DNA of 64,000 nt. Origin: Patescibacteria group bacterium. GTDB taxonomy: Bacteria > Patescibacteriota > Minisyncoccia > Phycocordibacterales > JAKAEA01. Under the pieces are notes generated by a model. The model did no database searches. It was not told the origin of the DNA and worked only from the letters and a program-made list of their open reading frames with translations. A program made the translations under genes and the position numbers. Positions 1-64,000 of the stretch are shown one piece after another (position 1 is the first letter of the stretch; each line of letters starts with the position of its first letter). The stretch is taken from positions 718,922 to 782,921 of the forward strand of contig JAZKCY010000001.1 of assembly GCA_040387855.1 (NCBI GenBank). Reading direction: 5' to 3'.

Positions 1-274
1 GAGCTAGATCAGGTGTGAGGTAAATTTGATATGAAGGATTAAGTGTTGCATTTCCATCCGGTGCTTCAATAGCTTCAAGTAATGAATCAGTCATGAGAAT
101 ACTATCAACCTCGAGCTTATCGAGAATTGACGCAACCATACTTTCTTCCTGAAGGATAAGCGCTGCAAGCAAGTGCAATGGATTAACGTGATTTTGACCA
201 CGTTCAATCGCAAGCTCATGTGCCCGTCGGATAGCCTCTTTGGCTTTTGTCGTAAAATTACTTAGTGGTGGCAT
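1..274 (-). CDS. Clp-family AAA+ chaperone ATPase (ClpB/ClpC-like), N-terminal fragment; the gene runs off the window start
   Basis: The reverse-strand translation from ATG at 274 reads MPPLSNFTTKAKEAIRRAHELAIERGQNHVNPLHLLAALILQEE..., a typical Clp_N repeat (the 'HVNPLHLLAAL' motif). It is in frame all the way to position 1 and is absent from the ORF track because it is truncated. Confidence 0.7.
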   Translation of the reverse strand, partial: MPPLSNFTTKAKEAIRRAHELAIERGQNHVNPLHLLAALILQEESMVASILDKLEVDSILMTDSLLEAIEAPDGNATLNPSYQIYLTPDLA

Positions 275-357
275 GAATGTGGTTATTAAAGGCTAATGCA
301 ATAACTCGTTTCAGAAATCAGTATATTAGCAATGACTTATTTGTCTTTCGGGAGCTG

Positions 358-1539
358 TTATTGTGTAATAATTATATTCGTTATTTTCTTCAAAGTCAAA
401 TCAAGATCTTTCTTTGTTGTAGCACGTCCAAATGTAAATCGTAGTGATGATGCTCGACACTGTTTCCCCCGTTCTCCGAGAGCATCAACAACATATGAAT
501 ACGACTCTTCTGAAAGATTCATACACGAACTAGCCGACGAACAAGCGATTCCTTCATGATCAAGCTTGATTACTGCAAATTCTGCATCAAGTCCCGGAAT
601 ACATATATTCACATTGTTTGGCAATCGTCGTGTGATGTCTCCATTAATAGAGACGTCGGGTATATATTTTATTACAGACTGGATAAAATATTCTTGAAGT
701 TTTGCTAAACGTTCTGATTCTTCTTCACGCATTGCATGAGAGATTTTTAACGCTTCAGTCATTCCTACAATTCCAGCTACGTTTTCTGTGCCTGATCGCA
801 ATCCTTTTTCTTGGCCTCCTCCCCGAATGATTGGCGAAAGTAACACATGTCGCTTTGCAGCAAGAAGTCCAACACCTTTTGGTCCATAGAGTTTTGATGC
901 ATCAAGGGTCATCATATCTACTCCAAGCTTTTGAAAACTAATATCAAGATAATTTGCAGCTTGGCTCGCATCAGTGTGAAGATACGGATAGGCATTATCA
1001 AGATTATTCTCTTTTTTATATTCAGCAATCATTCGTGAAATTTCTTTTACGGGCTGAATAGTTCCAATTTCATTACTTGCAAGAATTATTGTTACGAGAA
1101 CTGTAGTTGGCTTTAATGCTGCTTTAATCTTTGTAGGATCAACAATTCCATTTTCTTCAACTGGCACATACGTTACTTCCCCGCCTTCTTTCTCTATAAA
1201 TCTACACATTTCTAAAATCCCCGGATGCTCTATATTTGTAGTAATAATATGAGGCTTACTGTCTTTTAATTCTTTTTTCCAATAATTAAATGTACCCAAT
1301 ACAGCAAGATTATCAGCTTCAGTTCCACTTGCAGTAAAAATAATTTCTTCAGCTTTGCAATTTAAAATCTGAGCAATATCTACTCGTGCCTGCTTTACAG
1401 GTGCTTTAGCCTCAAGTCCTTCCTTATATATAGCAGAAGGATTTCCAAAGGTTTCAGAGAAATAAGGAAGCATGGCTTTCAACACTCGTTTGTCGAGCGG
1501 TGTTGTGGAAGCATAATCTAAAAATATTCGTTTACTCAT
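358..1539 (-). CDS. cysteine desulfurase (class V aminotransferase, IscS/NifS family)
   Basis: The 393-aa product has the N-terminus 'IFLDYASTTPLDKRV', a PLP-lysine region 'DASKLYGPKGVGLL', and family-wide similarity. Confidence 0.9.
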   Translation of the reverse strand: MSKRIFLDYASTTPLDKRVLKAMLPYFSETFGNPSAIYKEGLEAKAPVKQARVDIAQILNCKAEEIIFTASGTEADNLAVLGTFNYWKKELKDSKPHIITTNIEHPGILEMCRFIEKEGGEVTYVPVEENGIVDPTKIKAALKPTTVLVTIILASNEIGTIQPVKEISRMIAEYKKENNLDNAYPYLHTDASQAANYLDISFQKLGVDMMTLDASKLYGPKGVGLLAAKRHVLLSPIIRGGGQEKGLRSGTENVAGIVGMTEALKISHAMREEESERLAKLQEYFIQSVIKYIPDVSINGDITRRLPNNVNICIPGLDAEFAVIKLDHEGIACSSASSCMNLSEESYSYVVDALGERGKQCRASSLRFTFGRATTKKDLDLTLKKITNIIITQ

Positions 1540-1566
1540 ATATATAATGTGCTACTATAGGATATC

Positions 1567-2055
1567 ATGCCTTTTGTTCTTACACCCACCATACTTATTT
1601 ATATACTAGCTGCAGTTCTCGGTATTTTTATTATTATCCTTCTTGTATGGATGAATAAAATGAATAACCGCCTCAAAGGATTGCTCCGAGGTAAGAATGC
1701 ACTCACCCTTGAAGATTCGATTGGTAACATTACCAAAGAATTGCAGGATCTCAAACTTTTCACAAAAGAGATGGAAGAATATCTCACAACTGTTGAAACT
1801 CGACTGAAAAATAGTTTGCAAGCTGTAGAGACAATTCGTTTCAACCCATTTAAAGGAACTGGATCTGGCGGCAATCAAAGTTTCTCTACTTCTTTCATAA
1901 ATGAACACGGCGACGGTGTTGTGCTTACAAGTATGTATACTAGAGATCGTATCAGCATGTTTGCTAAGCCTCTCAAGAAATTTGAATCAGAATTTGAACT
2001 TTCTGAAGAAGAACTCGAAGCAATTGAAACCTCTAAGAAGAAGCTCGAGAAGTAA
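1567..2055 (+). CDS. hypothetical membrane-anchored coiled-coil protein (DUF4446-like architecture)
   Basis: The 162-aa product has an N-terminal TM helix 'ILIYILAAVLGIFIIILLVW' followed by a charged helical region. The ORF fills the gap between the cysteine desulfurase gene and infB. Confidence 0.6.
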   Translation: MPFVLTPTILIYILAAVLGIFIIILLVWMNKMNNRLKGLLRGKNALTLEDSIGNITKELQDLKLFTKEMEEYLTTVETRLKNSLQAVETIRFNPFKGTGSGGNQSFSTSFINEHGDGVVLTSMYTRDRISMFAKPLKKFESEFELSEEELEAIETSKKKLEK

Positions 2056-2097
2056 AAACTGGCCAATTAGAGCATTTTGTAGTATTATGTTTCAACT

Positions 2098-3597
2098 ATG
2101 GCAGAAAAAACAACTCTCATTGAACGTCCTCCGGTAATTGCCATCATGGGCCATGTTGACCACGGGAAATCAACGTTGCTCGACTATATCCGAAAGACTA
2201 ATATTGTAGAAGGTGAAGCGGGTGGAATTACCCAGCGTATTTCTGCATATGAAGTAATGCACAAAGGTGCAGATGGTAAAGAGCATGCTATTACATTTCT
2301 TGATACTCCTGGTCACGAAGCGTTCACCGCTATTCGATCACGAGGCGCAAAAGTAGCAGACATTGCTATTCTTGTTGTGTCTGCTGAAGACGGAGTGAAG
2401 CCTCAAACTATTGAAGCTCACAAAATTATCGTTGCTGCAGGAATCCCATTTATTGTTGCTATTAATAAGATTGATAAAGAAGGTGCAGACATTGATAAAA
2501 CTAAAGTAAGTCTTGCTGAAGCAGGAGTATACGTAGAAGGATTTGGTGGAGATATTTCTTTTGTACCTATTTCTGCAAAGACTGGTCAGGGCGTTTCTGA
2601 TCTTTTGGATATGGTACTTCTCCAAGCTGAACTTGAGGCTCTTCAGGGTGATCGATCTGTTCCTGCTGAAGGAATTATTATCGAAGCAAACCTTGATAAG
2701 CGAAAAGGAATCTCAGCTACAATCATAATCAAGAACGGAACACTCAAGACCGGACAGTTTGTCCTTGCTGATACTGCTATTGTTCCTGTACGAATGGTAG
2801 AAAACTTTTTGGGTAAGCCTATAAAAGAAGCAACCTTCTCAAATCCCATTCGACTCATTGGATGGAGTGAACTTCCAAAAGTTGGAACCTCAATCTTTTC
2901 TGTGAGTTCAAAGAAAGAAGCAGATCAACTTATTCTTGATCGAAAAAATGGTAAAGCTCCATTAAAGAACACTCCTGTTAAAGAAACAGATGAAGCAGTT
3001 ATCCCTATTGTACTCAAGGCTAATGAAGCTGGAGGTCTTGAAGCTCTTGAACATGAAATCAAAAAAGTAAAAAACGACCGGGTGCGAATTAAGATAATTT
3101 CTAGTGGGGTTGGAGATATTACAGAAAACGATGTGAAGCTTGCTAGTGGCCGTGAAAACACTATTGTTCTTGGATTTAATCTTAAAGTAGATGCACAAGC
3201 AAAGTCTTTAGCTGAGAAAACAGGAGTTGTTATTCAGACATTTGATATTATATACAAGCTTTCTGAATGGCTTGAAAATGCAATCAATGAACGAACTCCA
3301 CGAATGAATGTAGAAGAAGCTACAGGAACTGCAAAAGTTATTCGTCTTTTTAGTAAGACTAAGGATAAACAGGTGCTTGGAGGTAAAGTAGAAAAAGGAG
3401 TAATTATGTTGAATGCCGAAGTTAAAATCTTACGACGTGATTTTGAAGTTGGCCGTGGACGAGTACGAGAACTTCAGCATCTTAAAAACAAAGCGACAGA
3501 AGTACCAGAAGGAAAAGAATTTGGCGCACTCGTTGAATCAAAGATTGAAATCGCTCCTGGCGATCGTCTTGAAGCATTTAATGTTGTTCAAAAATAA
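2098..3597 (+). CDS. infB: translation initiation factor IF-2 (short form without the N-terminal extension)
   Basis: G-domain motifs 'AIMGHVDHGKSTLLD', 'DTPGHEAF' and 'NKIDK' are present, and the C-terminal IF-2 domains are conserved. The length is 499 aa. Confidence 0.93.
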   Translation: MAEKTTLIERPPVIAIMGHVDHGKSTLLDYIRKTNIVEGEAGGITQRISAYEVMHKGADGKEHAITFLDTPGHEAFTAIRSRGAKVADIAILVVSAEDGVKPQTIEAHKIIVAAGIPFIVAINKIDKEGADIDKTKVSLAEAGVYVEGFGGDISFVPISAKTGQGVSDLLDMVLLQAELEALQGDRSVPAEGIIIEANLDKRKGISATIIIKNGTLKTGQFVLADTAIVPVRMVENFLGKPIKEATFSNPIRLIGWSELPKVGTSIFSVSSKKEADQLILDRKNGKAPLKNTPVKETDEAVIPIVLKANEAGGLEALEHEIKKVKNDRVRIKIISSGVGDITENDVKLASGRENTIVLGFNLKVDAQAKSLAEKTGVVIQTFDIIYKLSEWLENAINERTPRMNVEEATGTAKVIRLFSKTKDKQVLGGKVEKGVIMLNAEVKILRRDFEVGRGRVRELQHLKNKATEVPEGKEFGALVESKIEIAPGDRLEAFNVVQK

Positions 3598-3599
3598 CA

Positions 3600-3926
3600 A
3601 TGGCCTCAGAATTTCGAACACAAAAAGTTGAAGAAACCCTTATGCATCTTGCTGCAGAATTTTTGCAGCGAGAATCAAATAGAATTTCTCTTATTACAGT
3701 TACCGGTATAAAACTTGCTGATAGATACACAAAAGCTGTTATACTGTTGAGTGTACTCCCCGACCATAAGGCTCCAGAGGCGCTTGACTTTGTACGTCGA
3801 AAAAGGTCAGAATTCAAGGAGTACATCAAGAAGCATAGTAAATTGCAGCGGCTTCCGTTGGTGGATTTCGAAATCGATTATGGTGAAAAGAATCGACAGC
3901 GTATTGAAGAGATAAGTAATCAGTAG
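3600..3926 (+). CDS. rbfA: ribosome-binding factor A
   Basis: The 108-aa product has RbfA-like sequence ('RISLITVTGIKLADRYTKAVILLS') and sits immediately downstream of infB in the conserved infB-rbfA arrangement. Confidence 0.85.
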   Translation: MASEFRTQKVEETLMHLAAEFLQRESNRISLITVTGIKLADRYTKAVILLSVLPDHKAPEALDFVRRKRSEFKEYIKKHSKLQRLPLVDFEIDYGEKNRQRIEEISNQ

Positions 3927-3932
3927 TATTGT

Positions 3933-4006
3933 GGTGTAGTGGCGAAGCTGGTTAACGCGGCAGTCTGCAAAACTGCTATGCGCCGGTTCGATCCCGGCCT
4001 ACACCT
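3933..4006 (+). tRNA. tRNA-Cys (anticodon GCA)
   Basis: Manual cloverleaf. Acceptor ggtgtag/ctacacc; anticodon stem gcagt/actgc with loop ctGCAaa; T-loop ttcgatc; U73 discriminator as expected for Cys. CCA is not encoded. Confidence 0.85.
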
Positions 4007-4021
4007 CCGTTAGTAAAATAT

Positions 4022-4103
4022 GCCCGAGTGGTGGAATTGGTATACACGCACGACTTAAAATCGTGTCTCGCAAGGGATGTGGGTTCGACTCCCACCTCGG
4101 GCA
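4022..4103 (+). tRNA. tRNA-Leu (anticodon TAA), type II with long variable arm
   Basis: Acceptor gcccgag/ctcgggc; anticodon stem cacga/tcgtg with loop ctTAAaa; long variable arm; T-arm gtggg-ttcgact-cccac. Confidence 0.85.
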
Positions 4104-4114
4104 CAGATAAAATC

Positions 4115-6511
4115 ATGACTTCATTAAAGAAGAAGCCAATTATTGCATTTGATGGAACATGTCCAATGTGTACTGTTGTAGTGGACACCATCGATTCTTC
4201 TTCTCAAGTTAAAAGTTTCGAAAAGCAAGATACGAATTCTGGTCCAGAAATCTTATATACAGATATATCTGGGAATACATATAGAGGATCACATGCTATT
4301 TTAAAAATACTTGCCCACTATCCTCGTTTTAAATGGGTTGCACAGATCGGCTCTCTTCCAATCATTAGAAATATTCTTTCTATTGGATATAAACTCGTTG
4401 CTCACAATAGACATTTCATCTTTGGTCCTACGAGCACTTTGTTTTGGGTAAAGAATAGCATTGCAGTTGCGACAATCATTGGCCTTTTAGGATCTATTTA
4501 CCTCTGGATTGGAGAGCGCACATTCCCCTACTTGCCTGTCGTTAAAAATACGTCATTATCGTACCCATTTGATGTACTCTTATTTATAATAATTTTGATA
4601 TCACTTTTGGTAAGTCTATTTAGCGCATACCCCAAAAAATATCTACTTATTAGCGGTGCTGGAATTATCATCTTTGCATTATTTGATCAGGCACGATGGC
4701 ATCCTTGGGTATATCAGTACGTATGGATGATTGGAATTCTTGCACTCTTTTCTTGGAAACATTCAGATACAGAAAATCACAATAGTATTATAAAAATATG
4801 CCAACTAATAATTGGTAGTATCTATATATGGAGTGGAATTCAAAAAATAAATCCAAGTTTTATTCTTGAAGTATTCCCGTGGCTAGTACAACCAATTACT
4901 CAATTTTTACCAAATAGCATTTATCCAGTTATTTTACTTTCATCGGTATTCACACCATTTATTGAACTTGGAATTGGTCTTGCATTACTTTCAAAGAAGT
5001 TTAGAAAAATCGGAATAATTGGAGCTATTAGCATGCATCTATTGATTCTTACAACTCTAGGTCCATTAGGACATGGTGTAAATGCTATTATCTGGCCCTG
5101 GAATATTGTAATGATTGTGCTTGTACTCATACTCTTTTCAAAAAGCACATATTCATTTAGAGATATTTTACTTCCAAAAAAAGGTGTAGCTCACAAAGTG
5201 TCGCTTGTAACATTCTTAATAATTCCTTTCTTTAGCTTTATTGGTATTTGGGATTCATATCTTTCATTTGCCTTATACTCAGGCAATGCACCTCAGGCAC
5301 ATTTATATGTTTCGGATGCTGTAAAACCATTATTGCCATCGATTATTCAGGCAAATACAGTTGCACTTGAAAAAAATGGAATGAACGAGATAAGCATCTA
5401 CAAATGGTCTATGCAAGAACTCAATGTTCCTCAGTATCCTGAAGAGCGAATATATAGGAATGTAGCAAAGTATGTATGTTTGTTTGCCACAAAACCTTCA
5501 GATGTTCAGCTTTCTCTTGTAAGTAAGCGTAATATTTTTACTGGAGAGCGTACTACTAAAGAAATCGAATGTAGTTCAATGTTTGTTACTCCTCTTTCTT
5601 CAAATGAATATATTGATTTTAAAAACAAGCTACTAGGTATTTTAGCTACATCCTCACCTCGTGAAGCTATGTCTACATTGTTACTTGATTCAAAGACAAA
5701 TCCCGAAATTGCGCGAAGCTGTCATTCATTTGCACATGCTATTGGTCATGGAGCATACCTAAAATATAAAGATTTTTCTGAAGCATTAGTCTATCTCAAT
5801 GAAGCATGTAATTCTGGCTATATTCATGGAGTTATAGAAGAATATTTTATTCAAACCGAAGATGATGATGCCGGAATAGAAGGGATTAAAAAAGTCTGTG
5901 GATCATATCCTCAAGGTACGTTTAAAAGCTGGCAATGCTATCACGGCACAGGTCATGGCTTTATGTTTTATACAGAAAACGATTTACCTAAATCGTTAGA
6001 ATTTTGTTCTACGTTTAGTTCAAACTTTGCAGAAGAAAACTGTATGAATGGAGTACTTATGGAAAACTTTAATACAACAGATAAAATGCATCCTTCTCTC
6101 TTTATTAAACCTGATAGCTATTATCCATGTGATACATCTCTCATAGCTGATGGCATAAAAGATGATTGTTATGCGTATGCACCTTCATGGTTCCTATCTC
6201 AACATCCTAATGATTATTCTTTAGCATTACAGTGGTGTCAGACTGTAGATACTAAATATCGCGGCTCTTGTTATTTTGGTGTTGGAAATCAAGCTGCAAA
6301 AGATCTCGTTAATAATCCAAAAGAAGTAGAGAATATTTGTAATGGTGCGCCTATTCTCTACAAACAATCATGTATTATAGGAATGTCACAAATGCAGGTG
6401 CTTTACCATGCATCTCCCACAACAGCGCGTGAAGTGTGTTCTATACTCGAGATAAAAAACCAAAACTATTGTTATAAAACAGTTGAAAGCACTGAGTACT
6501 TATTTAAATAA
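4115..6511 (+). CDS. multidomain membrane protein: N-terminal DCC-family thiol-disulfide oxidoreductase (DUF393), HTTM-like polytopic membrane domain, and C-terminal Cys/His-rich ~45-aa repeats
   Basis: The track ORF starts at 4028 inside tRNA-Leu, so I moved the start to the ATG at 4115 (MTSLKKKPIIAFDGTCPMC...). The DCC signature is 'FDGTCPMC'. About 8-9 TM helices follow, and then about 6 repeats of the form x2-C-x3-G-x-G-(H), for example 'SCHSFAHAIGHGAY', 'QCYHGTGHGFMF' and 'SCYFGVGNQAA'. Confidence 0.75.
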   Translation: MTSLKKKPIIAFDGTCPMCTVVVDTIDSSSQVKSFEKQDTNSGPEILYTDISGNTYRGSHAILKILAHYPRFKWVAQIGSLPIIRNILSIGYKLVAHNRHFIFGPTSTLFWVKNSIAVATIIGLLGSIYLWIGERTFPYLPVVKNTSLSYPFDVLLFIIILISLLVSLFSAYPKKYLLISGAGIIIFALFDQARWHPWVYQYVWMIGILALFSWKHSDTENHNSIIKICQLIIGSIYIWSGIQKINPSFILEVFPWLVQPITQFLPNSIYPVILLSSVFTPFIELGIGLALLSKKFRKIGIIGAISMHLLILTTLGPLGHGVNAIIWPWNIVMIVLVLILFSKSTYSFRDILLPKKGVAHKVSLVTFLIIPFFSFIGIWDSYLSFALYSGNAPQAHLYVSDAVKPLLPSIIQANTVALEKNGMNEISIYKWSMQELNVPQYPEERIYRNVAKYVCLFATKPSDVQLSLVSKRNIFTGERTTKEIECSSMFVTPLSSNEYIDFKNKLLGILATSSPREAMSTLLLDSKTNPEIARSCHSFAHAIGHGAYLKYKDFSEALVYLNEACNSGYIHGVIEEYFIQTEDDDAGIEGIKKVCGSYPQGTFKSWQCYHGTGHGFMFYTENDLPKSLEFCSTFSSNFAEENCMNGVLMENFNTTDKMHPSLFIKPDSYYPCDTSLIADGIKDDCYAYAPSWFLSQHPNDYSLALQWCQTVDTKYRGSCYFGVGNQAAKDLVNNPKEVENICNGAPILYKQSCIIGMSQMQVLYHASPTTAREVCSILEIKNQNYCYKTVESTEYLFK

Positions 6512-7546
6512 AATATAGTTATATATATTTTTTATATCTTGCTTGAGCTCATCTGCAATATACAGATAATTATAAGGTTTAATTCTCTCTTCATATCTAA
6601 GTAATTTCTGCACAATATAAACTGTCGCAACTCCTAATACGAGCCCAGCAATAATATCGATGCCATAGTGTTGAATCGTAAATAGTGTCCCTAGCATATT
6701 TAAGATAAACCAAGGCACTAGAATATATCCTGAAGGCCTCCAAAGGCTCATAGCTGCATATAAAACGAGTATTGCCCATACAATGTGCATGCTTGGATTT
6801 GTGCTTACACTTAGCAATTTTCCAGCTGGATCAATCCAAAAACTGTCTATCTTGTCTATTTCTTGTGTGAGGTTCTCTGACAGCTTCATATTTTCTACTG
6901 AAGCCTGAATGTCAGAACTTATTGGCGCATTCAAAATATTTAATCTATACATTTCACTTGGAGCGATAGATGGCCATAATGCCCAGCATGCATACCCAAG
7001 TACATGTGAAATAAAAATACTTAAGATAAGTATTCTAAATACTTTCTTATTCATGCAGAATGCAAATACAAGAACTCCTAAGAGCAACAAAAATGCAGCA
7101 TGATATGAATACACTATAAGCATCTCTAAGAATACTGGATATGATATAGAGTGAATAAAAAAAGCTGGGTATACTCCAAATATCTTTTTATCAAGCATCA
7201 TGTACCAGTTACTTATTTCTGTAACTCTTTCAACAGATTGATGAGCAAATAAATAAAGAGTTGATAGTGCTAAAGTCACTAGTTCTAAAGACACAATACC
7301 TACAAGAACGATGCCACTCACAACTAGCTTCACAACAACATTATAAGAATGTTTATGCGCCACAAGCCATAAAGATTTTAAAACTACATAGCAGGCAATA
7401 CTCGCAATAAATACAGAGAGTAATACAATGAGATCGCCCGACAACGGTACCGTGTTTTTTGATCCATCAAAAAATATAAACAGTAAGAAAAGAACTGCGG
7501 GCACAACAATACAGTATAGTTCTAAGGGAAACTTACGTAACCACAT
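6500..7546 (-). CDS. PAP2-superfamily integral membrane protein (phosphatidic-acid-phosphatase / sphingolipid-phosphotransferase-like)
   Basis: The 348-aa polytopic product carries the PAP2 C2 and C3 motifs 'PSMH' and 'HYGIDIIAG'. Its 3' end overlaps the convergent upstream gene by 12 nt. Confidence 0.55.
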   Translation of the reverse strand: MWLRKFPLELYCIVVPAVLFLLFIFFDGSKNTVPLSGDLIVLLSVFIASIACYVVLKSLWLVAHKHSYNVVVKLVVSGIVLVGIVSLELVTLALSTLYLFAHQSVERVTEISNWYMMLDKKIFGVYPAFFIHSISYPVFLEMLIVYSYHAAFLLLLGVLVFAFCMNKKVFRILILSIFISHVLGYACWALWPSIAPSEMYRLNILNAPISSDIQASVENMKLSENLTQEIDKIDSFWIDPAGKLLSVSTNPSMHIVWAILVLYAAMSLWRPSGYILVPWFILNMLGTLFTIQHYGIDIIAGLVLGVATVYIVQKLLRYEERIKPYNYLYIADELKQDIKNIYNYILFK

Positions 7547-7616
7547 ATAGAGATTAGTATACCTGAACTTTAGCGAATATGGATTTTTTCACCATAATAT
7601 GTTATAAATTTTCTAC

Positions 7617-7689
7617 CCGCCCATAGCTCAGTTGGTAGAGCAGTCGCCTCTTAAGCGAATGGTCGTAGGTTCGACTCCTACTGGGCGGA
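7617..7689 (+). tRNA. tRNA-Lys (anticodon CTT)
   Basis: Acceptor ccgccca/tgggcgg (C1-G72); D-arm gctc-agttggtag-gagc; anticodon loop ctCTTaa; T-arm gtagg-ttcgact-cctac; discriminator A. The body is near-identical to canonical bacterial tRNA-Lys. Confidence 0.8.
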
Positions 7690-7693
7690 CAAT

Positions 7694-7735
7694 ACAACAA
7701 CCGTACACATATGTGTACGGTTGTTTGTTTCTTAT
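7694..7735. terminator. bidirectional rho-independent terminator
   Basis: A perfect palindrome 'acaaccgtacacatatgtgtacggttgt' is followed by tgtttgtttctt. It lies between tRNA-Lys on the + strand and the 3' end of the convergent 7735..10671 gene. Confidence 0.7.
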
Positions 7736-10671
7736 TAAATACCCATCATTGTTTTAGTTTGGCTGATAGCCGATGCAGCAGTATACGATGGCATCCAGTT
7801 GTCTTTTGACTGTTTTCGAGCTTCTCTAATAAAGGTGTCAAAATTTGGTTTTGTAGTCTGTGTAGCCGATGGACTTGTAGTATTTTGAAGCACTGTAAAT
7901 ACAGAACTCTGCGGTACAAGACCGTCAATTTTATTATTTCTTATGACAATATTACTTGAAGATGTTCGCCACGGGGCGGTGTTACTTGGTCGTACTCTAT
8001 ACAATTCAAATGCAACAGGCCACTTGTAAAATGTATTATTTTCTATGGTTATGTTATGAAATCCCACAGCATCATTTTGATAGGCACCATCTCCTGGCTC
8101 GAAACGAATAGCTCCATAAATTGGAGTTGTAGATTCATTGTAGGCAATAATGTTATTTGAAATTTCAACGCTTCTAATATTTGCTAGTTCGATTCCAAAA
8201 CCTCGAGGACCAGCATTTGGGCCTGAATCTATTGAACGTGTTCCCAACATAACATTATTAATAATTTTTCCTGTAACTCCTTTTGGAAACGTTTGTCCAT
8301 CTCCACGAACAAGTCCAAATGTCATATTCATTGGATTATTGTAGTAAAAATTCCCCTCAACTATTCCTCCACCTCTCACTTGAGTTCCGTGACTCGATGC
8401 ATTTGCTACAATATTATTACGTATTACCACTCCCCAGTTCATTGCATGAATGTACATATTGTGATCATAAATGGTACTTCCTGAGCCATCCAATTTTCTT
8501 CCGTTATTATCAACAACGTTATCTTCAATGATAAGTCCATTTACACCATATGCATAAATTCCCTGCGGCTTACCTCCCGATTTGTAGTTATCAACTATCA
8601 CTGAACGGCGAATAGTTATATTAGTCATAACTGGTCTATCGTTGGGTGTGTACACAAGTGGCCCTGATGAAAACACAATGCCTTTATTATGTCTTTCAAT
8701 GTAACAATCTTCAATGAGAATATTTCCTCCGCCGTTTGATGTACCTTCAAGTCCAATACCATTACCATTATTATTTCCTTTGAAATGAATACCTACAACA
8801 GCAAAATTTCTTGTATTAAATTCAAAAAACAATCCAAAATCTGAAGAAGTTATAATTGGACGAGCACCTGAACCATATGAAGTGAGTACAAATTTATCTG
8901 AATTTGATCGTCCTGAAACAACTTTGCCGTTTACAGAATTTCTAACCATACCATTCCAAGTATCCCCTTTTTTTAATCTAATCTGATCTGGATATCCTAG
9001 TCGAACTTGAGAAAATGCTTTAGCTATTGTCTTAAGTGGACTATCAATAGTTCCACTGTTTGCATCATTTCCTTCTGAACTAGACACATGTATAACCTTT
9101 GAATCAAATTTAGGTGAAATATTTGTATACCCGGTTATATTCGGATCAACAGGTAATGATGCGTTGACAATAGTTTGTGCTGTAAGTGATGTTGTACCAC
9201 CATTACCTACACAATTAATTATAAATATTTTTGTGCCTGTTGTAGTGATATTTGATAAAACCACCTCTCCTGTCGCACTTTGATTTCCACTCCAATCACC
9301 TGAAGCAGAACATCCTGTTGCATTAGTTGAACTCCATTGGATTCGAATATTTCCACCACTCGTAATCACTGGTGTAGCGTTCAATGTAACTACAGGCTTC
9401 AGACTTACTACAGGTGGAGTTACTGGTGGAGTAGTTGAATCTGTAACTGTAAACGTAATAGTTGTAGGTGTTCCCGCAACAAGTACACCATTAATCTGCT
9501 TATATGGAGTTGCAACCACGCTATGTGCACCTACCGTAGGAGTCCAAGCATTTGGTCCTTGCGCACCATCTCCAGCAAAAAAGAATGGCGCTTGAGATTG
9601 GGTTTGAAAATTGGCATTGCCATCATATCCAAACTTGACCTGCACAACATCTGCGGCAACATTTGCTTTAATGTTTATATTTTTGGAAGTAAGCGCTCCA
9701 AGATTAATGGTATTTCCAGAATTAAGACTCGTAAAACCAGGAACAATAGTTGTTGAATTTGCATAATACAATGACAAGCTATCAATTTTTGCTGAAGCAA
9801 CTGGTGCAGCAACACTAAATCGAATAACTTTTGGAGTTCCTGAAATAAAAGTACTTCCTGCTTGTTTAAACGGAGTAATAGTCAATGTGTGATTACCCAC
9901 TGTTGGCGTCCATGCATTCAATTTGCCAACTCCGTAGTCCCCCGCAAATGAATATGGTGCTGTAGCTTGAGAGGAATAATTGTCTTTTGTATCATATCCA
10001 AATTGGATTTTTGCAATCATCTCATTAGCATTTGGTTCTGCTAAAATATTTAGATTTTTAGTACCAATCTTATCAAAATCAATCACAGCTCCATCTTGAA
10101 ATACGAAATTCGCAACTGGCTTTTGGGTATCAGTATTAATTAATACTACTGTAGATATTTGTGTGGGAGGGGCAACATCAATGACGGTAAACTGAACTGA
10201 CAATGCGCGTCCAATGGTTCCTGTCGCATTTGTTTTTGAATATGGAGTAGCCTTAATAGTATGAGTACCTGTCGTAGGAGTCCATGCCCCATAATCAGTA
10301 CCTGAATCTCCTGCAAAAGAATATGGTGCTGTTACTTCAGTTGAAAAATTTGTAGTACTATCGTATGCAAAACGAACACTACCCACCGTGGCAGGATTTG
10401 TCTTAGCAACTAAATTGAGATTACGAGTGGGTAATGTCGCTAAGTTGAGTGTAGTTCCATTAGTAAAATTTTCATATCCAGGAATCACTTGATTTGAATC
10501 TGCATTTATGAGACTAAATCCAGTCACTGATGTAGAAGTGGTAAGCTGGGCAACAATTTGATTTACTGCTGCTGTAAATGACATATTATTTGTCATCAAC
10601 GCTCTTACAAAGACAAAGCTACCAATAAAAACTGCGAGTAATGCAACCGAAAGTGAGATTTTTTTTATCAC
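7735..10671 (-). CDS. large secreted protein: signal peptide, three tandem ~110-aa Ig-like repeats, and a C-terminal right-handed parallel beta-helix (pectin-lyase-fold) domain
   Basis: The 978-aa product has a GTG start, a signal peptide 'MIKKISLSVALLAVFIGSFVFVRA', and three repeats each containing '...APYSFAGD.G...AWTPT.G.H...TPY/FK'. The C-terminal half is N/G-rich with beta-helix turn motifs such as 'NILIEDCYIERHNKGIVF' and 'NNVVDNNG'. Confidence 0.8.
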   Translation of the reverse strand: MIKKISLSVALLAVFIGSFVFVRALMTNNMSFTAAVNQIVAQLTTSTSVTGFSLINADSNQVIPGYENFTNGTTLNLATLPTRNLNLVAKTNPATVGSVRFAYDSTTNFSTEVTAPYSFAGDSGTDYGAWTPTTGTHTIKATPYSKTNATGTIGRALSVQFTVIDVAPPTQISTVVLINTDTQKPVANFVFQDGAVIDFDKIGTKNLNILAEPNANEMIAKIQFGYDTKDNYSSQATAPYSFAGDYGVGKLNAWTPTVGNHTLTITPFKQAGSTFISGTPKVIRFSVAAPVASAKIDSLSLYYANSTTIVPGFTSLNSGNTINLGALTSKNINIKANVAADVVQVKFGYDGNANFQTQSQAPFFFAGDGAQGPNAWTPTVGAHSVVATPYKQINGVLVAGTPTTITFTVTDSTTPPVTPPVVSLKPVVTLNATPVITSGGNIRIQWSSTNATGCSASGDWSGNQSATGEVVLSNITTTGTKIFIINCVGNGGTTSLTAQTIVNASLPVDPNITGYTNISPKFDSKVIHVSSSEGNDANSGTIDSPLKTIAKAFSQVRLGYPDQIRLKKGDTWNGMVRNSVNGKVVSGRSNSDKFVLTSYGSGARPIITSSDFGLFFEFNTRNFAVVGIHFKGNNNGNGIGLEGTSNGGGNILIEDCYIERHNKGIVFSSGPLVYTPNDRPVMTNITIRRSVIVDNYKSGGKPQGIYAYGVNGLIIEDNVVDNNGRKLDGSGSTIYDHNMYIHAMNWGVVIRNNIVANASSHGTQVRGGGIVEGNFYYNNPMNMTFGLVRGDGQTFPKGVTGKIINNVMLGTRSIDSGPNAGPRGFGIELANIRSVEISNNIIAYNESTTPIYGAIRFEPGDGAYQNDAVGFHNITIENNTFYKWPVAFELYRVRPSNTAPWRTSSSNIVIRNNKIDGLVPQSSVFTVLQNTTSPSATQTTKPNFDTFIREARKQSKDNWMPSYTAASAISQTKTMMGI
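9410..10500. repeat. three tandem ~330-bp intragenic repeats encoding Ig-like modules
   Basis: The protein-level repeat motif YSFAGD...AWTPTxGxH occurs three times, at about aa 60-420 of the 7735..10671 product. Confidence 0.6.
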
Positions 10672-10674
10672 TGA

Positions 10675-12087
10675 ATGCCCATTAATAAATTAGTAATCAA
10701 AATATACTCATGTATTATACTATATACATATAATATGAAGCTAACCTCAAACATATATAACAAAGTAATAAAATCTATAGTTGGTCTAGTTTTATTCCTA
10801 GCCTTTTTTATTGTCTGCGCCTACTCTTATGATCCTGATTTGGGTTGGCACATTAAATCAGGACAGTACATAGTTGAAAATGGAATACCAACATACGATA
10901 TTTTCTCATATAGCGCATCAAGCTTTGAATGGATTAATCACGAATGGCTGTATAGTGTTTTAATTTCACAACTTCATGCTCTTGGAGGAGAACTTTTACT
11001 TTCACTAGTAATAGCCGGATTGTGGACTGCTGGAATACTACTTGCTAGTAGAAAATATGAGCCTTTAATCCTCATAGCAGCTGGTATCTCTATTATTTCA
11101 TTTGCAGGTATTAGACCTTCAGTATTTGCTCTTTTGTTTTTTGTACTTTTAGAAAGAATCTTAGAAAAGATATCTACCCAAACAAATAAACTACCTTTTT
11201 TAATTTCATTAATCCTGCTGTTTTTAGTTTGGGCAAATATTCATGCAAGCTTTCCCTTAGGCTTTGTTGTTCTTATTATTTTTGCTTGTTCTCACAAAAA
11301 GACTATTCCTTGGTATATATATGCTACATGTATTCTCGCATCATTTGTAAATCCATATGGGCCTCACATATATGTAGAAATTTTTAGAACTCTTACAAGT
11401 AATGATTTGCGTGCCTATGTATCAGAATGGCAAGGGTATATCATCCCCATCACCTATTTCTTTACGATATTGCCGTTACTTTTAATGTATGTTTTTGGGA
11501 AAAAGAAAGCGATCTTCGATCGTAAATACCTGTTCTCTTGTATTTTATTCTGCGCAAGTATTGTAAGCACACGTTTTTTCTTATTCTTTACAGCATACAG
11601 CCTCAGATACTTGGAAGATTATTTTATAAAATTCCGTTCGTACATTAGATCCAAAGTATCAAATGTAAGTTTTGTATATACTTATGTACTAATAGGATGC
11701 AGTATCTTTTTTGTTGGTCTCACAGAACGAGTCTCTCACGGGCAGTATTATCCAGTTCAGGCTGTGGCATATCTTCAACAAAATGCCTGTCCTGGCAATC
11801 TTTTTAATTTTTATGATTATGGAGGATATCTTATTTGGAAATTGCCTTCACATAAAGTATTTATCGATGGACGAATGCCCACATGGCGAACAGATACAGA
11901 AAATTATATGGCAGATTATGTGCGCGCAATACATGATACCGAATTTAGAAAAACTCTTTTTGATACCCATACTATTAAGTGTGTTTTATTTCCCCACACA
12001 GCAACAAATCTAATCAGCGATTTAAAAACACAAGGTTGGAATGTTTTAATTGCTGATTCTACGAGTATTCTCTTGATTCAACAATAA
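10675..12087 (+). CDS. polytopic membrane protein, probable GT-C-fold glycosyltransferase
   Basis: The 470-aa product has 10 or more TM helices. The first extracytoplasmic loop carries 'YDPDLGWHIKSG...DIFSYS...WINHEWL', an acidic DxD-like motif in loop 1 that is typical of ArnT/PMT-like GT-C enzymes. The true start may be the internal Met at 10735. Confidence 0.5.
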   Translation: MPINKLVIKIYSCIILYTYNMKLTSNIYNKVIKSIVGLVLFLAFFIVCAYSYDPDLGWHIKSGQYIVENGIPTYDIFSYSASSFEWINHEWLYSVLISQLHALGGELLLSLVIAGLWTAGILLASRKYEPLILIAAGISIISFAGIRPSVFALLFFVLLERILEKISTQTNKLPFLISLILLFLVWANIHASFPLGFVVLIIFACSHKKTIPWYIYATCILASFVNPYGPHIYVEIFRTLTSNDLRAYVSEWQGYIIPITYFFTILPLLLMYVFGKKKAIFDRKYLFSCILFCASIVSTRFFLFFTAYSLRYLEDYFIKFRSYIRSKVSNVSFVYTYVLIGCSIFFVGLTERVSHGQYYPVQAVAYLQQNACPGNLFNFYDYGGYLIWKLPSHKVFIDGRMPTWRTDTENYMADYVRAIHDTEFRKTLFDTHTIKCVLFPHTATNLISDLKTQGWNVLIADSTSILLIQQ

Positions 12088-12128
12088 ATGTTGAGAAACA
12101 AACTTAAGTATAGTAGTATAGACGGACT

Positions 12129-12210
12129 GGGCGAGTGGCGGAATTGGTATACGCGCTAGTCTTAGGAACTAGTTCCTCACGGATTGGGAGTTCGAGTCTC
12201 CCCTCGCCCA
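12129..12210 (+). tRNA. tRNA-Leu (anticodon TAG), type II
   Basis: Acceptor gggcgag/ctcgccc; anticodon stem ctagt/actag with loop ctTAGga; long variable arm; T-arm gggag-ttcgagt-ctccc; discriminator A. Confidence 0.85.
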
Positions 12211-12223
12211 CAGTCAAGCAAAG

Positions 12224-12265
12224 AACCTTACAAAGCTTTTATGGCTCTATGTAAGGTTTTTTTGT
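12224..12265 (+). terminator. rho-independent terminator after tRNA-Leu(TAG)
   Basis: Stem aaccttaca/tgtaaggtt followed by ttttttg. Confidence 0.6.
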
Positions 12266-12277
12266 GTATCTCATCTA

Positions 12278-12307
12278 TTGACAAATAGGCACATATTGTG
12301 ATATAAT
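12278..12307 (+). promoter_or_regulatory. near-consensus sigma70 promoter driving the high-GC island
   Basis: -35 TTGACA at 12278-12283; an 18-nt spacer ending in TG (extended -10); -10 TATAAT at 12302-12307. A GGAG/AAGG ribosome-binding site precedes the ATG at 12376. Confidence 0.6.
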
Positions 12308-12375
12308 ACAGTCTGGTCCTTTGACAACCCAATCTACAACACAAACACCACGTAGTACGTGGAGAAAGGCACCCG

Positions 12376-13632
12376 ATGAACCCAGTTACACAACTGATCA
12401 TTGGTGGAGTGGCGTTCCTCGTGTGCGCCCTCCTCCTCGACATCCTCTGCGAAGAGGTGTGGAGGCCGCTCAAGCCCAAGTTCATGCGTTCGTTGTTTGG
12501 CCGTAAAAAGCGGAACGACGACGATGACAACAAGCCTCAGCACGATAGTGAGGTGAAGCGTTGGAGAAAGTTGAGGACTGCGTTTGCACTAACATTCGCA
12601 GCGATCTGCTTCTTCCTCCCCTTGTTCCTCATGCGACTTGCTCTACAAGACATCGACCCTCGGCTCAACCAGCTGATGGTGTTTGTGAGCTTGTACATCA
12701 TGTGGCATTTCGTGTCTGATGTCCTGCCGAAAATTAGCGTGTACGTGCCGGAAGGACAAGGACTCCTTACCCTCAACCAGTTCACGAAGAAGTTCGTCAT
12801 CTACGGACAGGGATTTAGCTTCCGTTTCCCTTGGGAGACGGTGCACGAGAAGAACCACATCTCGCTCCAGGACCTTACAATCCAGGTGCGCAAGATCAGC
12901 ATCCCCACCAAGGGTGCGAAAATCTACTTGTCGTTCCAGTTCAGCTGGAAGCCGCGTCTGAGCGACCTCGACGTGTTCTTCCAGATCGGTGGCAACATGG
13001 CTGAAGGAGTGTCGGAGAGGTTCCGCGCTATCTTCGAGGAGTTCTTTACCTCGCAGATTCGTCGGATACCTGCCGAAGTCGCTAGCAATGGGCAAATGAT
13101 CCTGAGCTGGTTGGCCCGGTCGGTGTTTGACATCGATCAAGACGAGATCAACCTTGATGACCCAAAAATCAGGAAGATCTACGAAAGGATGTCGAAGTAC
13201 GTCACCCTCGACGGCCAGCAAGGTGCGTTGAGGAATACCCGTCGTGCTCGTGAGCGCAAGTTCGGTGTCGACATGAATACCGTTGAGATAACGGACTTCG
13301 ATTTCGACAGGGATGTCCAAGAGGCACGGAACGCCATCGACATCCTTCGCAAGATGGGCCCGGCTATGCGAAAAAGCATGGGCATCAGTCAGGAGGCTTG
13401 GGAGAAGACCTATGTTAACCCTGACGATCCTGGCGCTCATCAGAGATACCTTGAGCTGTTTCAACAGTTTACGGTCATCACGAAGGACGCCAAGTCAACT
13501 ATCGTCGCAATCCAAGGCGGTAGTAATCAGGGTGATCCGCTGGTGCGAGCTGCTCTTGCAGAGCTTGCGGCCAAATCTCCCGATCCTGTGTTCCAAGCGG
13601 CGTTTGCCCAACTCTTGGCTGCAATGAAGTAA
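12376..13632 (+). CDS. SPFH/band-7 (flotillin/stomatin/HflKC-like) membrane protein, encoded in a high-GC island
   Basis: The 418-aa product has N-terminal TM helices. Its SPFH-like core reads 'VPEGQGLL...FVIYGQGFSFRFPW-ETVHEKNHISLQDLTIQVRKISIPTKGAKIYLSFQFSWKP', compared with the family pattern V.E.E.GVV.rfG..pGlhf.iP..d.v.kvd.R.q..d...q.v.TkD. A later stretch 'FGVDMNTVEITDFDFDRDVQEARNA' matches 'GIEV.sV.I.Di.pP.eVq.Af' and is followed by a helical tail. GC is about 55-58%, against about 38% in the flanks. Confidence 0.55.
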   Translation: MNPVTQLIIGGVAFLVCALLLDILCEEVWRPLKPKFMRSLFGRKKRNDDDDNKPQHDSEVKRWRKLRTAFALTFAAICFFLPLFLMRLALQDIDPRLNQLMVFVSLYIMWHFVSDVLPKISVYVPEGQGLLTLNQFTKKFVIYGQGFSFRFPWETVHEKNHISLQDLTIQVRKISIPTKGAKIYLSFQFSWKPRLSDLDVFFQIGGNMAEGVSERFRAIFEEFFTSQIRRIPAEVASNGQMILSWLARSVFDIDQDEINLDDPKIRKIYERMSKYVTLDGQQGALRNTRRARERKFGVDMNTVEITDFDFDRDVQEARNAIDILRKMGPAMRKSMGISQEAWEKTYVNPDDPGAHQRYLELFQQFTVITKDAKSTIVAIQGGSNQGDPLVRAALAELAAKSPDPVFQAAFAQLLAAMK

Positions 13633-13653
13633 CCTTTCTACAGGAGAAACATC

Positions 13654-14004
13654 ATGGCCAAGAATAAAGGCCAAGACAACAAGTCCGACGACAAGAAACC
13701 GGATGACAAGAAACCGGAACAGAAGAAGTCGCCGGAGCAGATCAACCAAGACGAGATGAAAAATCGCTCGTCAGCGTGGATGAAAGAAGGTCGCGAGAAC
13801 GGCACTAATGGATACAAAGAGTTCTACCCGCGAAATCGTCGCGGAGGATTCTACATCCTGCATGTCATTTTCGCGCTCTGGATCGTGTACGTGGTGATCC
13901 ACACCGCGCGCGAAGAGAAGTCCAAACCCAAGCTCAAACCCCAAGAAAGGAGTGTCCCGAAATGGACAGTAAACACAGCTGGATCGCCCTCCCTATCAGC
14001 GTGA
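13654..14004 (+). CDS. small hypothetical membrane protein (Lys/Asp-rich N-terminus, one TM helix)
   Basis: The 116-aa product lies in the island, is high-GC, and has the TM helix 'FYILHVIFALWIVYVVIHTA'. It is co-directional with the island's SPFH gene. Confidence 0.5.
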   Translation: MAKNKGQDNKSDDKKPDDKKPEQKKSPEQINQDEMKNRSSAWMKEGRENGTNGYKEFYPRNRRGGFYILHVIFALWIVYVVIHTAREEKSKPKLKPQERSVPKWTVNTAGSPSLSA

Positions 14005-14606
14005 TCGTCCTAGCGTTCATCCTCCGAGACTCAGTCTCTACGTTGGTGAACAAGTGGACGACACCCGTGAGGGAGCCGACGATGCAGGAGGCCGTCGACA
14101 AGTTCAATGCCGATAAGGCACGTATCGTGGCTGAGCAGCAAGCTGCCGCGAAAGCAACGGAAGCCATGAAGGCTTCCTTGCTCGGACCGGATTCAACGGC
14201 TTCATCGCCCACGAGTTCGACAACACCGAGCGGAACGCGGATCACACCGCCGCCCGTGTTCGTGTACCAGCCGGGCACAACGCCCGACTACCTACCCTGG
14301 CCAGATGGCAGGGCAGCGCTCATCGCCCCGAGCAGGTTCGATGGCCCACTTGAAGAAGTGAGCATGCGCGCACAAGACTACTACCCTGGCCTGCCTGCAG
14401 GTGTGGTCTACGATTGCGTGATTGTCGTAGAAACCGGAAAGCAAATCTGGATCTACGGCAATGGCTTCCGCGATTCGGCAGCTCATCGACTGCCGGCTCA
14501 TACCGACCTTAGCGGAAAGCCGCTACCGCGGTACCGGCTCATCGACATGATGTCGGTGAACGAGAGTCCCGTAAAGGTGACCCTCGAGTTCAACCGGAAG
14601 AAGTAG
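13962..14606 (+). CDS. hypothetical membrane-anchored protein (N-terminal signal-anchor, Ser/Thr/Pro-rich linker, C-terminal beta-rich domain)
   Basis: The 214-aa product has the N-terminus 'MDSKHSWIALPISVIVLAFIL'. It overlaps the preceding small ORF by 43 nt, so the start is uncertain. It is high-GC. Confidence 0.5.
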   Translation: MDSKHSWIALPISVIVLAFILRDSVSTLVNKWTTPVREPTMQEAVDKFNADKARIVAEQQAAAKATEAMKASLLGPDSTASSPTSSTTPSGTRITPPPVFVYQPGTTPDYLPWPDGRAALIAPSRFDGPLEEVSMRAQDYYPGLPAGVVYDCVIVVETGKQIWIYGNGFRDSAAHRLPAHTDLSGKPLPRYRLIDMMSVNESPVKVTLEFNRKK

Positions 14607-14658
14607 CCGTTGTAGATCGGGCGAAGCAGTTCATTGTGACTTCGGTCACACAAGCCAA

Positions 14659-14697
14659 GCGAGATTTCATTGTACGCAATGAGGTCTCGCTTTTTTA
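14659..14697 (+). terminator. rho-independent terminator closing the high-GC island
   Basis: A 14-bp stem gcgagatttcattg/caatgaggtctcgc (two G·U pairs) with loop tacg, followed by tttttt. A small UUCG-tetraloop hairpin 'tgtgacttcggtcaca' sits just upstream. Confidence 0.6.
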
Positions 14698-14721
14698 TTA
14701 CTCAAATCTCACTTTTTATAC

Positions 14722-14762
14722 AAAAAAAATAACCGCTTACACATGTAAGCGGTTATTTTTTA
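14722..14762. terminator. bidirectional terminator (A-tract / palindrome / T-tract)
   Basis: 'aaaaaaaataaccgcttacacatgtaagcggttattttt'. It overlaps the stop codon of the minus-strand pilin-like gene that ends at 14760. Confidence 0.65.
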
Positions 14763-15152
14763 AAATGATCCCTTATCTATAGTCGATGGAGTAAGGATTG
14801 TATCACCATTTAAATCTTCTGCTGTTCCACCATCTGTGACAGTGCTGAAAATAAACTGTGTGATTCCAAACGCTGAGAGCATGATTGCCATACCGATGAC
14901 TGCCCAAATCATATGCTTCCGTCCTTTATCTCTCTCCTCACTACTTGCTGCATTCCAGAGATATTTTACTGCCCCATAAAGGAAATATATAAGAGCTACT
15001 GCAAACAAAAGCCAAATAAGTGGAGCTACTATTTCACTAAGAATCTTATCAACTACGGGCTGAGCCGCTCCTAATGCAGATGCTCCTAACATAATATCTT
15101 TGTAATAATTAGTCGAGAATTTCTGGCTGTGCCTGAACTCCAGGAATTTCAC
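14760..15152 (-). CDS. TrbC/VirB2-like (type IV secretion pilin-like) small membrane protein, paralog 1 (no signal peptide)
   Basis: It carries the 2-TM module shared with the four upstream genes ('IVAPLIWLLFAVALIYFLYGAVKYLW...RKHMIWAVIGMAIMLSAFGI'). An alternative start at Met21 (15092) would remove the 44-nt overlap with the upstream gene. Confidence 0.6.
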   Translation of the reverse strand: MKFLEFRHSQKFSTNYYKDIMLGASALGAAQPVVDKILSEIVAPLIWLLFAVALIYFLYGAVKYLWNAASSEERDKGRKHMIWAVIGMAIMLSAFGITQFIFSTVTDGGTAEDLNGDTILTPSTIDKGSF

Positions 15153-15504
15153 TACTATTTAGCTGAGCTGGATCCAAACCGAATGCACTGATGAGAAGTC
15201 GTGAAATACCGAAAATACCGAGGATAACGGTAACACCAACGATTGACCATACGAGGAATTCTCGTGCCTTCTTTGCATCTTCAGGTCCTTTTGCAAGGAT
15301 AACTCGGATAACTCCGATGATGAACATTACGATCGCAAGCGCAATGAAGAACGGAATAGCGTAGTTTAATACGTTAGTCAAGTTCATAATTGTCGATGTA
15401 AGTCCATCGGCATTGAATCCACTTGGATCGATATCCTGTGCAGATGCCATTGATGGTACAAGTACCAATGCAAACATGAGTGCTGCTACTATTTTCTTTT
15501 TCAT
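15109..15504 (-). CDS. TrbC/VirB2-like pilin-family protein, paralog 2
   Basis: The 131-aa product has the signal peptide 'MKKKIVAALMFALVLVPSMASA' and the C-terminal 2-TM module 'NYAIPFFIALAIVMFIIGVIRVIL...AREFLVWSIVGVTVILGIFGI'. Confidence 0.65.
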   Translation of the reverse strand: MKKKIVAALMFALVLVPSMASAQDIDPSGFNADGLTSTIMNLTNVLNYAIPFFIALAIVMFIIGVIRVILAKGPEDAKKAREFLVWSIVGVTVILGIFGISRLLISAFGLDPAQLNSSEIPGVQAQPEILD

Positions 15505-15604
15505 ACTACTATTATTTATAACGATGACCTTGCTAATAAAAAACTATATAGTGTAATTATCTCTTATTTCAACTAAAAAGACAACACAACTGTGGATATC
15601 TTAC

Positions 15605-16306
15605 TTATGTTGTATCTACTGGAAAACCAGGTGGCGTTGGCCCGGTGCCTGGAGGATAATAATCAACACCATCTGGAACTGATGATTCACAGCCGTTACT
15701 ATTTATAGTTCCAAAAACCATTCCACTGAGCAATCGTGCAATTCCCCACAAGCTAAGGATAGCGGTCATTCCTATAATACTAAACACAATAAATCTTCTA
15801 CCATCTTCAATCTTTTTTGGATCTCCACTAAAGATGTATTTTATTACACCTATAATAAATCCAATAAAGGCAACAAGGATAAGAAACGGAACAAGATAAT
15901 TACCAGCATTAACAATTTGACCTATTACATTTTCCAAAGAACTTGTTGGACCTGATGTTGGTGAAACTACACAAACTAATGGTGATTCTGCGCTTGGAAA
16001 AAAAGATCCTTTAACCAAAAGGGCTAATCCCCACACAGAGAGCATGACACTTACGGTGATAATACCGTACACAATATAGCTCCGTGCCTCTGCTATTTTT
16101 TTGGGATCAGCACTATATATATACTTAATGATACCTATAATAAATCCAATCAATGCTAATAAGAAAAATAAAGGGACAAGTGCATTTGCAATACCAATAA
16201 GCATGCCCACTAAATCTTTTAGATTTTTGGGATCATCGGCAAATACCTGATTCGGTAGGAGAATTAGTGCTAGGGTTATAATTGTTATTAATTTTTTAAA
16301 CATCAA
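15605..16306 (-). CDS. TrbC/VirB2-like pilin-family protein with two tandem pilin modules, paralog 3
   Basis: The 233-aa product has a signal peptide and two copies of the module ('LVPLFFLLALIGFIIGIIKYIYSADPKKIAEARSYIVYGIITVSVMLSVWGLALL' and 'LVPFLILVAFIGFIIGVIKYIFSGDPKKIEDGRRFIVFSIIGMTAILSLWGIARLL'). The C-terminus is Pro/Gly-rich. Confidence 0.65.
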   Translation of the reverse strand: MMFKKLITIITLALILLPNQVFADDPKNLKDLVGMLIGIANALVPLFFLLALIGFIIGIIKYIYSADPKKIAEARSYIVYGIITVSVMLSVWGLALLVKGSFFPSAESPLVCVVSPTSGPTSSLENVIGQIVNAGNYLVPFLILVAFIGFIIGVIKYIFSGDPKKIEDGRRFIVFSIIGMTAILSLWGIARLLSGMVFGTINSNGCESSVPDGVDYYPPGTGPTPPGFPVDTT

Positions 16307-16324
16307 AATAGTATTTAAACCATG

Positions 16325-16810
16325 TTAATCTGCCTCGGGTGCTGCACAAATACTTGCTCCTGGATTGAAGCTTGTTGTAATACTTGAAACTGTATTAAAT
16401 ACGACTTTTGCAATAACAGATGCTCCTAAAAGAATTGCCAATCCAATAACCGTTGTATAGAACGTACTCTTTGCTTTCTGAATTTCTTCAGGTTTACCTT
16501 GAGCTTTAATGAACAGGAATCCCGCCCAAATGATAAATAACACTCCTACAATTGCTCCAATCTCAGCTACAATATTTAGAATTTGATTAATAAGATCGCA
16601 TAAGTTCCCTATTCCGCTATCATCATCAAAAGGATTATCTAAAGCAACATCGGGCAAACCACCTGGAACAGTGGGCTCCTCACCTCCAGTGACAACAGGC
16701 GGTGCTGGAGGTGTTACTGCATCAACAGCATATACATTTCTCTGACCTACTGACGTAATAGCCAGCAGCATAAATAGCAACCCAGCTAATATTTTACAGA
16801 ATTTTTTCAT
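16325..16810 (-). CDS. TrbC/VirB2-like pilin-family protein, paralog 4
   Basis: The 161-aa product has a signal peptide and the module 'IVAEIGAIVGVLFIIWAGFLFIKAQGKPEEIQKAKSTFYTTVIGLAILLGASVIA'. Confidence 0.65.
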   Translation of the reverse strand: MKKFCKILAGLLFMLLAITSVGQRNVYAVDAVTPPAPPVVTGGEEPTVPGGLPDVALDNPFDDDSGIGNLCDLINQILNIVAEIGAIVGVLFIIWAGFLFIKAQGKPEEIQKAKSTFYTTVIGLAILLGASVIAKVVFNTVSSITTSFNPGASICAAPEAD

Positions 16811-16812
16811 AA

Positions 16813-17499
16813 TTATGGTTTTAAGAACATATTAAATTCATCACTCAAGAATGTTGAAGTAATTAAATAGACAATTAACCATGCAGAAAGAATAATAATA
16901 AATCCAATCATTACTTTGCCGGCAATTTCTTTTGCCTGCGTAACTTTTGAAGCATTGCCGCCAGCAGTGAGCAACAAAATTCCCACATAGGTAAATGCAA
17001 TTACGGTGAGTGGAATCGAAATCGTAAACATCACATTGATAAGATTTTGTATTAGAATTACAACATCATTGAAACCACATTCTTTATATTTATCATTAGC
17101 AGCAGTAAGTGCATCATCTGCCGCCCCATCAGATGGGTCAACACCTTCAAATCGAGCTTTTATTGTTTGCCCTTTTGTAAGAACTGTACCATTGTAATCA
17201 TATGTCTCACCTGTATAGGTAACATCATAATCTACTCCATGACTAACATTGTTTCTAAGATCTGGTGGAGTACCTTTATTTATCTTAAATCTATTGGCTG
17301 GAATGTATTCTCCTCCCACATTAAATTGAGCATGTTCATCATATACCTTTTGGTATGCTGTTTCTGCTTCACCAGAATATTGAGTTCCATTACAAGGAAT
17401 TATTGCTGAGAGCTGAGCTTGTGCAATAAGTGGAACTCCAACCAAAAGGAAGACTGCGAAGCAAAAACTTATTACTGATGTGAACGTGATTTTTTTCAT
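16813..17499 (-). CDS. TrbC/VirB2-like pilin-family protein, paralog 5 (larger extracellular N-domain)
   Basis: The 228-aa product has a signal peptide, an extracellular domain of about 130 aa, and the 2-TM module 'ISIPLTVIAFTYVGILLLTAGGNASKVTQAKEIAGKVMIGFIIILSAWLIV'. Confidence 0.65.
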   Translation of the reverse strand: MKKITFTSVISFCFAVFLLVGVPLIAQAQLSAIIPCNGTQYSGEAETAYQKVYDEHAQFNVGGEYIPANRFKINKGTPPDLRNNVSHGVDYDVTYTGETYDYNGTVLTKGQTIKARFEGVDPSDGAADDALTAANDKYKECGFNDVVILIQNLINVMFTISIPLTVIAFTYVGILLLTAGGNASKVTQAKEIAGKVMIGFIIILSAWLIVYLITSTFLSDEFNMFLKP

Positions 17500-17501
17500 A
17501 T

Positions 17502-18809
17502 TTATTTTACAGCCGAAATTGAATCCACCATTTCTCCATGGGCTTGTTGAATAGCATTCTCAACTCCCATTCGATTTGAAGTTACTGACTCGATCATATC
17601 TTTGAAAATAATCGCAGACTTTTTGTAATCAGGATCTAGCCACCCTCGAGAAATAAGTGCTGATGTAGCAAAAATATTTGATTCAGCTTTACTAGCATCA
17701 ATTCCTAATGAATCTCTTCGTACTGAAGGTAATGTAGTTTGCTTCACCCAAGTTGGGATTAGTTTAGCTGATGTAAGCAATCGCATAGCTTTCATTGTAG
17801 CAGCAGGATTTCGTGTACTTCGTGCGATAGATAATCCCGACATTTTTCCATAGGTCATATTGTTTGCAGCAACTCCTGTCTGAGGTTTACGTTGAGGAAT
17901 AACTGCAACATCATAATTAAGATTTGGATTTCGAATACTAATTTCCCTAAATTCACTTGCTAAGCCAAAATACACAGCTAATCTATTTGAAGTGAAATAT
18001 GTTTTTGCATCAGGAAGTGATCGATTCCAGCTATATACCTGCTTTATAGGATTAGCAAATTGCGTGTAAAACGATAATGCCGAGTTTGCAGGTGATAATG
18101 CATTTGAAGAAGCTGCTGTTGTAAGTGTAGCTCGAAGATTACCATTATTTTTAACAGTAATCGGATTACCTGCTTGCATCATAAGAAGACTCAATGTCTC
18201 TTTTGCATGAGTAATATTAGTATATTCCCCTAGTCCCACAGCACTCTGGATAATGTTTGTGGCTGCATCTTTTTTAGTAAGTTCCAATGGCAATGCTAGA
18301 AAATCTTCCCAATACTTTGGAGGAGTAGAAATAAGCGCATTAGTAAATATGTCTCTATTCCAATACATAACCATTGGATCTACAGCAAATGGTAATGCCA
18401 AAACTCCTGTTGAATCTAAGTATAGTTCACCTTCTTGAATAAATGTTGTTTTAAACTCTTTTTCCGGATAACTATCGTATGGAATCTGAGTGATTTTACT
18501 CTTGAATAGCCAAACCATGTCGTGTGGAAGTAACAAAATATCTGGACCTGTCCCACTTACAAGGGACTCAACATAATTTTGATACATTGTTTCAGGACGA
18601 AGCTGACGGTAAGTAAATGTAAATTCTTCATTTGATGAAGCTTGCGCAATTTTAAGATAGTCACTTACCATTCCTCCATCAAGAGTTCCCCAGATTTTTA
18701 CATTGTAGGTAGTGTCCTTTGTCCCTCCTTTATAAAGGGCAAACAACGTAAGACCACCTGCCACTGCTGCTATAAATATTCCAAATACTACAATCTGAAA
18801 TTTAGACAT
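17502..18809 (-). CDS. membrane-anchored extracellular solute-binding protein (ABC-transporter SBP family 1-like), orphan
   Basis: The 435-aa product has an N-terminal TM anchor and an SBP_bac_1-like fold ('VLALPFAVDPMVMYWNRDIF'). It is co-oriented with the pilin array, 2 nt upstream. No permease or ATPase gene is in the window. Confidence 0.6.
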   Translation of the reverse strand: MSKFQIVVFGIFIAAVAGGLTLFALYKGGTKDTTYNVKIWGTLDGGMVSDYLKIAQASSNEEFTFTYRQLRPETMYQNYVESLVSGTGPDILLLPHDMVWLFKSKITQIPYDSYPEKEFKTTFIQEGELYLDSTGVLALPFAVDPMVMYWNRDIFTNALISTPPKYWEDFLALPLELTKKDAATNIIQSAVGLGEYTNITHAKETLSLLMMQAGNPITVKNNGNLRATLTTAASSNALSPANSALSFYTQFANPIKQVYSWNRSLPDAKTYFTSNRLAVYFGLASEFREISIRNPNLNYDVAVIPQRKPQTGVAANNMTYGKMSGLSIARSTRNPAATMKAMRLLTSAKLIPTWVKQTTLPSVRRDSLGIDASKAESNIFATSALISRGWLDPDYKKSAIIFKDMIESVTSNRMGVENAIQQAHGEMVDSISAVK

Positions 18810-18811
18810 TG

Positions 18812-19342
18812 TTAATTTTTTCTTACGACAAACCCATAATGATGATCCCCTGCATCCATGGTGTTCACAGATACAAATCCATGTTTCTTAAAAAGCTCCG
18901 TAGCCACATCTTCAGTAACCACATGATCTGGATGTGGTCCAAGGCCTCCAAATGACTCTGCCCAATCGACAACAAGAACTCTTCCTCCTGATTTCAAGAT
19001 TCGCTTTACTTCAATAATAAAATCATCCTTCTTTTCAACTTGAAATAGTATGTTGCATACAAATGCAACATCTATAGATTGATCTTTAAGTCGAGTTCCG
19101 CCGAGCCGTTCTATATCACCGTGAATTATTTCAACGTTTGTGTAGTGAGCTGCATGAGCAGAGCTTTTAATGCGAGTAAGTAATTCTTGCTGCACATCGA
19201 TTGCATATACTCTTCCGCCAGCACCCACGGTATGAGCAGCAGCTAGTGTATAGAATCCCGAACCAGCTCCAAGATCTGCAACATACGATCCTTCAGCCAA
19301 ACCTAAACTATCAATATTTTTTTGCGGATCTGAAAATGCCAT
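18812..19342 (-). CDS. class I SAM-dependent methyltransferase
   Basis: The 176-aa product has motif I 'VADLGAGSGFYT', an acidic motif II 'VYAIDV', and 'GGRVLVVDW'. Confidence 0.8.
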   Translation of the reverse strand: MAFSDPQKNIDSLGLAEGSYVADLGAGSGFYTLAAAHTVGAGGRVYAIDVQQELLTRIKSSAHAAHYTNVEIIHGDIERLGGTRLKDQSIDVAFVCNILFQVEKKDDFIIEVKRILKSGGRVLVVDWAESFGGLGPHPDHVVTEDVATELFKKHGFVSVNTMDAGDHHYGFVVRKN

Positions 19343-19396
19343 AATATTTCTATTATAGCAGCCTCAGCATAAATATATAAGGAATAGTTATCAACA

Positions 19397-21877
19397 CTAG
19401 AGAACCACCGCACTTGCGATACCATCACCTTCTCGCATTTTCATAATTCGAACGCCCTGAGTCTGTCGTCCTAATGATGGAATTTCTTTAATATCCACAC
19501 GAATTACCTGACTCTTCTTAGACATTGCTACAAGTTCTGATTCTTCTTCGCCTGGAGCTACAACCTTTGAGGCAATAACATCACCAGTTTTTGTGGTAAC
19601 TTGAGCAGTTTTAATACCAGATCCACCTCGTTTCTGAACTTTGTATTCCTTGAGATCTGTTTTCTTTCCGTATCCATTTGCCATAACCACGAGAAGTTCT
19701 GGGTTTTTGAAATCTTTCTTCACAACATCAGCACCAATAACAGCATCACCCTTATCGAGTCGCATACCAGTTACTCCAGCTGCACCACGGCCCATTTCTC
19801 GCACATCAGACTCCTTAAATCGAATAGATTGGCCCTTAGAAGTAATAACAACCATGTCATCACCCTTATCTACATATGATACTGAAATAAGCTGATCTTG
19901 AGGAGCAAGTTTGATAGCAATAATTCCAGATCGTCGCACGTCATGGAAGCTTTCTCCAGCAACTTTCTTTGCAATACCATCACGAGTTACCATAAGAAGT
20001 GAAACAGAACTATTCTTAATTTCCTTTGGCATAGGCAAAATAGATGTAACACGCTCGCCTTGCTCGATTGCTAAGAAGTTCATAATAGACTTACCCTTTG
20101 TAGCTCGTCGGCCTTCAGGAATTTCATACATTTTCATCTGGTATGCCTTACCTTTATCAGTGAAGAACAAAAGATCGCTGTGAGTATTTGTTGTAATAAG
20201 CTGAGTTACAAAATCCTCTTCCTTTGTATCAAGGTCAACTACACCCACACCACCTCGCTTTTGCTTGCGGTATTCTTCTGGATCTGTGCGCTTGATATAA
20301 CCTCCAGATGTAAGCACAAGTACGGCTTCTTCATCTGATACAAGATCAATTTCTGAGAATGACTTCGCAGCACTCTTTACAACACGAGTTCGTCGATCAT
20401 CACCATACTTTTCTTTAATTTCAGAAAGTTCTGTCTTAATAATAGTAAGAATTCGCTTCTGATTTCCAAGAATATCTCGAAGGTCTTTGATAAGTGCCTG
20501 AATAGCTTTAAGTTCATCTTCGAGTTTCTGACGTTCAAGACCTGCAAGTTTTTGCAATCGCATTTCCAAAATAGCAGTTGCCTGTCGTTCTGAAAACTTG
20601 AACTCTTTCATCAAGTTGGCATGAGCTGTGGGAGTATCTTTTGATTTCTTGATGAGTTTGATAATTTCATCAATATGATCAAGAGCTTTCTTGAGACCAA
20701 TTAAGATGTGCTCTCGTTCTTCGGCTTTTCGTAAATCATATTCTGTTCGTCGTCGAATAACACTAATTCGGTGTTTAACGAATTCTTGGAGAATAGATTT
20801 AAGAGAAAGTGTTTGTGGCACTCCATCAATAAGGCCCACGGCATTCAAGTGGAATGTTTCTTCAAGCTGAGTGTGTTTGTATAAAAAGTTTAAAACACTC
20901 TGTGGATTTGCTCCAGATTTTAGATCAATAGCAATTCGGATGTCTTTTGTTGATTCATCTCGAAGACCTTTAATGCCTTCAAGCTTTTTGTCGCGTACTA
21001 AATCCGCAATCGACATAATAAGGTTTGCCTTATTAACTCGATATGGAATTGAGGTAATAATAATTTGAAAGTTGTCTGATTTGTTTTCAATAATTTCAGC
21101 TTCTCCTCGAGTTACGATTCCCCCCTTACCAGTTGCATATGCATGATGAATTTCTTTTTCACCATAAATAGTTCCTCCTGTTGGAAAATCGGGACCCTTA
21201 ATAAACTGTACAAGATCTTCTGTTGTAGCATCTTTGTTATCTACAAGGTGCATAGTTGCATCCACAACTTCTCGAAGATTGTGTGGAGGCATGTTTGTTG
21301 CCATACCCACGGCAATTCCAAGCGTTCCGTTTAATAGAAGATTGGGCACAGCAGTTGGAAGCACCATAGGTTCTTTCAAGGTGTTGTCATAGTTTGGACG
21401 CCAATCAACAGTCTCTTTTGTGATATCACGTAGAAGTTCAGCAGTAATTCGTGACATCTTTGCTTCGGTATATCGCATAGCAGCTGGTGAATCTCCGTCG
21501 ATAGATCCGAAGTTTCCTTGGCCCCAAATAAGTGGATAGCGCATACCGAAATCTTGAGCAAGGTTTACGAGCGCTCCGTATACGTTTGTTTCTCCGTGAG
21601 GGTGGTAGTTACCTGAAGTATCTCCGGCAATCTTTGCACACTTTCGAAACTTTGCTCCGGCTGTAAGGCCTAGTTCATGCATTACAAACAAAATACGTCG
21701 TTGTACAGGCTTTAATCCGTCTCGAATATCAGGAAGGGCTCGATCAGTAATAACTGACATAGCGTAATCGATATACGAATCACGCATTTCACTAATAATA
21801 CTTCTATCAACTACATTAATTCGAGTTTCAGGTACAGACGGTTCCCCTTCAGTTTTTTTGTTCGGTTTTTCTGCCAT
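19397..21877 (-). CDS. gyrA: DNA gyrase subunit A
   Basis: The 826-aa product has the N-terminal breakage-reunion domain ('[12 protein letters not shown]', '[10 protein letters not shown]') and C-terminal beta-pinwheel repeats. Confidence 0.95.
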
Positions 21878-21886
21878 AAAATATTG

Positions 21887-22300
21887 TTAGTAGGTATATG
21901 AGTAATCGGATAAGTCGGTGTCTACCTGACCTGGATCAGTAATAATAACATCGTTTGAAATAAATGAATCTTGCTGTTGAGGGATATTATTTGTTGAGGA
22001 TTCAACTTGAACTCCTGCTTCGTTTGATTTCATAAGATCCTCAAAACCCACATCTAAGTTATTTTGTAGAGATTCAAATGGTGATGCGGCCTGACTTCGT
22101 TGAGCTTCTTGAACAAACTCTTCTTGAGAAGCTTCAATCTCATCTACACGAGTCAAAATATAGAGTGGAGAAAATCGTACTGAAAACGTCATGAGCCAAA
22201 TTCCAGCAATAACAACCATACATCCCGATGAAACAGCAAATGCTATTTGCTTTTTCTTGTGGTCTGGCTTTTCACTTAACGAATCAATATATTTTCGCAT
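21887..22300 (-). CDS. hypothetical small membrane protein
   Basis: The 137-aa product has one TM helix 'IAFAVSSGCMVVIAGIWLMTF' and an acidic C-terminal tail. Confidence 0.5.
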   Translation of the reverse strand: MRKYIDSLSEKPDHKKKQIAFAVSSGCMVVIAGIWLMTFSVRFSPLYILTRVDEIEASQEEFVQEAQRSQAASPFESLQNNLDVGFEDLMKSNEAGVQVESSTNNIPQQQDSFISNDVIITDPGQVDTDLSDYSYTY

Positions 22301-22306
22301 ACGTAG

Positions 22307-22975
22307 TTAACTAATAGATAGTACTACAATTTCGGCTTCTTTGCCTTCTAAATCTTTTTTCTTAATCGTAAGTTTATCTATCGGTTTTACCGCATCACCA
22401 CCTCCTTCCTTTAAGAATACCTTGAGTGAGTCCTTATCGCCAGTGTCAGCGCCCATTGGAATTATCACCTTTGGAGAAAACTGTAATGCTAATTTATAAG
22501 AATCCGCAGGAGACAACACCCCATTACCTCCCATAGGGACAAATAAGATATCTACTTCATTCATTGCTTCTTTTGCTTCTGTAGTGAGTGCCACACTATC
22601 AAGTGCTCCTAAAATACAAATATTTATACTATCTAAATTCAGGGTATATACAGTGTTAATCTTCTTTTCACCTCCATAATTTGATTCTGAAGGAAAGCCT
22701 TTTATAAACACTCCTTTAATTTCATACTCACCAGGACCGGTAACAACAAAAGGTTGTTTATCACCAAAACCAAGCTGATCAGCACCATTAAAATCTTCGT
22801 GATTAATAGAAATAAGGGCAATATCCGCACCAAAACGAGCTGTTTTTAGCTTTGAATCTTTTGAGATAGGATTTACCGCCACCACCATGTCGCCAAACTG
22901 TAACTTAAAAAATTGATTTCCGTGATATGTAACGATCATATGCATATAGTATAGCAAATTACATAGAAACTTCAC
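22307..22975 (-). CDS. metallo-beta-lactamase-fold metal-dependent hydrolase (UPF0173-like)
   Basis: The product reads 'MIVTYHGNQFFKLQFGDMVVAVNP...', typical of MBL-fold hydrolases. The real start is probably the Met at 22939. Confidence 0.65.
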   Translation of the reverse strand: MKFLCNLLYYMHMIVTYHGNQFFKLQFGDMVVAVNPISKDSKLKTARFGADIALISINHEDFNGADQLGFGDKQPFVVTGPGEYEIKGVFIKGFPSESNYGGEKKINTVYTLNLDSINICILGALDSVALTTEAKEAMNEVDILFVPMGGNGVLSPADSYKLALQFSPKVIIPMGADTGDKDSLKVFLKEGGGDAVKPIDKLTIKKKDLEGKEAEIVVLSIS

Positions 22976-23105
22976 ATCCCCTTAATACCTTTACTTTTCC
23001 TTATTTTCCTGTATAGTAGCTGAGTCATTTTATTAGCACTGGCAAAGCGTAATCCTAGGCTCGATAGTCACGAAAGTAAGCCTAGACCGTGAACCACATT
23101 TAACT

Positions 23106-24248
23106 ATGGCAACAAAAACCACTGAGGTTACAGAGGAACCTGTAATCGCACAAGAAGAGAAGGAAGTAAAACCAAAGAAGGAGACACAGATGTCTAAAAT
23201 CTTGTCTGAGTCTATGACTCCCCCTTCAGTTGGAGATATCGTTGAAGGACCAGTTATTGGTATTGAAAAGAGCTCAATCTTTATTGACCTCCATCCATAC
23301 TCAACTGGTATTATCTATGGCCGTGAATTTATCGCAGCTCGAGATATTATCAAGAAAATTGGCCTAGGAGACCGCGTAAGTGCAAAAGTTGTTGATACCA
23401 ACAATGCCGAAGGATATATTGAGCTTTCTTTGAAAGAAGCAAAGCAAGCAATGATCTGGGGCGAAGCAAACGATGCTATCCGAGATCGACGAATCTTCGA
23501 ACTTCCAGTTACTGAAGCAAACAAAGGAGGTCTTATCATCAACTGGCAAGGTATTCAGGGCTTTCTCCCTGCCTCACAGCTTAAGGCTGAACACTACCCA
23601 CGTGTTGCTGATGGTGACAAAGACAGAATTCTAGAAGAACTTAAGAAACTTGTTGGAACACGCATTGAAGTATCTATTATTTCAGCGCTTCCAAAAGAAG
23701 GAAAACTTATCTTCTCAGAAAAGAATCTCCAGGAAAAAGATAAAGAAAAGATCATTGGTAAGTACAAGATTGGCGACGATGTAGAAGGTGAAGTAACAGG
23801 AATCGTAGACTTCGGAGTATTCGTGAAAATCGAAGACGGACTTGAAGGACTTGTTCACATCTCAGAAATCGATTGGTCACTTGTTGAAGATCCAAAGCAG
23901 CTCTTCAAGGTAGGTCAGAAAGTGAAAGTAAAAGTTATTGAAATCAAAGATAACAAAGTATCACTTTCTATCAAAGCTCTTAAAGAGAATCCTTGGAAAG
24001 AGGCTACAGCTAAGTATAAAAAAGATGATACTGTGCAGGGCGTTATTATTAAATACAATAAGCACGGCGCATTAGCATCTATTGAAGAAGGAATCGCAGG
24101 ACTTGTTCATATCTCAGAATTTGGTAGTGAAGAAAAGCTCCGACAAGCATTAGAGCTTGGAAAGAGTTATGACTTCAAGATCACGCTCTTTGATCCAAAG
24201 GAACAAAAGATGGCGCTCTCATATTCAACAAAAGAAGCTAAGAAATAA
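23106..24248 (+). CDS. rpsA: 30S ribosomal protein S1 (short, four S1 domains)
   Basis: The 380-aa product has repeated S1/OB domains ('GDDVEGEVTGIVDFGVFVKIEDGLEGLVHISEI'). Confidence 0.85.
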   Translation: MATKTTEVTEEPVIAQEEKEVKPKKETQMSKILSESMTPPSVGDIVEGPVIGIEKSSIFIDLHPYSTGIIYGREFIAARDIIKKIGLGDRVSAKVVDTNNAEGYIELSLKEAKQAMIWGEANDAIRDRRIFELPVTEANKGGLIINWQGIQGFLPASQLKAEHYPRVADGDKDRILEELKKLVGTRIEVSIISALPKEGKLIFSEKNLQEKDKEKIIGKYKIGDDVEGEVTGIVDFGVFVKIEDGLEGLVHISEIDWSLVEDPKQLFKVGQKVKVKVIEIKDNKVSLSIKALKENPWKEATAKYKKDDTVQGVIIKYNKHGALASIEEGIAGLVHISEFGSEEKLRQALELGKSYDFKITLFDPKEQKMALSYSTKEAKK

Positions 24249-24265
24249 TTTCTTTACTTCGAAAA

Positions 24266-24302
24266 CAAAAACCTCTCATAATTATGAGAGGTTTTTGTTT
24301 TA
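24266..24302 (+). terminator. rho-independent terminator after rpsA
   Basis: Stem aaaacctctcataa/ttatgagaggtttt followed by a T-run. Confidence 0.7.
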
Positions 24303-24351
24303 TTGACTTAGATATCTATTTGAGTAATCTTCTGGTTAGAAGGAGAATTCC

Positions 24352-24555
24352 ATGCGATTCATGTTTTCTGCCAATGACTGCTTCGAGATGCTGATTGTCG
24401 TACTAAAAGGCACTGCTCTACTCTGCGGTTTTATGGTGATGATGGCTATACTTGCGATCTTGGTTAAGATTTGCGAACGCAAAGAACCGAAGTCATATGG
24501 ATTCCCTGTCATCATGCCGGCACAGCCGCCGAGCAATCACGTCCCACCAACGTGA
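24352..24555 (+). CDS. small hydrophobic peptide (67 aa), hypothetical
   Basis: A strong SD 'AGGAGA' lies 7 nt upstream. The stop codon is embedded in a terminator hairpin (atcacg-tcccaccaa-cgtgat-ttttttat, 24536-24564). One TM segment reads 'GTALLCGFMVMMAILAILV'. GC is moderately elevated. Confidence 0.4.
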   Translation: MRFMFSANDCFEMLIVVLKGTALLCGFMVMMAILAILVKICERKEPKSYGFPVIMPAQPPSNHVPPT

Positions 24556-24570
24556 TTTTTTATATAAAAT

Positions 24571-25200
24571 TTAATTAAACTTCTCCATTGCTCGCTCTTT
24601 GGTCTCAAACATAATTAGTTCAAGAGCTTCAGCAACATCTTTGGCTATTTTATTGAGTTCTTCGAGTTCGTTTTTCTTAAAGGGCCCAATGATAAACTTC
24701 TCAACATCCGTTTCACCTTGAGGCTTTTTGGGCTTGCCAGCAGGTGTTAGAGGGCATATTCCCACTCGCACACGAATGAATTCCTGCGTCTTCACTGATT
24801 TGATAATTGATTCAACTCCCCTATGTCCTCCAGAACTTCTATTAAATGAAATCTTAATGCTGCCTAATGGCAAATCTAAATCATCATAAATCACAATAAT
24901 GTTGTGCGCTTTCTTAGTTGCACTTGCTTTTGACGTGAGCATTCCGATTCCTGCAAGTGTTGCAACACTCGAACCTGAACGATTCATAAAATTATTTGGC
25001 TCAACTAACTCAACATTCTCTGTAGTATTCCCAACAGTAATCTCTCCCTTAGATACAAGAGCTTTGCTTTTTATATGCTGTTTAAATTCTGGTAGAGCAT
25101 GCTTTTGTGCAAAATATTCTAAAACAATTCGGCCAGCATTGTGACGAGTATCTTTATATTCTTCACCAGGATTTCCGAGTCCAACAATAATATATGACAT
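24571..25200 (-). CDS. pth: peptidyl-tRNA hydrolase
   Basis: 'IVGLGNPGEEYKDTRHNAGRIVLE' is the canonical Pth N-terminus. The product is 209 aa. Confidence 0.9.
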   Translation of the reverse strand: MSYIIVGLGNPGEEYKDTRHNAGRIVLEYFAQKHALPEFKQHIKSKALVSKGEITVGNTTENVELVEPNNFMNRSGSSVATLAGIGMLTSKASATKKAHNIIVIYDDLDLPLGSIKISFNRSSGGHRGVESIIKSVKTQEFIRVRVGICPLTPAGKPKKPQGETDVEKFIIGPFKKNELEELNKIAKDVAEALELIMFETKERAMEKFN

Positions 25201-25276
25201 AATAATATTGTGTCACTGATTCGTCTCTTGTGTCAAATAGATCCATGTATTAAAATTATGCTCAATAAATAAACAA

Positions 25277-25849
25277 ATGAATCCTGAAAATAATAATGAA
25301 GTTAAAAAAGAAAGTTTCTGGGGTGAAATAATAAAATTTACACTGTTTGCTCTTTTAATCGTACTGCCTATCCGACTTTTCATAGCACAACCTTTCATTG
25401 TAAGTGGAGCATCTATGGATCCTGCTTACGAAACTGGTGAATATCTTATTGTTGATCAATTGAGCTATCACCTCAATGATCCTGCTCGCGGTGATGTAGT
25501 TATCTTTAAGTATCCTAAGGATGAAACAAAATACTTTATCAAGCGAGTAATTGGTCTTCCTGGTGACACAGTTCAGATTGATGGAACTCAAGTAATAATA
25601 TTTAATGATGCAAATCCTGATGGATTAAAACTTCGTGAACCATACATTTCATTTGCGAATGAAAAAGAAGATTCACTACGCGTGACTCTTAAAGATGATC
25701 AATATTTCGTTATGGGCGATAACAGACGGCAAAGCTCAGATTCACGATCATGGGGAACGCTTCCTCGTGAACTTATTGTAGGAACTCCTTTTATCCGTCT
25801 CTTCCCATTGAATAAAATAAGTGTTTTCCCAGGGGAATTTAACCTTTAA
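25277..25849 (+). CDS. lepB: signal peptidase I
   Basis: Box motifs 'SGASMDP', 'GDVVIFKYP', 'KRVIGLPGDTV' and 'YFVMGDNRRQSSDSRSWG' are present. Confidence 0.9.
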   Translation: MNPENNNEVKKESFWGEIIKFTLFALLIVLPIRLFIAQPFIVSGASMDPAYETGEYLIVDQLSYHLNDPARGDVVIFKYPKDETKYFIKRVIGLPGDTVQIDGTQVIIFNDANPDGLKLREPYISFANEKEDSLRVTLKDDQYFVMGDNRRQSSDSRSWGTLPRELIVGTPFIRLFPLNKISVFPGEFNL

Positions 25850-25855
25850 TCTTTA

Positions 25856-27031
25856 ATGGCACAACGATCAATAGATAAAGTGAAACCAAGTGTGGAATAT
25901 TGGGTCTCTCATAATATAACTAAAGCATTTGAAATTGCTCTCTATTATGGTTTTAATTACATTAGTCCTATTGTTGTAGAAAAAAGTGATATTGACGCGC
26001 TGAAAAATCTTGATGTTGATGATCTCATAGCTATCACTCCGCATGTTAAACCAGATGAAGAGTTGGCAGTTCTTCGACAGCACGTAGTAAAAAATCTTGG
26101 TCATCTGCCTTTTACACTATTCCGAGATCGAATTGTTACTGATAAAAAAAGCACTCGACATGAATGCTGTCTCGATATCATAGGAACCACTCGTCCTATT
26201 TCTGATGCTACTGTTATTAAAACAGCATATGAAATTGCACGAAAAGAAGGATTTGAAAATTTAGAATTAGAAATAAATAGTATTGGAGATAAAGATTCTC
26301 TTGCTCGTTTTAATCGTGAATTAACAAACTATTTTAAAAAACATCTCAACGAACTTGATCCAGAATGTAAGCAAGTTTTGAAAAAAGATGTGTTTGCAGC
26401 TATTACATGTACACATGAAAAATGTCAGACGATTAAAAATAATGCTCCAAAGGCAATAAATTATCTCTCTGAACCTTCACGAACTCATCTAAAAGAAATT
26501 TTAGAACAACTCGAAATGTCGAATATTCTCTATTCGATTAATAGTTGTTTGATCGATGGTCATAACTTTGCGTCGCATACTATCTTCAGAATATATGCTA
26601 CAGAAAACGAAAAGCGTATTGTGGTTGCAAGTGGCTGTCGCTGGGGAGGATTGGCAAAACGCTTGGGACTTAAAAAAGATATTCAAGGCATTAGTGCTGT
26701 TGTATCAATTAATAAACAAGAACCAAAAGCTGCAAAGAAATTACCTAAGCCAAAATTCTTCTTTATTCAAATGGGTCAAGAAGCAAAAATGCGTAGTTTG
26801 ATGCTCATAGAAATTTTGCGTGAAGCGAATATTCCAATCTACCATGCGCTTACCAAAGACAAGCTTACAGCCCAGCTTTCTAGCGCTGAAAACCTCAATG
26901 TTCCCTATATTCTTATTATGGGTCAAAAAGAGAGTATGGAGCGTACAGTCCTTGTGCGTGAAATGTACAATAGATCTCAGGAAACTGTTAAAATTGATGC
27001 TATTGCAGACTATTTGCGTAAACTTATTTGA
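25856..27031 (+). CDS. histidyl-tRNA-synthetase-like protein (class II core plus anticodon-binding domain) with degenerate catalytic motifs
   Basis: The 391-aa product follows the HisRS-like layout. It starts with a 'ALYYGFNYISPIVVEKSD' segment. The motif-2 region reads 'FRDRIVTDKKSTRHECCLDIIG', against FRYERPQ.GR.REF.Q.g.E..G in HisRS. The motif-3 region reads 'GCRWGGL', against GGRYD. The C-terminal HGTP_anticodon domain reads 'FFFIQMGQEA...PYILIMGQKE'. Confidence 0.6.
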   Translation: MAQRSIDKVKPSVEYWVSHNITKAFEIALYYGFNYISPIVVEKSDIDALKNLDVDDLIAITPHVKPDEELAVLRQHVVKNLGHLPFTLFRDRIVTDKKSTRHECCLDIIGTTRPISDATVIKTAYEIARKEGFENLELEINSIGDKDSLARFNRELTNYFKKHLNELDPECKQVLKKDVFAAITCTHEKCQTIKNNAPKAINYLSEPSRTHLKEILEQLEMSNILYSINSCLIDGHNFASHTIFRIYATENEKRIVVASGCRWGGLAKRLGLKKDIQGISAVVSINKQEPKAAKKLPKPKFFFIQMGQEAKMRSLMLIEILREANIPIYHALTKDKLTAQLSSAENLNVPYILIMGQKESMERTVLVREMYNRSQETVKIDAIADYLRKLI

Positions 27032-27052
27032 TGTGCTAATCTACATTCCTAT

Positions 27053-27286
27053 ATGATAAACGTTGAAGTACAGAAAAATAACAACGAAAACGCAACCAAC
27101 CTTTTAAAGCGCTTTACAAAGCGGGTACAAGGATCTGGAGTTCTTATGCGAGTTCGAGGCCTTCGTTATGCAGAGCGGTCAGAATCTCGCTATGTTAAGA
27201 AGAAGAGAACCTTAAAATCAATCCGTCGCCGAACAGCTCATGAAATTCAAGTGAAATTGGGCAAAGTGACCGATCAGTCTCGATAA
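27053..27286 (+). CDS. rpsU: 30S ribosomal protein S21
   Basis: 'MINVEVQKNNNENATNLLKRFTKRVQGSGVLMRVRGLRYAERSESRYVKKKR' matches the S21 pattern; 77 aa. Confidence 0.8.
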   Translation: MINVEVQKNNNENATNLLKRFTKRVQGSGVLMRVRGLRYAERSESRYVKKKRTLKSIRRRTAHEIQVKLGKVTDQSR

Positions 27287-27296
27287 TACTAACGTA

Positions 27297-27680
27297 ATGG
27301 ATAGCGCGTTTACGCTTCTCAATAAAACAAAAGGCAAGCTTCCAAGCTTGCCTTTTGCCGACATGAAAACAGCAATACTCGGAAATGGGTATGAGCTTTC
27401 TCTTGTATTTGTTTCAGAAAAAGAAATGCATGAAATAAATATGAAGAGTCGCGGCAAAGATAAGCCAACAAATATTTTAAGTTTCCCGCTTGATGCACAC
27501 ACAGGTGAAATTTTTATTTGTCCTACATATTCAAAAAAAGAAGCACCTGATTTTGATCGAACATACGAAAATTATCTCGCATTTTTATTTATCCACGGTT
27601 TGGTGCATTTGAAAGGATTCGATCATGGTAGTAGAATGGAAGCTGAGGAGGAAAAATTCCGCACACTTTTTGGAATTTAA
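27297..27680 (+). CDS. ybeY: endoribonuclease YbeY (rRNA maturation factor)
   Basis: The metal-binding motif 'HGLVHLKGFDH' is present; 127 aa. Confidence 0.85.
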   Translation: MDSAFTLLNKTKGKLPSLPFADMKTAILGNGYELSLVFVSEKEMHEINMKSRGKDKPTNILSFPLDAHTGEIFICPTYSKKEAPDFDRTYENYLAFLFIHGLVHLKGFDHGSRMEAEEEKFRTLFGI

Positions 27681-27708
27681 CTAAACCCAATCTCATTCTA
27701 ATTATCAC

Positions 27709-28884
27709 GTGGCTCGCAATATTACAGTAGGCATAGACGTAGGCACACATCATGTAAAAGTGGTGGTTGCGGAGCTTGTTCGTGGAAAAGAAAAACCATT
27801 TCCTAAAATTATTGGTACAGGTATTTCTGAAACAAAAGGATTACGTCACGGCTACGTGATGAGTGCAGCTGATGCAGCAAAAAGTATTCGACAAGCTGTG
27901 CGACAAGCAGAAAAAGCATCTGGAATAGAAATCAAACGAGCGTTTGTATCTATTGGTGGACTTGGAGTAAATGGCACTATCGCACAAAGCTCTGTAATAG
28001 TTTCTCGAGGTGACTCAGAGATTACTGACCTTGATGTAAAGAAGGCTTTAGAAGCGTGTGAAAATGAACTTCCCAATTCCCTTTCAATGAATAGAAAGAT
28101 TATTCATTCTATTCCTGTTTCATACAAAATAGATGGACGAGTTGTATTGGGCCGACCTCAAGGAATGCGTGGTATGAAGCTTGAGTCGCGAACGCTTTTT
28201 ATTACTTGTCTTGAGCAACATCTAAATGATCTTATTCAAGTTCTTGGAGATATTGGAATCGAAGTTGATGATGTTATGGCGAGTCCACTTGCATCAAGTC
28301 TTGTTGCCCTTTCAAAAACTCAAAAAATAGCTGGATGTATCTTAGCAAACATTGGATCAGAAACAGTATCACTTGTCGTCTTTGAAAATAACATTCCAAT
28401 ATCTCTTGAAGTATTTCCTCTCGGTTCTGTAGATATTACTCATGACATTGCACTTGGTCTTAAAGTTTCATTAGAAGAAGCAGAGGCATTAAAAACCGGA
28501 GTTGCTACAAATGTAAATTATTCTAAAAAGAAACTAGAAGAAATTATTGATGCACGACTCAGTGATATTTTTGAACTTATTGAAACACATTTAAAAAAGA
28601 TTGGTCGCAATGGATTATTGCCAGCAGGAATTATTATGACGGGTGGTGGCTCAGGTGTAGAAAGCATCGAAGAACTCGCACGACTTTCACTTAAGCTTCC
28701 AGCAAAGATTGGCCAAGTGTCTTTCGATGGAGATACTCGTGGACTCAAAAATAATACCTGGTCTGTTGCTTATGGATTGTGCATCCTTGGATTTACTCAA
28801 GGAGATGAGCCTTCTCTTGGAATTAAGATTGCCGTAAATACAAAAAATAGTTTTCTCGCGTGGATTAAGCAGTTTTTACCATAA
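27709..28884 (+). CDS. ftsA: cell division protein FtsA
   Basis: Actin-like ATPase with 'VGIDVGTHHVKVVVAE' and 'GIIMTGGGSGVESIEELA'. It lies immediately upstream of ftsZ. Confidence 0.88.
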   Translation: MARNITVGIDVGTHHVKVVVAELVRGKEKPFPKIIGTGISETKGLRHGYVMSAADAAKSIRQAVRQAEKASGIEIKRAFVSIGGLGVNGTIAQSSVIVSRGDSEITDLDVKKALEACENELPNSLSMNRKIIHSIPVSYKIDGRVVLGRPQGMRGMKLESRTLFITCLEQHLNDLIQVLGDIGIEVDDVMASPLASSLVALSKTQKIAGCILANIGSETVSLVVFENNIPISLEVFPLGSVDITHDIALGLKVSLEEAEALKTGVATNVNYSKKKLEEIIDARLSDIFELIETHLKKIGRNGLLPAGIIMTGGGSGVESIEELARLSLKLPAKIGQVSFDGDTRGLKNNTWSVAYGLCILGFTQGDEPSLGIKIAVNTKNSFLAWIKQFLP

Positions 28885-28990
28885 TACAATTAAATTACAG
28901 CACGAAAAGAAATAACTTCAAGTGTTTTTCTTTTATGACTCCGTATAGTATGATGTATGAACAAAAAGCAGACTAACCAGTCAAGAAATC

Positions 28991-30217
28991 ATGCCACAAG
29001 TAAAACCCGAAGTTGAATCATTTGCACGTATAAAGGTAGTAGGTATTGGAGGTTCCGGAAAAAATGCTGTTAACCATATGATTAACTCTAAGGTTAAGGG
29101 TGTAGAATTCGTTGCTATCAACACCGATGCTCAAGACCTCCACAACTCTCTCGCAAAACGAAAGATCCACATTGGAAAAAATGTAACTCGAGGACTTGGT
29201 GCCGGTATGAACCCTGAGCTTGGAAAACGAGCTGCAGAAGAAACTAAAGAAGAGATCCAAGAAGCACTTAAGGGTGCTGATATGATCTTCCTTGCTGGAG
29301 GAAAAGGAGGAGGTACTGGAACAGGTGCTATGCCAGTGGTAGCAAAGGTAGCAAAAGAAATGGGAGCACTTACTGTTGCAGTGGTTACAAAGCCTTTCTT
29401 CTTTGAAGGACAGCAGCGAATGCGATTTGCAGAACAAGGTATTGAAGAACTCAAGAAATCAGTGGATGCTATTATCATCATCCCTAACGACAGAATTCTA
29501 AATACCATTGCGAAAGACACTACAGCAAAGCAAGCATTCATGCTCTGTGATGAAATCCTAAAGCAAGCGGTAGAAGGTATTTCTGATCTTATTACAACTC
29601 CTGGAGTTATCAACGTAGACTTCGCCGACATCCGAGCAATTCTCGACAATGCAGGTTCTGCTCTTATGGGTATCGGAATGGCTAGTGGTGAAAAGCGCGC
29701 AGAAGAAGCAGCAAAGGGAGCAATCAATTCTCCACTTCTCGATCTTTCAATCCACGGTGCGAAAGGAGTTCTCTTCTCAATTGCAGGTGGTGACGATCTA
29801 ACAATGTTTGAAATTCAGGATGCAGCTAAGATCATTACAGAATCTGTTGATCCAAATGCAAAGATTATTTTCGGTACAGTTCGAGATGAAAAGCTCAAGA
29901 AAAATGAACTTAAAGTAACTGTTATTGCTTCAGGTTTCCCAGAAGCAGGACGACGAGGAGTATTTCAAGAAACTGTAATACCTGCTCAGCGTGAAGTTCC
30001 TGTTTCAGAACCTGTAGTAGAACGAGTTCCTGAACGACAAGTTATTCCTCCAGCTCAAGAGCGAGGACGAATCTACAACAGTGTAACTCCAAATCCAATT
30101 AACCCAGTTAATAAGGATATGCGAGAAGCTCCAAAACCTGTTGATGAAAAGAAAAATAACGACGATGATGACTGGGGTGCAATTCCCGCTTTCCTCCGAA
30201 GATCAAAGATTAAATAA
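28991..30217 (+). CDS. ftsZ: cell division protein FtsZ
   Basis: 'IKVVGIGGSGKNAVNHMI' and the tubulin signature 'LAGGKGGGTGTGAMPVVA' are present; 408 aa. Confidence 0.95.
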   Translation: MPQVKPEVESFARIKVVGIGGSGKNAVNHMINSKVKGVEFVAINTDAQDLHNSLAKRKIHIGKNVTRGLGAGMNPELGKRAAEETKEEIQEALKGADMIFLAGGKGGGTGTGAMPVVAKVAKEMGALTVAVVTKPFFFEGQQRMRFAEQGIEELKKSVDAIIIIPNDRILNTIAKDTTAKQAFMLCDEILKQAVEGISDLITTPGVINVDFADIRAILDNAGSALMGIGMASGEKRAEEAAKGAINSPLLDLSIHGAKGVLFSIAGGDDLTMFEIQDAAKIITESVDPNAKIIFGTVRDEKLKKNELKVTVIASGFPEAGRRGVFQETVIPAQREVPVSEPVVERVPERQVIPPAQERGRIYNSVTPNPINPVNKDMREAPKPVDEKKNNDDDDWGAIPAFLRRSKIK

Positions 30218-30220
30218 AAC

Positions 30221-30253
30221 AAAAAGCTCTGACTAAACTTCAGGGCTTTTTTG
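30221..30253 (+). terminator. rho-independent terminator after ftsZ
   Basis: Stem agctctga/tcagggct followed by tttttt. Confidence 0.6.
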
Positions 30254-30257
30254 TTAC

Positions 30258-30285
30258 TTGATTTTATGAATATTTATGATATAAT
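30258..30285 (+). promoter_or_regulatory. candidate sigma70 promoter of a GC-rich orphan transcription unit
   Basis: -35 TTGATT at 30258-30263; 16-nt spacer; -10 TATAAT at 30280-30285. Confidence 0.45.
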
Positions 30286-30330
30286 AAATATGTACTTAGG
30301 TCTTTCCATACACTCACCCACGAGGTTGCC

Positions 30331-30558
30331 ATGATGATTCCCCAGTCGATCACGGTGCGAAGCCTCGCATGTGCTTCCATAGCAAAAGCTTGGTTTAGGT
30401 CTTGGCGTCGACGGGTTTGGACGGCTCGGCTAGACAGCGCACAACGAATGCTGTCTCACCTGTCAAAAGAACCTCCCGATCCCTTCACCGATCTGTCTCT
30501 CGAAACCTACGAGCGTAGAGCTAAGGTTGCGAGAGAGAAGATCGAGCACTGGAAGTAA
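30331..30558 (+). CDS. hypothetical 75-aa basic protein in a ~340-bp GC-rich patch (could instead be part of a structured ncRNA)
   Basis: GC is about 55%, against about 37% in the flanks. The patch is bounded by a promoter at 30258-30285 and a hairpin 'cccaccttcgcgaccgcgttggtggg' plus T-run at about 30598-30632. The product 'MMIPQSITVRSLACASIAKAWFRSWRRRVW...' has no recognisable family. Confidence 0.3.
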   Translation: MMIPQSITVRSLACASIAKAWFRSWRRRVWTARLDSAQRMLSHLSKEPPDPFTDLSLETYERRAKVAREKIEHWK

Positions 30559-30646
30559 GCCGCACACGTCCACGGCATATTGGACACAGCCCACCTTCGC
30601 GACCGCGTTGGTGGGCAAAACTTTTATACTTTGATATATAAGTGCT

Positions 30647-31591
30647 TTGTTATATACTATACAAACTATGACATACGATCTCGCAATCATTGGAGGAGGA
30701 CCAGCTGGAGTAGCTGCAGGTGTTTATGCTGCTCGAAAGCGCCTTAAGACCGTGCTCATTACCAATGACTTCCAAAATCAAAGTTCTGTTTCAGAGCATA
30801 TTCAAAATTGGATTGGAACTATTTCTATTTCTGGAACTGATCTTTCAAAAAACTTTGAAGCACATCTTGAAGCCTACAAGGGAGATGTTTTAGATATCAA
30901 AAAAGGTCATTGGACCAACTCAGTAGTTAAAGAAGGAAATGAGTTTGTAATCACCACAGATAAAGAAACCTTCCGAGCAAAAACTGTGCTTACTACCGTA
31001 GGAAGTCGAAGACGAAAACTTGAAGTTCCTGGTGCAGAAGAATTTGATAATAAAGGTCTTACCTATTGTGCATCATGTGATGGTCCCCTTTTTGCTGATA
31101 TGGATGTGGTAGTGCTTGGCGGAGGAAACGCAGCATTTGAATCTGCAGCTCAGCTTTTGGCATACTGCAAATCAGTAACCCTTCTTACTCGTAATGAATT
31201 TCGCGCAGATCAAATTACTGTTGATGCTCTTCTCAAGAATCCAAAATTCAAAGCTATTACCCATACTGATATTCTCGAAGTTAAGGGTGACAAGTTTGTA
31301 AATGGCATTGTGTATAAAAACAGAAATACTGGCGAGACTATTTCACTTCCTGTTTCCGGAATCTTTGTGGAAATCGGATTACTTCCAAATACTGATCTCA
31401 TGAAAGGTGTGGTAAATCTTGATACCTACGGACACATTGTTGTAGATCCTCGCACTCAGCGAACTTCTGTTGAAGGAATCTGGGCAGCTGGAGATTGTAC
31501 CGATGGTATCTATCATCAAAATAATATTGCGGCAGGAGATGCAGTGAAGGCTCTCGAAGATATTTATATCTATCTTCATCTCAAACGATAA
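30647..31591 (+). CDS. trxB: thioredoxin-disulfide reductase
   Basis: FAD site 'DLAIIGGGPAGVAAGVYAAR'; redox-active 'CASCDG'; NADPH site 'VVLGGGNAAFE'. Confidence 0.9.
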   Translation: MLYTIQTMTYDLAIIGGGPAGVAAGVYAARKRLKTVLITNDFQNQSSVSEHIQNWIGTISISGTDLSKNFEAHLEAYKGDVLDIKKGHWTNSVVKEGNEFVITTDKETFRAKTVLTTVGSRRRKLEVPGAEEFDNKGLTYCASCDGPLFADMDVVVLGGGNAAFESAAQLLAYCKSVTLLTRNEFRADQITVDALLKNPKFKAITHTDILEVKGDKFVNGIVYKNRNTGETISLPVSGIFVEIGLLPNTDLMKGVVNLDTYGHIVVDPRTQRTSVEGIWAAGDCTDGIYHQNNIAAGDAVKALEDIYIYLHLKR

Positions 31592-31603
31592 AATCTAACC
31601 AAT

Positions 31604-31640
31604 AAAAAACCTCTCAAAATGTATTTGCGAGGGTTTTTTA
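31604..31640. terminator. terminator between trxB and a convergent small gene
   Basis: Stem cctctcaaa/tttgcgagg (one mismatch) with loop atgta, followed by gtttttta. Confidence 0.5.
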
Positions 31641-31643
31641 TTA

Positions 31644-31814
31644 TTACATGTTATCTGGAGCTTGCCCGGCAATTGGCCCTGATGATATATTATTTTCTTC
31701 CATTTCGCCATCGTTATCAAGTTCTGGCATTGAACCTATTTCTTCCGATTCAACAACATCGCCAGCATCGTCTACATCATCTGTCCCAATAACTGCATCA
31801 TCATCTTTTGCCAT
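31644..31814 (-). CDS. small acidic protein (56 aa), hypothetical; not in the ORF track (<60 aa)
   Basis: The reverse-strand ORF 'MAKDDDAVIGTDDVDDAGDVVESEEIGSMPELDNDGEMEENNISSGPIAGQAPDNM' is co-directional with, and 30 nt downstream of, the YciF-like gene. The listed + strand ORF 31648..31830 is its Ser-rich mirror. There is no clear SD. Confidence 0.3.
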   Translation of the reverse strand: MAKDDDAVIGTDDVDDAGDVVESEEIGSMPELDNDGEMEENNISSGPIAGQAPDNM

Positions 31815-31844
31815 AAATATATTTGTTTAATTTAATAAATAAAA

Positions 31845-32381
31845 TTAATCTGCCTCTTTTTCCTCATCTATATCTTCATCTTTATCACTTTTCATAAAAG
31901 CCTCTACATTCATTGCATCTTCTGCAAGCTGACTAAGCTTCTGATCAGTCTCTTCTTCTTCAGTAAGTGTCTCACCCAAAAGCTCGGCAACATCATCATA
32001 GCCCAATTGTTCAGCCCATGCACGTGCCGTACCATATCCAGCCATTTCCAAATGCTCTACATACTGCGCTGCACCAATAAGAGATGCATCAAGAGCTTCT
32101 GGCGTCATATCTTCATCCATGAGCCATTTTGCGTCTTCTACAAGCCCTCTAATTGATTCAACCTTTGTCTTTTGAGGCTTCTTTCCAAGGATTTCAAATG
32201 CTTCTTCCAAACGTTCTTTCTGTCCTATACTTTGTTCACAATGCTCGGTAAAAGCTGCTTTCAAATCTGGGCTTGAAGCTTTCTTGGCCATCTTTGGCAA
32301 AGCTTTGATAATCTCATGCTCAATATCATAGAGTGATTTAAGTTTGAGAATAAAAATGTCTTCGAGTGAACTGTATTTCAT
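31845..32381 (-). CDS. ferritin-like protein of the YciE/YciF (DUF892) family
   Basis: 'MKYSSLEDIFILKLKSLYDIEHEIIKALPKMAKKASSPDLKAAFTEHCEQSIGQKERLEEAF...AAQYVEHLEMAGYGTARAWAEQLG' aligns along its whole length with YciF-type proteins. The start is taken at the Met at 32381 rather than the track's 32501. Confidence 0.75.
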   Translation of the reverse strand: MKYSSLEDIFILKLKSLYDIEHEIIKALPKMAKKASSPDLKAAFTEHCEQSIGQKERLEEAFEILGKKPQKTKVESIRGLVEDAKWLMDEDMTPEALDASLIGAAQYVEHLEMAGYGTARAWAEQLGYDDVAELLGETLTEEEETDQKLSQLAEDAMNVEAFMKSDKDEDIDEEKEAD

Positions 32382-32515
32382 AAGATTTATATTAAACGTA
32401 TAACACAATTCATGACGAAGAAATATAGGAGAGCTTACAATGACAAAGCCCCACAAAACGCAGACGGGGGTCTTTGTCTCATGGGGCCGACTTTTTCTCA
32501 ACTCCTTTGTATGTG

Positions 32516-32872
32516 TTACTCATCTTTGATGAACTCCAGTTTCATGACGGGACCGGTGTAGAAGGAAATCTTGAGGGTTCCTTTCAAACTACAGTCCTGA
32601 GTCATCATGGGGAGGGACACCGAAGATTCACCTGCTGGTACAACGATCTTGAAGGGATTTAATCCCTGGCCGAACATGTAGTACTCACTACCCACAGTGA
32701 CGATGACGGTTTGACCAGTGTCATTGTTGAAGGTAGGTGTCATGGTGACCGATTCGGTCATGCTCAGTGGTGCTGGCGTGGGCTGTGTGTTTTTAGGCAC
32801 ATAGATGTCACAACCAGTGAGCAACACAGATACGGAGAGGAAAAGAACGCAGAGATAGTCACGAAGTCGCAT
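32516..32872 (-). CDS. putative lipoprotein (lipobox LLTGC), hypothetical
   Basis: The 118-aa product has the signal peptide 'MRLRDYLCVLFLSVSVLLTGC' with Cys+1. Its GC is visibly higher than that of its neighbours. Confidence 0.5.
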   Translation of the reverse strand: MRLRDYLCVLFLSVSVLLTGCDIYVPKNTQPTPAPLSMTESVTMTPTFNNDTGQTVIVTVGSEYYMFGQGLNPFKIVVPAGESSVSLPMMTQDCSLKGTLKISFYTGPVMKLEFIKDE

Positions 32873-32984
32873 CAGCCATTTCCTGTAAAAAAGACTAGAC
32901 TACTCACTCAAAATACATAATATCACAAAATAGCGTATTTGTCAATAATTTGATACGCCTATAAATAGCAAGAATTAGTACTTG

Positions 32985-33902
32985 CTACTTTAGAAACTTA
33001 ACAGACTGAACCGTATCTTTAATGCTGTTCTCTACCAGTGGGAAGTTCTTTTCACTTGAAACAGAAATGATTTGAAAAATCTTTAGATTATAATCAAAGA
33101 TATAATTACTTATTGTCGCTTTCATTCCCTTTTCAGTTGTTGCATTCAACTTTACATAGTATGCATCTCGTCCGTCTACTTTAACTACATAGCTTTCAAT
33201 AAACTGAGCATCTGGAAAAGTACTTCTCAAACTGTTCTCATATCTTTTAGGATCATTCTTTAGAGAATTTACAAATTCTCCCTCTGTAGTTGTAAAATTC
33301 ACGGGCAAATCCATAATTTGAACTCCAATAATAGTGTCTTCATTTCGAGTGTCATATGCTGCAACATCATAACCACCTCCATTAATTTGAGTCCAATCTT
33401 GTGGAAATGTAATTTCGTATTTATCTTCTTGATCTGTAAAAGAGTTTTCTAAGTTATCTGACTGCTGTACTGAAAATCCTCTGTTTTCAAGTGCTTTTTC
33501 TACAAGAAGCGGTTTTGCATAAAATTGAAACGTAAAGCCAATTGCAAGCAGGATAAACATTGCAATGAATGAAATTCTATTTGCTTGTTTAGCTTTAGCA
33601 GGATGTGTCTTATGCCACATGAAATACAATACAGCACCAACGATAATAGGACTTACGAGGAAATTAAAAACCCAAGTAAGTACTTTCTCCTGGGTGGTTA
33701 ATCGCTCCATATTTACGGTATCAGCCAACTCAAACTTTTTTGTTCGAGCTCCTATCATTGTTCCCGCAGCAGTAATTACAATGAGTGTTATGAATGCTAA
33801 AACTCCAGAGATTTGTGAAGCAACAGCACTCATGAGTAACCCCACAAAAAATCCATAAAACATTCCTCGTACCATTCCTTTTCTATTTATTGATGAATCC
33901 AT
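32985..33902 (-). CDS. hypothetical membrane protein with 4 TM helices and a C-terminal extracytoplasmic domain
   Basis: The start is taken at Met19 (MDSSINRKG...), position 33902. TM helices occur in the first ~150 aa, followed by a soluble domain. Confidence 0.55.
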   Translation of the reverse strand: MDSSINRKGMVRGMFYGFFVGLLMSAVASQISGVLAFITLIVITAAGTMIGARTKKFELADTVNMERLTTQEKVLTWVFNFLVSPIIVGAVLYFMWHKTHPAKAKQANRISFIAMFILLAIGFTFQFYAKPLLVEKALENRGFSVQQSDNLENSFTDQEDKYEITFPQDWTQINGGGYDVAAYDTRNEDTIIGVQIMDLPVNFTTTEGEFVNSLKNDPKRYENSLRSTFPDAQFIESYVVKVDGRDAYYVKLNATTEKGMKATISNYIFDYNLKIFQIISVSSEKNFPLVENSIKDTVQSVKFLK

Positions 33903-34004
33903 GAAGATATATAGTGATACCTCTACAATATCACACTCATACAAAACAAAAACCATCCTACTGTGTGTAAGATGGTTTTTGTTTTAATTTAGTTTCGAGA
34001 ACTA

Positions 34005-36611
34005 TTATTTGAAACTAATGTTGTCGAGAGTAAATGGCTTTGGCTTCACTCCGGTTTGACCTTGGAAAGCAATTCCAGTAATTAATTTGTTTGCTGCATT
34101 AAGTTCAGTAAGAGCAATGTCATATACTTTGTTTCCACTCAATCCCTTTGTCGCAATCACATTTCCATTTTCACCGTATACGAGAACCTGCATTGCAGCA
34201 GAATCAGCTGCCTGTCCAGTAATTTCAAAATGGAGAGTATTTTTTCCAATAGTACTGAATCCATTGCTATGGAGGAAAAATCCGGCCCATACAGAGTTGT
34301 GAGTTACGGCAATCTTATCAGTGAATGATGCAGTAGTATCCCATGACCAGTTTTCCCATCCAGCTGCCAATGCATTTTCAAATACATAGGTACTTGATGC
34401 AGGTGGTGGAGTTACTGTTCCGGTGGTTACAGCAATATCAAAGACATCAGCATTCCATGAGAACGCACCTTGCCAATTTTGATTGAAGAGTCCCACTGAT
34501 ACTTTATAGGTACCAGCTGTTGCAGGTGTAAAATTGTAGGTAAAGTGCTGAAGTTCATTCTGAGCAAAGAGTACGTTATCAGTAAATTTCTGACCAACCT
34601 GTACTCCATCTTTATATACTTCAATATCTACAAGACCTGTTCCTACCCCACCAGAATTTCTAACATCAACATTAATTGCAACGGGCTCACCTGCTTTTCC
34701 AGGAATTGGAGTCACAACAACATTTCCTAGCTCAAGCTTAAATGGAGTTTGAGTTGGTGGAGTCACTGGGGCTCGATTTTGAACATTAAATTTCAAAGCC
34801 TCATTTGTCCATTCATAAAGTCCTGCCCAGTTCTTTTGGAATAATCCAACAGTTACACGATAGTCTCCAATATTGTCTGGGAACCATGTGAAGACAAAAT
34901 CTTTAGTTCCATTAGTTGGAATTGTGACATCTTCAAGTACTTTTTGAGCTACTAGTTCTCCTGCAGTATTGTAGACTTCGATATCAACTATCATAGGATT
35001 GGCTGCTCCTGAGTTTGAAACAGTTGTTGTAATTATTGCATCACCACCAATATAGGTAGGCACAGGACTAACAACAGTCTTTACATGCTTTGGTACAATA
35101 TTATTTGCATCAGAAGGAGCTACTCGAATAACTAATTCTTGAGTATTTGTTCCACCCTTTCCATCATTTACCGTAAGACTTGCAGTATAGTTTCCGTTTG
35201 CAGCATAGGTATGTGCAGGATTTGCTAAAGTAGAATTTGTTCCATCACCAAAGTTCCATACATAGGTCAATGGATTTCCATCAGGATCTGATGATCCAGT
35301 ACTTGAAAAATTTACAACGAGCGGTGCTGCACCTGTAAGTGGAGTAGCGGTGATCTTTGCTATTGGAGCTCGGTTTGCTGTTGAATAACTGAGTCTTCGA
35401 AGCTTTCCGTCATAAATAGTTAGATAGTAAATTTTTCCATCTGGGCCAGTGATTATATCTACAGGTCCCATAGCATTGTCAAAAAACTTTTCTACAGATA
35501 CCAACGTATCATTTGGATTTACAACCATTCGATACATAGCATTTCCAGTTACATCAGCAAAAAAGTAATTTTGCATGTATTCAGTTGGATATACATTCTG
35601 TGTTGGGAATGATCCTCCTGTAATTGCGGCAGTTCCTGGACTGTGATCAAGAGCAAACAATGGATCAGTGTATCCAGTTACAGGACAATTGTATTCATCC
35701 TGCTTTATGAATCCTTCTCGGCATGGCCATCCATAGTTGGAGCCTCGCTTAACAACGTTAATTTCTTCAAAGAGTTTCCATCCCACTTCACCAGCGTAGA
35801 GAGCGCCAGTTGTTGGTCGGAAGTTAAATCGGAATGAATTTCTAAATCCGTACGCAAATACCTTTGAGCGGTTTGCATTTACATTACCATTATAAAATGG
35901 ATTGTCAGTAGGAGCTGTTCCATCAGTATTAATTCTCAAAACTTTTCCAGCAAGGTTATCAATATTCTGAGATTTCAATGCGCGTGGATCAACACTTTCA
36001 AAACCGGCTCCGTCACCGATAGTTGCATAGAGTTTTCCATCAGGACCAAATCGAAGTCCTCCTGCACTATGACTTGGAGAATCAGAGGGCATACAATCGG
36101 CATCAATTGGAAAATAATCACATGAAGGCTGAGCAGCAGTACCACTCACTTTTCCAACAATAACTACTTTACTTGATTCTGAAGCAACATCACCAATAAC
36201 TTTAATTCGCACAATTCGAGCTGTCTTTTGTGCCCAGATATCTGCAGGATTTGGTTCATAGGTATATGAGAGATATACATATCCATTTGTTGCAAACTGT
36301 GGATCAACTGCAATTCCCAAAATTCCGTGATCACTCACAGAGTTGATATCAGTAAGAGTAATAAGTGGAGTGGCTAGAATTGCTCCATTTTTATACACTT
36401 TCACTTTCCCCTCCTTTTCAGCAATAAATACACGTCCATCTGGAGTGAAGGCCATGGTTGTGGGTTTATCAAGGCCGGCTGCTAAGGTCTCGATCTGAAA
36501 TCCAGCAGGAATTTCGACTGCTGATACAGGTGTTGGAAGAACAACCGTACTAACAATCATTGCACTCAATGAGAGCAATGCTACTTTTAATAATGAATTC
36601 ATATGCGTCAA
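34005..36611 (-). CDS. large secreted protein: PQQ-dependent sugar dehydrogenase-like beta-propeller, PKD domain, two ~90-aa CARDB/Ig-like repeats, and a C-terminal beta-sandwich (carbohydrate-binding-like) domain
   Basis: The 868-aa product has the signal peptide 'MTHMNSLLKVALLSLSAMIVSTVVLPTPVSA'. Propeller motifs include 'FTPDGRVFIAEKEGKV', 'GILGIAVDP', 'RFGPDGKLY' and 'GPDGKIYY'. The PKD domain reads 'APLVVNFSSTGSSDPDGNPLTYVWNFGDG'. The repeats read 'VDIEVYNTAGE.../VDIEVYKDGVQ...'. Confidence 0.75.
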   Translation of the reverse strand: MTHMNSLLKVALLSLSAMIVSTVVLPTPVSAVEIPAGFQIETLAAGLDKPTTMAFTPDGRVFIAEKEGKVKVYKNGAILATPLITLTDINSVSDHGILGIAVDPQFATNGYVYLSYTYEPNPADIWAQKTARIVRIKVIGDVASESSKVVIVGKVSGTAAQPSCDYFPIDADCMPSDSPSHSAGGLRFGPDGKLYATIGDGAGFESVDPRALKSQNIDNLAGKVLRINTDGTAPTDNPFYNGNVNANRSKVFAYGFRNSFRFNFRPTTGALYAGEVGWKLFEEINVVKRGSNYGWPCREGFIKQDEYNCPVTGYTDPLFALDHSPGTAAITGGSFPTQNVYPTEYMQNYFFADVTGNAMYRMVVNPNDTLVSVEKFFDNAMGPVDIITGPDGKIYYLTIYDGKLRRLSYSTANRAPIAKITATPLTGAAPLVVNFSSTGSSDPDGNPLTYVWNFGDGTNSTLANPAHTYAANGNYTASLTVNDGKGGTNTQELVIRVAPSDANNIVPKHVKTVVSPVPTYIGGDAIITTTVSNSGAANPMIVDIEVYNTAGELVAQKVLEDVTIPTNGTKDFVFTWFPDNIGDYRVTVGLFQKNWAGLYEWTNEALKFNVQNRAPVTPPTQTPFKLELGNVVVTPIPGKAGEPVAINVDVRNSGGVGTGLVDIEVYKDGVQVGQKFTDNVLFAQNELQHFTYNFTPATAGTYKVSVGLFNQNWQGAFSWNADVFDIAVTTGTVTPPPASSTYVFENALAAGWENWSWDTTASFTDKIAVTHNSVWAGFFLHSNGFSTIGKNTLHFEITGQAADSAAMQVLVYGENGNVIATKGLSGNKVYDIALTELNAANKLITGIAFQGQTGVKPKPFTLDNISFK
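34409..34994. repeat. two tandem ~290-bp intragenic repeats (Ig/CARDB-like modules)
   Basis: The protein repeats 'VDIEVY...TVGLFQKNWAGLYEW' and 'VDIEVY...SVGLFNQNWQGAFSW' map here. Confidence 0.55.
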
Positions 36612-36777
36612 TACTAATGATTTTATAAATAAAAGAAACAGGAGAAGTTCATTTTCTGCCTTAATCTTGGTTTAACGTACTATATACTGAATAAGACGCA
36701 AAAATACCCCTGAGCTTACATACACTATATATAATATATACAAAACCCAGCATAGAGTATGCTGGGTTTTGCCAGGG

Positions 36778-36851
36778 TGACCCCACCGGGATTTGAACCC
36801 GGATTACAAGCTTGAAAAGCTCGTGTCCTAACCAGGTTAGACGATGGGGCC
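36778..36851 (-). tRNA. tRNA-Glu (anticodon TTC)
   Basis: Reverse-strand cloverleaf. Acceptor ggcccca/tggggtc; anticodon stem cgagc/gcttg with loop ttTTCaa; T-arm ccggg-ttcaaat-cccgg. A hairpin plus T-run terminator lies downstream at about 36744-36774 on the minus strand. Confidence 0.8.
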
Positions 36852-36947
36852 AGTTAAAGCTCAGATGAGCCGTGGAAAGAATATAACATTTTTTGAGAAA
36901 AAAGCAAAAAGTGTTAATCTAGGCCATATACAACGATAATAAATTCT

Positions 36948-37034
36948 GGAGGAGTGGCTGAGAGGTTGAAGGCACCGCATTCGAAACGCGGCATGGGGTA
37001 AAACTCATCGAGGGTTCAAATCCCTCCTCCTCCG
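36948..37034 (+). tRNA. tRNA-Ser (anticodon CGA), type II
   Basis: 'GGAGGAGTGGCTGAGAGGTTGAAGGC' is a Ser-type D-arm. The anticodon loop is ttCGAaa. There is a long variable arm. T-arm gaggg-ttcaaat-ccctc. G73 discriminator. Confidence 0.8.
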
Positions 37035-37046
37035 CTGTATAATGGG

Positions 37047-37496
37047 GTGATAGCAAGATACATCATGAACGAAGAACAGTGCGCAGGTGGAATAATATTT
37101 AATCCCTCACACGAGGTATTAGTGGTCTGCAACAAAGGCCTTACCTGGTCGTTCCCTAAAGGTCATATTGAAAACGGAGAAGATATTGTGACTGCGGCAT
37201 TCCGTGAAATAAAAGAAGAAACTGGGTTAGACAAAGCCGATCTTACACTTATTAAATCTGTCCCTTCCTATTCCCGCCCAACATTTGATCCTGAACGAGG
37301 CTATGACCATGATCGCAATAAAACGATCCATCTATTTATTTTTAAAGCTTCACGAACTGATGTGAAACCTATCGACCCAGATAATACGGATGCTCGCTGG
37401 GTTGAACCTCGTGTTGCTGAATATATATTAAGTAATCCAGGAGATATCTTAGTTTTCAAAAAGGCTCTGAGTGAGTTGCCTGAAATCTTTTCATAG
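37047..37496 (+). CDS. NUDIX hydrolase
   Basis: Nudix box 'GHIENGEDIVTAAFREIKEETGL'. The product is 149 aa; the start may be the Met at 37065. Confidence 0.8.
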   Translation: MIARYIMNEEQCAGGIIFNPSHEVLVVCNKGLTWSFPKGHIENGEDIVTAAFREIKEETGLDKADLTLIKSVPSYSRPTFDPERGYDHDRNKTIHLFIFKASRTDVKPIDPDNTDARWVEPRVAEYILSNPGDILVFKKALSELPEIFS

Positions 37497-37524
37497 TATC
37501 TTTTGTGTGATTAAATGACCCTAC

Positions 37525-37597
37525 GGGCGGTTAGCTCAGTTGGTAGAGCGCAACATTGACGTTGTTGATGTCAGAGGTTCGAATCCTCTACCGCCCA
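37525..37597 (+). tRNA. tRNA-Val (anticodon GAC)
   Basis: Acceptor gggcggt/accgccc; anticodon stem caaca/tgttg with loop ttGACgt; T-arm agagg-ttcgaat-cctct; discriminator A. Confidence 0.85.
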
Positions 37598-37686
37598 CAA
37601 AATCTGTATTTGACTTATTTAATAATCTATTGTATTTTACTCCCAGTCTTGAACATCCTCGCAATGAATGAAAGGTAGGTACAACC

Positions 37687-38424
37687 ATGTCAGAACTACA
37701 ATTGTGGGAGTGGGCGCAAAAAAATAAGGCGCCCACAAATCCCTCCCCGCTTTACGAAGCAGTGCTCATCGCCACGGTGAAGCTGCCCGACGGACTTGGG
37801 GGGCTCTGCTTCGGAGTCATGCTAGCTAGTCGTGCCAACAACGGTGGTTCGATTACCACCTGCGCCCAAACGTTCCCAGAGGGCGAAAGTTACCAATACG
37901 CCTATGCTCGTATCTGGGAGCAAGTCCCGAAGGACGGGATAATGCTCCGTCCGATCAACAAGATCGTGCCGGCAACAACAACCACGCGGGGACCGAACAC
38001 GGGCCGCCTGCAGGTGCGTGAGTTCTTCGACGGACCGATTGAGCAGGTAGATTTAGCCGTTGCAACGGGAACTGATCGCGGAGGATTGGTTTCCGTGAAC
38101 GGATTCTCCCGCATTCCGCGATTCGAGCGGTGCGACATCGGTCTGTTTAAGGACATGCAGACCAATCCACAAACGGCACTCAACCTGGTAACGGGAAAGC
38201 GAGTGCCCTACGTGGGTCAGAGCGAGTTACAGCATGGATTCGTCACCCGTGCACTTGCCACACCATTCGAGGTTGCTCATCAAGGGGTTCCCTACCTCTA
38301 CGATGACGGATTGATTAGCATTTCAAAGGGCGAAGCATCGGTTGATCTACCAGCTGCTGGAAATCAACCTGCCCAAACGGTTTCGCTCACTGTCGGTGTA
38401 GCATTCGCTCCCGGCATTCGATAA
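37687..38424 (+). CDS. hypothetical protein (245 aa) encoded on a high-GC insert immediately 3' of tRNA-Val
   Basis: GC is about 55-57%, against about 38% in the flanks. The product 'MSELQLWEWAQKNKAPTNPSPLYEAVLIATVKLPDGLGG...' has no signal peptide, no TM helix and no family I can recognise. A terminator hairpin (accac-gtaaca-gtggt-ttttttt) follows at about 38431-38455. Confidence 0.5.
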   Translation: MSELQLWEWAQKNKAPTNPSPLYEAVLIATVKLPDGLGGLCFGVMLASRANNGGSITTCAQTFPEGESYQYAYARIWEQVPKDGIMLRPINKIVPATTTTRGPNTGRLQVREFFDGPIEQVDLAVATGTDRGGLVSVNGFSRIPRFERCDIGLFKDMQTNPQTALNLVTGKRVPYVGQSELQHGFVTRALATPFEVAHQGVPYLYDDGLISISKGEASVDLPAAGNQPAQTVSLTVGVAFAPGIR

Positions 38425-38490
38425 TGCCCACCACGTAACAGTGGTTTTTTTATACTAAAATGAGATACTAACCAGTATTACATCATCTCA

Positions 38491-39609
38491 ATGTTTTCTA
38501 CTCCGCAAAAATACCTAAAAAAAATTCCAGCTGAACTCTGGTACATTCTGAAGCTATTTATTTTCTCACGAATTATTCTAAGTGTTCTTGGTTTTATTGC
38601 AGTAAAAACACTTACTATTCCGGAAGCAGCTTGGCGTTCAGAATATACGAGCAACGCACTTCTTAAAATTTGGGCAGTATGGGATAGCAAATGGTATTTG
38701 GATATTGCTCAACATGGGTATTCTGCAGTACTTCCTTTTAATTCATATCTAGAATCAAACTATGCGTTCTTCCCTCTCTACTCTCTCTGTATCAAATTAG
38801 TATCTTTCCTAACTCAAAATATTTTCATTGCCGGATTAGTAGTTTCAAATGTCTGTTTTATTGCAGCCGCATGGGTTTTTTATAAACTCATAAAATTAGA
38901 TTATTCAGAACAAGTTACAAAGAGATCTTTAAAATATTTATTTTTACTTCCAGCTGCATTTGTATTTTCTGGAATATTTGCAGAATCACTTTTTCTTCTT
39001 TTAGCATTACTCTGTTTTTATAATGCGCGAAAAAACAAGTGGCTTTGGGTTGGAATCTTTGGAATCCTTTTGGGACTTACAAAACCTTTTGCAATACTAA
39101 TTATTCCTGCACTTATTATTATCTATGGAAAACAAATTAAGCTTTCTGCATTAGCTCTATTCTCTCCTCTCATTGGAATAGTGCTTTATGGCTTTTACAC
39201 TCTTAAAGAAGTTGGTGACTTCTTTGCTTATTCACATTTACAACAGCACTCATGGGGGCATTCATATAGTGATCCTCTTACTACCGCATTTGTAGCACTC
39301 ATAAAAGGGAACATCCATGACAAGATATCCTTACTATTTGTAGCTCTTGCTATTGCATTATGTGTATTTAGCTACAAAAAAATAAAGCTCGAATATTTTG
39401 TGTTTACTGTGCTTTTATTATTATTTAACCCATTAACAGGAACATTCGCAGGATCGTTGCGCTACATGATAGTAGGATTCCCTCTTGCCCTTATGCTTGC
39501 AGTCAGCTCAGAAGAATTAGAAAAACATGAATTTCTCGCTATAGCTTTAGCTCTCCTTCAAGGAGGTCTTATGATACTATGGGTGCATAGTATTTGGTTG
39601 CTCGTGTAA
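38491..39609 (+). CDS. GT-C-fold integral membrane glycosyl(mannosyl)transferase-like protein (PIG-V/DUF2029-like)
   Basis: The 372-aa product has about 10 TM helices. Loop-1 carries 'AVWDSKWYLDIAQHGY', which matches the 'WD.gWYl.IAe.GY' motif of PIG-V/DUF2029-type GT-C enzymes. Confidence 0.55.
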   Translation: MFSTPQKYLKKIPAELWYILKLFIFSRIILSVLGFIAVKTLTIPEAAWRSEYTSNALLKIWAVWDSKWYLDIAQHGYSAVLPFNSYLESNYAFFPLYSLCIKLVSFLTQNIFIAGLVVSNVCFIAAAWVFYKLIKLDYSEQVTKRSLKYLFLLPAAFVFSGIFAESLFLLLALLCFYNARKNKWLWVGIFGILLGLTKPFAILIIPALIIIYGKQIKLSALALFSPLIGIVLYGFYTLKEVGDFFAYSHLQQHSWGHSYSDPLTTAFVALIKGNIHDKISLLFVALAIALCVFSYKKIKLEYFVFTVLLLLFNPLTGTFAGSLRYMIVGFPLALMLAVSSEELEKHEFLAIALALLQGGLMILWVHSIWLLV

Positions 39610-39633
39610 TATTTACTTCATAGAACAAACTAT

Positions 39634-40083
39634 ATGCAAGAGAAAAAAAGAGTTGGAGCTGGTTTTGGAGTCATTATTTTAAATAAAGACGGAAAAATTT
39701 TGCTCGGCAAACGACATCCTGATCCAGATAAAGCAGACTCTGCATTTAGAAGCGCTGGTGAGTGGTCACTTCCTGGTGGCAAACTTGATTGGGGTGAATC
39801 ATTTGAAACTGGTGCCATTCGTGAAGTTAAAGAAGAAACTGACATTGATATTACAAATCCCGAAGTGATTTCTGTGCACAATTGCCGTAATGAGCATGCC
39901 CACTTTATGACCGTAGGACTCATAGCACGAGAATGGACTGGTGAAGCAAAAGTTATGGAGCCTGATGAAATGGTAGAATGGGGCTGGTTTGATCTTTCAG
40001 ATTTACCGCAACCACGATACTTCCCTAGTTTTATGGTCATAGAAAATTATCTTCAAAAAAAGTTTTATATTAAACAAGATTAA
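39634..40083 (+). CDS. NUDIX hydrolase (second copy)
   Basis: Nudix box 'GGKLDWGESFETGAIREVKEETDI'; 149 aa. Confidence 0.8.
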   Translation: MQEKKRVGAGFGVIILNKDGKILLGKRHPDPDKADSAFRSAGEWSLPGGKLDWGESFETGAIREVKEETDIDITNPEVISVHNCRNEHAHFMTVGLIAREWTGEAKVMEPDEMVEWGWFDLSDLPQPRYFPSFMVIENYLQKKFYIKQD

Positions 40084-40098
40084 GCACAAAATTACGTA

Positions 40099-41274
40099 AT
40101 GAAAATTCTCGGCATTGAAACAAGTTGTGATGAAACAGCAGTCTGCATTATAGAAGCAGATGGTCGTTTGGATGCACCTCAATTCACTATTAAAGGTGAT
40201 GCTCTTTTTTCGCAAGCAAAAATGCATGCAGAATTTGGCGGCGTGTATCCTACATTGGCAAAACGCGAACATGCAAAAAATTTAGTTCCACTTTTGAAAA
40301 AGGCTCTTGAAGATGCAAAGCTCGCACTTCCAGCTCCTATACTTCTTGATCCTGAATTTGAAACAAAGCTTCAAACAATGCTAGAACGAGAGACTGGTTT
40401 ATACGATGCGGTAAAAGAATTGATTACAACCTATCAAAAACCACCTATTGATCTTATTGCTGTTACAACAGGTCCGGGATTAGAACCAGCACTTTGGGTT
40501 GGTATCGCTTTTGCAAAGGCACTAAGCCTTGCATGGAATATCCCACTTCGAGCTACCAATCACATGGAAGGACATATTGTCTCACCACTTTTAGAACCAA
40601 AAACTAAAGTAGAATTCCCCGCTGTCGCATTACTTATTTCTGGAGGTCATACTGAGCTTGTAGCGGCACGCGGTTGGATGGATTATATGATCCTAGGAAA
40701 AACACGAGACGATGCTGTGGGAGAAGCATTTGATAAGACCGCACGACTTCTCAATTTGCCGTATCCTGGAGGTCCGGAAATTTCTCGACTAGCACAAGAA
40801 GGACGCCTACGAAAAATAAAACCCCAATGGCCACTTCCACGACCTATGATTAGTACAGACAATTTAGATTTCTCTTTTTCAGGAATAAAAACTGCAGTTC
40901 TCTATCTCACTCAGAAACTTCATAGTATGCCTGAGTACTCATATTCATCAGATCTTAGCCCAGAAATTAAAATGGAAATTGCTTTAGAATTTGAAAATGC
41001 AGTAACTGATGTGCTTATTGCAAAAGCTCGAACAGTACTCAACACATATGAAGTTAAAACACTTATCCTTGGAGGAGGCGTGGTAGCTAACTCTTTTATT
41101 CGTGAATCATTTAAGAATTTAGTAAAAGAATTTCCTGAAACAAAACTTTTGATTCCAAATATTACCCATGCAACTGATAATGCGCTTATGATCGCTGCTG
41201 CAGGATATTTAAACTATCTCAAAAACGGACCTACAACTGAAGAACTTAAAGCTGAAGGAAATTTAAGTTTGTAA
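40099..41274 (+). CDS. tsaD: tRNA N6-adenosine threonylcarbamoyltransferase (Kae1/TsaD family)
   Basis: 'ILGIETSCDETAVCIIE', the metal-binding 'HMEGHI', and 'LISGGHTEL' are present. Confidence 0.88.
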   Translation: MKILGIETSCDETAVCIIEADGRLDAPQFTIKGDALFSQAKMHAEFGGVYPTLAKREHAKNLVPLLKKALEDAKLALPAPILLDPEFETKLQTMLERETGLYDAVKELITTYQKPPIDLIAVTTGPGLEPALWVGIAFAKALSLAWNIPLRATNHMEGHIVSPLLEPKTKVEFPAVALLISGGHTELVAARGWMDYMILGKTRDDAVGEAFDKTARLLNLPYPGGPEISRLAQEGRLRKIKPQWPLPRPMISTDNLDFSFSGIKTAVLYLTQKLHSMPEYSYSSDLSPEIKMEIALEFENAVTDVLIAKARTVLNTYEVKTLILGGGVVANSFIRESFKNLVKEFPETKLLIPNITHATDNALMIAAAGYLNYLKNGPTTEELKAEGNLSL

Positions 41275-41321
41275 GCCTCAGTCTCTAGAATTATAGCCCT
41301 GCTTCTGCTATACTCACTTTT

Positions 41322-43457
41322 ATGAACGACAAGTTTTTACAGCCCTACAATCCTCAGGAAACCGAGGACCGAATTTATAAAAAATGGGAAGATTCAGGAT
41401 ATTTTAATCCCGATAATTTGCCAGGTGATCGAAAGGAGACATTTACTGTTGTGCTCCCTCCTCCAAACGTAACCGGAGTGCTACATATTGGTCATGCCTA
41501 TGAAGACACGCTTCAAGATGCAGTAATTCGATTTCAGAGAATGCGAGGTAAAAAAGCATTGTGGATTCCTGGTACTGACTCTGCTGCAATTGCGACTCAA
41601 GCACGAGTGGAAAAAAACATTCAAAAAGACGAAGGTAAATCTCGTCATGATCTTGGTCGTGAAGAACTAGTAAAAAGAGTTAATGAATTTGCCAAGCAAA
41701 GTGAAAACACTATCTTAAGCCAGGTACGGAAAATGGGATCATCACTTGATTGGTCTCGCTATGCATATACTCTTGATGAAAAGCGAAACAAATCGGTAAT
41801 GACTGCATTTGTAAACATGTACAATGCTGGACTAATTTATCAAGGAGGACGAATTGTAAACTGGGATCCAAAAGGCCAGACAACTATTTCAGATGATGAA
41901 ATTGTGTATCAGGAAGAAAAAACGAAATTCTATCATTTTAAGTATGGACCTTTTGAAATAGGTACCGCACGACCTGAAACAAAGTTTGGAGACAAATATG
42001 TAGTGATGCATCCTGATGATACTCGCTATGCAAACTATATTCATGGACAGAAAATAGATCTTGAGTGGATCAACGGGCCTATAACAGCAACTATTATCAA
42101 AGATACTGCAATTGATATGGAATTTGGTACTGGAGTTATGACAATTACTCCTTGGCATAGTGCTGTCGACTTTGAAATCGCTGAACGACACAATTTAGAT
42201 AAAGAGCAGATTATTGATAAGTACGGAAAACTACTTACAACAGAAACCATTGGTGAATTTGGTGGCATAAAAATTACCGAAGCTCGACAAAAAATTGTCG
42301 AAAAGCTTCGAGCAAAAGGTTTGGTTACTAAAGAAGAAGATTATGTCCACAATATAGCGACATCAGAACGAACAGGTGCAACTATTGAACCTCAAATCAT
42401 GAAACAATGGTGGGTTGGTGTTGATAAAGAATTTACACAACACGGAAAGACAACTACGCTTAAGGAAATAATGCGTAAAGCAGTTGAAAGTGGTGAAGTT
42501 TCAATGCCTCAAGAACGATTTAGCAAATCATACTTCCATTGGATAAATAATCTTCACGACTGGTGTATCTCTCGACAAATTTGGTTTGGACATAGAATTC
42601 CAGTTTGGTATAAAAATTCAGAGATCTATTGTGGACTTGAAGCACCTCAAGGAGATGGCTGGGAACAAGAAGCAGATGTACTTGATACATGGTTCTCTTC
42701 TGCTCTTTGGACATTCTCAACTCTCGGTTGGCCAGAAAAAACTAAAGATCTGGAAACATTTCATCCCACGGCATTTATGTCCCCTGCCTATGAAATTCTT
42801 AATCTCTGGGTATCACGAATGATTATGATGAGTGGTTTTCATCTCAATCAAGTTCCCTTTAAGACAGTACTTATTCACGGATTAGTTCGAGATAAGCAAG
42901 GACGAAAATTTAGTAAATCACTCAACAACGGAGTAGATCCTTTAGACATGGTTGCAAAGTATGGTGCTGATGCATTGCGTATGGGTCTTATGGTAGGTAC
43001 AGCTATTGGTAATGATATTCAGTTTGATGAGAGTAAAGTTAAGGGTTATAAAAACTTCGCAAATAAACTTTGGAATATTACTAGATTCATTCTCACATCA
43101 GATCCAAAAGAAACATCTGATGCACTCTTACCTATTGATCAAGCACATCTTGATGCATTAAACATTGTAATAGCTGATGTGACAAAAGACTTTGAAGAAT
43201 ACCGCCTCTACATGGCTGCAGAAAAAATCTATCACTATATATGGGATGAATTGGCAGATAAAATAATCGAAGAATCAAAACCAATCTTAGCTGGTGAAGA
43301 TGCTGTTGCAAAAACATCACGACAAAATCTACTCCTTAGATTACTAAAAATAAATGTGAAAGCACTTCATCCTTTTATGCCATTTGTTACTGAAGAGATC
43401 TGGAGTATGTTACCAAATACTGATACTATGTTAATGATCGAAGATTGGCCAGTCTAA
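41322..43457 (+). CDS. valS: valyl-tRNA synthetase (compact form)
   Basis: Class I aaRS with 'PPPNVTGVLHIGHAYE', 'GTDSAAIATQARVEK' and KMSKS as 'KFSKSLNNGVDP'. The 711-aa length is short for ValRS. Confidence 0.8.
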   Translation: MNDKFLQPYNPQETEDRIYKKWEDSGYFNPDNLPGDRKETFTVVLPPPNVTGVLHIGHAYEDTLQDAVIRFQRMRGKKALWIPGTDSAAIATQARVEKNIQKDEGKSRHDLGREELVKRVNEFAKQSENTILSQVRKMGSSLDWSRYAYTLDEKRNKSVMTAFVNMYNAGLIYQGGRIVNWDPKGQTTISDDEIVYQEEKTKFYHFKYGPFEIGTARPETKFGDKYVVMHPDDTRYANYIHGQKIDLEWINGPITATIIKDTAIDMEFGTGVMTITPWHSAVDFEIAERHNLDKEQIIDKYGKLLTTETIGEFGGIKITEARQKIVEKLRAKGLVTKEEDYVHNIATSERTGATIEPQIMKQWWVGVDKEFTQHGKTTTLKEIMRKAVESGEVSMPQERFSKSYFHWINNLHDWCISRQIWFGHRIPVWYKNSEIYCGLEAPQGDGWEQEADVLDTWFSSALWTFSTLGWPEKTKDLETFHPTAFMSPAYEILNLWVSRMIMMSGFHLNQVPFKTVLIHGLVRDKQGRKFSKSLNNGVDPLDMVAKYGADALRMGLMVGTAIGNDIQFDESKVKGYKNFANKLWNITRFILTSDPKETSDALLPIDQAHLDALNIVIADVTKDFEEYRLYMAAEKIYHYIWDELADKIIEESKPILAGEDAVAKTSRQNLLLRLLKINVKALHPFMPFVTEEIWSMLPNTDTMLMIEDWPV

Positions 43458-43458
43458 T

Positions 43459-44142
43459 ATGTACACAGCATTTGTTATTTCATTTTTTAGTGGACTCCTA
43501 CCAGTACTTTTTTGGCTGTGGTTTTTTGACCATGAAGATAAACATCCTGAACCAAAACGCAGAGTCATAAAAGTTTTCTGTGCAGGTATGGTTGTCGTTC
43601 TTATTGTTATTCCATTTGAAAAGCTTGTAGTAGATTATGTAAGTGACACAACATCAATGATTGTCTTATGGGCATTTATTGAAGAGATTGCAAAATTTGC
43701 TGCAGCATATATATTTGCACTTCGGAGTCGTGATAATGACGAGCCAATAGATGCCATAATGTATCTAATTACTGCAGCGCTCGGTTTCGCCGCTCTTGAA
43801 AATATGCTCTTTTTGTTGAACCCATTACTTGAAGGAAATGTGCAGGAAGCAATTATCACTGGTAACTTTAGATTTATAGGAGCAACACTACTCCATATAA
43901 CAGCATCAAGTATGATCGGTGTTGCTATGGCATTTACATTCTATGCAGATGAATCTCGTAAGCGATTGTATATGGCAGCTGGGATAATCGGAGCTATTGC
44001 ATTGCATACCGCATTTAATTTGTCTATAATAGGAAGCGACGGAAATAAAGCAATATATGCTTTTTATACAGTATGGGTAGCCCTGGTTGTACTTCTCCTC
44101 TCGTTTGAAAAGGTAAAACAAATTAAGAAACCAATAGATTAA
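43459..44142 (+). CDS. PrsW-family intramembrane metalloprotease-like protein
   Basis: The 227-aa product has 6-7 TM helices and the PrsW motifs 'EEIAKF' (EExxK) and 'FRFIGATLLHITAS' (FxxxH). Confidence 0.55.
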   Translation: MYTAFVISFFSGLLPVLFWLWFFDHEDKHPEPKRRVIKVFCAGMVVVLIVIPFEKLVVDYVSDTTSMIVLWAFIEEIAKFAAAYIFALRSRDNDEPIDAIMYLITAALGFAALENMLFLLNPLLEGNVQEAIITGNFRFIGATLLHITASSMIGVAMAFTFYADESRKRLYMAAGIIGAIALHTAFNLSIIGSDGNKAIYAFYTVWVALVVLLLSFEKVKQIKKPID

Positions 44143-44148
44143 ATTAAT

Positions 44149-44670
44149 ATGCCAAAAGAAAAACGATCATTTTTTGAACGACTTACCGGAACAGTGAAAA
44201 TTGACCGACACGATCATGATGATGAATTAGATTTTGAAGAAGCACCTATCAAACCTGGAGTTCGACATATTGCCCCTGAACCAAAAACTATGCACAGACT
44301 AGAACAACAAGACGATTGGATTGAAGAATCAGCAGAAGAAGGACAATTAACTGTTGATGTGTATCAGACAGCAAATGATATTATTATCAAAACTATTGTG
44401 GCTGGAGTGCGTCCAGATGATTTAGATATTTCTATTAGTCGAGATATGGTAACTATTAAGGGTAAACGAGAAGAAGTACGAGAAGTTTCTGAAGATGATT
44501 ACTTCCATCGAGAGCTTTACTGGGGATCATTCTCACGAACAGTTCTTCTCCCTGAAGAAATTGATGTGGAATCTGCAGATGCACAAGAGCGACATGGCCT
44601 CCTCACTATCAAGCTTCCTAAGGTAGATAAGCGACGACAGACAAAATTGCGAGTAAAATCAAATACATAA
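44149..44670 (+). CDS. Hsp20/alpha-crystallin family small heat-shock protein
   Basis: The C-terminal alpha-crystallin domain reads 'LTVDVYQTANDIIIKTIVAGVRPDDLDISISRDMVTIKGKR...GSFSRTVLLPEEIDVESADAQERHGLLTIKLPK'. Confidence 0.8.
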   Translation: MPKEKRSFFERLTGTVKIDRHDHDDELDFEEAPIKPGVRHIAPEPKTMHRLEQQDDWIEESAEEGQLTVDVYQTANDIIIKTIVAGVRPDDLDISISRDMVTIKGKREEVREVSEDDYFHRELYWGSFSRTVLLPEEIDVESADAQERHGLLTIKLPKVDKRRQTKLRVKSNT

Positions 44671-44675
44671 AGCAA

Positions 44676-44710
44676 ACAAAAACACCCTGATCTACAGGGT
44701 GTTTTTGTTA
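44676..44710 (+). terminator. rho-independent terminator after the Hsp20 gene
   Basis: Stem aaaacaccctg/cagggtgtttt followed by a T-run. Confidence 0.7.
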
Positions 44711-44719
44711 CTAAACATA

Positions 44720-44795
44720 TGGTGCCGAGGGGCGGGCTCGAACCGCCGACCCCATCCTCTTCAGGGATATGCTCTACCAACTGAGCTACCTCGGC
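44720..44795 (-). tRNA. tRNA-Phe (anticodon GAA), with genomically encoded 3' CCA
   Basis: Reverse strand: GCCGAGGTAGCTCAGTTGGTAGAGC...ctGAAga...GGTTCGAGCCCGCCCCTCGGCACCA. It is near-identical to canonical bacterial tRNA-Phe. Confidence 0.85.
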
Positions 44796-44806
44796 ATAAT
44801 GATTAC

Positions 44807-45055
44807 TTACTCTGGCACATACATCGATTTGATCTCATCTACTGTTTTGAAAGCCTTCAGCACATCTGTTGTGTATGGCTTTATATAATAGTAGGTTACC
44901 AATGCAATTGCAATAATTACAATCAAGTATATGACCCGCGTAAACTTACGAATTACCGCTTCCCTATGTATCTTTCGCAAAATACGATTATTTTGCTCGG
45001 AAATCTGGAGCACTCGTTCTAACATGTCTCGCTCTTCCGGTAACATAGGTTTCAA
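44807..45055 (-). CDS. hypothetical small membrane protein (82 aa)
   Basis: The product has a TM helix 'VIYLIVIIAIALVTYYYI' and lies between two tRNAs. Confidence 0.4.
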   Translation of the reverse strand: MKPMLPEERDMLERVLQISEQNNRILRKIHREAVIRKFTRVIYLIVIIAIALVTYYYIKPYTTDVLKAFKTVDEIKSMYVPE

Positions 45056-45085
45056 GAGTATAGCATGAAATGGCTAACATTCAAG

Positions 45086-45157
45086 TGCCCGTGGTAGGAA
45101 TCGAACCTACATCTATCCCTTAGGACGGGACTGTTCTATCCATTGAACTACATGGGC
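45086..45157 (-). tRNA. tRNA-Arg (anticodon CCT)
   Basis: Reverse strand: gcccatg-ta-gttc-aatggatag-gaac-a-gtccc-gtCCTaa-gggat-agat-gtagg-ttcgatt-cctac-cacgggc-a. There is one A·C mismatch in the acceptor stem. Confidence 0.7.
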
Positions 45158-45175
45158 TGTAGCGGAACTATACCA

Positions 45176-45220
45176 GCAAAAAAGGCCTGAGACAATTTTG
45201 TCTCAGGCCTTTTTAAATCT
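45176..45220. terminator. bidirectional terminator
   Basis: 'aaaaaaggcctgagacaattttgtctcaggccttttt', downstream of the glutaredoxin-like gene on the minus strand. Confidence 0.7.
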
Positions 45221-45233
45221 TTCGAATTTAGAG

Positions 45234-45476
45234 TTATGCTGTTTGTTCAAGGAGAAGCTGTCGAAGAATTGGTTCATTAAATCCGATAACAACATCATCA
45301 TTAATTGCAATTACCGGCACTCCCATCTGCCCACTTTTATCTACCATTTCTTTTCGCTTTTCTGCATCAGTTCCGACATTGTATTCTGTATAACTGATAT
45401 TATTTTCCTTAAAGAAATCTTTTGCTAAATTGCAGTATTTACATACTGATGTTGAGTATATTGTTACGTTTTTCAT
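45234..45476 (-). CDS. glutaredoxin-like protein (NrdH/Grx family)
   Basis: The 80-aa product has the active site 'CKYC' and a thioredoxin-fold topology ('VPVIAINDDVVIGFN'). Confidence 0.8.
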   Translation of the reverse strand: MKNVTIYSTSVCKYCNLAKDFFKENNISYTEYNVGTDAEKRKEMVDKSGQMGVPVIAINDDVVIGFNEPILRQLLLEQTA

Positions 45477-45552
45477 ATATAAGTATTATCTTATGTATTA
45501 AATTATAGCATGTCGTTTATTGCATGCAACCACATCTATTATTGTACCGAAA

Positions 45553-45927
45553 TTATCTGAAAATATTCTTAAATTTGTCCCACCAGCCTTCTGGTTCTTG
45601 CATTATTGTGGTTGTAGGAGTTGTTTGATCTACAATGATAATCATTTGTTCCCCTGGCTTTGTAACTCCGTATTTTGAGCGGATTTCTTCTTCAATTCCA
45701 TCTTCAGTATTAAGACGCGACAACTCGCTTTTTAGTAAATCCTCTCTATCTTTTAGTTTAAGCATCTCTGCACGTGCACGTACTACATTTGCAGCACTTT
45801 CTTGTTCTTTTTGATACACACCCCAGGCAGCACGAGCAAAAAATAGCACCATGAGTGCCATTACAATCACCGTGGTTTTTGAGTAGAGTATGTGTTTAAA
45901 TTTTTTACGCTCTTGAAATTCCCGCAT
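45553..45927 (-). CDS. FtsB/DivIC-like septum-formation initiator (single TM plus coiled coil)
   Basis: The 124-aa product has a TM helix 'VIVMALMVLFFARAAWGVY' followed by a leucine-zipper-like coiled coil. Confidence 0.5.
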   Translation of the reverse strand: MREFQERKKFKHILYSKTTVIVMALMVLFFARAAWGVYQKEQESAANVVRARAEMLKLKDREDLLKSELSRLNTEDGIEEEIRSKYGVTKPGEQMIIIVDQTTPTTTIMQEPEGWWDKFKNIFR

Positions 45928-46074
45928 CTTCTCTATAGTATATAGCTATACATGATTGTGAGCAAAACAAAAAGAAAGATACTCAATGTAATCACCGTAG
46001 TAATCTGCGTAATGATTATTCTCAGTATGTTGGTAGCTTCTAGCGGACTTATTTATTAGCCCTATTTACTAATA

Positions 46075-47886
46075 CTAGTCTTCGTTTCGCATCATCTTCA
46101 AGAACACATCTTGAGGAATATTTACGTTACCCCGGCCACGTTCAAGCATCTTTTTCTTACCCTTTTTCTGCTTTTCTCGAAGTTTCATCTTTCGAGTAAT
46201 ATCTCCTCCATACATATGCTGGGTAACATCCTTTTTAAGGGCTGAAAGCGTCTCAGAAGAGATAATTCTACCCAAAGCCTTACCTTGGATCTTAGTAGTA
46301 AACATTTGACGTGGGAGGACACTATGGAGCCGAGTAACAGCTTTAATTGCTTCTTCTTCAACTCGTCGACGTGATACTACTCGTGAGAATGCGGCTACGA
46401 CTTCATCAGCAACAAGAATATCTAGTCTAGTTACATCGGCATCTCGCATTTCTGTAATCTCGTATGAAATAGAAGCATAGCCAGAAGACACACTTTTCAT
46501 TTCATCAAAGAATCCCCGCATAAGTTCTCGCAATGGCATCAAAGAATTGATTGCTGTTCGATCATCTCCAAATGTTTCTGTCTCGCCAATTTCTGCTTCG
46601 TGTTCAAACAAAAGCTGCATAGTAGGACCAATGTAATCTCCTGGCACAATAATCTTCATTGCTACCCACGGTTCACGCACAAGTTCTATCTCACTATCAT
46701 CGGGAAAATACACTGGAGAATAAATAATCACATCTTTACCAGACTGAAGCTTTACTTCATACGTAATAGATGGAGATGTAACAATAAGATTAAGATCAAA
46801 TTCTCTTCGTAGTCGTTCGGTAATGATTTCCAAGTGAAGCATACCCAAGAATCCACAACGGAATCCTCGTCCCAATGTTCCTGAAGTTTCTTCTTCATAG
46901 GTTAATGAAGAGTCAGAAAGCTTGAGCCGTCCAAGGGCAAGTTTTAATTCGGGAAAATCATCCTGACTTTCAGGATAGAGCGATGCCCATACCACAGGTC
47001 GTGGATTCATGTATCCTCCAAGCGCAGGTAATGGATGCTTTTGTGATGAAATAGTATCTCCCACTGATGCCACGCCTGGCTCTTTAATTCCCGTAACAAT
47101 GTAGCCAATTTCCCCTGCCCCTAAAAGTTCTCGTGGAGTTTCTGCTGGAGTAAAAATACCAACTTCAAGAGCTGTAAATTTTCGATCAGCGATCGTGAAA
47201 ACAAGGCCATCATTTTTTCTAATACCTCCGTCAATAACTCGCACATACACGATTACTCCTCGGTGATTAGAATACTTAAAATCAAACACAAGTGCTCGGC
47301 AGCCAAGTGTATCTACATATTCTGGTTTTGGCGGTGGTACTCTTTTTATTACCTCATCTAAAAGCGCCTGCACACCTTCGCCAGTCTTTCCCGAACACTC
47401 CAAGATTTCTTCAGGACTTACATTGAGTACACGTGAAATTTCTTCTTTTACATCTGCAGTACGTGCCAAAGGAGAATCAATTTTTGACAACACTGGAATA
47501 ATTTTGAGTCCCAAATCACGAGCCATACCAAGTGTGGTAAGTGTTTGAGCCTGAACACCCTGAGTTGCATCAACAAGCAAGATAGATCCTTCTACCGCTT
47601 TCAATGCACGTGACACTTCGTATGAGAAGTCGATATGACCTGGGGTATCGATAAGATTAAGCGTGTACTCTTCGTTACTTCCCGTAGGCTTAAACTTCAT
47701 TCGCACAGGCTGCATCTTGATAGTGATACCTCGCTCACGTTCAAGCTCCATGCTATCGAGCACTTGTTCCTGCATTTTTCGCTTCTCGATAGTATTGGTG
47801 ATTTCAAGCATTCGATCGGCCAAGGTTGATTTACCGTGGTCGATGTGGGCAATAATAGAAAAGTTGCGTATCTTCTGTAGATCCAT
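46075..47886 (-). CDS. lepA: elongation factor 4 (LepA)
   Basis: 'IRNFSIIAHIDHGKSTLADRML' is present, the LepA-specific C-terminal domain is conserved, and the length is 603 aa. Confidence 0.93.
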   Translation of the reverse strand: MDLQKIRNFSIIAHIDHGKSTLADRMLEITNTIEKRKMQEQVLDSMELERERGITIKMQPVRMKFKPTGSNEEYTLNLIDTPGHIDFSYEVSRALKAVEGSILLVDATQGVQAQTLTTLGMARDLGLKIIPVLSKIDSPLARTADVKEEISRVLNVSPEEILECSGKTGEGVQALLDEVIKRVPPPKPEYVDTLGCRALVFDFKYSNHRGVIVYVRVIDGGIRKNDGLVFTIADRKFTALEVGIFTPAETPRELLGAGEIGYIVTGIKEPGVASVGDTISSQKHPLPALGGYMNPRPVVWASLYPESQDDFPELKLALGRLKLSDSSLTYEEETSGTLGRGFRCGFLGMLHLEIITERLRREFDLNLIVTSPSITYEVKLQSGKDVIIYSPVYFPDDSEIELVREPWVAMKIIVPGDYIGPTMQLLFEHEAEIGETETFGDDRTAINSLMPLRELMRGFFDEMKSVSSGYASISYEITEMRDADVTRLDILVADEVVAAFSRVVSRRRVEEEAIKAVTRLHSVLPRQMFTTKIQGKALGRIISSETLSALKKDVTQHMYGGDITRKMKLREKQKKGKKKMLERGRGNVNIPQDVFLKMMRNED

Positions 47887-47927
47887 AGTGGGCCTATAAT
47901 AGCGTAAAATGGCTTAAATATCCAGTT

Positions 47928-49604
47928 CTAAGATTGAATCGTATCTGTTGGAATGATTTTTGCCTTCCAGATTCTTCGTTTGAGGGTGAGTGCAATATCG
48001 GTTAATTCTTTGCTTCGAAGGAGTAATAAAAGTGTAATTCCCACAAATATTCCGAGTATTCCAGATATAAATCCTTGGAAGAATATTCCCGCAAAGGTAT
48101 TAATATCAAAAACTATAGCAAACACATTCAAAAACTGGTGAGTTACTGCTCCCATTATGATTGCTGCTCCTAATGACTGAAAGAGCGTGCGGAGAACATC
48201 CTTTGAATAGCCTCTAAATTCCCTTTCAAACGATATCCAGTGCAATATCATATTGATAGTAGCTCCAATGGTAAATCCAAGTGGTAGCATAAGCACAGCA
48301 GAGCCTGGAATATCTTCAACTCGCAAAATAGTCTCAATGAAGTATCTAAAAATGCTTACTTCATTAAATACTCTCATAAGCATATATGAACAAGCAATTA
48401 TAAGAAATGCTGAAAAGAAGTTCATGAAGAGAGGCTTTTTAGTATCACCTCGCGAATAAAACGCACGTACAAAAAGCAGTGTGATACCCTGTGGAATAAG
48501 CGAAAGTGTAAACAGAGCAAGCCCTGCTGCAGTAAGCCGTGTATCAGACCAATCAAAATTTCCTGAACCCAAAATTACTCGAACAATCTGGGCTCGCAGC
48601 ACAATGAATAAAACCATAATAGGTACCGACCAAAAGATGATGTGTTTTGATGAGGTAATCATCTGCTCTAAGAATTTCTCTCTATTGCCTGAGGTATGAA
48701 GCCGAGCAAGAATTGGAAATGCCGCTAAAGAATAACTCACACCAATAATAGAAAGTGGTACGGACTGAAGATTCCATGAAAAATTGAATAGTGCAATTGC
48801 ACCACCTCCTACAGTAGCGGCAATAGAAATCAAAAAGAGTTTTGCAATTTCATTAGAAGAGATAGTGAGTGTTCGAGGTAAAGAAACTATCACTACTTTT
48901 TTAATAATTGAAAACTGTGCAGCTAAGTTTAAGCGTGGGAAAAGTGCTTTCTGATACACAAACGGTACTTGAATAAAGAAGTGAAGAAATGCTCCAAGTC
49001 CCACTCCCCATGCAAGCCCTGCAACTCCAAATAATGGATAAAAGAATACTATGCCGACAATAATACCAATGTTATAAACAACTGGACTTAAGGCATAGAT
49101 AAAGAAGCGTTTGTAGATTTGGGTAATACTAGCTAGAAAATTTGAGAACCCCAAAAAGATTGGTGACAAAAGCATAATCCGCGTCATCGTGACCAAAAGT
49201 GGAAAATCATCAGTAAACACAGGGAACAATAATCTTAACAACCAAGGAGTGAGAATGAATGCAACAATCGCAACACTACCAATGACAAAAAAGAAAACTG
49301 TAAAGATAGCATCAATAAATTCTTTTGCTTCTTTCTCTCCTTTATCCAATCGTTCCATCAAAAACGGAATAAGCACAGAGATAGAAACCACTGAGGCTAT
49401 CGATACAAACAAGAAGTCAGGAATTCTAAATGCAGCATAGTAAAGATCGAGCGTTGTCCCTGCTCCAAAAGAATGAGCCAATAATCTATCACGAATTAAG
49501 GCAAGAATCTGCGAAAGGATGGCAAAAAATCCAAGCAAATAAGCAGCCTCATGGAGGCCGCCTATTTCTTTATTCAGAAAATTAATTACTTTTCGTACCA
49601 TCAA
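47928..49604 (-). CDS. murJ: lipid II flippase MurJ (MviN family)
   Basis: The 558-aa product has 14 TM helices and the MurJ N-terminus 'AAYLLGFFAILSQILALIRDRLLAHSFGAGTTLDLYYAAFRIPDF'. Confidence 0.88.
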   Translation of the reverse strand: MMVRKVINFLNKEIGGLHEAAYLLGFFAILSQILALIRDRLLAHSFGAGTTLDLYYAAFRIPDFLFVSIASVVSISVLIPFLMERLDKGEKEAKEFIDAIFTVFFFVIGSVAIVAFILTPWLLRLLFPVFTDDFPLLVTMTRIMLLSPIFLGFSNFLASITQIYKRFFIYALSPVVYNIGIIVGIVFFYPLFGVAGLAWGVGLGAFLHFFIQVPFVYQKALFPRLNLAAQFSIIKKVVIVSLPRTLTISSNEIAKLFLISIAATVGGGAIALFNFSWNLQSVPLSIIGVSYSLAAFPILARLHTSGNREKFLEQMITSSKHIIFWSVPIMVLFIVLRAQIVRVILGSGNFDWSDTRLTAAGLALFTLSLIPQGITLLFVRAFYSRGDTKKPLFMNFFSAFLIIACSYMLMRVFNEVSIFRYFIETILRVEDIPGSAVLMLPLGFTIGATINMILHWISFEREFRGYSKDVLRTLFQSLGAAIIMGAVTHQFLNVFAIVFDINTFAGIFFQGFISGILGIFVGITLLLLLRSKELTDIALTLKRRIWKAKIIPTDTIQS

Positions 49605-49613
49605 TAATGTGTG

Positions 49614-52019
49614 CTATCGATCTTCTGTTTCTTCAGCTGCTGTATCATCTTTTAACGGTGGTCGTGAACGATCTTCAGGAGCATTATCAAGTGGAGGTTG
49701 TACTCCGGCAAATGGATCCTTTGCTGCTGTTAGATTTGTAAGAATAAGATCTATTTCTTTGTTATCAGGATTTGATTGCTTTAGCTCCTGGAATTGCTTG
49801 ATAGCTTCAGGATTCTTTCCTAATTTACTATAAGAAAGACCTAAGAAGTATTTTGCATTGGCATAATCTGGAGTCAGCGTAATTGCTTGTTCAAATGCTC
49901 CTACTGAACCAGTATAGTCTTTATTCTCATATCGTAAGAGCCCAAGTTGGAAGTATACACCTGAATTTGTAGGATTCAAGTATGCAGCATTTTCTACAGA
50001 TTTGATTGCGCTTGGTAGATCTCCCTCATTAATCTGAATTTGTGAGAGCAAGAATATTGCGTCAGTATAATCTGGCTTCAATCGTAGAGCCTCAGTAATT
50101 TCTGCTTTCGCTTTTGCAATATCCTTTTGTGCAACATCAAGTCGAGCTACAACCAATAAGATTGACGGACTCTTGGGATTGAGTCGCTTGGCTTCCATGT
50201 AGGCTTTCTGAGCTTCTGCATATGCTCCTTCAATATTGAAAGGAACAACAGATTCATATACTTTACCCAAACTCAACCAGTTTTGATAATTACTTGGATC
50301 ATTATTTACTGCACTTTGTGCTGCACCTTGAGCTCCAGCGAGATGCGCTCTAAACTGATTTTGCATAACCTCCTGAGAAATATCTTTACGTGAAAGAAGT
50401 ATATTTATTTTAATGAGATTGAGGTCAGTAAGAGTTCGGTAGTAGAGATCGTTATCACTAAGCTGAAGCGCACGTACCAAATTTTGCTCAGAAGCTTCAA
50501 CATTGGCATTTATATTTGCTTCTACGAGGGCCTTATTGTAATACACTGATGCAATAAATCGGCGACCTACTGCATAGGTAGAAATAATAAGTCCAATAAT
50601 TAGAACAATAAACACAAGTACCGATGCAAAACTTGTTCGTGGATCTTTTACAAAATTGAAGGCTCGTGTTTTTACAAGTCCCGCTTCAACGAGAGATGCC
50701 ATAAATACTCCAGTGAAAAAGAACGTGAGAATAAGTAAGGGAGCCGATGGAACATAGAAGAACAGGAAGATCCACAAATACAGTGAGAGAATAAATGATG
50801 AAACAAGAATAAATCGTGAGAATATATCTACAGTTCGAGTAAACAGCGCTTTAAAGCCCATGTAGAGAAACAGCACGAGAAATACTATCCACGAAAGAAA
50901 CCCTATAATTCCAGTTGTAACAAGAAACGTAGGGATAAGACCTATGCCGTAATTGAAATCAGTTCCCCAAAATACAGTACTGTTTATGACATCAGGTTTT
51001 GAGGTAAGCCACTCTGCTGAAAATCGATTTGGGCCAGCTCCAAACAATGGATCACGTTTGAGAGTCTGTTTTGCAATCTCCCATGTAGCTTGTAATGAAG
51101 GTCGTACTTCTACATTATCAACTACCAATCGGTTAAATATAGGTAGTGATCGATATAAGTTTCCTTGGAGGAGAATAAAAAACACTGAGATTATTAATAC
51201 AATAAGAGATACAACAGGTACAGTTCGCTTTGAGTCATCAGACTGTAGTGGCGACTCAGCATGCATATGCGCACGATTGAATGAGAAGTTATATACAAAG
51301 AAAATAAGAGCAAAGCCAGCAAGGATGTACCAAACAACACTGAAACTAATCACACTCAAGAAAAATAGTGAAATTCCAAGTATTGTTCCAATTACTATTT
51401 TCATCCACTTTTCAAGTTTTAATAGTTCAAGTGTAATGAATGAAAAGAGCGCAGCTAGACCAAAATAGATCCCCAAGTCATTCCATCCTCCAAGCAATGT
51501 CGATGTAGGGCCTGCAAATGCACTTAATGTGAGTATATTAGGTCCAAATAATAGACGGATAAACTGAAAGAGCGCCACAACTGGAATTGTGGCAATAAAC
51601 GCAAAGTATGAGTATACAACCTTTTGCTTTGTGCTAAAGAAATATGAAACAGCAAGTGCAAAGAATACGAGAGCTGCAATAAATAGTAAGCTACCTATTT
51701 CAAATCCCTGTCCTATGAGTGAGACGGTTTTTGCTGGAGATAATAATGCAGATACTGCATATGCAACTGGCACAACTGCAAGAGAAATAAATAATGGATG
51801 AGTAGGAGCTTTAATAATTCCATCTTTCAAACGAGCAATAGTACATACACACACACTTACAACAATTCCAATAAAAAGAAGTGCTACTTTTGAGAACTGA
51901 AACGGCACATACACAGAAGGAATAAAAAATATTGGTGCCAGAAAAATTACTAATAATATTGACCAATGCGCGATTTTGTCAGCCAAAAGTTCTTTTGGTG
52001 AGTGTGTATGATTTTCCAT
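49614..52019 (-). CDS. O-antigen-ligase/polymerase-like polytopic membrane protein fused to a C-terminal TPR-repeat domain
   Basis: The 801-aa product has about 12 TM helices in its N-terminal 450 aa, including the ligase-like 'DFNYGIGLIPTFLVTTGIIGF' and 'GAGPNRF'. At least 6 TPR units follow ('YYNKALVEANINANVEASEQNLVRAL', 'AEITEALRLKPDYTDAIFLLSQI', 'AFEQAITLTPDYANAKYFLGLSY'). Confidence 0.55.
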   Translation of the reverse strand: MENHTHSPKELLADKIAHWSILLVIFLAPIFFIPSVYVPFQFSKVALLFIGIVVSVCVCTIARLKDGIIKAPTHPLFISLAVVPVAYAVSALLSPAKTVSLIGQGFEIGSLLFIAALVFFALAVSYFFSTKQKVVYSYFAFIATIPVVALFQFIRLLFGPNILTLSAFAGPTSTLLGGWNDLGIYFGLAALFSFITLELLKLEKWMKIVIGTILGISLFFLSVISFSVVWYILAGFALIFFVYNFSFNRAHMHAESPLQSDDSKRTVPVVSLIVLIISVFFILLQGNLYRSLPIFNRLVVDNVEVRPSLQATWEIAKQTLKRDPLFGAGPNRFSAEWLTSKPDVINSTVFWGTDFNYGIGLIPTFLVTTGIIGFLSWIVFLVLFLYMGFKALFTRTVDIFSRFILVSSFILSLYLWIFLFFYVPSAPLLILTFFFTGVFMASLVEAGLVKTRAFNFVKDPRTSFASVLVFIVLIIGLIISTYAVGRRFIASVYYNKALVEANINANVEASEQNLVRALQLSDNDLYYRTLTDLNLIKINILLSRKDISQEVMQNQFRAHLAGAQGAAQSAVNNDPSNYQNWLSLGKVYESVVPFNIEGAYAEAQKAYMEAKRLNPKSPSILLVVARLDVAQKDIAKAKAEITEALRLKPDYTDAIFLLSQIQINEGDLPSAIKSVENAAYLNPTNSGVYFQLGLLRYENKDYTGSVGAFEQAITLTPDYANAKYFLGLSYSKLGKNPEAIKQFQELKQSNPDNKEIDLILTNLTAAKDPFAGVQPPLDNAPEDRSRPPLKDDTAAEETEDR

Positions 52020-52085
52020 ATAGATGTTTCTCTATTATAGAGCAATGTATGCCTCAACAGCAACGCATAAGTGTGCATAATAAGC

Positions 52086-52116
52086 AGAAACCACATGCTA
52101 TTAACATGTGGTTTCT
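52086..52116 (-). terminator. terminator of the RNase P RNA gene
   Basis: On the minus strand, 'agaaaccacatg-ttaatag-catgtggtttct' lies immediately after the RNA 3' end. Confidence 0.6.
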
Positions 52117-52123
52117 GATGTGT

Positions 52124-52421
52124 ATGCCTTGCATCGATAAGCCGAATTCTGTCGTGGATAATCATTTATCTGGGCCCACCCTTACGAGTGAGCTCAAGCG
52201 GCACTCCCAACTCAACCTTGCGGCTTCGTGGGCTCGGCCTTGCACCTAGGTAAGAATTTAGCCGTTTCACTCCCACTAAAGGGATTCGTCACTGTTCGCA
52301 TCTCGGTAGCTCGCATACAAGCTACGACGGGCGTTACCCGCTACCCTACTGCTCTTTCAAGCAAGTGTTCGGACTTTCCTCACCTCACCTTGCGATGAAG
52401 CGCGATTATCTAATGCAAGAT
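52124..52421 (-). ncRNA. rnpB: RNase P RNA (bacterial type A, compact ~300 nt)
   Basis: The reverse strand contains universally conserved blocks: '...GGUGAGGAAAGUCCGAACAC' (P4 5' strand, compare E. coli GGGGAGGAAAGUCCGGGCUCC); 'AGGGUAGCGGGUAACGCCCG' (compare AGGGCAGGUAACGCCUGGG); and 'CAGAUAAAUGAUUAUCCACGACAGAAUUCGGCUUAUCG' (compare CUAGAUGAAUGACUGUCCACGACAGAACCCGGCUUAUCGG). P1 is cuugcau/augcaag. A TTGATT-16-TATAAT promoter lies at 52428-52455 on the minus strand. Exact ends are ±5 nt. Confidence 0.88.
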
Positions 52422-52460
52422 ACCAGTATTATAGCATATTTACAGAGAAAATCAAGGATC

Positions 52461-53885
52461 TTATCCAATGATTCCTTTTACTACTCCCTTCAAAAGTTCA
52501 GGATTTGCAGAACCCTTTGTTGCTTTCATTCCCTGTCCTACAAAAAACATAAGTGCAGCTTCTTTTCCAGCTTTATAATCAGCAACCACTTTTGGATTGT
52601 CATCTACAAGTTTTTGCATAATTGCTTTTAGTGCACCCTCATCGTTTTTCTGAAGCAAATCATTCTTTTCAGCAATTGCCATTGGAGATCCACCCTCTTT
52701 ATACATGAGCGCAAGCAAATCTTTTGCCACACGTGAGTTCACTTTATTTTCACCAACCATTTTTATGAGTTCAGCAAAATCGTTTTCAGCAATCGGTTTT
52801 TGTGCCCAGAACTCCGGTTCTTTACGAACCATTCCTAAAAGATCAGAACTAATATAGTTTGAGGCAAGCTTAATTAGCTTTTTATCTGCGTTTAGATGCT
52901 TTATGAGCGATTCAAAATAAACTCCCCATTCTGGTTGAGTAATGTACACTTCAATATCATCATCTCGAAGTTCAAATTCTTTTTGATAGCGAGTTCGCTT
53001 ATCCCATGGTAATTCACCAAGTTCTTTCTGAAGTTCTGCTTTAGCAAATTCAGGAATTTCACTGATTTTTAGCTTTGGTAGATCGGGATCTGGGAAATAT
53101 CGGTAATCATGAGAATCTTCTTTCTGGCGCTGCGAATACGTACTCTGCTTTGCTTCATTCCAGCCACGAGTTTCCTGCACAATTGTTCCTCCACTTTCCA
53201 ATACTTCTTGATGTCGAGCTATTTCATAGTTGATAGCTTTCTCTACAGTTCTAAAAGAGTTGAGATTTTTGACTTCAACTTTTGTACCAAATTTTGTAGG
53301 ATCATCAGAGATAGAAATGTTTGCTTCCACACGCATTTCGCCTTTTTCCATGTTTGCTTCTGCAACACCTAGATATCTTAGAAGCAATTGTAATTCTTTT
53401 GCAAAAGCAACAGCCTCTTCACCTGAGTGAATTACTGGTTCGGTTACAAGCTCCATCAATGGCACACCTGCTCGGTTGTAATTCACCAGAGAATAATCAC
53501 CAGTTTCATGCTGTGATGTTCCTGTATCTTCTTCTAAATGGACTCGCGTAATTTTGAATCCCTTAAGTGATCCTCCAGAAACGAGTGGATACTTATACTG
53601 AGATATTTGATACCCCTTTGGAATATCTGGATAAAAATAATTCTTTCGATCAAATTCAGTAAAGTCAGCCAAGTCACCACCAAGTGCCAATCCCACTTTT
53701 AATACATTCTTAACTGCCTGCTTATTGATAACAGGTAATGTTCCTGGATGTCCCATACATACAGGACAAATATTTACGTTAGGTCGCTTTTCATCTGGAT
53801 CGTTCTTTGAGTTACAGAACATCTTTGTCGCAGTAGCGAGCTCAGCGTGGATTTCAAGCCCAATTGTGGCGGTGTAGGTCTTCAT
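52461..53885 (-). CDS. gatB: aspartyl/glutamyl-tRNA(Asn/Gln) amidotransferase subunit B
   Basis: The GatB N-terminus 'YTATIGLEIHAEL' and 'ICPVCMGHPGTLP' are present; 474 aa. Confidence 0.92.
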   Translation of the reverse strand: MKTYTATIGLEIHAELATATKMFCNSKNDPDEKRPNVNICPVCMGHPGTLPVINKQAVKNVLKVGLALGGDLADFTEFDRKNYFYPDIPKGYQISQYKYPLVSGGSLKGFKITRVHLEEDTGTSQHETGDYSLVNYNRAGVPLMELVTEPVIHSGEEAVAFAKELQLLLRYLGVAEANMEKGEMRVEANISISDDPTKFGTKVEVKNLNSFRTVEKAINYEIARHQEVLESGGTIVQETRGWNEAKQSTYSQRQKEDSHDYRYFPDPDLPKLKISEIPEFAKAELQKELGELPWDKRTRYQKEFELRDDDIEVYITQPEWGVYFESLIKHLNADKKLIKLASNYISSDLLGMVRKEPEFWAQKPIAENDFAELIKMVGENKVNSRVAKDLLALMYKEGGSPMAIAEKNDLLQKNDEGALKAIMQKLVDDNPKVVADYKAGKEAALMFFVGQGMKATKGSANPELLKGVVKGIIG

Positions 53886-53903
53886 AGACTCATCCTAACA
53901 TAT

Positions 53904-54878
53904 TTATACACCTCTCAAAATCTTCACAAGATCATCTTTGAGTGATTTAACAACAGCATCATCATACGCAGTCACTGTCAGTACATTTTTATTTAGTTTT
54001 GAAATCTCTTTGATCTTTGCTTTAAGTGTTTTCTCATCCACAGTGTCAGTCTTTGTGAGAATAATAAGCTCTGGCTTATCTGCCAAATCTTTACTGAATT
54101 TTTCCAGCTCTTTTCGTACGGTTGTATAGATCTCTATAATATCTTCGTTTTCCAATGACACGCAATGAAAGAGCATCTTCGTGCGCTTAATATGTCGCAA
54201 AAACTTCACGCCAAGTCCCTTACCTTCTGAGGCACCTTCAATAAGTCCTGGAATATCAGCAAGAATAAATCCTTCCATATTTCCAAGAGCTGGATCAAGC
54301 GTTGTGAAAGCGTAGTTACCCACCTTAGATCGAGCATTGGTCAATTCATTGAGTAGACTTGATTTACCAGCGTTTGGCTGACCAACAAGTCCGGCATCTG
54401 CAACGAGCTCAAGCTCTATAAAGAAATGAGCATCTTCTCCATCTTTACCTGGAGTCCATTCTGTAGGTGATGTGTTGGTAGAAGCTTTAAAATGTTCGTT
54501 ACCCAAACCTCCACGCCCTCCCTTTAATACCAAAATTTCCTGACCCTCTTTAAGGAGATTAAATACTTTGCCGTTATCAAGATTTTTAACAATAGAACCT
54601 AGTGGTAAATCAATGTAGAGAGCTTCTCCGTTTTTGCCATGACGACTATTTTTCTGTCCCGCTTCCCCTCGTTCTGCCAAAAATTCTTTTGTGTGCTTAT
54701 GTTTTGAAAGGAGCTGAATATCTCGAACAGCTCGAATGTAAACATCCCCTCCTTTTCCTCCGTTGCCTCCTGATGCACCTGAAAACTCTTTTGACTTTTC
54801 ATGAAGCCAACGAACAACACCGTCGCCTCCACGACCAGCTTTGGCGTAAAACTCTAATTCATCAATTAATGCGGCCAT
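53904..54878 (-). CDS. obg: GTPase Obg/CgtA (short, without the C-terminal extension)
   Basis: An N-terminal Obg fold with glycine-rich 'GGNGGKGGDVY' and 'GGRGGLGN' is followed by the G domain 'GQPNAGKSSLL'. Confidence 0.9.
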   Translation of the reverse strand: MAALIDELEFYAKAGRGGDGVVRWLHEKSKEFSGASGGNGGKGGDVYIRAVRDIQLLSKHKHTKEFLAERGEAGQKNSRHGKNGEALYIDLPLGSIVKNLDNGKVFNLLKEGQEILVLKGGRGGLGNEHFKASTNTSPTEWTPGKDGEDAHFFIELELVADAGLVGQPNAGKSSLLNELTNARSKVGNYAFTTLDPALGNMEGFILADIPGLIEGASEGKGLGVKFLRHIKRTKMLFHCVSLENEDIIEIYTTVRKELEKFSKDLADKPELIILTKTDTVDEKTLKAKIKEISKLNKNVLTVTAYDDAVVKSLKDDLVKILRGV

Positions 54879-54905
54879 AATAGTGTAGTCTTACCTATAA
54901 ATATG

Positions 54906-55319
54906 CTATTTGTCTAGTCGAGCTTTAATATCTTTCAAAATTGTCTCAAATAATTCAAACCTTTTTGAAAGGTGTTTAATCTCATCAGCTTCTTCCCTAA
55001 GTTCAGCGGCTTCACGTTCTACAAGCTTCTTTTCTTGTTTTAATCCCGATAATATAATTTTATCTGTTATAAAGAATGAGACGAACAAACCAGTCATTAA
55101 TAACAGCAAACAACTTACAGCTACAGAGAGCACGCCATTCAACCAATAGAGATTTTCTGGCAAGTAGAGTGAAAGTTGATCAGTCGTGACCCATACACCT
55201 CTCCAAAAAAGAACAATTCCAACTCCTCCAATAAATGTATAGATAATAGGATAGCGAGATAATCGTCCTCGAATTCTGTCCTCTAATTTATCAAAATATC
55301 TAACGATCTTTTTCAACAT
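54906..55319 (-). CDS. hypothetical membrane protein with C-terminal coiled coil
   Basis: The 137-aa product has two TM helices and then 'EKKLVEREAAELREEADEIKHL'. It overlaps the upstream gene by 20 nt. Confidence 0.5.
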   Translation of the reverse strand: MLKKIVRYFDKLEDRIRGRLSRYPIIYTFIGGVGIVLFWRGVWVTTDQLSLYLPENLYWLNGVLSVAVSCLLLLMTGLFVSFFITDKIILSGLKQEKKLVEREAAELREEADEIKHLSKRFELFETILKDIKARLDK

Positions 55320-56346
55320 GTGATGTTAGTATCATAGGATATATATGCAAAAGTGCAAAGAAGAATGCAAGAACAATTGGACCAAGAAGAAATCCTATTG
55401 GACCAAAGAAGACAATTCCACCAAGAACTGAGATCAAAACAAGGAGTGGATGGATTTTAATTCCCCTGTTTAATAAATATGGTGTGAGGAAGTTATCAAC
55501 AAGTCCAACGACTGCAACTTGCCAAATTAATAATCCAATGCCGTTTCCAGTATCGCCAATAATGAATAGATATACTACAGCTGGGAACATTACAAGAGCT
55601 GTTCCAAATCCAGGAATAAGACTTGCGATTGTTGCACACACTCCCCACAAAATAGGATTTGAAAGACCAAATATCCATACACCGAGTGCTGCCAATGTTC
55701 CTTGTACTATTGCGATTACGAGAGATCCTTTAATAACAGAATTTATTGCAGCTGAAAGTCGCTCGAGAATTTCTTGATCATACTTATTTGAGAGTGGACT
55801 CAAACTTAAATAGTGCGACTTTAATGCATCACCATCTCGAAGTAAATAAAACAACGTAATTAACATCAAAAACAAACCAATAGTTATATTCAAAAAACTT
55901 GAAAATAACGTGCCCAAATGTGAGACAACCCACTGCAATCCATACTGCACATATTCTGCAACATTAAGATTTACGTTTGGGGCAAACCCTTGAATATATC
56001 TTTCAATATTTTCCACACCTCGTGAAACCACTTGCACTCCTCCACCATTTGATGCAATTGAACTATACAATCCTTGAGCTTCAGCCAAAAGTAATCCTCC
56101 AACTAATACAAAAGGAATAAGCACAGCAACAATCACAACGCCTACGGTTGCCAAGGCTGAAATTCCTGAGCGACCATTACTATGTTTTAGAATTCGATTA
56201 TAAAGTGGTCGAAATACTACAGAAAAAGAGAACGCTAAAATAAGCGCAGTTAAAAATGGAGCAAAGATAAAAAACATAATGAGCCCAGACCCAGCTAAAA
56301 GTAACAGAAAGAAATTGTGTTGTAATCGGTTGTTTGTAGTATCCAT
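55300..56346 (-). CDS. AI-2E family transporter (PerM/UPF0118)
   Basis: The 348-aa product has the 8-TM topology and the N-terminal pattern 'FFLLLLAGSGLIMFFIFAPFLTALILAFSFSVVFRPLYNRI' typical of AI-2E/YhhT proteins. Confidence 0.7.
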   Translation of the reverse strand: MDTTNNRLQHNFFLLLLAGSGLIMFFIFAPFLTALILAFSFSVVFRPLYNRILKHSNGRSGISALATVGVVIVAVLIPFVLVGGLLLAEAQGLYSSIASNGGGVQVVSRGVENIERYIQGFAPNVNLNVAEYVQYGLQWVVSHLGTLFSSFLNITIGLFLMLITLFYLLRDGDALKSHYLSLSPLSNKYDQEILERLSAAINSVIKGSLVIAIVQGTLAALGVWIFGLSNPILWGVCATIASLIPGFGTALVMFPAVVYLFIIGDTGNGIGLLIWQVAVVGLVDNFLTPYLLNRGIKIHPLLVLISVLGGIVFFGPIGFLLGPIVLAFFFALLHIYPMILTSHVEKDR

Positions 56347-56353
56347 GATGTTA

Positions 56354-57640
56354 TTATTTAAAATATTTTTTTATACCGTGGCTTAACGCAAATGTGAGCG
56401 GCTTTCGCAAAATTACTTGAGCATTCTTTCCAAGAGGAAATTTTCGAGATGGTGAAAACACTTCATCAAACTCATCCCTACCTTCTAGTATCTTATCAGC
56501 AATGTACTCTCCAAGGCTAGCAGCCCAAGGCAATCCAGCACAAGCACCAATAAAAAACATATTTTTATTTACTGGATCTCTTCCTGCTATAGGAAGAAAA
56601 TCTTTTGATACACCTATGAGTCCTCCCCACATGTACTCAAAGTGAACAGGTACATGCGGAAATTTTTCTTTTAGATAGCGATACATTTTTCGCAAAATAC
56701 CATCTGTATATGAAGATTCATTTTTATTGTATGTATGAACAATACTTGATGAGCCAAGCAATAATCTATTACCTTCAACTAATCGATAGTATTGATATAT
56801 AAGATCAGTATCCCACACCATAACTGGTGCATTTGGAAAAAGTGCATTTACTGATGCATGAGGTAATGGCTCTGAAATAGCGAGAAACGTTTGAGCATGA
56901 TACACCTCATCTTTTGCAATGTTAAAATCTGGCAAAAATCGATCAGTACATACGACAACTTTATCGGCTTGAATAATAAACTTCTCAGTTCTAATTCCTA
57001 CAGGAGTTATTTCAGTAACAGGAGTTTCTTCATAAATAGCCATACTATCACGCTGCAATGATTCTTTGAGCTCTTGGCAATATAAATATGAAATCATTCC
57101 AAATGTATCTTTTGTACGGACACCTCCCATATATGTATCAGTACCTAAAATACTTTTAATTCTCTTTTCGTCAAAAAGAAATGCATTATACCCAGCTTTC
57201 TTTTGTGCTCTAAATTCAGCTTCAACTTTCTTGTATCCTTTTTGATCATTTGCAACGTAGAGAGAATCTTGTACAGAAAAATCACATGGAAGATTTCTAC
57301 GTTGGATTGTTTCTTTAATAGATGTGACCCCTTTTTTTACAAAATCCCACAACTTTTTTGCCTTTTCTTCACCGTATTCTTTTACCAAATCAGAAAGTTC
57401 CAGCTCTGAGTCAGGTGTGATAAATCCAGAGCTTTTTCCACTAGCTCCCGCACCACAGATTCCAGCTTCAACAACAACTACTTTCAAGTTTTTATTATCT
57501 CGTCTAATTCTTTGAGCACACATAAGTCCGGCCATGCCTCCTCCTACCACTACAATATCCACGACAAGATCCCGATCCAAATGGACCGGTTTAGGCTTCT
57601 TTAAGGTATACCAATAAACTTCTTTTGCCGGCTTTTTCAA
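56354..57640 (-). CDS. FAD-dependent oxidoreductase (DAO/glycine-oxidase-like)
   Basis: Rossmann motif 'DIVVVGGGMAGLMCA'; 428 aa. Confidence 0.7.
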   Translation of the reverse strand: MKKPAKEVYWYTLKKPKPVHLDRDLVVDIVVVGGGMAGLMCAQRIRRDNKNLKVVVVEAGICGAGASGKSSGFITPDSELELSDLVKEYGEEKAKKLWDFVKKGVTSIKETIQRRNLPCDFSVQDSLYVANDQKGYKKVEAEFRAQKKAGYNAFLFDEKRIKSILGTDTYMGGVRTKDTFGMISYLYCQELKESLQRDSMAIYEETPVTEITPVGIRTEKFIIQADKVVVCTDRFLPDFNIAKDEVYHAQTFLAISEPLPHASVNALFPNAPVMVWDTDLIYQYYRLVEGNRLLLGSSSIVHTYNKNESSYTDGILRKMYRYLKEKFPHVPVHFEYMWGGLIGVSKDFLPIAGRDPVNKNMFFIGACAGLPWAASLGEYIADKILEGRDEFDEVFSPSRKFPLGKNAQVILRKPLTFALSHGIKKYFK

Positions 57641-57651
57641 AGTAATCCTAA

Positions 57652-58116
57652 CTACTTAATAAACGTGAAAATAATAATTGCATTCGCGAGTAAGGCCACA
57701 AGATAATATCCGCTGTTTAATATATATAATGCCCAAGGCTTTGGCTTTGCATTAAAGAGATACTCTCCTGTCATTGATGTTGCAACAAATCCAACCCATG
57801 CAAACAAAGCAATGGTGAGAGCTCCGTTCATACTGAGTACAAACATATTTTCTATAAATAAAGCAAGAACATATGCCATTACCACGGCTGAGATGGCCAT
57901 AAAAACATAGGCAAATTTTGCTCGCTTCTTTGCCTCAGGGGTCATCTCAGCAGTCATGCCTACAAGTTGCATCCATTTAGTCCCAAACATGACTGGTGAA
58001 TACCAGAGCATGCCAATGACCATTGTTGAGAACGCTGCAAGCACGACAGGCAACACATTTATTGCATAGATGAGCATGTAAAATAGATCTATCTTGTAAT
58101 AGAGCGATTTTAGCAC
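57652..58116 (-). CDS. DUF1761-like small membrane protein
   Basis: The product has 4 TM helices and 'IGMLWYSPVMFGTKWM', typical of that family. The start may be the Met at 58077. Confidence 0.5.
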   Translation of the reverse strand: MLKSLYYKIDLFYMLIYAINVLPVVLAAFSTMVIGMLWYSPVMFGTKWMQLVGMTAEMTPEAKKRAKFAYVFMAISAVVMAYVLALFIENMFVLSMNGALTIALFAWVGFVATSMTGEYLFNAKPKPWALYILNSGYYLVALLANAIIIFTFIK

Positions 58117-58141
58117 GTTTTAGGCCGTTTGTCAGCTGAGA

Positions 58142-59692
58142 TTACTTTTTGAGTAAACTTGTACCAGTCATTGATTCAGGCTGCTTGATATCAAGAACTT
58201 CTAGAATAGTTGGAGTAATATCAGCAAGTCCACCGCCTGTTCGCATCTCTCCATCAGCTGATGTCAAAATTGCTGGCACGGGATTAATAGTATGTGAAGT
58301 ATGTTTGGTTCCTGTAATAGGATCGATATTTACTTCTGCATTTCCGTGATCAGCAGTAACAAATGCAACACCTCCGTTCTTTTCAATAGCTGCAATTACT
58401 CTTCCAAGTTGCATATCTACTTCCTCAACTGCTTCAATAATTGCAGGAACATTTGCGGTGTGGCCTACCATGTCAGGATTTGCAAAATTGATAAAGATAA
58501 AGTTAGTTCCCTTTTCTATTTCCTCAATTGCTTTGTCAGCAATAGCTTCTGCTCGCATCTTTGGAGCTAAATCGTGTGTTGGAACATCTTTTCGACTATC
58601 AAGAAGAATATGTGACTCGCCTTCATGAGGATTTTCTTTTCCTCCGTTTAAGAAATAGGTAGCATGGGGGAACTTTTCTGTTTCTGCCAAGTGAGCTTGG
58701 GTCATTCCTACTTTTGAGATTTCTGCAGCAAGTGTTGTTTCGATAGTTGCTTGAGGATATGCCACTTTTGCTGCGAGAGTCTTTTCATATTCTGTAAGAG
58801 TCACAAACAAGATATTGTGTGTTTCTTTTTTCTCTACAATTTTCTTTGAGATTTGTCGGGCTCGATCTGCGCGAAAGTTGAAAAAGAATACTCCATCGTT
58901 TTTTTCTACTTTCCATGCCTTTCCTGATTCATCTAGAAACACCATAGGTTCAAGGTGTTCATCGAGCTTTCCTTCTTTATAAAGTTCTCGCACAACAGCA
59001 GATGGCTTTGTTCCTTGAATTGTTTTACCTTTACCGTGAAAAAGTGCATCTTCAGCTTTCTGAATACGATCCCAGTTGTTATCGCGATCCATAGCATAGA
59101 ATCGTCCTGTAGCAGAGGCAATAAATCCAATACCAATATCTTCAAGAGATTTTTCAAGATCTGTTAAAAAGTCACCAGCACTTTGAGGAGGAGCATCACG
59201 GCCATCGGTAAATACATGAATAGCGATTTTTGTTACTCCGGCATTTTTGGCAGCGCGCACAAATGCAACGAGGTGATCTGAGTGAGCATGAACACCACCA
59301 GTTCCAAGGAGTCCTTTTACATGGAGTGTTGAATCATGCTTTTTCACATGTTCAAACAAATCTCGAAAAGCAGGATTGGTTTCAAACTCTCCGTTGGTAA
59401 TAGCCTTCGCAATTCGCACCAAGTCAGTATCAATTACTTTTCCAGCACCAATAGTAGTATGTCCGATTTCTGAGTTGCCCATCTGGCCTTGAGGCAAGCC
59501 TACAGCAAGTCCTGATGCATCAAGCAATGTATGAGGATACTTTTCCCAGAGCGCATTAAATACAGGCGTCTTAGCAGCCTTAATTGCATTATCTTTTGAC
59601 TCTTCTCGATAACCCCAACCATCCAAAACAATGAGTGTGACGTTCTTATTTTTCATAGATATATACTGTAGCATTTCATACATTTTCTTCAA
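58142..59692 (-). CDS. gpmI: 2,3-bisphosphoglycerate-independent phosphoglycerate mutase
   Basis: 'LIVLDGWGYRE', 'GNSEVGHTTIGAG' and the C-terminal phosphatase-like domain are present. The probable start is the Met at 59656. Confidence 0.9.
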   Translation of the reverse strand: MKKMYEMLQYISMKNKNVTLIVLDGWGYREESKDNAIKAAKTPVFNALWEKYPHTLLDASGLAVGLPQGQMGNSEIGHTTIGAGKVIDTDLVRIAKAITNGEFETNPAFRDLFEHVKKHDSTLHVKGLLGTGGVHAHSDHLVAFVRAAKNAGVTKIAIHVFTDGRDAPPQSAGDFLTDLEKSLEDIGIGFIASATGRFYAMDRDNNWDRIQKAEDALFHGKGKTIQGTKPSAVVRELYKEGKLDEHLEPMVFLDESGKAWKVEKNDGVFFFNFRADRARQISKKIVEKKETHNILFVTLTEYEKTLAAKVAYPQATIETTLAAEISKVGMTQAHLAETEKFPHATYFLNGGKENPHEGESHILLDSRKDVPTHDLAPKMRAEAIADKAIEEIEKGTNFIFINFANPDMVGHTANVPAIIEAVEEVDMQLGRVIAAIEKNGGVAFVTADHGNAEVNIDPITGTKHTSHTINPVPAILTSADGEMRTGGGLADITPTILEVLDIKQPESMTGTSLLKK

Positions 59693-59741
59693 TTTGACAT
59701 ATTTAAATAATATGGTATTTTAACTCCAGTCAAGGAGATAC

Positions 59742-59954
59742 ATGCCCAATCATCGAAAAGTGGTCATCGTTCAGGTGTTGGCACTCATCATCACGATCAT
59801 GATGATCGTAGGATGTTGCTACATCTGTATGACATCCAGCAGTGGCACTACCATTGTGGTGTCATCACTCGTCTGTTTAGTGGTATTGATCTTGGGTATG
59901 TACATCTGCATGCAACCAAGGAAGATTATTTCGTGGATCACACTCCGAGTTTAG
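59742..59954 (+). CDS. hypothetical small Cys-rich membrane protein (70 aa)
   Basis: The product has two TM helices. Its stop codon is embedded in the hairpin ccgagt-ttag-actcgg, which is followed by a T-run (59945-59972). Confidence 0.35.
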   Translation: MPNHRKVVIVQVLALIITIMMIVGCCYICMTSSSGTTIVVSSLVCLVVLILGMYICMQPRKIISWITLRV

Positions 59955-59977
59955 ACTCGGTTTTTTATTTTTATACA

Positions 59978-60016
59978 AAAAAAAGCCCCGGATCTAGCCG
60001 GGGCTTTTTATTTTTT
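59978..60016. terminator. bidirectional terminator downstream of eno
   Basis: 'aaaaaaaagccccggatctagccggggctttttatttttt'. Confidence 0.75.
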
Positions 60017-60020
60017 CTAA

Positions 60021-61301
60021 TTACGCTTTGAAAGCATTCTTTCCTGGAAATACTGCTTTTGCGGCAAGCATTTCTTCGATTCGGAGAAGCTGGTTGTACT
60101 TAGCAGTTCGTTCTGATCGGCAAAGTGATCCAGTCTTGATCTGTCCTGTTCCAAGTCCTACTACAAAATCTGAAATAGTTGTGTCTTCTGTTTCTCCAGA
60201 TCGATGTGATACAACTGATGTGAATCCTGCGTTTCGTGCCATCACGATAGCATCGATGGTTTCTGACACTGTTCCAATCTGATTGAGTTTAATCAAGATT
60301 GAGTTAGCAGCCTTTCGTTCAATTCCCTGCTTCAATCTTTCAGGATTAGTAACAAATAGATCGTCTCCCACAATCTGTACTTTCTTTCCAATCTTCTTGG
60401 TCATGAGTTCGTATCCAGTCCAATCATCTTCTGAAAGTCCGTCTTCAATTGAAACAATAGGATACTTTGATACCCATTCTGCATAGAGGTCTACCATTTC
60501 TTCTGAAGATAATACTTTACCTTCTGATTCGAGATGATATTTTCCATCCTTGTAGAGTTCTGATGCAGCACCGTCGATAGCAATTCCAATATCCTTTCCT
60601 GCCTTGTATCCTGCTTTCTCGATAGCTTCGAGAATTACTTCAATAGCAGCTTCGTTCTTTGGAAGTGATGGAGCAAATCCCCCTTCGTCTCCTACTGATG
60701 TTGAAAATCCTTTTGATACAAGAATCTTCTTAAGAGCATGGAATACTTCGGTTCCCATTTGAAGCGCTTGCTTGAAAGTCTTTGCTCCAACTGGCATTAC
60801 CATAAATTCCTGAAGGTCGGTTGACTTAATAGCATGCTTTCCTCCGTTTAAAATATTCATCATTGGAAGAGGCAATCGTACTTCCTTTGTCTTTGAAATA
60901 GTTTGGAAGTATTTGTAGAGAGGTTGCTTCTTTGATTTTGCTGTTGCATGTGCGAATGCCATTGAGATTCCAAGGATAGCATTAGCTCCAAGCTTTCCTT
61001 TGTTTGGAGTTCCATCAAGCTCAATCATTGCTTCGTCGATACTTCGCTGAGTAAACTCTTTTCCCTTAAGCGCTTTCTTGAGATGAGTATTTACGTTTTC
61101 TACTGCTTTCTCAACGCCCTTTCCACCATATCGCTTTGCACCGTCTCGGAGCTCTACTGCTTCATGAGTTCCTGTTGAAGCACCTGATGGTACTGCTGCT
61201 CGGCCCATTGAGCCGTCATCAAGCCAAAGGTCAACTTCTACGGTTGGATTCCCTCGAGAGTCCAAAATTTCTCGTCCCTTAATATCCTTAATTTTTGCCA
61301 T
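60021..61301 (-). CDS. eno: enolase
   Basis: '[25 protein letters not shown]' is present and the product is conserved across its full 426-aa length. Confidence 0.95.
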
Positions 61302-61382
61302 ACTGTATATAAAATAGTTATTATCTTTTTACCTAAATTCTTAACAAGAGAAGTCTATCACGTTTTTAAAGAAGGTAAAGTG

Positions 61383-64000
61383 CTATGAAAACATATCACC
61401 CACTTTAGTAGATACAAATTCCCACACTGCAGACCAAACTGAAGCAAACATGCTTGATCCTCGTCTTAAGAAGGCTTCACTTCCACCACCACCACCACCG
61501 CCACCTTGATTTCCATCGCCCGGAGGAGCTTCTTCTCCTGCTCCATCACCTCCTCCATTACCTCCACCAGTTTGCTCTCCATCACCTTCTGGAGCTGGAT
61601 CTCCAATAAACATTCCAGCGCCTGCTCCAGGCCCAGCATTTGCTCCAATTCTATAGTGAAATACCGGAGTTACTGAAACTAATGGAGTAATAGACGTATT
61701 TGATTCTTGTCCGACAGCAGTTACTGAAGATCTATTAACGGAAATTAAAATCTCGTCTGAAATTGCAATATTTGATACAGAAAGTTTCAAAAAATAATCT
61801 TTAACTGAATCAGAGGTAAATTGATTATTAAATGTAATACTTCCTTCATTTCCACTAACCAAAACTTCTCCAGCTTCAGCAACAACTGGTTCATCCTCAT
61901 TTAAGACTCCATCACTATTTGTATCTTGAACAATTTCTGCTGCAGTTATATCGCTACCAATAAACCCACGTAAAGATACTAAATTAAAAATAAGTCTATT
62001 GATAGAAATATCTTCATCTGTAGGTAACAGCTGAAACCGGAATAATGGCGAGCCTGAAATCGACGATACTCCTATGAATTGATCGGAGATCTGACCAATT
62101 GTATGATTTAAAATGGTAAGACTTCCAATAACTAGTGGTGCCATAGTATGAATTGCATTCGCAACACTTCCTGTTGCTGAAATTGTACTTCCACTAACCA
62201 CACCACTTTGAAAGATCTTAGAATTTGTTAATCCGACAGTCATCGTGTCGTCTTCTACCAAGTTTGATACAGTCCCATAAAGTATATATCCAAGATTTGC
62301 AACAGGAAGAGTGCTTGTTGCAGTAAAGGCAATCGTACCAGTGGATCCACCTATAGAAATAGTTGGTGAATTAAATACCACTTGATCACCTGAAAACTTA
62401 CGATACACAACGACATTAGTTGAGAGAGTATCATAGGCGCCAGCGTACACAACATTTCTTATCGAATCATATGCAAGTGCTTGTACTGAAGTGAGCGCAC
62501 TATCATGGCTTATTACCCAATCCCCTGAGGCATCACAACCTGATGAAGTTTCACAACTATATATTACACCCGTTTCTCCCGTTGCTGCATACATCACATT
62601 GTTTACAGAATCGAATACCAGACTATTTATATTACTATTTGAAGTATCATAACTCGTTGTCCAATCCTCTGATGCGTCACAACTTGTTGACAGAGCACAA
62701 CGATAAATAATTCCACCAGTACCTGATCCTGCATACAGGATTCTATTTTCTGTATCTATAGACAATGTGTAAATATCTGACTCAGGTGAATCAAAACTTG
62801 TTGTCCATTCCAATGCAGCATCACATCCTGTTGATGTCTCGCAGCGATACACTAATCCATTACTTCCTGTACTTGCATAGATTATATTTGATACGCTATC
62901 AACCACAAAATCATAAATTGATGATTCCGTTGAATCATAACCACCGCCAAGTTGCCAATCTATCATTGCATCGCAACCTGTACTTGTATTACATCGAAGG
63001 ATATACCCCTGACTTCCAGTACCCGCATATAAAACTCCATTTGCCGCATCAAAACCAAAGCTGTAAATAGTACTATCAGCTGTATCGTAGCTTGTCGTCC
63101 AATCACCTGAAGCATCACAACTCGTTGATAGTGCACATCGATAAATAATCCCTCCCGTACCAGAACCTGCATAGAGAACATTGTTTGTCGTATCGATAAT
63201 TAAAGAGTTGATTGTTGATTCAGTTGAATCAAGACTCGTTGTCCAATCACCTGAAGCATCACAACCTGATGAAGCTACACATCTATAGATACGACCATTT
63301 GCACCTCCCGTATAGATAACTCTATTTCTTTCATCAAAAATTATAGTTTCAATAGTACTATCCGTAGTATTACTATAGCCAGTAGACCATGACGTTGCAG
63401 CTGAAATAGAACCGTCATTATTGAGGTCTGAATATACTACAAAATCCGTCATGTCTGAATCTGAAATACCTGAAACTGATGATAAATCAAACGTAAGTGT
63501 CGTTGACGCTCTTTCTCCCAAAGTGTTGAGATTGAATCTAAAAAATCGTGTTGTTGTTGCTGTAGAACCTGCTAAAAATTTATTTGTCACCTGACTGCTC
63601 GAATGACTGGAAAGGATACTACCTCCTATGAGGCTTACTGTTTGAGTATCACTTACATCTGAAGAACTATCTGTCGGTCCATCTGTGAATAACTTCAATG
63701 CCCCAGCACCTGAATATGCAACACCTGTAAAATTCGTATATGATAGGCCGGAAATGATTATAGTTTCAAGGGCAAAATTTGAAGTCACATCAATAACTAA
63801 AACACTTCCCCCACCTTCATAACTCACCGTAGTTGAAACTTTTGAAGATCCAGTACCTGAGATTGTTGCTGTAGTATCTGTAGTATCCCAAAGGTACGTA
63901 AATCCTGTTGTAGTTGCGATAGCAATTCGGATGTTATTGGTTGCTGTTAGTGCACTACCACCAACAAGCGTAATTGGCGAAATAGGAGTAGAAGCTTGCC
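61383..64000 (-). CDS. very large secreted/cell-surface protein with about 8 tandem 48-aa Cys-containing beta-propeller-like repeats and a Gly-rich C-terminal tail; the 5' end lies beyond the window
   Basis: The reading frame is open on the minus strand from 61383 to the window edge. The listed start at 63827 is a GTG with no upstream stop. The repeats have the form '(I/V)YRC.xS.GCDA..DWTTS.DS.ES.I.S...D..N..LYAG.G..G'. A Gly/Asp tail 'GGGNGGGDGAGEEAPPGDGNQGGGGGGGG' is followed by a hydrophobic C-terminus 'VWSAVWEFVSTKVGDMFS'. Confidence 0.75.
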   Translation of the reverse strand, partial: QASTPISPITLVGGSALTATNNIRIAIATTTGFTYLWDTTDTTATISGTGSSKVSTTVSYEGGGSVLVIDVTSNFALETIIISGLSYTNFTGVAYSGAGALKLFTDGPTDSSSDVSDTQTVSLIGGSILSSHSSSQVTNKFLAGSTATTTRFFRFNLNTLGERASTTLTFDLSSVSGISDSDMTDFVVYSDLNNDGSISAATSWSTGYSNTTDSTIETIIFDERNRVIYTGGANGRIYRCVASSGCDASGDWTTSLDSTESTINSLIIDTTNNVLYAGSGTGGIIYRCALSTSCDASGDWTTSYDTADSTIYSFGFDAANGVLYAGTGSQGYILRCNTSTGCDAMIDWQLGGGYDSTESSIYDFVVDSVSNIIYASTGSNGLVYRCETSTGCDAALEWTTSFDSPESDIYTLSIDTENRILYAGSGTGGIIYRCALSTSCDASEDWTTSYDTSNSNINSLVFDSVNNVMYAATGETGVIYSCETSSGCDASGDWVISHDSALTSVQALAYDSIRNVVYAGAYDTLSTNVVVYRKFSGDQVVFNSPTISIGGSTGTIAFTATSTLPVANLGYILYGTVSNLVEDDTMTVGLTNSKIFQSGVVSGSTISATGSVANAIHTMAPLVIGSLTILNHTIGQISDQFIGVSSISGSPLFRFQLLPTDEDISINRLIFNLVSLRGFIGSDITAAEIVQDTNSDGVLNEDEPVVAEAGEVLVSGNEGSITFNNQFTSDSVKDYFLKLSVSNIAISDEILISVNRSSVTAVGQESNTSITPLVSVTPVFHYRIGANAGPGAGAGMFIGDPAPEGDGEQTGGGNGGGDGAGEEAPPGDGNQGGGGGGGGSEAFLRRGSSMFASVWSAVWEFVSTKVGDMFS
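61460..61625. repeat. low-complexity GGN/GGT codon repeat (encoded poly-Gly tract)
   Basis: The + strand reads '...ccaccaccaccaccaccgccaccttg...' at about 61489-61511 and is GGx-rich on either side. It encodes the Gly-rich C-terminal tail. Confidence 0.6.
62420..63250. repeat. about 8 tandem ~144-bp intragenic repeats
   Basis: The protein repeat 'YRCxxSxGCDAxxDW...LYAGxGxxG' recurs about 8 times across this stretch of the 61383..64000 gene. Confidence 0.6.

What the first reader, a model, noticed from the sequence alone, without database searches (positions are those of the whole stretch)
4115..6511. Unusual three-part fusion: DCC thiol-disulfide oxidoreductase, HTTM-like multi-pass membrane domain, and a C-terminal array of Cys/His-rich ~45-aa repeats
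DCC (DUF393, 'FDGTCPMC') and HTTM-type membrane domains are usually separate neighbouring genes. Here they are fused, and the protein continues for about 330 aa with about 6 repeats of a C-x3-G-x-G-H-like unit (SCHSFAHAIGHGAY; QCYHGTGHGFMF; NCMNGVLMENF; DCYAYAPSWF; SCYFGVGNQAAK; SCIIGMSQMQVLYH). Those repeats look like a metal- or redox-centre binding array on the extracytoplasmic side. This could be a membrane-bound oxidative-folding or vitamin-K-epoxide-reductase-like disulfide relay with its own substrate or metal-binding domain, an arrangement I do not recognise from characterised systems. The annotated ORF start at 4028 falsely overlaps tRNA-Leu; the start at 4115 is better supported.
Basis: partly seen in the sequence, partly recalled or inferred. 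Interest (0 to 1): 0.55.

Follow-up and report, generated by a model that had tools for sequence, protein, structure and literature searches.

The report
One-off fusion: GGCX-like membrane enzyme plus solenoid
A candidate-phyla bacterium has welded a common thiol-redox/vitamin-K-carboxylase-like membrane protein onto an exported, disulfide-stapled, histidine-rich helical domain that belongs to a large family nobody has described; the join is probably real, but it has been seen in only one genome.

Summary
The 798-aa ORF (4115-6511, +) is real and the ATG at 4115 is the right start. Part 1 is a true DCC1-like CxxC domain. Part 2 is a 9-helix membrane domain of the DoxX/MauE/HTTM clan. Its only structural relatives in the PDB are human vitamin-K gamma-carboxylase (GGCX) structures, and it keeps the catalytic Lys/acid pair (K244/E284). 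The DCC + membrane fusion is not unusual: about 40 protein clusters of ~500 aa share it. Part 3 (aa 490-798) is not a loose array of ~45-aa metal motifs. It is one autonomous exported domain, an eight-repeat all-alpha solenoid. It has 14 near-invariant Cys (probably 7 disulfide staples) and a near-invariant His5/Glu2/Met2 cluster on repeats 1-4. This family is large (1,186 representatives at E<=1e-30) and has no Pfam, NCBIfam or PDB match. Relatives carry their own signal anchor or a His-rich cupredoxin-like domain. The three-part fusion is a singleton, and 160 loci of either family show no linkage between them. Synteny shows the solenoid gene is ancestral at this tRNA-Leu slot and that the DCC-GGCX-like module replaced its 5' end. 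My best reading is a real anchor and redox-partner swap. The mechanism is inferred only.

The parts
4022..4104 (+). tRNA-Leu(taa). It defines the true 5' limit of the gene and marks the conserved slot where relatives carry the solenoid gene.
   Evidence: ARAGORN. The same tRNA sits directly upstream of the solenoid gene in L080 and L168.
4115..6511 (+). The whole 798-aa fusion ORF, stop codon included.
   Evidence: Identical to P0001 / MES2437165.1.
4115..4429 (+). DCC1-like thioredoxin-fold domain (aa 1-105), predicted cytoplasmic. The CPMC motif is at 4160-4171.
   Evidence: PF04134 over aa 10-104, E 7.6e-11. The model shows a beta-alpha-beta-beta-beta-alpha pattern.
4433..5239 (+). Nine-helix membrane domain (aa 107-375) of the DoxX/MauE/HTTM clan with a GGCX-like fold. 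K244 is at 4844-4846 and E284 at 4964-4966.
   Evidence: AF2 model with pLDDT 91.7. Foldseek top 16 hits are all GGCX. K244 aligns with GGCX K218 and E284 with D263. MauE hits 20/24 relatives, DoxX 12/24, HTTM 1/24.
5240..5581 (+). Linker (WDSYLS motif) plus a small beta-rich domain (aa 376-489), predicted extracytoplasmic. It carries the near-invariant pair C455 (5477-5479) and C486 (5570-5572). The ~500-aa family ends here.
5573..5596 (+). Fusion junction, ...C|SSMFVTP|LSSNEY.... Homology to the first family ends and homology to the second begins within about 4 residues, leaving no room for a hidden anchor or stop codon.
   Evidence: Alignments. GC content is flat across the junction.
5582..6508 (+). 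Exported Cys-stapled all-alpha solenoid domain (aa 490-798): 8 long helices and 14 conserved Cys.
   Evidence: AF2 model with pLDDT 94.1 and pTM 0.91. 68 close homologues and 6,844 representatives. No Pfam, NCBIfam or PDB match.
5723..6064 (+). Conserved His/Glu/Met cluster on solenoid repeats 1-4: H537, H541, H571, E575, H610, H614, M617, M649, E650. Predicted metal or redox site.
   Evidence: Each residue is conserved in 197-208 of 208 domain copies.

Best explanation
This is a genuine, lineage-specific gene fusion of two independent protein families.

Shown:
- Residues 1-489 belong to a widespread ~500-aa family. It consists of a cytoplasmic DCC1-like CxxC domain, a nine-helix membrane domain, and a small outside beta-domain with one Cys pair.
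- The membrane domain's closest solved relatives are human vitamin-K gamma-carboxylase structures. It keeps the Lys/acid pair (K244/E284) that deprotonates the quinol in that enzyme.
- Residues 490-798 are an autonomous exported domain. Elsewhere it carries its own signal anchor or follows a His-rich cupredoxin-like domain.
- That domain is an eight-repeat alpha-solenoid with 14 conserved Cys and a near-invariant His5/Glu2/Met2 cluster.
- In relatives, the solenoid gene sits in the same tRNA-Leu(taa)/tRNA-Lys(ctt) slot.

Inferred:
- The DCC-GGCX-like gene landed between the tRNA and the solenoid gene and replaced the solenoid's export/anchor segment. The membrane protein's outward-facing C-terminus now tethers the solenoid outside the cell, next to the outward-facing quinone site.
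- The Cys form 7 disulfide staples, and the His cluster binds metal (copper is the best guess).
- The fusion replaces the usual anchor or cupredoxin partner with another redox module. Reducing equivalents could then pass from cytoplasmic thiols, through the DCC CxxC and a membrane quinone, to the outside metal centre, or the reverse.
For: ORF and start codon:
-.

DCC domain:
- Pfam hit. The D-x2-C-x2-C motif is present in the alignment of relatives that carry the domain.

Membrane domain:
- The AF2 model has pLDDT 91.7 and 9 TM helices.
- Foldseek hits 1-16 are all GGCX, best E 6.7e-7, probability 1.0, TM-score 0.46.
- GGCX is also the only PDB match to the family profile. That alignment pairs K244 with K218 and E284 with D263.
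- GGCX is described as TM1-9 plus a luminal domain, with K218 as the catalytic base and D263 as its partner (PMC12589487, PMC13486548).

Topology:
- K/R density is 7 in 32 residues for inside loops (plus 5 at helix ends) against 4 in 85 for outside loops.

Solenoid family:
-.
- 141 of 150 standalone relatives have an N-terminal hydrophobic anchor.
- Twelve Cys are 100% conserved, and C47/C76 are lost together in 20 of 22 cases.
- The His cluster residues are 95-100% conserved.

Redox partner in relatives:
- About 20 of 80 genome loci, and many clusters, carry a cupredoxin-like N-terminal partner.

Synteny:
- CysDes-DUF4446-IF2-RbfA and the tRNA array Cys-Leu(taa)-Lys(ctt)-Leu(tag) are shared with relatives. 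In L080 the solenoid gene sits between Leu(taa) and Lys(ctt), and in L168 directly after Leu(taa), as in the window.

Thiol-redox hint:
- A glutaredoxin gene lies next to the nearest N-terminal relative.
Against: - The three-part architecture exists in one gene on one contig of one MAG.
- The two families never lie within 8 kb of each other in 80 + 80 other loci, and neither has conserved neighbours. There is therefore no independent support for functional coupling.
- Most solenoid proteins stand alone, so the domain does not need a fused redox partner.
- Metal binding, disulfides and any quinone are not shown. I could not inspect model coordinates.
- From general knowledge, Patescibacteria usually lack quinone biosynthesis and respiration, which argues against vitamin-K-type chemistry.
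- The DCC CxxC would sit on the opposite membrane face from the K244/E284 site.
- The GGCX sequence alignment is marginal (E 0.065).
Confidence: 0.5

Rival explanations
1. Anchor swap only. The fusion is real but functionally neutral. The nine-helix protein simply replaces the solenoid's lost signal anchor, and the two halves keep unrelated jobs.
For: - The families show no linkage in 160 loci.
- The fusion is unique among 94 relatives of the N-terminal family and among the 150 best solenoid representatives listed.
- Most solenoids stand alone.
- The tRNA array looks like an insertion hotspot.
Against: - The solenoid's only recurrent N-terminal partner is another redox-type domain, the cupredoxin-like one.
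- The junction is exact and places the solenoid beside the outward-facing active-site region of a GGCX-like enzyme.
Confidence: 0.3
2. One reading: an oxidative-folding or VKOR-like disulfide relay. The membrane domain and DCC make disulfides, and the Cys/His repeats act as a built-in substrate or an array of redox/metal sites.
For: - The CxxC domain is real.
- The MauE family is weakly hit by 20/24 relatives. From my own knowledge, not checked here, MauE is linked to maturation of a six-disulfide protein.
- The fused domain probably needs 7 disulfides.
Against: - The membrane domain has no conserved Cys, so a thiol relay across the membrane is not possible in the DsbB, VKOR or DsbD manner.
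- The DCC domain is predicted to be cytoplasmic.
- Hundreds of standalone solenoids have no such gene nearby.
- The fold matches GGCX, not VKOR.
Confidence: 0.08
3. Tethered substrate. The GGCX-like module post-translationally modifies the solenoid, for example by carboxylating or otherwise modifying conserved Glu575/Glu650.
For: - The catalytic Lys/acid pair is conserved.
- GGCX acts on luminal Glu-rich, disulfide-containing domains held by its luminal domain.
- Glu residues in the solenoid are invariant.
Against: - The GGCX Glu-pocket residues N158/N159/H160 align with Q/P/W in this family.
- The two families do not co-localise.
- Fusing an enzyme to its own substrate would limit the enzyme to a single turnover.
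Confidence: 0.05
4. Artefact or recent pseudo-fusion. An assembly collapse or a fresh deletion joined two adjacent genes.
For: - There is only one assembly, and no second contig carries this protein.
Against: - The join is in frame and exactly at both domain boundaries, and every invariant residue of both families is intact.
- GC content is flat across the junction.
- Both flanks lie within one conserved tRNA/IF-2 synteny block, so there is no contig-level chimera.
- No relative has the two genes adjacent, so there was nothing next to each other to collapse.
Confidence: 0.07

Closest known systems
DCC1-like + DoxX/MauE/HTTM-type membrane proteins of ~500 aa, annotated 'DCC family thiol-disulfide oxidoreductase YuxK / YphA (DoxX/SURF4)'
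   Same: Residues 1-489 align end to end at 34-48% identity with about 40 clusters and share all the invariant residues.
   Different: None of the 94 relatives found with the family profile extends beyond about 545 aa. Only the window protein carries the 309-aa solenoid.
[quoted passage not shown]
   Same: - Nine TM helices followed by a domain on the non-cytoplasmic side.
- Best and only significant structural match.
- K218 and D263 correspond to K244 and E284, with Glu as in the viral epoxidases.
   Different: - About 11% sequence identity and a TM-score of only 0.46.
- The Glu-binding N158/N159/H160 residues are replaced by Q/P/W.
- The outside domain is about 100 aa, against about 350 aa in GGCX.
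- A DCC domain is added at the N-terminus.
- The host lineage is not known to make quinones.
HTTM-DCC1 fusion protein of Melghirimyces with its DUF5819 partner (bioRxiv 10.64898/2026.08.19.745780)
   Same: The same two domain types are in one polypeptide, and the predicted complex resembles whole GGCX.
   Different: - The domain order is reversed (HTTM first, then DCC).
- The outside partner is a separate DUF5819 protein, not a Cys-stapled solenoid.
Mycobacterium tuberculosis membrane-associated oxidoreductase complex (DoxX + SseA + SodA)
   Same: The parts list is the same: a thiol oxidoreductase, a DoxX-clan integral membrane protein and a metalloprotein (summarised in PMC6930017).
   Different: - It consists of three separate proteins.
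- The thiol enzyme (a rhodanese-type enzyme, from my own knowledge) and the metalloprotein (superoxide dismutase) are unrelated to those here.
- The resemblance is architectural only and was not tested.
Cupredoxin-like + solenoid proteins (for example P0052 and P0062 in Rubrobacteraceae, and L080, L078 and L073 in Patescibacteria)
   Same: They carry the same solenoid domain (35-46% identity) with a redox-type domain fused at its N-terminus. L080 occupies the same tRNA slot as the window gene.
   Different: - The partner is a soluble exported His-rich cupredoxin-like domain (motifs HWPASDxHPxH and HDHLWxH, with Asp where plastocyanin has its Cys ligand).
- In the window protein the partner is a membrane enzyme instead.
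Sel1-like/TPR cysteine-rich solenoids
   Same: All-alpha helical-hairpin repeats of about 35 aa with paired Cys.
   Different: - No Pfam Sel1 or TPR hit.
- Foldseek gives E >= 0.05 and TM-scores mostly 0.2-0.3 against TPR, ARM and Sel1 proteins.
- The Cys spacing and the His cluster are different.

Membership tests
DCC1-like thiol-disulfide oxidoreductase (PF04134 / DUF393) | Match to the family HMM above the curated cut-off | tested here: met
   43.7 bits against a cut-off of 27.8, covering aa 10-104 and nearly the whole model, positions 1-112 of 113.
DCC1-like thiol-disulfide oxidoreductase (PF04134 / DUF393) | N-terminal D-x2-C-x2-C motif on a thioredoxin-like fold | tested here: met
   D13-G-T-C16-P-M-C19 is present. 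The motif is also present in the relatives that carry the domain. The model's secondary-structure order fits a thioredoxin-like fold.
HTTM domain (PF05090) | Match to the Pfam HTTM HMM | tested here: not met
   The window protein gives no HTTM hit at E <= 1. Only 1 of 24 relatives hits it, and precomputed HTTM hits exist for P0041, P0273 and P0278. The sequence-level placement is the DoxX/MauE/HTTM clan, not PF05090 itself.
Vitamin-K-dependent gamma-carboxylase (GGCX) fold | Nine-TM domain plus a non-cytoplasmic domain, superimposable on solved GGCX | tested here: met
   The Foldseek top 16 hits are all GGCX, E 6.7e-7 to 4.6e-2, probability 0.98-1.0, TM-score 0.30-0.47 normalised to the query. 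The model has 9 TM helices.
Vitamin-K-dependent gamma-carboxylase (GGCX) chemistry | Catalytic base K218 and its acidic partner D263 | tested here: met
   The profile alignment places invariant K244 on K218 and E284 on D263 (E284 is at least 90% conserved in the 24-sequence alignment). The alignment itself is marginal (E 0.065).
Vitamin-K-dependent gamma-carboxylase (GGCX) chemistry | Glu-binding pocket (N158, N159, H160) needed for carboxylation | tested here: not met
   These residues align with Q196, P197 and W198 of the family. This resembles the epoxidase-only homologues.
Vitamin-K-dependent gamma-carboxylase (GGCX) chemistry | Use of a quinol cofactor and O2 | not testable with these tools
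   This needs biochemistry. The rest of the genome, where quinone genes might lie, was not available.
MauE (PF07291) / DoxX (PF07681) | Match to the family HMM above the curated cut-off | tested here: not met
   MauE scores 22.7 bits against a cut-off of 27. Weak MauE hits occur in 20/24 relatives and weak DoxX hits in 12/24.
VKOR / DsbB / DsbD-type membrane thiol relay | Conserved Cys pairs or a CxxC within or beside the TM helices | tested here: not met
   The TM domain has a single, non-conserved Cys (C229). The only conserved Cys are C455 and C486 in the outside beta-domain.
Undescribed Cys-stapled His-cluster solenoid family (this work) | 14 conserved Cys plus the H-x3-H / H-x3-E / H-x3-H-x2-M / ME cluster over about 300 aa | tested here: met
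   The window sequence keeps all 36 invariant columns. It scores E 3.8e-117 against the family profile.
Undescribed Cys-stapled His-cluster solenoid family (this work) | Export by its own N-terminal signal or anchor | tested here: not met
   The window copy has no anchor; the domain starts 4 residues after the end of the membrane protein. By contrast, 141 of 150 standalone relatives have one.
Sel1-like / TPR repeats | HMM or structural match | tested here: not met
   No Pfam hit. Foldseek gives E >= 0.05 and TM-score <= 0.39. The profile search against PDB sequences gives E >= 0.24.

The most novel reading that the evidence does not exclude
The fusion would be a single-polypeptide trans-membrane redox conduit. 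Cytoplasmic thiols (the DCC CxxC, fed by glutaredoxin or thioredoxin) would reduce a membrane quinone held by the GGCX-like domain. That domain would in turn serve a new class of extracytoplasmic metalloprotein, the Cys-stapled His5/Glu2/Met2 solenoid, which is possibly a copper centre. The fusion and the cupredoxin fusions in relatives would then be the first functional clue to a family with more than 1,000 representatives that has no Pfam model and no solved structure.
Probability: 0.15. Interest if true: 0.7.

Novelty: new variant of a known kind. Interest (0 to 1): 0.45.

Why it matters
- The fusion exposes a large exported domain family with no Pfam, NCBIfam or PDB counterpart. It has 6,844 representatives at E<=1e-3 and occurs mostly in Patescibacteria and Rubrobacteraceae. 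Copy number per protein ranges from 1 to 13. Its histidine cluster is as conserved as its structural cysteines.
- It shows that many Patescibacteria and soil bacteria encode GGCX-like membrane proteins that keep the catalytic Lys/acid pair and are fused to a DCC thiol domain. That raises the question of what a 'vitamin-K carboxylase' fold does in lineages thought to lack quinones.
- The singleton fusion and the recurrent cupredoxin fusions both point to redox or metal chemistry for the solenoid. This gives a concrete hypothesis that can be tested by expressing the domain and measuring its metal content.
- On its own, the fusion is a one-genome event. It should not be presented as a new system.

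Tried and rejected
- Gene linkage as a Rosetta-stone test. A tblastn search with the N-terminal half against 80 genome loci around solenoid genes (+-8 kb) found nothing. The reverse search, solenoid against 80 metagenome loci of the N-terminal family, also found nothing.
- Conserved neighbourhoods. Clustering all neighbouring ORFs gave no neighbour in more than 11 of 80 loci for the solenoid or more than 4 of 82 for the N-terminal family. The recurrent neighbours (IF-2, DUF4446) reflect lineage synteny, not function.
- A full-length structure from a merged alignment. MAFFT mis-aligned the two homologue sets (A3), so I predicted the two halves separately. As a result there is no model of how the halves pack against each other.
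- Structural and sequence homologues of the solenoid. Foldseek against the PDB and against BFVD, phmmer and hmmsearch against PDB sequences, Pfam and NCBIfam returned only noise-level TPR, Sel1 or ARM hits.
- An HExxH protease reading of the consensus 'HEIGH'. I rejected it because the window has HAIGH and the Glu and second His positions vary.
- A LanC-like reading (seven GxxG repeats and a CHG motif, a lead from memory). I rejected it because no LanC structure appears among the Foldseek hits.
- A second assembly of the fusion. None is on record.
- Paralogues of either half elsewhere in the 64-kb window. There are none.
- Literature. I found nothing linking Patescibacteria with HTTM or DCC proteins, and nothing describing the solenoid.
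Full report
**1. What is in the sequence**

The + strand carries one uninterrupted ORF ending at 6511. ARAGORN places tRNA-Cys at 3933-4008 and tRNA-Leu(taa) at 4022-4104. The longest ORF start, GTG at 4028, therefore lies inside the tRNA gene. The first ATG after it, at 4115, is the credible start. It gives a 798-aa protein identical to NCBI's MES2437165.1, annotated 'DCC1-like thiol-disulfide oxidoreductase family protein [Patescibacteria group bacterium]', on a 981,549-bp contig. An 827-aa version of the same gene also exists in the collection. Homologues start at the position equivalent to 4115.

**2. The N-terminal 489 residues are an ordinary member of an existing fusion family**

- Pfam finds DCC1-like (PF04134) at aa 10-104 with 43.7 bits against a cut-off of 27.8. 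It also finds a sub-threshold MauE hit at aa 224-311. There is no HTTM hit, and NCBIfam finds nothing.
- A full-length search returned about 40 clusters of 480-545 aa. They cover only the first ~60% of the query at 34-48% identity, and nearly all carry PF04134.
- A profile search found 94 relatives, about 500 aa with the DCC domain or about 390 aa without it. Only the window protein is longer than 545 aa.
The reverse order (HTTM then DCC) has been described in a Firmicute (bioRxiv 10.64898/2026.08.19.745780).
- Across 24 relatives, Pfam hits are DCC1 21, MauE 20, DoxX 12 and HTTM 1. This places the membrane part in the DoxX/MauE/HTTM clan.

**3. The membrane domain has a GGCX-like fold**

An AlphaFold2 model of aa 1-489, built from 42 sequences, has pLDDT 91.7 and pTM 0.90. 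It shows four parts:
- a beta-alpha-beta-beta-beta-alpha N-terminal domain;
- amphipathic helices;
- nine long hydrophobic helices between residues 107 and 375;
- a small beta-rich domain at 394-489.

Foldseek against the PDB gives human vitamin-K-dependent gamma-carboxylase as hits 1-16. The best is 9bvq, with E 6.7e-7, probability 1.0 and TM-score 0.46 over about 430-460 columns. Nothing else scores below E 0.4.

GGCX is also the only PDB protein found by the family's sequence profile, although marginally (E 0.065). That alignment gives three correspondences:
- Family 'YfwSGlqK' aligns with GGCX 'YFIAGVKK', so invariant K244 matches K218.
- Family 'PfiE' aligns with 'LLLD', so E284 matches D263.
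- GGCX N158/N159/H160 align with Q196/P197/W198.

According to PMC12589487, GGCX consists of TM1-9 plus a luminal domain, K218 is the catalytic base, and N159/H160 hold the substrate Glu. According to PMC13486548, K218 works with D263, and viral epoxidase-only homologues keep the Lys and use Glu in place of Asp. The family therefore retains the quinol-activating pair but not the carboxylation pocket. The membrane domain contains no conserved Cys. The only conserved Cys outside the CxxC are C455 and C486 in the beta-domain. This rules out a thiol relay of the VKOR, DsbB or DsbD type.

**4. Topology**

With the DCC domain (no signal peptide) inside and nine helices, the C-terminus is outside. 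The K/R distribution agrees: 7 in 32 residues in the predicted inside loops, plus five more at the inside helix ends, against 4 in 85 in the outside loops. K244 then lies at the outer interface, as K218 does in GGCX.

**5. The C-terminal 309 residues are a separate, undescribed domain family**

- A search with aa 490-798 found 68 clusters at 34-50% identity over 55-100% of the query. Most are 330-360 aa. Some are 475-504 aa with an N-terminal cupredoxin-like domain (PF13473). None has a Pfam domain over the region itself.
- An exhaustive profile search found 6,844 cluster representatives at E<=1e-3 and 1,186 at E<=1e-30. Some are giants with up to 13 copies.
- Ten relatives gave no Pfam hit at all.
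- One giant adds a GH3 glycosidase plus LRV/HEAT repeats. Another adds FG-GAP repeats.
- The genome scan assigns the family mainly to Patescibacteria (Saccharibacteria, Doudna-, Peri- and Paceibacteria and others) and Rubrobacteraceae.
- The AF2 model is confident (pLDDT 94.1, pTM 0.91) and all-alpha, with 17 helices: a three-helix cap followed by eight long helices alternating with short ones.
- Foldseek finds nothing better than E 0.05, with TM-score <= 0.39, in the PDB, and nothing in BFVD. The hits are only generic TPR, ARM or Sel1 solenoids. Sequence and profile searches of the PDB are empty.

**6. Conserved features of the solenoid**

In 30 sequences, 36 columns are invariant, including 14 Cys. 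I then examined 208 full-length domain copies:
- Twelve Cys are 100% conserved.
- The other two, C47 and C76 in domain numbering, are lost together in 20 of 22 cases. That is the signature of a bonded pair.
- The remaining Cys fall into pairs 11-13 residues apart: 106/119, 142/154, 183/196, 219/230, 253/264 and 286/297. Five of the six pairs run from the end of a short helix to the first turns of the next long helix; C183 lies in a loop.
- I infer seven disulfide staples. I could not measure distances because model coordinates are not exposed.

Equally conserved residues, as counts out of 208 (protein numbering in brackets):

| Residue (domain numbering) | Protein numbering | Conserved copies |
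|---|---|---|
| H48 | 537 | 205 |
| H52 | 541 | 208 |
| H82 | 571 | 208 |
| E86 | 575 | 199 |
| H121 | 610 | 207 |
| H125 | 614 | 207 |
| M128 | 617 | 204 |
| M160 | 649 | 206 |
| E161 | 650 | 197 |

These are three i/i+4 pairs on three consecutive long helices, plus a Met/Glu on the fourth. This is the pattern expected of a metal site, possibly binuclear, and not of one site per repeat.

The eight 'C-x2-G' helices are spaced 29-43 aa apart, with a mean of about 36. Of 150 standalone relatives, 141 have an N-terminal hydrophobic anchor, so the domain works outside the cell.

**7. Is the three-part fusion real, and how did it arise?**

Homology to the ~500-aa family runs to C486 + 3 residues, and homology to the solenoid family starts at about residue 494. 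There is no room for a hidden stop codon, an intergenic remnant or an anchor in another frame. GC content is flat across the junction, and every invariant residue of both families is intact.

The flanks are syntenic with related Patescibacteria:
- The gene order cysteine desulfurase-DUF4446-IF-2-RbfA is shared.
- The tRNA array Cys-Leu(taa)-Lys(ctt)-Leu(tag) is contiguous in L025, L068 and L076.
- In L080 a solenoid gene, with a cupredoxin-like N-terminus, sits between tRNA-Leu(taa) and tRNA-Lys(ctt). In L168 one sits directly after tRNA-Leu(taa). The fusion gene occupies the same position in the window.

The solenoid gene is therefore ancestral at this spot, and the DCC-GGCX-like coding sequence is the newcomer. 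It replaced the solenoid's signal or anchor, or possibly a signal plus cupredoxin. A contig-level chimera is unlikely because both flanks belong to one conserved block. Only read-level data could exclude an in-frame assembly deletion, and no second assembly exists.

**8. Is there independent evidence that the two halves work together?**

No.
- None of 80 genome loci around solenoid genes contains a relative of the N-terminal half within 8 kb.
- None of 80 metagenome loci around N-terminal-family genes contains a solenoid.
- Neither family has conserved neighbours (examples).

There are three hints:
- The solenoid's only recurrent N-terminal partner is a His-rich cupredoxin-like domain. It appears in about 20 of 80 genome loci, with motifs HWPASDxHPxH and HDHLWxH. 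Its weak best PDB matches are plastocyanins, with Asp at the position of the Cys ligand. That is another redox or metal module.
- One standalone member lies 2.5-6 kb from a copper-ATPase / HMA / DsbD-cupredoxin cluster.
- The closest N-terminal relative has a glutaredoxin gene 140 bp upstream on the same strand, and a second locus shows the same arrangement.

**9. Mechanism**

Shown: the domain identities, the fold, the conserved residues, the likely topology, and the evolutionary origin at the tRNA slot.

Inferred, at moderate confidence: the nine-helix protein now tethers the solenoid outside the cell beside its outward-facing K244/E284 site, and the Cys are disulfide staples.

Inferred, at low confidence: the His/Glu/Met cluster binds metal, with copper favoured by the cupredoxin association and the His/Met ligand set. 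The fusion would then replace a cupredoxin or plain anchor with a quinone-handling, thiol-linked membrane module, forming an electron path from cytoplasmic thiols through the DCC CxxC and a quinone to the outside metal centre.

The nearest architectural analogue is the M. tuberculosis DoxX-SseA-SodA membrane oxidoreductase complex, which combines a thiol enzyme, a DoxX membrane protein and a metalloprotein (PMC6930017). The main objections are:
- the fusion is a singleton;
- the two families are not linked elsewhere;
- the CxxC and the K/E site lie on opposite membrane faces;
- by general knowledge, Patescibacteria usually lack quinones.

The chief rival is a functionally neutral anchor swap.

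**10. Verdict**

The DCC + membrane pair is a new member of a known but uncharacterised kind. Adding the solenoid makes the protein a new variant, seen in one genome only. The more valuable by-products are two. One is the recognition of a large, unmodelled, exported Cys-stapled His-cluster solenoid family. The other is the finding of GGCX-like, Lys/Glu-retaining membrane proteins fused to DCC domains in Patescibacteria.

Interest is 0.45. The most novel reading that the evidence does not exclude, a single-chain trans-membrane redox conduit feeding a new metalloprotein class, has a probability of about 0.15.

Noticed in passing
window 3933-12211: The tRNA array Cys-Leu(taa)-Lys(ctt)-Leu(tag) is contiguous (within about 550 bp) in the relatives L025, L068 and L076. 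In the window it is split by two gene-filled slots. The first holds the fusion gene and a PAP2 gene. The second holds a 978-aa protein and a 470-aa membrane protein. The array looks like a hotspot for gene insertion.
   Followed up: partly
window 7735-10671 (-): A 978-aa protein with an N-terminal hydrophobic segment and no Pfam hit. Its translation shows three internal repeats of about 115 aa (APYSFAGD...AWTPTxGxH...TPY), followed by a long Asn/Gly/Ile-rich region.
   Followed up: no
window 10675-12087 (+); L017 1367-2992: A 470-aa polytopic membrane protein with no Pfam hit. A homologue (26% identity, E 8e-32) lies immediately downstream of a standalone solenoid gene in L017. This is a single case of possible linkage.
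   Followed up: no
window 6500-7546 (-); L078 6415-7401: A PAP2_3-family membrane phosphatase gene overlaps the 3' end of the fusion gene tail-to-tail by 12 nt. A distant PAP2-like gene sits 9 nt upstream of the cupredoxin+solenoid gene in L078, on the same strand.
   Followed up: no
window 4028-4114; P0078, P0090 (L168 5995-6079): Gene callers repeatedly extend ORFs backwards through tRNA-Leu genes, producing spurious 'MVELV...DLKS...' N-termini. This happened in the window's 827-aa call (P0251) and in two standalone solenoid proteins.
   Followed up: yes
L169-L171 (P0002 locus), L108 9641-9880: A 78-aa glutaredoxin gene lies directly next to the DCC-GGCX-like gene in the closest relative (140 bp upstream, same strand) and in one other locus. 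It could be the thiol partner of the DCC CxxC.
   Followed up: partly
P0111 (3580 aa), P0236 (1677 aa): Giant proteins carry many copies of the solenoid domain: 13 copies in P0111, fused to a GH3 glycosidase and LRV/HEAT repeats, and 5 copies in P0236, fused to FG-GAP repeats. The domain is therefore also used as a tandem module in very large proteins that are probably on the cell surface.
   Followed up: partly
L003 1-3510 (P0088 locus): A copper-type P-type ATPase (HMA domain), a cation-efflux protein, a DsbD_2-cupredoxin fusion and a small HMA protein lie 2.5-6 kb upstream of a standalone solenoid gene.
   Followed up: no
window 2098-3597 (+): Translation initiation factor IF-2 is a short 499-aa form that starts almost directly at the GTPase domain. 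The same short form occurs in the syntenic relatives.
   Followed up: no

Follow-up and report, generated by a model that had tools for sequence, protein, structure and literature searches.

A GC-rich SPFH operon in a shared slot between tRNA-Leu(UAG) and a VirB2-like pilin array of Parcubacteria

The locus lies in a 64-kb stretch of DNA (the whole stretch analyzed, hereafter the window), between a tRNA-Leu(UAG) gene and a convergent array of pilin genes. Three co-directional ORFs of 418, 116 and 214 aa, all present in the ORF list as originally predicted, stand between a consensus promoter and an intrinsic terminator. The features, in window coordinates, are:

12129..12211, + strand: tRNA-Leu(UAG), the upstream landmark of the slot (ARAGORN; Rfam tRNA, 59 bits)
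12220..12263, + strand: hairpin and T run ending the tRNA transcript (inverted repeat 12220-12235 / 12247-12262)
12278..12307, + strand: predicted sigma70-type promoter, TTGACA, 18-nt spacer, TG-n-TATAAT (12/12 consensus, extended -10)
12320..12328, + strand: leader box TTTGACAAC in the 5' UTR (exact 9-mer conserved among relatives)
12376..13632, + strand: gene 1, divergent SPFH/Band_7 protein of 418 aa (Pfam, profile, AF2, Foldseek; GC3 0.69)
13654..14004, + strand: gene 2, small membrane protein of 116 aa (ORF list, hydropathy; GC3 0.66)
13962..14606, + strand: gene 3, signal-anchored protein of 214 aa (N-terminal hydrophobic helix by hydropathy; GC3 0.70)
14657..14698, + strand: intrinsic terminator of the operon (16-pair hairpin 14657-14692 and T run)
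14724..14761, no strand: perfect 18-nt inverted repeat, terminator of the convergent pilin array (inverted-repeat search)
14760..17499, - strand: convergent array of five VirB2/TrbC-like T4SS pilin genes, the downstream landmark of the slot (GC3 0.22-0.36)

The first protein had been described as a polytopic SPFH/Band_7 protein, and this identification held. Pfam Band_7 (PF01145) matched residues 125-319 marginally above GA (25.5 bits vs. 23.6, E 1.6e-5), a profile search matched HflC (9paw, E 0.004), and the AF2 model (pLDDT 73 overall, 85-91 in the core) gave HflK/C (7vhq) as its best Foldseek match (E 2.8e-10), with a probability of 1.00 to HflK/C, prohibitin, stomatin, erlin, flotillin and QmcA (QmcA-YbbJ) and target-normalised TM-scores of 0.45-0.56. 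Three hydrophobic helices at the N-terminus of the protein are followed by an SPFH core (~121-330) and C-terminal helices; in the model the alpha/beta fold of the core is followed by long helices, as in solved cage-forming members (AF2, Foldseek). Hydrophobic stretches at residues 1-30 and 66-93, and model helices at 3-28, 64-90 and 95-120, make up an N-terminal membrane anchor, the orientation of which in the membrane we infer. SPFH proteins of different lineages are 24-34% identical, and among ten further proteins from the same slot nine had a Band_7 match, in five of them above GA.

Hydropathy agreed with the earlier description of the gene 2 product as a small protein with one TM helix and of the gene 3 product as signal-anchored. 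The 116-aa protein has a Lys/Asp-rich N-terminus, a conserved (R/Q)xNGTxxYxEFY motif and one C-terminal TM helix (63-86); homologues lie 3' of the SPFH gene in the related lineages L001, L002, L004 and L005, and profile searches of Pfam, NCBIfam and PADLOC-DB gave no family match. Gene 3 overlaps gene 2 by 43 nt. Its product is probably extracytoplasmic, judging from the N-terminal helix, and is hypervariable between lineages: it is 49-51% identical to the L001 copy (P0003) and has no detectable similarity to the gene at the same position in L002 or L006. The AF2 model of the 214-aa protein was unusable (pLDDT 43.6). A resemblance to SPFH plus NfeD-type modules had been proposed; neither downstream protein matched NfeD (PF01957, C-terminal OB-fold) at E<=1 in Pfam, and NCBIfam gave no NfeD match either. 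Sequence thus lends this part of the proposal no support, although with so poor a model of gene 3 a cryptic OB-fold is conceivable. PADLOC-DB 2.0 likewise returned no match at E<=1 for any of the three proteins, which lends no support to the suggested membrane-acting defence system.

The transcription unit is self-contained, as predicted, with both a consensus promoter and a terminator of its own. The site at 12278-12307, anticipated as a near-perfect sigma70 promoter, was the sole 12/12 match in 11500-15500 and carries the upstream TG. From its sequence it would function as the operon promoter, and L002, L004 and L005 have equivalent elements (TTGAC(A/T)-17/18-TGnTA(T/C)(A/T)AT) ahead of the SPFH gene. 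The window, L005, L008 and L009, whose SPFH proteins are only 24-30% identical, all have an exact TTTGACAAC 30-55 nt 5' of the start codon of this protein, and near-matches occur in L002 and L036. In the window the box is followed by a CA-rich tract and then by a small hairpin (12348-12362) beside the Shine-Dalgarno site; leader folds were not significant against shuffled sequences. The predicted terminator was found as the listed hairpin plus T run, and L001 has a homologous hairpin with paired changes.

Four of the five pilins matched Pfam T4SS_pilin (PF18895) / TrbC, and the fifth (16813-17499) matches an L002 pilin (14064-14477). The array is likewise present in relatives, convergent to the operon. 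Variable VirB2-like arrays of 2-11 pilin genes were described in 383 Patescibacteria assemblies (PMC12102498), a paper that mentions one such array reported essential in a Saccharibacteria strain and in which SPFH, band, stomatin, GC content and tRNA occur 0 times.

GC content was 0.543 over 12310-14650 and 0.384 in the remainder of the window. In 300-nt windows it rose from 0.37-0.41 before 12350 to 0.51-0.60 over 12350-14600 and was back at 0.39 by 14600-14899; all 1-kb bins outside the block were at or below 0.46. The predicted jump after tRNA-Leu was therefore seen by sliding-window GC; its start, placed at 12265, was measured at ~12310, which is the predicted transcription start, downstream of a promoter region that is AT-rich. 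The GC3 values listed above for genes 1-3 compare with a background of about 0.27-0.29 (mean 0.29, sd 0.08, 53 other ORFs of the window), and third codon positions carry most of the shift. At 4-fold sites GC went from 0.21 in the background to 0.63 in the operon, with G and C enriched about equally. GC1 and GC2 of the operon are near native values overall; first and second positions are raised where constraint is low, and GC2 and the share of Gly, Ala, Arg and Pro (GARP) are likewise elevated in the least constrained proteins (GC2 of gene 3 = 0.49). Codon choice is inverted relative to the genome for every amino acid, the genome's rare G/C-ending codons being preferred (e.g. NAC over NAU, CUC/CUG over UUA). 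As S1, FtsZ and IF-2 have GC3 values of 0.23-0.33, expression level alone does not explain the composition of the operon. The antisense ORFs within 12211-14700, among them the 273-aa ORF at 12643-13464 (-), which is in the ORF list as predicted, are compositional.

The operon was found between tRNA-Leu(UAG) and a convergent pilin array in ~20 Parcubacteria genomes from independent assemblies, in the order tRNA-Leu(tag), operon, and then the convergent pilin array, SBP, methyltransferase and GyrA. The tRNA lies upstream in L002, L003, L004, L006, L008, L021, L027, L043 and others. L002 (1.0-Mb contig), the fully compared relative, is collinear with the window over aminotransferase, IF-2, RbfA, tRNA-Leu(tag), operon, pilins, SBP, methyltransferase and GyrA; the same collinearity holds in L003, L004, L006/7, L008, L021, L027 and L043, and the slot is shared with relatives down to 34-66% methyltransferase identity. 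A foreign GC-rich fragment mis-joined into the MAG might be suspected from so abrupt a composition change in a metagenome-assembled genome. Because the same architecture recurs in ~20 independent assemblies, with the same junctions in JGI, Logan, NCBI and ENA data and with homologous promoter, leader box and terminator, the probability of an assembly chimera or contamination is practically negligible.

The original prediction saw here an island inserted on the 3' side of tRNA-Leu, possibly a decayed integrative element or a cargo module, acquired from a donor of much higher GC such as an actinobacterial host. A recent, one-off event of this kind would fit the atypical composition beside a tRNA, the separate promoter and terminator, and the one empty site found, in the distant lineage L020, where tRNA-Leu(tag), tRNA-Lys and pilins are present without the operon between them. 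It is now very improbable, since the identical site is occupied in ~20 divergent lineages, among them the closest ones examined (L001, L008, L002). The nearest homologues among 15 billion proteins were syntenic Patescibacteria copies at <=36% identity (the best among 1.84 billion representatives, 36%, was also one of these), and in these protein searches none was traced to another phylum; phage, plasmid and viral collections held no relatives of the operon. Genes of a high-GC actinobacterial donor are expected to show higher GC1 and GC2 than the near-native values found. The predicted absences of an integrase and of an att-like repeat of the tRNA 3' end were both borne out: 12211-14700 contains just the three operon ORFs and antisense ORFs, the flanks hold a membrane protein and pilins, and direct repeats of the tRNA 3' end (attL/attR) amounted to chance-level 11-nt matches, none of them at the junctions. 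A tRNA-targeting integrative element, considered separately, was rejected for want of an integrase, an att repeat, or empty sites in close relatives.

To compare composition among relatives, operon and local background GC3 were set side by side in 18 lineages, which are not phylogenetically independent and whose ORFs were called crudely. Operon GC3 exceeded background in 16/18 (mean +0.17, Wilcoxon p=3.8e-5). Operon values (0.27-0.69) showed no correlation with background values (0.19-0.53; r=0.16), and the excess, spanning 0 to +0.40, was greatest where the genome is most AT-rich (r=-0.63). In L005 (GC3 0.29), L039 and L015 the operon has native composition, and in L006 its excess is weak; high GC is thus not needed for function. 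Native codon usage of the same genes at this tRNA in relatives had been named as a finding that would speak against an island; the genes are there, and native codon usage is lacking in most relatives.

The age of the anomaly was judged from synonymous sites. Between the window and L002, IF-2 shares 67% identity, and identity at its 4-fold sites is 0.30 where chance predicts 0.29, so synonymous sites are saturated; operon 4-fold-site GC is 0.66 and 0.62, respectively, despite this saturation. Between the window and L001 the adjacent pilin is 83% identical, far above gene 3, with residual 4-fold identities of 0.51 (0.37 expected) for the pilin and 0.45 (0.27 expected) for gene 3. These similar residuals indicate that pilin and gene 3 are equally old and that operon proteins evolve fast, and both operons have retained GC3 of 0.70-0.72. 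The operon proteins diverge much faster than the flanking genes. SPFH and flank similarities also disagree (window-L008: methyltransferase 66%, SBP 55%, SPFH 24%; window-L002: SPFH 34%), an incongruence that fits allele exchange or replacement as much as uneven rates.

Repeated xenologous replacement, by which alleles from GC-richer Parcubacteria whose operon is compositionally native (e.g. L021-like) would enter each low-GC lineage through homologous recombination at the flanks and then be partly ameliorated, draws on this disagreement of SPFH and flank similarities, on the nearly native operon composition in L021 (50% GC genome), L015, L034 and L009, on an excess that varies as expected from differing residence times, and on variable presence (L020 being without the operon). 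We consider it unlikely. The deviation is upward in 16/18 lineages, a clade mean GC3 of ~0.37 should not give ~0.55, and no donor-like close allele was found for any lineage examined. The window and L001 operons, both at high GC3, also share flank-like synonymous divergence, and a rough calculation puts turnover since their split at about half of the 4-fold positions per lineage, with no decay toward the genomic 0.2.

Taken together, the probable reading is that the SPFH operon is native and conserved and that its compositional anomaly is maintained; this confidence covers no particular cause. As GC-richness is long-maintained and largely independent of host base composition, a locus-specific force must hold it, the nature of which we infer; we favour selection acting on the transcript through its nucleotide or codon make-up, with recombination-linked GC-biased fixation a close second. 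For the latter, the locus would be a recombination hotspot at which divergent alleles of related cells are exchanged between conserved anchors (tRNA and promoter/leader on one side, terminator on the other), and GC-biased resolution of each conversion would account for the rapid divergence as well as for the excess of GC. This is possible, if doubtful. It agrees with SPFH similarities incongruent with the flanks, a gene 3 replaced or diverged past recognition, sharp block edges at conserved non-coding anchors, the rise of GC1, GC2 and GARP content under low constraint, and the equal enrichment of G and C at 4-fold sites. GC3 was lower at conserved amino-acid columns than at variable ones (0.44 vs. 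0.57, p=0.002), which speaks against accuracy-type codon selection and favours a GC-biased substitution process, and within the pilin array GC3 is slightly raised in the two genes closest to the operon (0.34-0.36, vs. 0.22-0.24 in the three beyond them). Yet the neighbouring pilin array, as variable as the operon, is not GC-rich; no near-identical alleles were found in distant genomes (5.8 billion clusters searched), and operon and flank synonymous divergence between the window and L001 are alike, as under vertical descent. The shift at 4-fold sites also far exceeds the effects reported for GC-biased gene conversion (gBGC) in bacteria.

On the probable reading, 12278-14698 is one strongly promoted transcription unit native to this Parcubacteria (Patescibacteria) lineage and not recently inserted, filling an ancient slot between tRNA-Leu(UAG) and the convergent VirB2-like array. 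By homology to HflK/C, stomatin and QmcA, the SPFH protein, held by its N-terminal helices, would form an oligomeric membrane cage or microdomain; the tail-anchored 116-aa protein is probably its partner or client, with a predicted role and topology, and the translationally coupled, fast-evolving product of gene 3 is predicted to be exposed outside the cell. The operon may be tied to the pilus or cell surface. Under transcript selection, which we hold tentatively, operon GC3 of ~0.5-0.7 would be actively held in genomes with GC3 of 0.2-0.4, for instance by a codon-biased translational switch sensitive to the supply of tRNAs or to their wobble modification, perhaps varying with the host, or in an mRNA resisting AU-directed RNases. 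An extreme form, in which the cassette would be adapted, in the manner of T-DNA, to expression in a partner cell of high GC, is highly improbable.

As a native operon, the locus would speak clearly against the rule of thumb by which atypical GC next to a tRNA is a mark of recent horizontal transfer: island callers that go by composition would pick it out in most carrier Parcubacteria examined, and the age call would be wrong. With synonymous sites kept GC-rich against strong AT bias past saturation, it offers a compact natural test case for the old question of whether selection or biased conversion, besides mutation, sets bacterial GC content. It also adds a conserved, previously undescribed neighbour to the Patescibacteria VirB2-like pilin arrays, made up of an SPFH scaffold and a hypervariable partner predicted to be exposed, and hence a candidate organiser of the surface machinery on which these host-dependent cells rely. 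If transcript selection is true, it would be a composition-insulated coding locus across a class-level clade, tied to an epibiont's surface/pilus apparatus.

Among known systems, the operon is most readily compared with SPFH-plus-partner operons such as E. coli QmcA-YbbJ (PDB 8z5g), in which an N-terminally anchored SPFH protein is likewise followed by small membrane protein(s). Others are the archaeal stomatin PH1511 with the NfeD protease PH1510 (Pyrococcus) and B. subtilis FloT/FloA with NfeD2/NfeD1b. By analogy, an oligomeric membrane cage enclosing or organising its partner is the likely mode of action. In contrast to the SPFH-NfeD operons, no NfeD domain is detectable here (PF01957, E<=1), the partner is tail-anchored with its own conserved motif and accompanied by a hypervariable exposed protein, and the SPFH protein only just clears the Pfam threshold, with three helices at its N-terminus instead of one helix or a hairpin. 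HflK/HflC-FtsH gave the best structural and profile matches (7vhq, 9paw), but sequence identity is 17-19%, each operon, in the window and all relatives examined, has one SPFH gene instead of a pair, and an FtsH gene is absent from the operon and from its surroundings in the part of the window examined. In Enterobacteriaceae, the O-antigen and capsule clusters are surface-antigen loci of low GC and persistently atypical composition; they share with this locus a fixed slot between conserved flanks, an envelope role, high divergence and lasting atypical composition, whereas here the departure is toward high GC, in genomes rich in AT, and the locus has just 2.4 kb and three genes, with a core gene homologous throughout. 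Finally, the operon always adjoins a VirB2-like pilin array of the kind described earlier (PMC12102498), whose pilin genes, unlike the operon, are native in GC.

GC content of the operon was 0.51–0.60 over ~12310–14650 in 300-nt windows, preceded by 0.37–0.41 and followed by 0.39, and no other 1-kb bin of the 64-kb window exceeded 0.46. The sharp compositional island of the original prediction was thus confirmed (0.543 overall vs. 0.384 for the remaining window). GC at third codon positions (GC3) was 0.69, 0.66 and 0.70 in the three genes, while 53 other ORFs averaged 0.29 (sd 0.08), and preferred codons were reversed for each amino acid. Every predicted landmark (tRNA-Leu, promoter, three ORFs and terminator) was present:

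12129–12211: tRNA-Leu(tag)
12278–12307: sigma70 promoter, 12/12 consensus with extended -10, the sole perfect site of the region
12278–14698 (+): transcription unit of three ORFs in one direction (418, 116 and 214 aa)
14657–14692: operon terminator, 16-pair hairpin
14760–17499 (-), beyond these landmarks: five VirB2/TrbC-like T4SS pilin genes in an array that converges on the operon

The GC jump, sharp as described, began at the predicted transcript start, whereas it had been placed where the tRNA terminator ends; therefore, the GC-rich unit is the transcript. An antisense 273-aa ORF was rejected as a gene, as such an ORF is predicted by composition. A diversity-generating retroelement was likewise rejected (no template or variable repeats, no reverse transcriptase), and Rfam matched only the tRNA over 11900–15000.

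The 418-aa product is a very divergent SPFH protein. Pfam Band_7 was matched at 25.5 bits (threshold 23.6), a profile of the protein and its relatives weakly matched HflC and stomatin, and the AF2 model (core pLDDT 85–91) was paired by Foldseek at probability 1.0 with HflK/C, prohibitin, stomatin, erlin, flotillin and QmcA-YbbJ. N-terminal helices span residues 3–28, 64–90 and 95–120, and from the basic loop between the first two we infer a cytoplasmic SPFH domain, the orientation of stomatin and QmcA. Charged at its N-terminus, the 116-aa protein has one C-terminal TM helix and a (R/Q)xNGTxxYxEFY motif kept in relatives. Its gene shares 43 nt with the start of the 214-aa gene, in whose product an N-terminal anchor is followed by a helical segment, a linker rich in Ser, Thr and Pro, and a C-terminal domain; the predicted structure (pLDDT 43.6) was too low in confidence for fold comparison of that domain. 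The proposed likeness to an SPFH plus NfeD module did not hold at sequence level, as neither downstream protein matched NfeD or any other family in Pfam, NCBIfam, PHROGs or PADLOC. PHROGs, PADLOC and NCBIfam returned nothing for any of the three operon proteins.

Searched by indexed words against 5.8 billion clusters, the SPFH protein matched only itself, as annotated in a Patescibacteria MAG at NCBI. HMMER, run exhaustively over 1.84 billion representatives, gave 112 matches (best 36% identity), and pattern scans of genome and metagenome contigs with SPFH alignments gave none. Relatives were obtained through contigs encoding SPFH matches and by a scan with the nearby methyltransferase. The closest SPFH relatives with retrievable DNA context all lay at the same locus as in the window. 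The 1.0-Mb contig L002 was collinear with the window on both sides of the operon, in the following order:

Upstream: aminotransferase, DUF4446, IF-2, RbfA, tRNA-Cys, tRNA-Leu(taa) and, farther on, tRNA-Leu(tag)
Operon: SPFH protein, small TM protein, 214-aa protein
Downstream: convergent T4SS-pilin array, SBP, methyltransferase, GyrA

GyrA was called as four genes in L002 (16754–19224) and was intact in L003, a contig with an identical SPFH protein; the split likely reflects frameshift errors of the long contig. The methyltransferase scan (one genome per GTDB species) yielded ~40 loci from Patescibacteria, under the labels Paceibacterota, Nomura-, Taylor-, Yonath-, Kaiser- and Campbellbacteria, the Taylorbacteria record being placed within the NCBI Parcubacteria group. 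Where these loci extended far enough, Band_7-type and signal-anchored proteins filled the slot bounded by tRNA-Leu(tag) and the pilin array, and the order of pilin array, SBP_bac_1, methyltransferase and GyrA was kept in relatives. One locus lacked the operon:

L020, 13880–14532: tRNA-Leu(tag), a second tRNA (CTT anticodon visible in sequence), bidirectional terminator, pilin array

The missing integrase and att-like repeat were confirmed. Recent insertion at the tRNA, as originally proposed, was not upheld: the same slot was filled in relatives, and phage, plasmid and IMG/VR searches found no relatives of the operon. A recent island or an artefact, taken together, is highly improbable. Between tRNA-Lys and tRNA-Leu(tag), the window (7735–12087) also encodes two large lineage-specific proteins of 978 aa (-) and 470 aa (polytopic membrane, +), neither matching Pfam or NCBIfam; a 41% homologue of the 470-aa protein lies at a nearby position in L002.

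Across 18 lineages, operon GC3 exceeded the local background of the locus in 16 (mean +0.17, Wilcoxon p = 3.8e-5).

Operon and local background GC3 at the window and related loci
Window: operon 0.69, background 0.29
L008: operon 0.58, background 0.25
L002: operon 0.66, background 0.40
L027: operon 0.69, background 0.38
L036: operon 0.60, background 0.24
L026: operon 0.45, background 0.19
L043: operon 0.54, background 0.34
L014: operon 0.58, background 0.40

Operon and background GC3 were uncorrelated (r = 0.16), and the most AT-rich genomes showed the greatest excess (r = -0.63). Composition was native in L039, L015 and L005, and the excess was weak in L006. In the latter, a 198-aa secreted or membrane protein (4794–5390, GC3 0.77) is encoded between tRNA-Lys and tRNA-Leu(tag), directly upstream of the SPFH operon; it matches phrog_33832 (unknown function, E 1e-7).

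IF-2 was 67% identical between the window and L002, with 4-fold sites 0.30 identical vs. 0.29 by chance; synonymous sites are therefore saturated. Despite this, operon 4-fold GC was 0.66 in the window and 0.62 in L002. For L001, the closest sampled relative, protein identity to the window was 83% for the adjacent pilin and 49–51% for gene 3 (the 214-aa gene), with 4-fold identity of 0.51 (expected 0.37) and 0.45 (expected 0.27), respectively. Given this similar residual identity, operon and flank diverged together, with the operon proteins evolving much faster. GC3 was held at 0.70–0.72 since the window–L001 split, during which, by a rough estimate, about half of the 4-fold sites were replaced per lineage without drift to the genomic ~0.2. 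Such deep divergence without drift cannot be accounted for by neutral amelioration of foreign DNA, and the compositional anomaly of the operon is conserved.

Explanations were ranked as transcript selection, then recombination-linked GC bias, then replacement, then recent island or artefact. Selection on the nucleotide or codon content of the operon transcript is placed first, tentatively. High expression was rejected as the sole cause (GC3 only 0.23–0.33 in S1, FtsZ and IF-2), as was amino-acid composition, since third codon positions carry most of the shift. GC2 and the Gly/Ala/Arg/Pro share were raised in the least constrained operon proteins, which points to nucleotide-level pressure. Accuracy-type codon selection was contradicted by GC3 of 0.44 in conserved vs. 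0.57 in variable columns (p = 0.002). A recombination-linked GC bias, through allele exchange or biased conversion, is a possible but doubtful account. SPFH similarities were out of step with flank similarities (L008, nearest to the window by methyltransferase and SBP, had the most different SPFH protein, 24%), and gene 3 was beyond recognition from lineage to lineage; however, the neighboring pilin array, as variable as the operon, has native GC, near-identical alleles were found nowhere in searches that included the 5.8 billion clusters, and the GC deviation was consistently upward. Repeated replacement of the operon from GC-richer relatives is clearly unlikely.

Elements of the leader were also compared. 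The consensus promoter was kept in L002, L004 and L005. A leader box, TTTGACAAC, lay 30–55 nt upstream of the SPFH start codon; this 9-mer was exactly the same in four lineages that share just 24–30% identity between their SPFH proteins, and may mark a regulatory element:

Window, 12320–12362: operon leader with the TTTGACAAC box (12320–12328) and a small hairpin
L005, 184–192: TTTGACAAC box
L008, 14733–14741: same
L009, 7331–7339: same

Beside the Shine-Dalgarno site, 8 of 11 lineages carried small GC-rich hairpins of differing sequence, suggestive of translational control, with folds not significant against shuffles (z-scores significant in L027 alone).

The consensus promoter would drive strong constitutive transcription. 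By homology, the SPFH protein would form an oligomeric membrane-attached cage, for which the tail-anchored 116-aa protein would be the obvious partner. That the gene 3 protein is translationally coupled, fast-evolving and probably exposed suggests an interface with the outside, possibly host cell, phage or pilus. The invariant adjacency suggests a functional link between the operon and the VirB2-like pilin array. Such arrays are already known in Patescibacteria (PMC12102498), and the same article cites one as reported essential in a Saccharibacteria strain.

Further GC-rich ORFs and RNA elements were observed. A second mini-island of operon-like layout occupies 37525–38450 of the window:

37525–37598: tRNA-Val(gac), followed by an AT-rich spacer with TTGACT
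37687–38424: ORF of 245 aa, GC 0.55, GC3 0.58, no family match, followed by a hairpin and T run

The sole homologue of this ORF (P0116, 58% identical) lies on the contig L088 in a different context, within a ~1.9 kb GC-rich block. Between two GC-rich ORFs, L088 (1455–1497) carries a sequence resembling a type III hammerhead ribozyme (CUGAUGAG...CGAAA core); at 31.1 bits, it falls short of the 48.5-bit gathering score (E 5.4e-5, 300-nt search). A 118-aa ORF at 32516–32872 (-) of the window has a lipoprotein-like signal (LLTGC), GC3 of 0.59 in an AT-rich genome and no family match. Bacterial class A RNase P RNA was located at 52122–52421 (-) with 121.6 bits; the ORF at 51932–52249 (GC3 0.45) overlaps it and is probably spurious.

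No published description of the operon or of its GC anomaly was found, and literature searches on SPFH/stomatin in Patescibacteria or on persistent GC-rich conserved loci returned nothing relevant. The operon is neither an HflK/C pair nor a recognized defense system (no PADLOC match), and it does not qualify as an integrative island. In its probable mode of working it is like the SPFH-plus-partner operons QmcA-YbbJ and stomatin-NfeD, differing from the latter in that neither partner belongs to NfeD by sequence. Surface-antigen loci have persistently atypical GC; by analogy, the operon appears to evolve in a similar way, with lasting atypical GC, but with a deviation of opposite sign, and its compositional insulation is conserved.

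Follow-up and report, generated by a model that had tools for sequence, protein, structure and literature searches.

Tandem arrays of pilin genes in Patescibacteria have been known since 2023 and 2025 (PMC10633639, PMC12102498), and these two papers rule out the novelty of the array reported here as such. In Southlakia epibionticum, a member of the Saccharibacteria, the pilin array is located inside a T4SS locus and is essential (PMC10633639). In Patescibacteria, 441 VirB2-like pilin arrays of 2-11 genes were described in 383 assemblies, where an array was defined as at least two pilin genes, in tandem or one gene apart, with low mutual identity (PMC12102498). These arrays were most abundant in Microgenomatia and Saccharimonadia, and an antigenic or host-range role of pilin variants was raised as a possibility (PMC12102498). 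The term "solute-binding" is absent from the text of the latter paper, and the constant pairing of a solute-binding protein (SBP) with pilins, as well as their occasional fusion, seems to be previously unreported.

The locus described here lies in a 64-kb stretch of DNA, called the window below, from a Patescibacteria/Paceibacteria genome. Its relatives belong to Paceibacteria/Parcubacteria, in agreement with the CPR setting proposed in the initial annotation. The features, listed from the operon start, are as follows.

19352..19394, minus strand: putative promoter elements in the 54-nt gyrA-methyltransferase spacer (consensus scan, sequence read directly)
18812..19342, minus strand: SAM-dependent class I methyltransferase (MT), 176 aa, cytoplasmic, first operon gene; Methyltransf_31, 67.9 bits
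17502..18809, minus strand: membrane-anchored family-1 carbohydrate-type SBP, 435 aa; SBP_bac_1, 50.8 bits, SBP_bac_8, 48.9 bits
16813..17499, minus strand: pilin P5, array position 1, 228 aa, with Sec signal peptide, Cys36...Cys141 loop and two-helix module; PF18895, 32.2 bits
16325..16810, minus strand: pilin P4, array position 2, 161 aa, with signal peptide, proline-rich spacer of ~45 residues and module; PF18895, 42.2 bits
15605..16306, minus strand: pilin P3, array position 3, 232-233 aa, with two tandem modules; PF18895, 44.4 bits, two stretches
15109..15504, minus strand: pilin P2, penultimate position, 131 aa, with signal peptide and module; PF18895, 29.5 bits
14760..15092, minus strand: pilin P1, last position, 110 aa from ATG, without signal peptide; PF18895, 42.1 bits
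14716..14761, minus strand: predicted intrinsic terminator (inverted repeat search, sequence read directly)

The Pfam scan and the gene positions agree with the earlier placement of the array behind SBP and MT and downstream of gyrA. When about 80 related species genomes were compared, the median gaps were 175 nt from gyrA to MT, 5 nt from MT to SBP and 2 nt from SBP to the first pilin gene (76 loci for the last), so that the operon start was placed in the gyrA-MT spacer. Judged from the sequences, MT, SBP and the pilins form one tightly coupled operon that is conserved across Paceibacteria (Parcubacteria), the window holding the local copy. The spacer may act as a promoter, and it contains two candidates, TTGATA-17-TATGCT (19394-19366) and a perfect TATAAT (19357-19352) located 9 nt ahead of the MT start codon. 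At the other end, an inverted repeat of 18 bp (14724-14741 / 14744-14761, 100% complementary) lies over the P1 stop codon, directly followed by a T run on the minus strand. MT also matches Methyltransf_11 (61.3 bits) and Methyltransf_25, all above threshold, and among solved structures its closest relative is 3dh0, a SAM methyltransferase that is itself uncharacterised. MT is present in 73 of the 78 related loci; a functional role for it was not supported, since the five species without MT keep an intact SBP-pilin module, and in these it is dispensable. In 33 of 54 loci, a gene for an SPFH/Band_7 membrane scaffold faces the array in convergent orientation.

All five minus-strand pilin ORFs, claimed earlier to carry six modules, are present between 14760 and 17499. 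Their assignment to a TrbC/VirB2-like pilin family was borne out by Pfam, as all five genes scored above the gathering score of PF18895 T4SS_pilin (26.6 bits). For PF04956 TrbC/VirB2, whose gathering score is 27.9 bits, P4 was above the cut-off (29.9 bits), P1 and P2 were below it (17.1 and 15.6 bits, respectively), and the Pfam scan gave no match for P3 or P5. Over 100 array members, window included, PF18895 was matched by 98 and PF04956 by 18 (E <= 0.001). Furthermore, a module HMM built from the window locus and related loci was run on all six reading frames of the 64-kb window; it matched exactly the five pilin ORFs and gave no further match at E <= 10. The proposed architecture of two hydrophobic helices around a charged loop was likewise recovered, with hydropathy segments in all five genes and a K/R-rich loop in the six-module alignment. 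These five adjacent genes, whose modules share 18-49% identity, constitute an array as defined for Patescibacteria genomes (PMC12102498).

Some details of the initial annotation required revision. A signal peptide precedes the module in P5 to P2 and is lacking in P1, whose start is most likely the ATG at 15092, in agreement with an independent gene call; the P1 ORF extends to a GTG at 15152, and a start at this GTG would make it run 44 nt into the preceding gene. Tight packing with gaps of 2-20 nt or overlaps holds except between P3 and P2, where the gap is 100 nt. The P3 start is probably the ATG one codon in, giving 232 aa. When the six-module profile was compared with PDB sequences, no VirB2, TraA or TrbC chain of solved pili was matched, the best matches being a designed coiled coil and HtrII. 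A Foldseek search with the P5 model gave no match with E < 0.6, a weak negative given the medium confidence of that model. What links these proteins to conjugative pilins is therefore the Pfam profiles only. To our knowledge, nobody has observed a pilus made of them in a Patescibacterium.

The SBP scored well above the SBP_bac_1 cut-off of 26 bits, and its AlphaFold2 model had a mean pLDDT of 94.9. As examined by Foldseek, the best matches of the model were oligosaccharide SBPs (TM 0.66-0.78, E about 1e-21), and the modelled structure is that of an intact class II two-lobe binding protein closest to oligosaccharide binders. By hhalign, the SBP was aligned to MalE with 95% probability; only E111 among the MalE sugar contacts was confidently alignable, pairing with the near-invariant D144 of the SBP. 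The N-terminus of the SBP, MSKFQIVVFGIFIAAVAGGLTLFALYKGG, contains neither a cysteine/lipobox nor an AxA-type site, although monoderm SBPs typically carry a lipobox or a cleavable signal; a helix is predicted at residues 3-27, and it is conserved in sequence, with F4, G19 and F23 nearly invariant. Being apparently uncleaved, this membrane helix speaks to some extent against placing the SBP at a tip. Relatives of the SBP are present in at least 592 species genomes.

In the AlphaFold2 model of P5, the pilin at position 1 (pLDDT 73.9), a hairpin (H143-178/H183-217) is accompanied by an alpha/beta insert at 43-137. This insert of 104 residues lies inside the Cys36...Cys141 loop and is an orphan, with no homologue among 5.8 billion proteins; the corresponding loops measured in 33 relatives contain 0-36 residues. 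Elsewhere, the position-1 pilin carries an FN3 domain (locus L085) or a subtilase-like domain (L042). The exposed domains of this pilin thus vary between lineages, and a display role is proposed for it. In two species, the SBP and the position-1 pilin are fused in frame, forming proteins of 568 and 561 aa, and such fusions were found again in eight cluster members and on four contigs from independent assemblies. The fusions keep the N-terminal membrane helix of the SBP, and a fusion with three membrane helices would sit more easily in a membrane-resident complex than in an extruded filament. The reading that we prefer, at about even odds, is that the SBP serves as a pilin-associated receptor of carbohydrate type. 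A bolder and rather unlikely reading is that Paceibacteria build an envelope structure of VirB2 type, as a filament or as a complex in the membrane, and that a carbohydrate-binding SBP is borne by its first subunit or fused to it.

Some of these findings are also consistent with the two-helix proteins being, instead of pilus subunits, integral subunits of a membrane-resident complex with the anchored SBP, possibly an SBP-dependent conduit or sensor made of VirB2-like hairpins, with 12 membrane helices here and without an ABC ATPase. Besides the conserved and apparently uncleaved SBP helix, which the fusion proteins still carry, the absence of a signal peptide from the last pilin, the SPFH/Band_7 gene convergent to the array, and the failure to match solved pilins by sequence or fold point in this direction. 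So does the absence of T4SS genes from the window scan: as claimed earlier for VirB4 and VirD4, neither these nor VirB6 were reported among the approximately 56 ORFs of at least 110 aa scanned in the 64-kb window, no VirB3/VirB4/VirB6 cluster was found around the array in these ORFs, and VirB3, VirB4 and VirB6 were also missing from the annotation flanking five related loci (L002, L003, L004, L085 and L086). Nevertheless, we consider such a complex unlikely, since we know of no transporter that combines an SBP with VirB2-like hairpins, and since the array comprises 2 to 8 genes across loci, a variation that would be unusual if the proteins formed a channel with fixed stoichiometry. Moreover, the Pfam relationship is to pilin families, and the equivalent Saccharibacteria array sits in a T4SS locus (PMC10633639).

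In the preferred reading the SBP is not a transporter subunit; this had been suggested in the initial annotation and gained real support. A pilin gene lies directly downstream of the SBP gene in all 73 loci with room for one, the short median gap stated above separates the two, and in-frame fusions recur in two species over many assemblies. In addition, neither an ABC permease nor an ABC ATPase was found among the scanned window ORFs, no permease or ATPase gene is present in the annotated flanks of the five related loci, and about 80 loci have none within some 10 kb. A single ORF with ABC-ATPase motifs (Walker-A plus LSGGQ) was detected across 82 related loci (1.23 Mb), at a site not adjoining the SBP. 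All these results stand against the SBP being an ordinary subunit of an ABC sugar importer encoded elsewhere, next to pilins merely by inherited gene order, an explanation we regard as improbable even though the fold is intact, confidently predicted and nearest to sugar SBPs, and orphan SBP genes are known in other bacteria. The gene order S1-LacB3-gyrA-MT-SBP is conserved across the clade, as that explanation would have it; with the whole region syntenic, synteny alone is weak evidence of function. We give even odds to the SBP being a pilin-associated carbohydrate-type receptor rather than a transporter subunit.

The pilins themselves are conserved by position. Best matches to the window pilins were found at their own array position in 74 of 74 cases for P5, 62/74 for P4, 34/69 for P3, 46/70 for P2 and 59/69 for P1, indicating that the set is old and ordered; searches started from the pilin reached the same gene context at two of three loci. 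In arrays of at least four genes, the position-2 type occurred in exactly one copy (65/65) and the position-1 type was single-copy in 54 of 65, whereas later types had 0-4 copies. The two tandem modules claimed for P3 were confirmed by an internal 285-nt direct repeat (15774-15895 / 16059-16180) with 72% nt identity over 122 nt; they share 49% protein identity, and their dN/dS of 0.24 and dS of about 1.5 indicate purifying selection on both modules and an old duplication. Double modules are common in the family. The remaining module pairs share 18-41% identity, and no sign of recent duplication or gene conversion was seen in the array at the DNA level except for this P3 repeat. The sequences thus speak for ancient positional orthologues and against the variable surface repertoire proposed initially: a stock of interchangeable pilins serving to vary antigens or host range, to which the literature draws parallels from Bartonella and Anaplasma and which PMC12102498 raises, is suggested by the low paralogue identity, the variable copy number of the later types and the highly variable position-1 ectodomain, and is improbable in view of the P3 selection, the lack of signs of recent duplication or gene conversion outside P3, the single-copy positions 1 and 2, and a positional orthology that extends to genomes whose SBPs are only 40-55% identical.

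The preferred reading, a receptor associated with an envelope structure of pilins, would work as follows. From a promoter region, an optional SAM methyltransferase, the anchored SBP and the ordered VirB2/TrbC-like pilins would be transcribed up to the terminator. P5 to P2 would be exported by Sec and then inserted as helical hairpins, with the basic loop cytoplasmic and both ends outside, and P1, lacking a signal peptide, would insert on its own. All pilins may join in one hetero-oligomeric envelope structure, in which positions 1 and 2 would be single-copy specialised subunits, and the shorter later positions of variable copy number are candidate bulk subunits. By analogy with the essential Saccharibacteria array, assembly might proceed via a T4SS of monoderm type, which most Patescibacteria encode at another site, usually close to dnaA in Paceibacteria. 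The SBP would feed no ABC importer and, together with the position-1 pilin, would form an exposed module binding probably an oligosaccharide or glycan, likely used for recognition of, or capture from, the host cell surface. The SBP-pilin pairing points to a device for surface recognition and not to a transporter. On the bolder and rather unlikely reading given above, a classical transporter receptor would have become the head with which an organelle derived from a T4SS recognises a host or ligand, and other lineages would swap FN3, protease or orphan-domain heads onto the same pilin position.

The array resembles the published Patescibacteria arrays in the combination of PF18895 and PF04956, the monoderm ultrasmall host, the Sec-type signal peptides and the low mutual identity (published mean 25% and maximum 54%, 18-49% here). 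Unlike them, it lies outside a T4SS locus, comes from Paceibacteria (the published arrays being most abundant in Microgenomatia and Saccharimonadia), and is co-transcribed with a carbohydrate-type SBP that is sometimes fused to the first pilin. With VirB2 of the Agrobacterium T pilus, TrbC of RP4 and TraA of the F pilus, the window pilins share small size, a signal peptide, two helices and a short basic loop, and P4 passes the TrbC/VirB2 threshold. However, there are five distinct paralogues in place of one major pilin, without adjacent VirB3/VirB4 and in a monoderm host; one subunit has large ectodomains, another has no leader, and the modules match no solved pilin chain by profile or fold. 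The sets of major and minor pilins or pseudopilins found in type IV pili and in type II secretion systems are functional analogues only: they too form ordered, conserved operons of distinct small subunits, some of them specialised to carry or recruit exposed binding domains, but fold and signal are unrelated, as the window pilins have neither a class III leader nor an N-terminal Phe plus Glu5, and are hairpins instead of a helix with a globular head.

As for the SBP, it shares its fold and Pfam family with Atu4361 (4qsd/4qrz), CpMnBP1 (4r9f/4r9g), Tlet_1705 (5ci5) and MalE, at an identity of 14-20%. It differs from oligosaccharide ABC SBPs in having a membrane-helix anchor in place of a lipobox or cleaved signal, and in being always followed by pilin genes, with no cognate permease or ATPase genes nearby. 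Binding proteins tied to T4SS or conjugation for recognition or signalling, without a dedicated importer operon, are exemplified by PrgZ of pCF10, which captures pheromone, and ChvE of Agrobacterium, which senses sugar through VirA. PrgZ belongs to family 5, binds peptides and passes its ligand on to the Opp permease of the host, and ChvE falls into another SBP class and has no pilin genes alongside it; neither protein is known to form a fusion with a pilin or to be coupled to one in translation. Like these two, the window SBP may be genetically or functionally tied to a T4SS and act in recognition or signalling.

Seven consecutive minus-strand ORFs were called in the window between 19342 and 14760, and their order and the evidence for each are as follows (pilins numbered so that P5 is array position 1 and P1 the last).

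18812-19342, minus strand: SAM methyltransferase (MT), 176 aa; ORF call
17502-18809, minus strand: family-1 solute-binding protein (SBP), 435 aa; ORF call
16813-17499, minus strand: pilin P5; ORF call and PF18895
16325-16810, minus strand: pilin P4; ORF call, PF18895 and TrbC/VirB2
15605-16306, minus strand: pilin P3 with two modules; ORF call and PF18895 in two stretches
15109-15504, minus strand: pilin P2; ORF call and PF18895
14760-15152 (ORF), minus strand: pilin P1; ORF call and PF18895

Promoter-like hexamers were found in the 54-nt spacer between gyrA and MT, with a perfect TATAAT 9 nt ahead of the MT start, and a perfect 18-bp hairpin with a T-run lies directly 3' of P1, placing the limits of the operon unit at about 19394 and about 14716. 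The start of P1 is most likely the ATG at 15092, giving the same 110-aa protein as an independent gene call, and that of P3 is probably the ATG one codon further in. As read from the sequence, P2 to P5 carry canonical Sec leaders. P1 starting at 15092 has no signal peptide, so that the initial annotation, which had assigned one to every pilin, needs correction for this gene; the tight packing with gaps of 2-20 nt that it described fails at the P3-to-P2 spacer, which is 100 nt.

The five pilin ORFs proposed earlier exist, and their family membership is firm, as all five small proteins matched the Pfam family PF18895 (T4SS_pilin) above its curated threshold. P4 passed the TrbC/VirB2 threshold as well, in line with the proposed TrbC/VirB2-type similarity, and four of the five gave sub-threshold matches to the NCBIfam "pilin-like conjugal transfer protein" family. 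Hydropathy indicated one pair of membrane helices per module, with two pairs in P3. The six modules, whose divergence the initial annotation had suggested gauging by alignment and dN/dS, could be aligned across some 75 residues on either side of a basic loop with pairwise identities of 18-41% (49% for the two halves of P3), and a module HMM matched exactly the five pilin ORFs when run on all six reading frames of the window. Within P3 lies a direct repeat of 285 nt; dS between the repeat halves was about 1.5 and dN/dS was 0.24, indicating that the duplication is old and that both copies are under purifying selection. We considered whether the double module of P3 is unusual and rejected this, because among the top 150 relatives about 27 can be aligned along the full pair of modules; pilins built in this way are common in the family. 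When the profile of the six modules was searched against the PDB, the matches were confined to a designed coiled coil, HtrII and cytochrome oxidase helices, with no solved pilin among them, so the relationship to solved pilins gains no independent confirmation from it.

Conservation of the operon was examined in loci retrieved through an alignment of the SBP family, each species being represented by one genome. An SBP relative is encoded in at least 592 genomes, and 80 loci were kept, to which five were added from exact-protein look-ups; ORFs in these loci were called and then labelled with HMMs built for this analysis. The SBP relatives belong to lineages of the Parcubacteria, listed as Campbell-, Zambryski-, Wolfe-, Taylor- and Adlerbacteria, and Paceibacteria. 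The gene order is nearly universal, namely S1 (minus strand), Lactamase_B_3, a small ORF, gyrA, MT, SBP and a variable number of pilins. A pilin gene directly follows SBP in 73/73 loci with at least 600 nt of sequence past it, MT was found in 73 of 78 loci and gyrA in 61 of 67, and arrays that no contig end truncates have 2-8 pilin genes, five being commonest. Median gaps of 175 nt from gyrA to MT, 5 nt from MT to SBP and 2 nt from SBP to the first pilin indicate that the operon begins at MT and that translation of SBP and of the first pilins is coupled. MT is absent from five species, in which gyrA abuts SBP, showing that MT is not an obligate part of the operon; we therefore rejected as unsupported the idea of MT as an obligate partner such as a pilin methylase. 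The nearest relatives of MT are generic small-molecule-type enzymes. Note that gyrA was called as four fragments (181, 70, 157 and 306 aa) at 6552-9022 of L002, a locus from a 1.0-Mb JGI relative, which points to frameshifts, to misassembly of the contig, or to a gyrA that is disrupted or carries an intein, and that the gyrA ORF of locus L036 is 1213 aa long.

The position-1 pilins have modular ectodomains. Two cysteines usually flank a loop just ahead of helix 1, and 52 of 76 such pilins have exactly two cysteines. Where the loop could be measured (n=34), it spans 0-36 residues, except in P5 of the window, whose 104 residues make it the longest. This insert had no homologue among 5.8 billion proteins; it was modelled with moderate confidence as a small alpha/beta domain, and the P5 model had no significant match in the PDB by Foldseek, which leaves the insert unassigned. 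Elsewhere, the position-1 pilin carries an FN3 domain (P0134), Cys-rich segments in other species, or, in locus L042, a subtilase-like domain of about 400 residues. The last is a 541-aa protein (L042 4722-6347, plus strand) with the subtilisin-like domain at its N-terminus, whose translation shows HGT and GSSFAAP motifs; in such a protein, a VirB2-like pilin would display a protease. Furthermore, in two species (L064 and L072), SBP and the position-1 pilin are joined by in-frame fusion into single proteins of 568 and 561 aa, and four more pilin genes follow. Such fusions recur in eight cluster members and in four contigs from independent assemblies and are therefore not sequencing errors. A 506-aa "fusion" in L062 was discarded as artefactual, being due to a stretch of N in that contig, and only L064 and L072 count.

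The AlphaFold2 model of SBP (mean pLDDT 94.9) consists of an N-terminal helix at residues 3-27 followed by a complete two-lobe binding-protein fold, so that the sugar-SBP-like fold is intact. Foldseek and profile searches placed it nearest to oligosaccharide binders (TM 0.66-0.78, identity 14-20%), including the sucrose/maltotriose protein Atu4361, the mannooligosaccharide protein CpMnBP1, a beta-1,2-glucooligosaccharide SBP and MalE. Mapping of the MalE sugar contacts by hhalign was reliable only around D144, which aligned with E111. The Foldseek matches named "MBP-PilA" and "PilW" (5cfv, 7t31) are MalE crystallisation chimeras with no bearing on pilus biology. Neither a lipobox cysteine nor an AxA-type site could be read in the SBP N-terminus, and its sequence is conserved across the family, which suggests that the helix is kept as a membrane anchor and makes specific contacts.

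The simplest interpretation makes SBP a ligand-binding partner of the pilins, and of the one at position 1 in particular, and probably not the receptor for an ABC importer. The pilins would polymerise, assembled by a T4SS encoded elsewhere, the SBP ligand would be a glycan, and the purpose may be host recognition or capture; virB4 in Paceibacteria usually lies near dnaA and dnaN (PMC12102498). The main rival is that the proteins form a membrane-resident complex instead of a pilus. The retained SBP anchor, the leaderless last pilin P1 and the lack of a match to solved pilins, both for the module profile and for the P5 fold, keep such a complex in contention.

That SBP is the orphan binding protein of a distant importer is less likely than its partnership with the pilins. 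Pfam scans covered about 56 window ORFs, nearly all of those of at least 110 aa, and reported neither an ABC permease nor an ABC ATPase among them, upholding the earlier statement that SBP has no such genes beside it. The same scans reported no VirB4, VirD4, VirB6 or secretin, and here too the initial annotation, which had noted the lack of VirB4, VirD4 and secretin genes nearby, was right. What they found was housekeeping genes, including IF-2, gyrA, S1, Pth, signal peptidase, FtsA, FtsZ, LepA, MurJ, a ValRS-type synthetase, GatB, Obg and enolase. The window also encodes a bacterial RNase P RNA of class A at 52122-52421 (minus strand; 121.6 bits), which is short, about 300 nt being matched over a 367-position model.

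The arrangement of the array had been read as suggesting a variable surface-filament or adhesion repertoire, and we examined this by recording the array position of each window pilin's best match in every other locus. The best match of P5 was at position 1 in 74/74 loci, that of P4 at position 2 in 62/74, that of P3 at position 3 in 34/69, that of P2 at the penultimate position in 46/70, and that of P1 at the last position in 59/69. Every one of 65 arrays has a single copy of the position-2 type, and 54 of the 65 have a single copy of the position-1 type; the three later types, which are shorter (medians 100-123 aa), occur in 0-4 copies each. These matches and copy numbers indicate an old, ordered set of distinct subunits with some expansion in later positions, and the pilins look like a defined multi-subunit set rather than interchangeable variants. 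An antigenic-variation repertoire is accordingly less likely, as orthology follows position, positions 1 and 2 are mostly or always single-copy, and the set is not recently diversified.

Directly past the operon terminator, a 2.4-kb GC-rich segment (about 12220-14650) lies on the other strand, convergent to the pilin operon, and begins right after tRNA-Leu(TAG). Its GC content is 52-59% and its GC3 0.66-0.70, against a GC3 of 0.20-0.36 in neighbouring genes. It encodes:

12376-13632, 13654-14004 and 13962-14606, plus strand: an SPFH/Band_7-like 418-aa protein and two unknowns

PADLOC gave no match in the segment, a word-indexed search for homologues of the SPFH protein returned only the protein itself, and an iterated HMM search reached only four loci. 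A downstream GC rise of at least 10 points was seen in 54% of loci, versus 2% in the upstream control; since many related species show GC enrichment at this site too, a single recent event of horizontal transfer is an unlikely cause. The encoded proteins are 24-34% identical where SBP is 49-55% and gyrA 81-84% identical, and thus diverge much faster than their neighbours. When the region 0-4 kb past the last pilin gene was scanned in L002-L084, a convergent SPFH/Band_7-like gene of about 390-445 aa followed the array in 33 of the 54 loci with enough sequence. These genes have a median GC3 0.13 above that of SBP and fall into at least three sequence clusters, two of which are related to each other; the relation of the window's cluster to those two is detectable only through Pfam Band_7. 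The SPFH-like gene may have a conserved functional tie to the array, or the site may be a variable hotspot, and the persistence of the compositional anomaly across species is unexplained.

On the far side of this segment, the window differs from relatives such as L085, in which tRNA-Cys, tRNA-Leu(TAA), tRNA-Lys(CTT) and tRNA-Leu(TAG) are contiguous within about 420 nt. In the window (tRNA sites 3933-4104, 7617-7690 and 12129-12211), blocks of 3.5-4.4 kb part tRNA-Leu(TAA), tRNA-Lys and tRNA-Leu(TAG), a pattern suggesting that DNA was inserted beside tRNA genes more than once. Encoded in the blocks are a DCC1-like/MauE 827-aa protein and PAP2, followed by proteins of 978 and 470 aa that had no Pfam match. 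The translation of the secreted 978-aa protein (7735-10671, minus strand) shows three similar repeats of about 115 residues in its N-terminal half and a resemblance to a parallel beta-helix in its C-terminal half; it may be a surface or host-interaction protein.

Pilin arrays of this phylum have been published, so the array itself is not new and belongs to a known class (PMC10633639, PMC12102498, PMC12857230). In Southlakia epibionticum, an essential series of predicted pilins lies inside a T4SS locus (PMC10633639); across 3,035 genomes, 441 arrays were counted, with 2-11 pilin genes each and an average identity of 25% (PMC12102498, which also cites a co-culture of a Paceibacterium); and a 2025 review drew attention to the arrays as what may be the first pilus of a monoderm T4SS (PMC12857230). 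In the single species tested, the T4SS and pilin arrays of Patescibacteria proved essential, and their role has been called completely unknown (PMC11665869). None of PMC10633639, PMC12102498 and PMC12857230 links the arrays to a solute-binding protein, the term "solute-binding" being absent from the text of PMC12102498, and a full-text literature search combining Parcubacteria, solute-binding protein and pilin found nothing. If the link were one of synteny only, the locus would be an ordinary example of a published feature. A carbohydrate-type SBP that is always present, translationally coupled and sometimes fused leads to the hypothesis of host-surface glycan recognition or capture for the largest CPR class, and SBP provides a soluble protein with a screenable ligand, giving a testable handle on the open question of the T4SS/pilin-array role rather than a demonstrated mechanism. 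Compared with the published arrays, the constant SBP partnership across Paceibacteria, the fusions, the domain-swapping first subunit and the positional orthology, which alters how pilin arrays are to be read, are apparently unreported.
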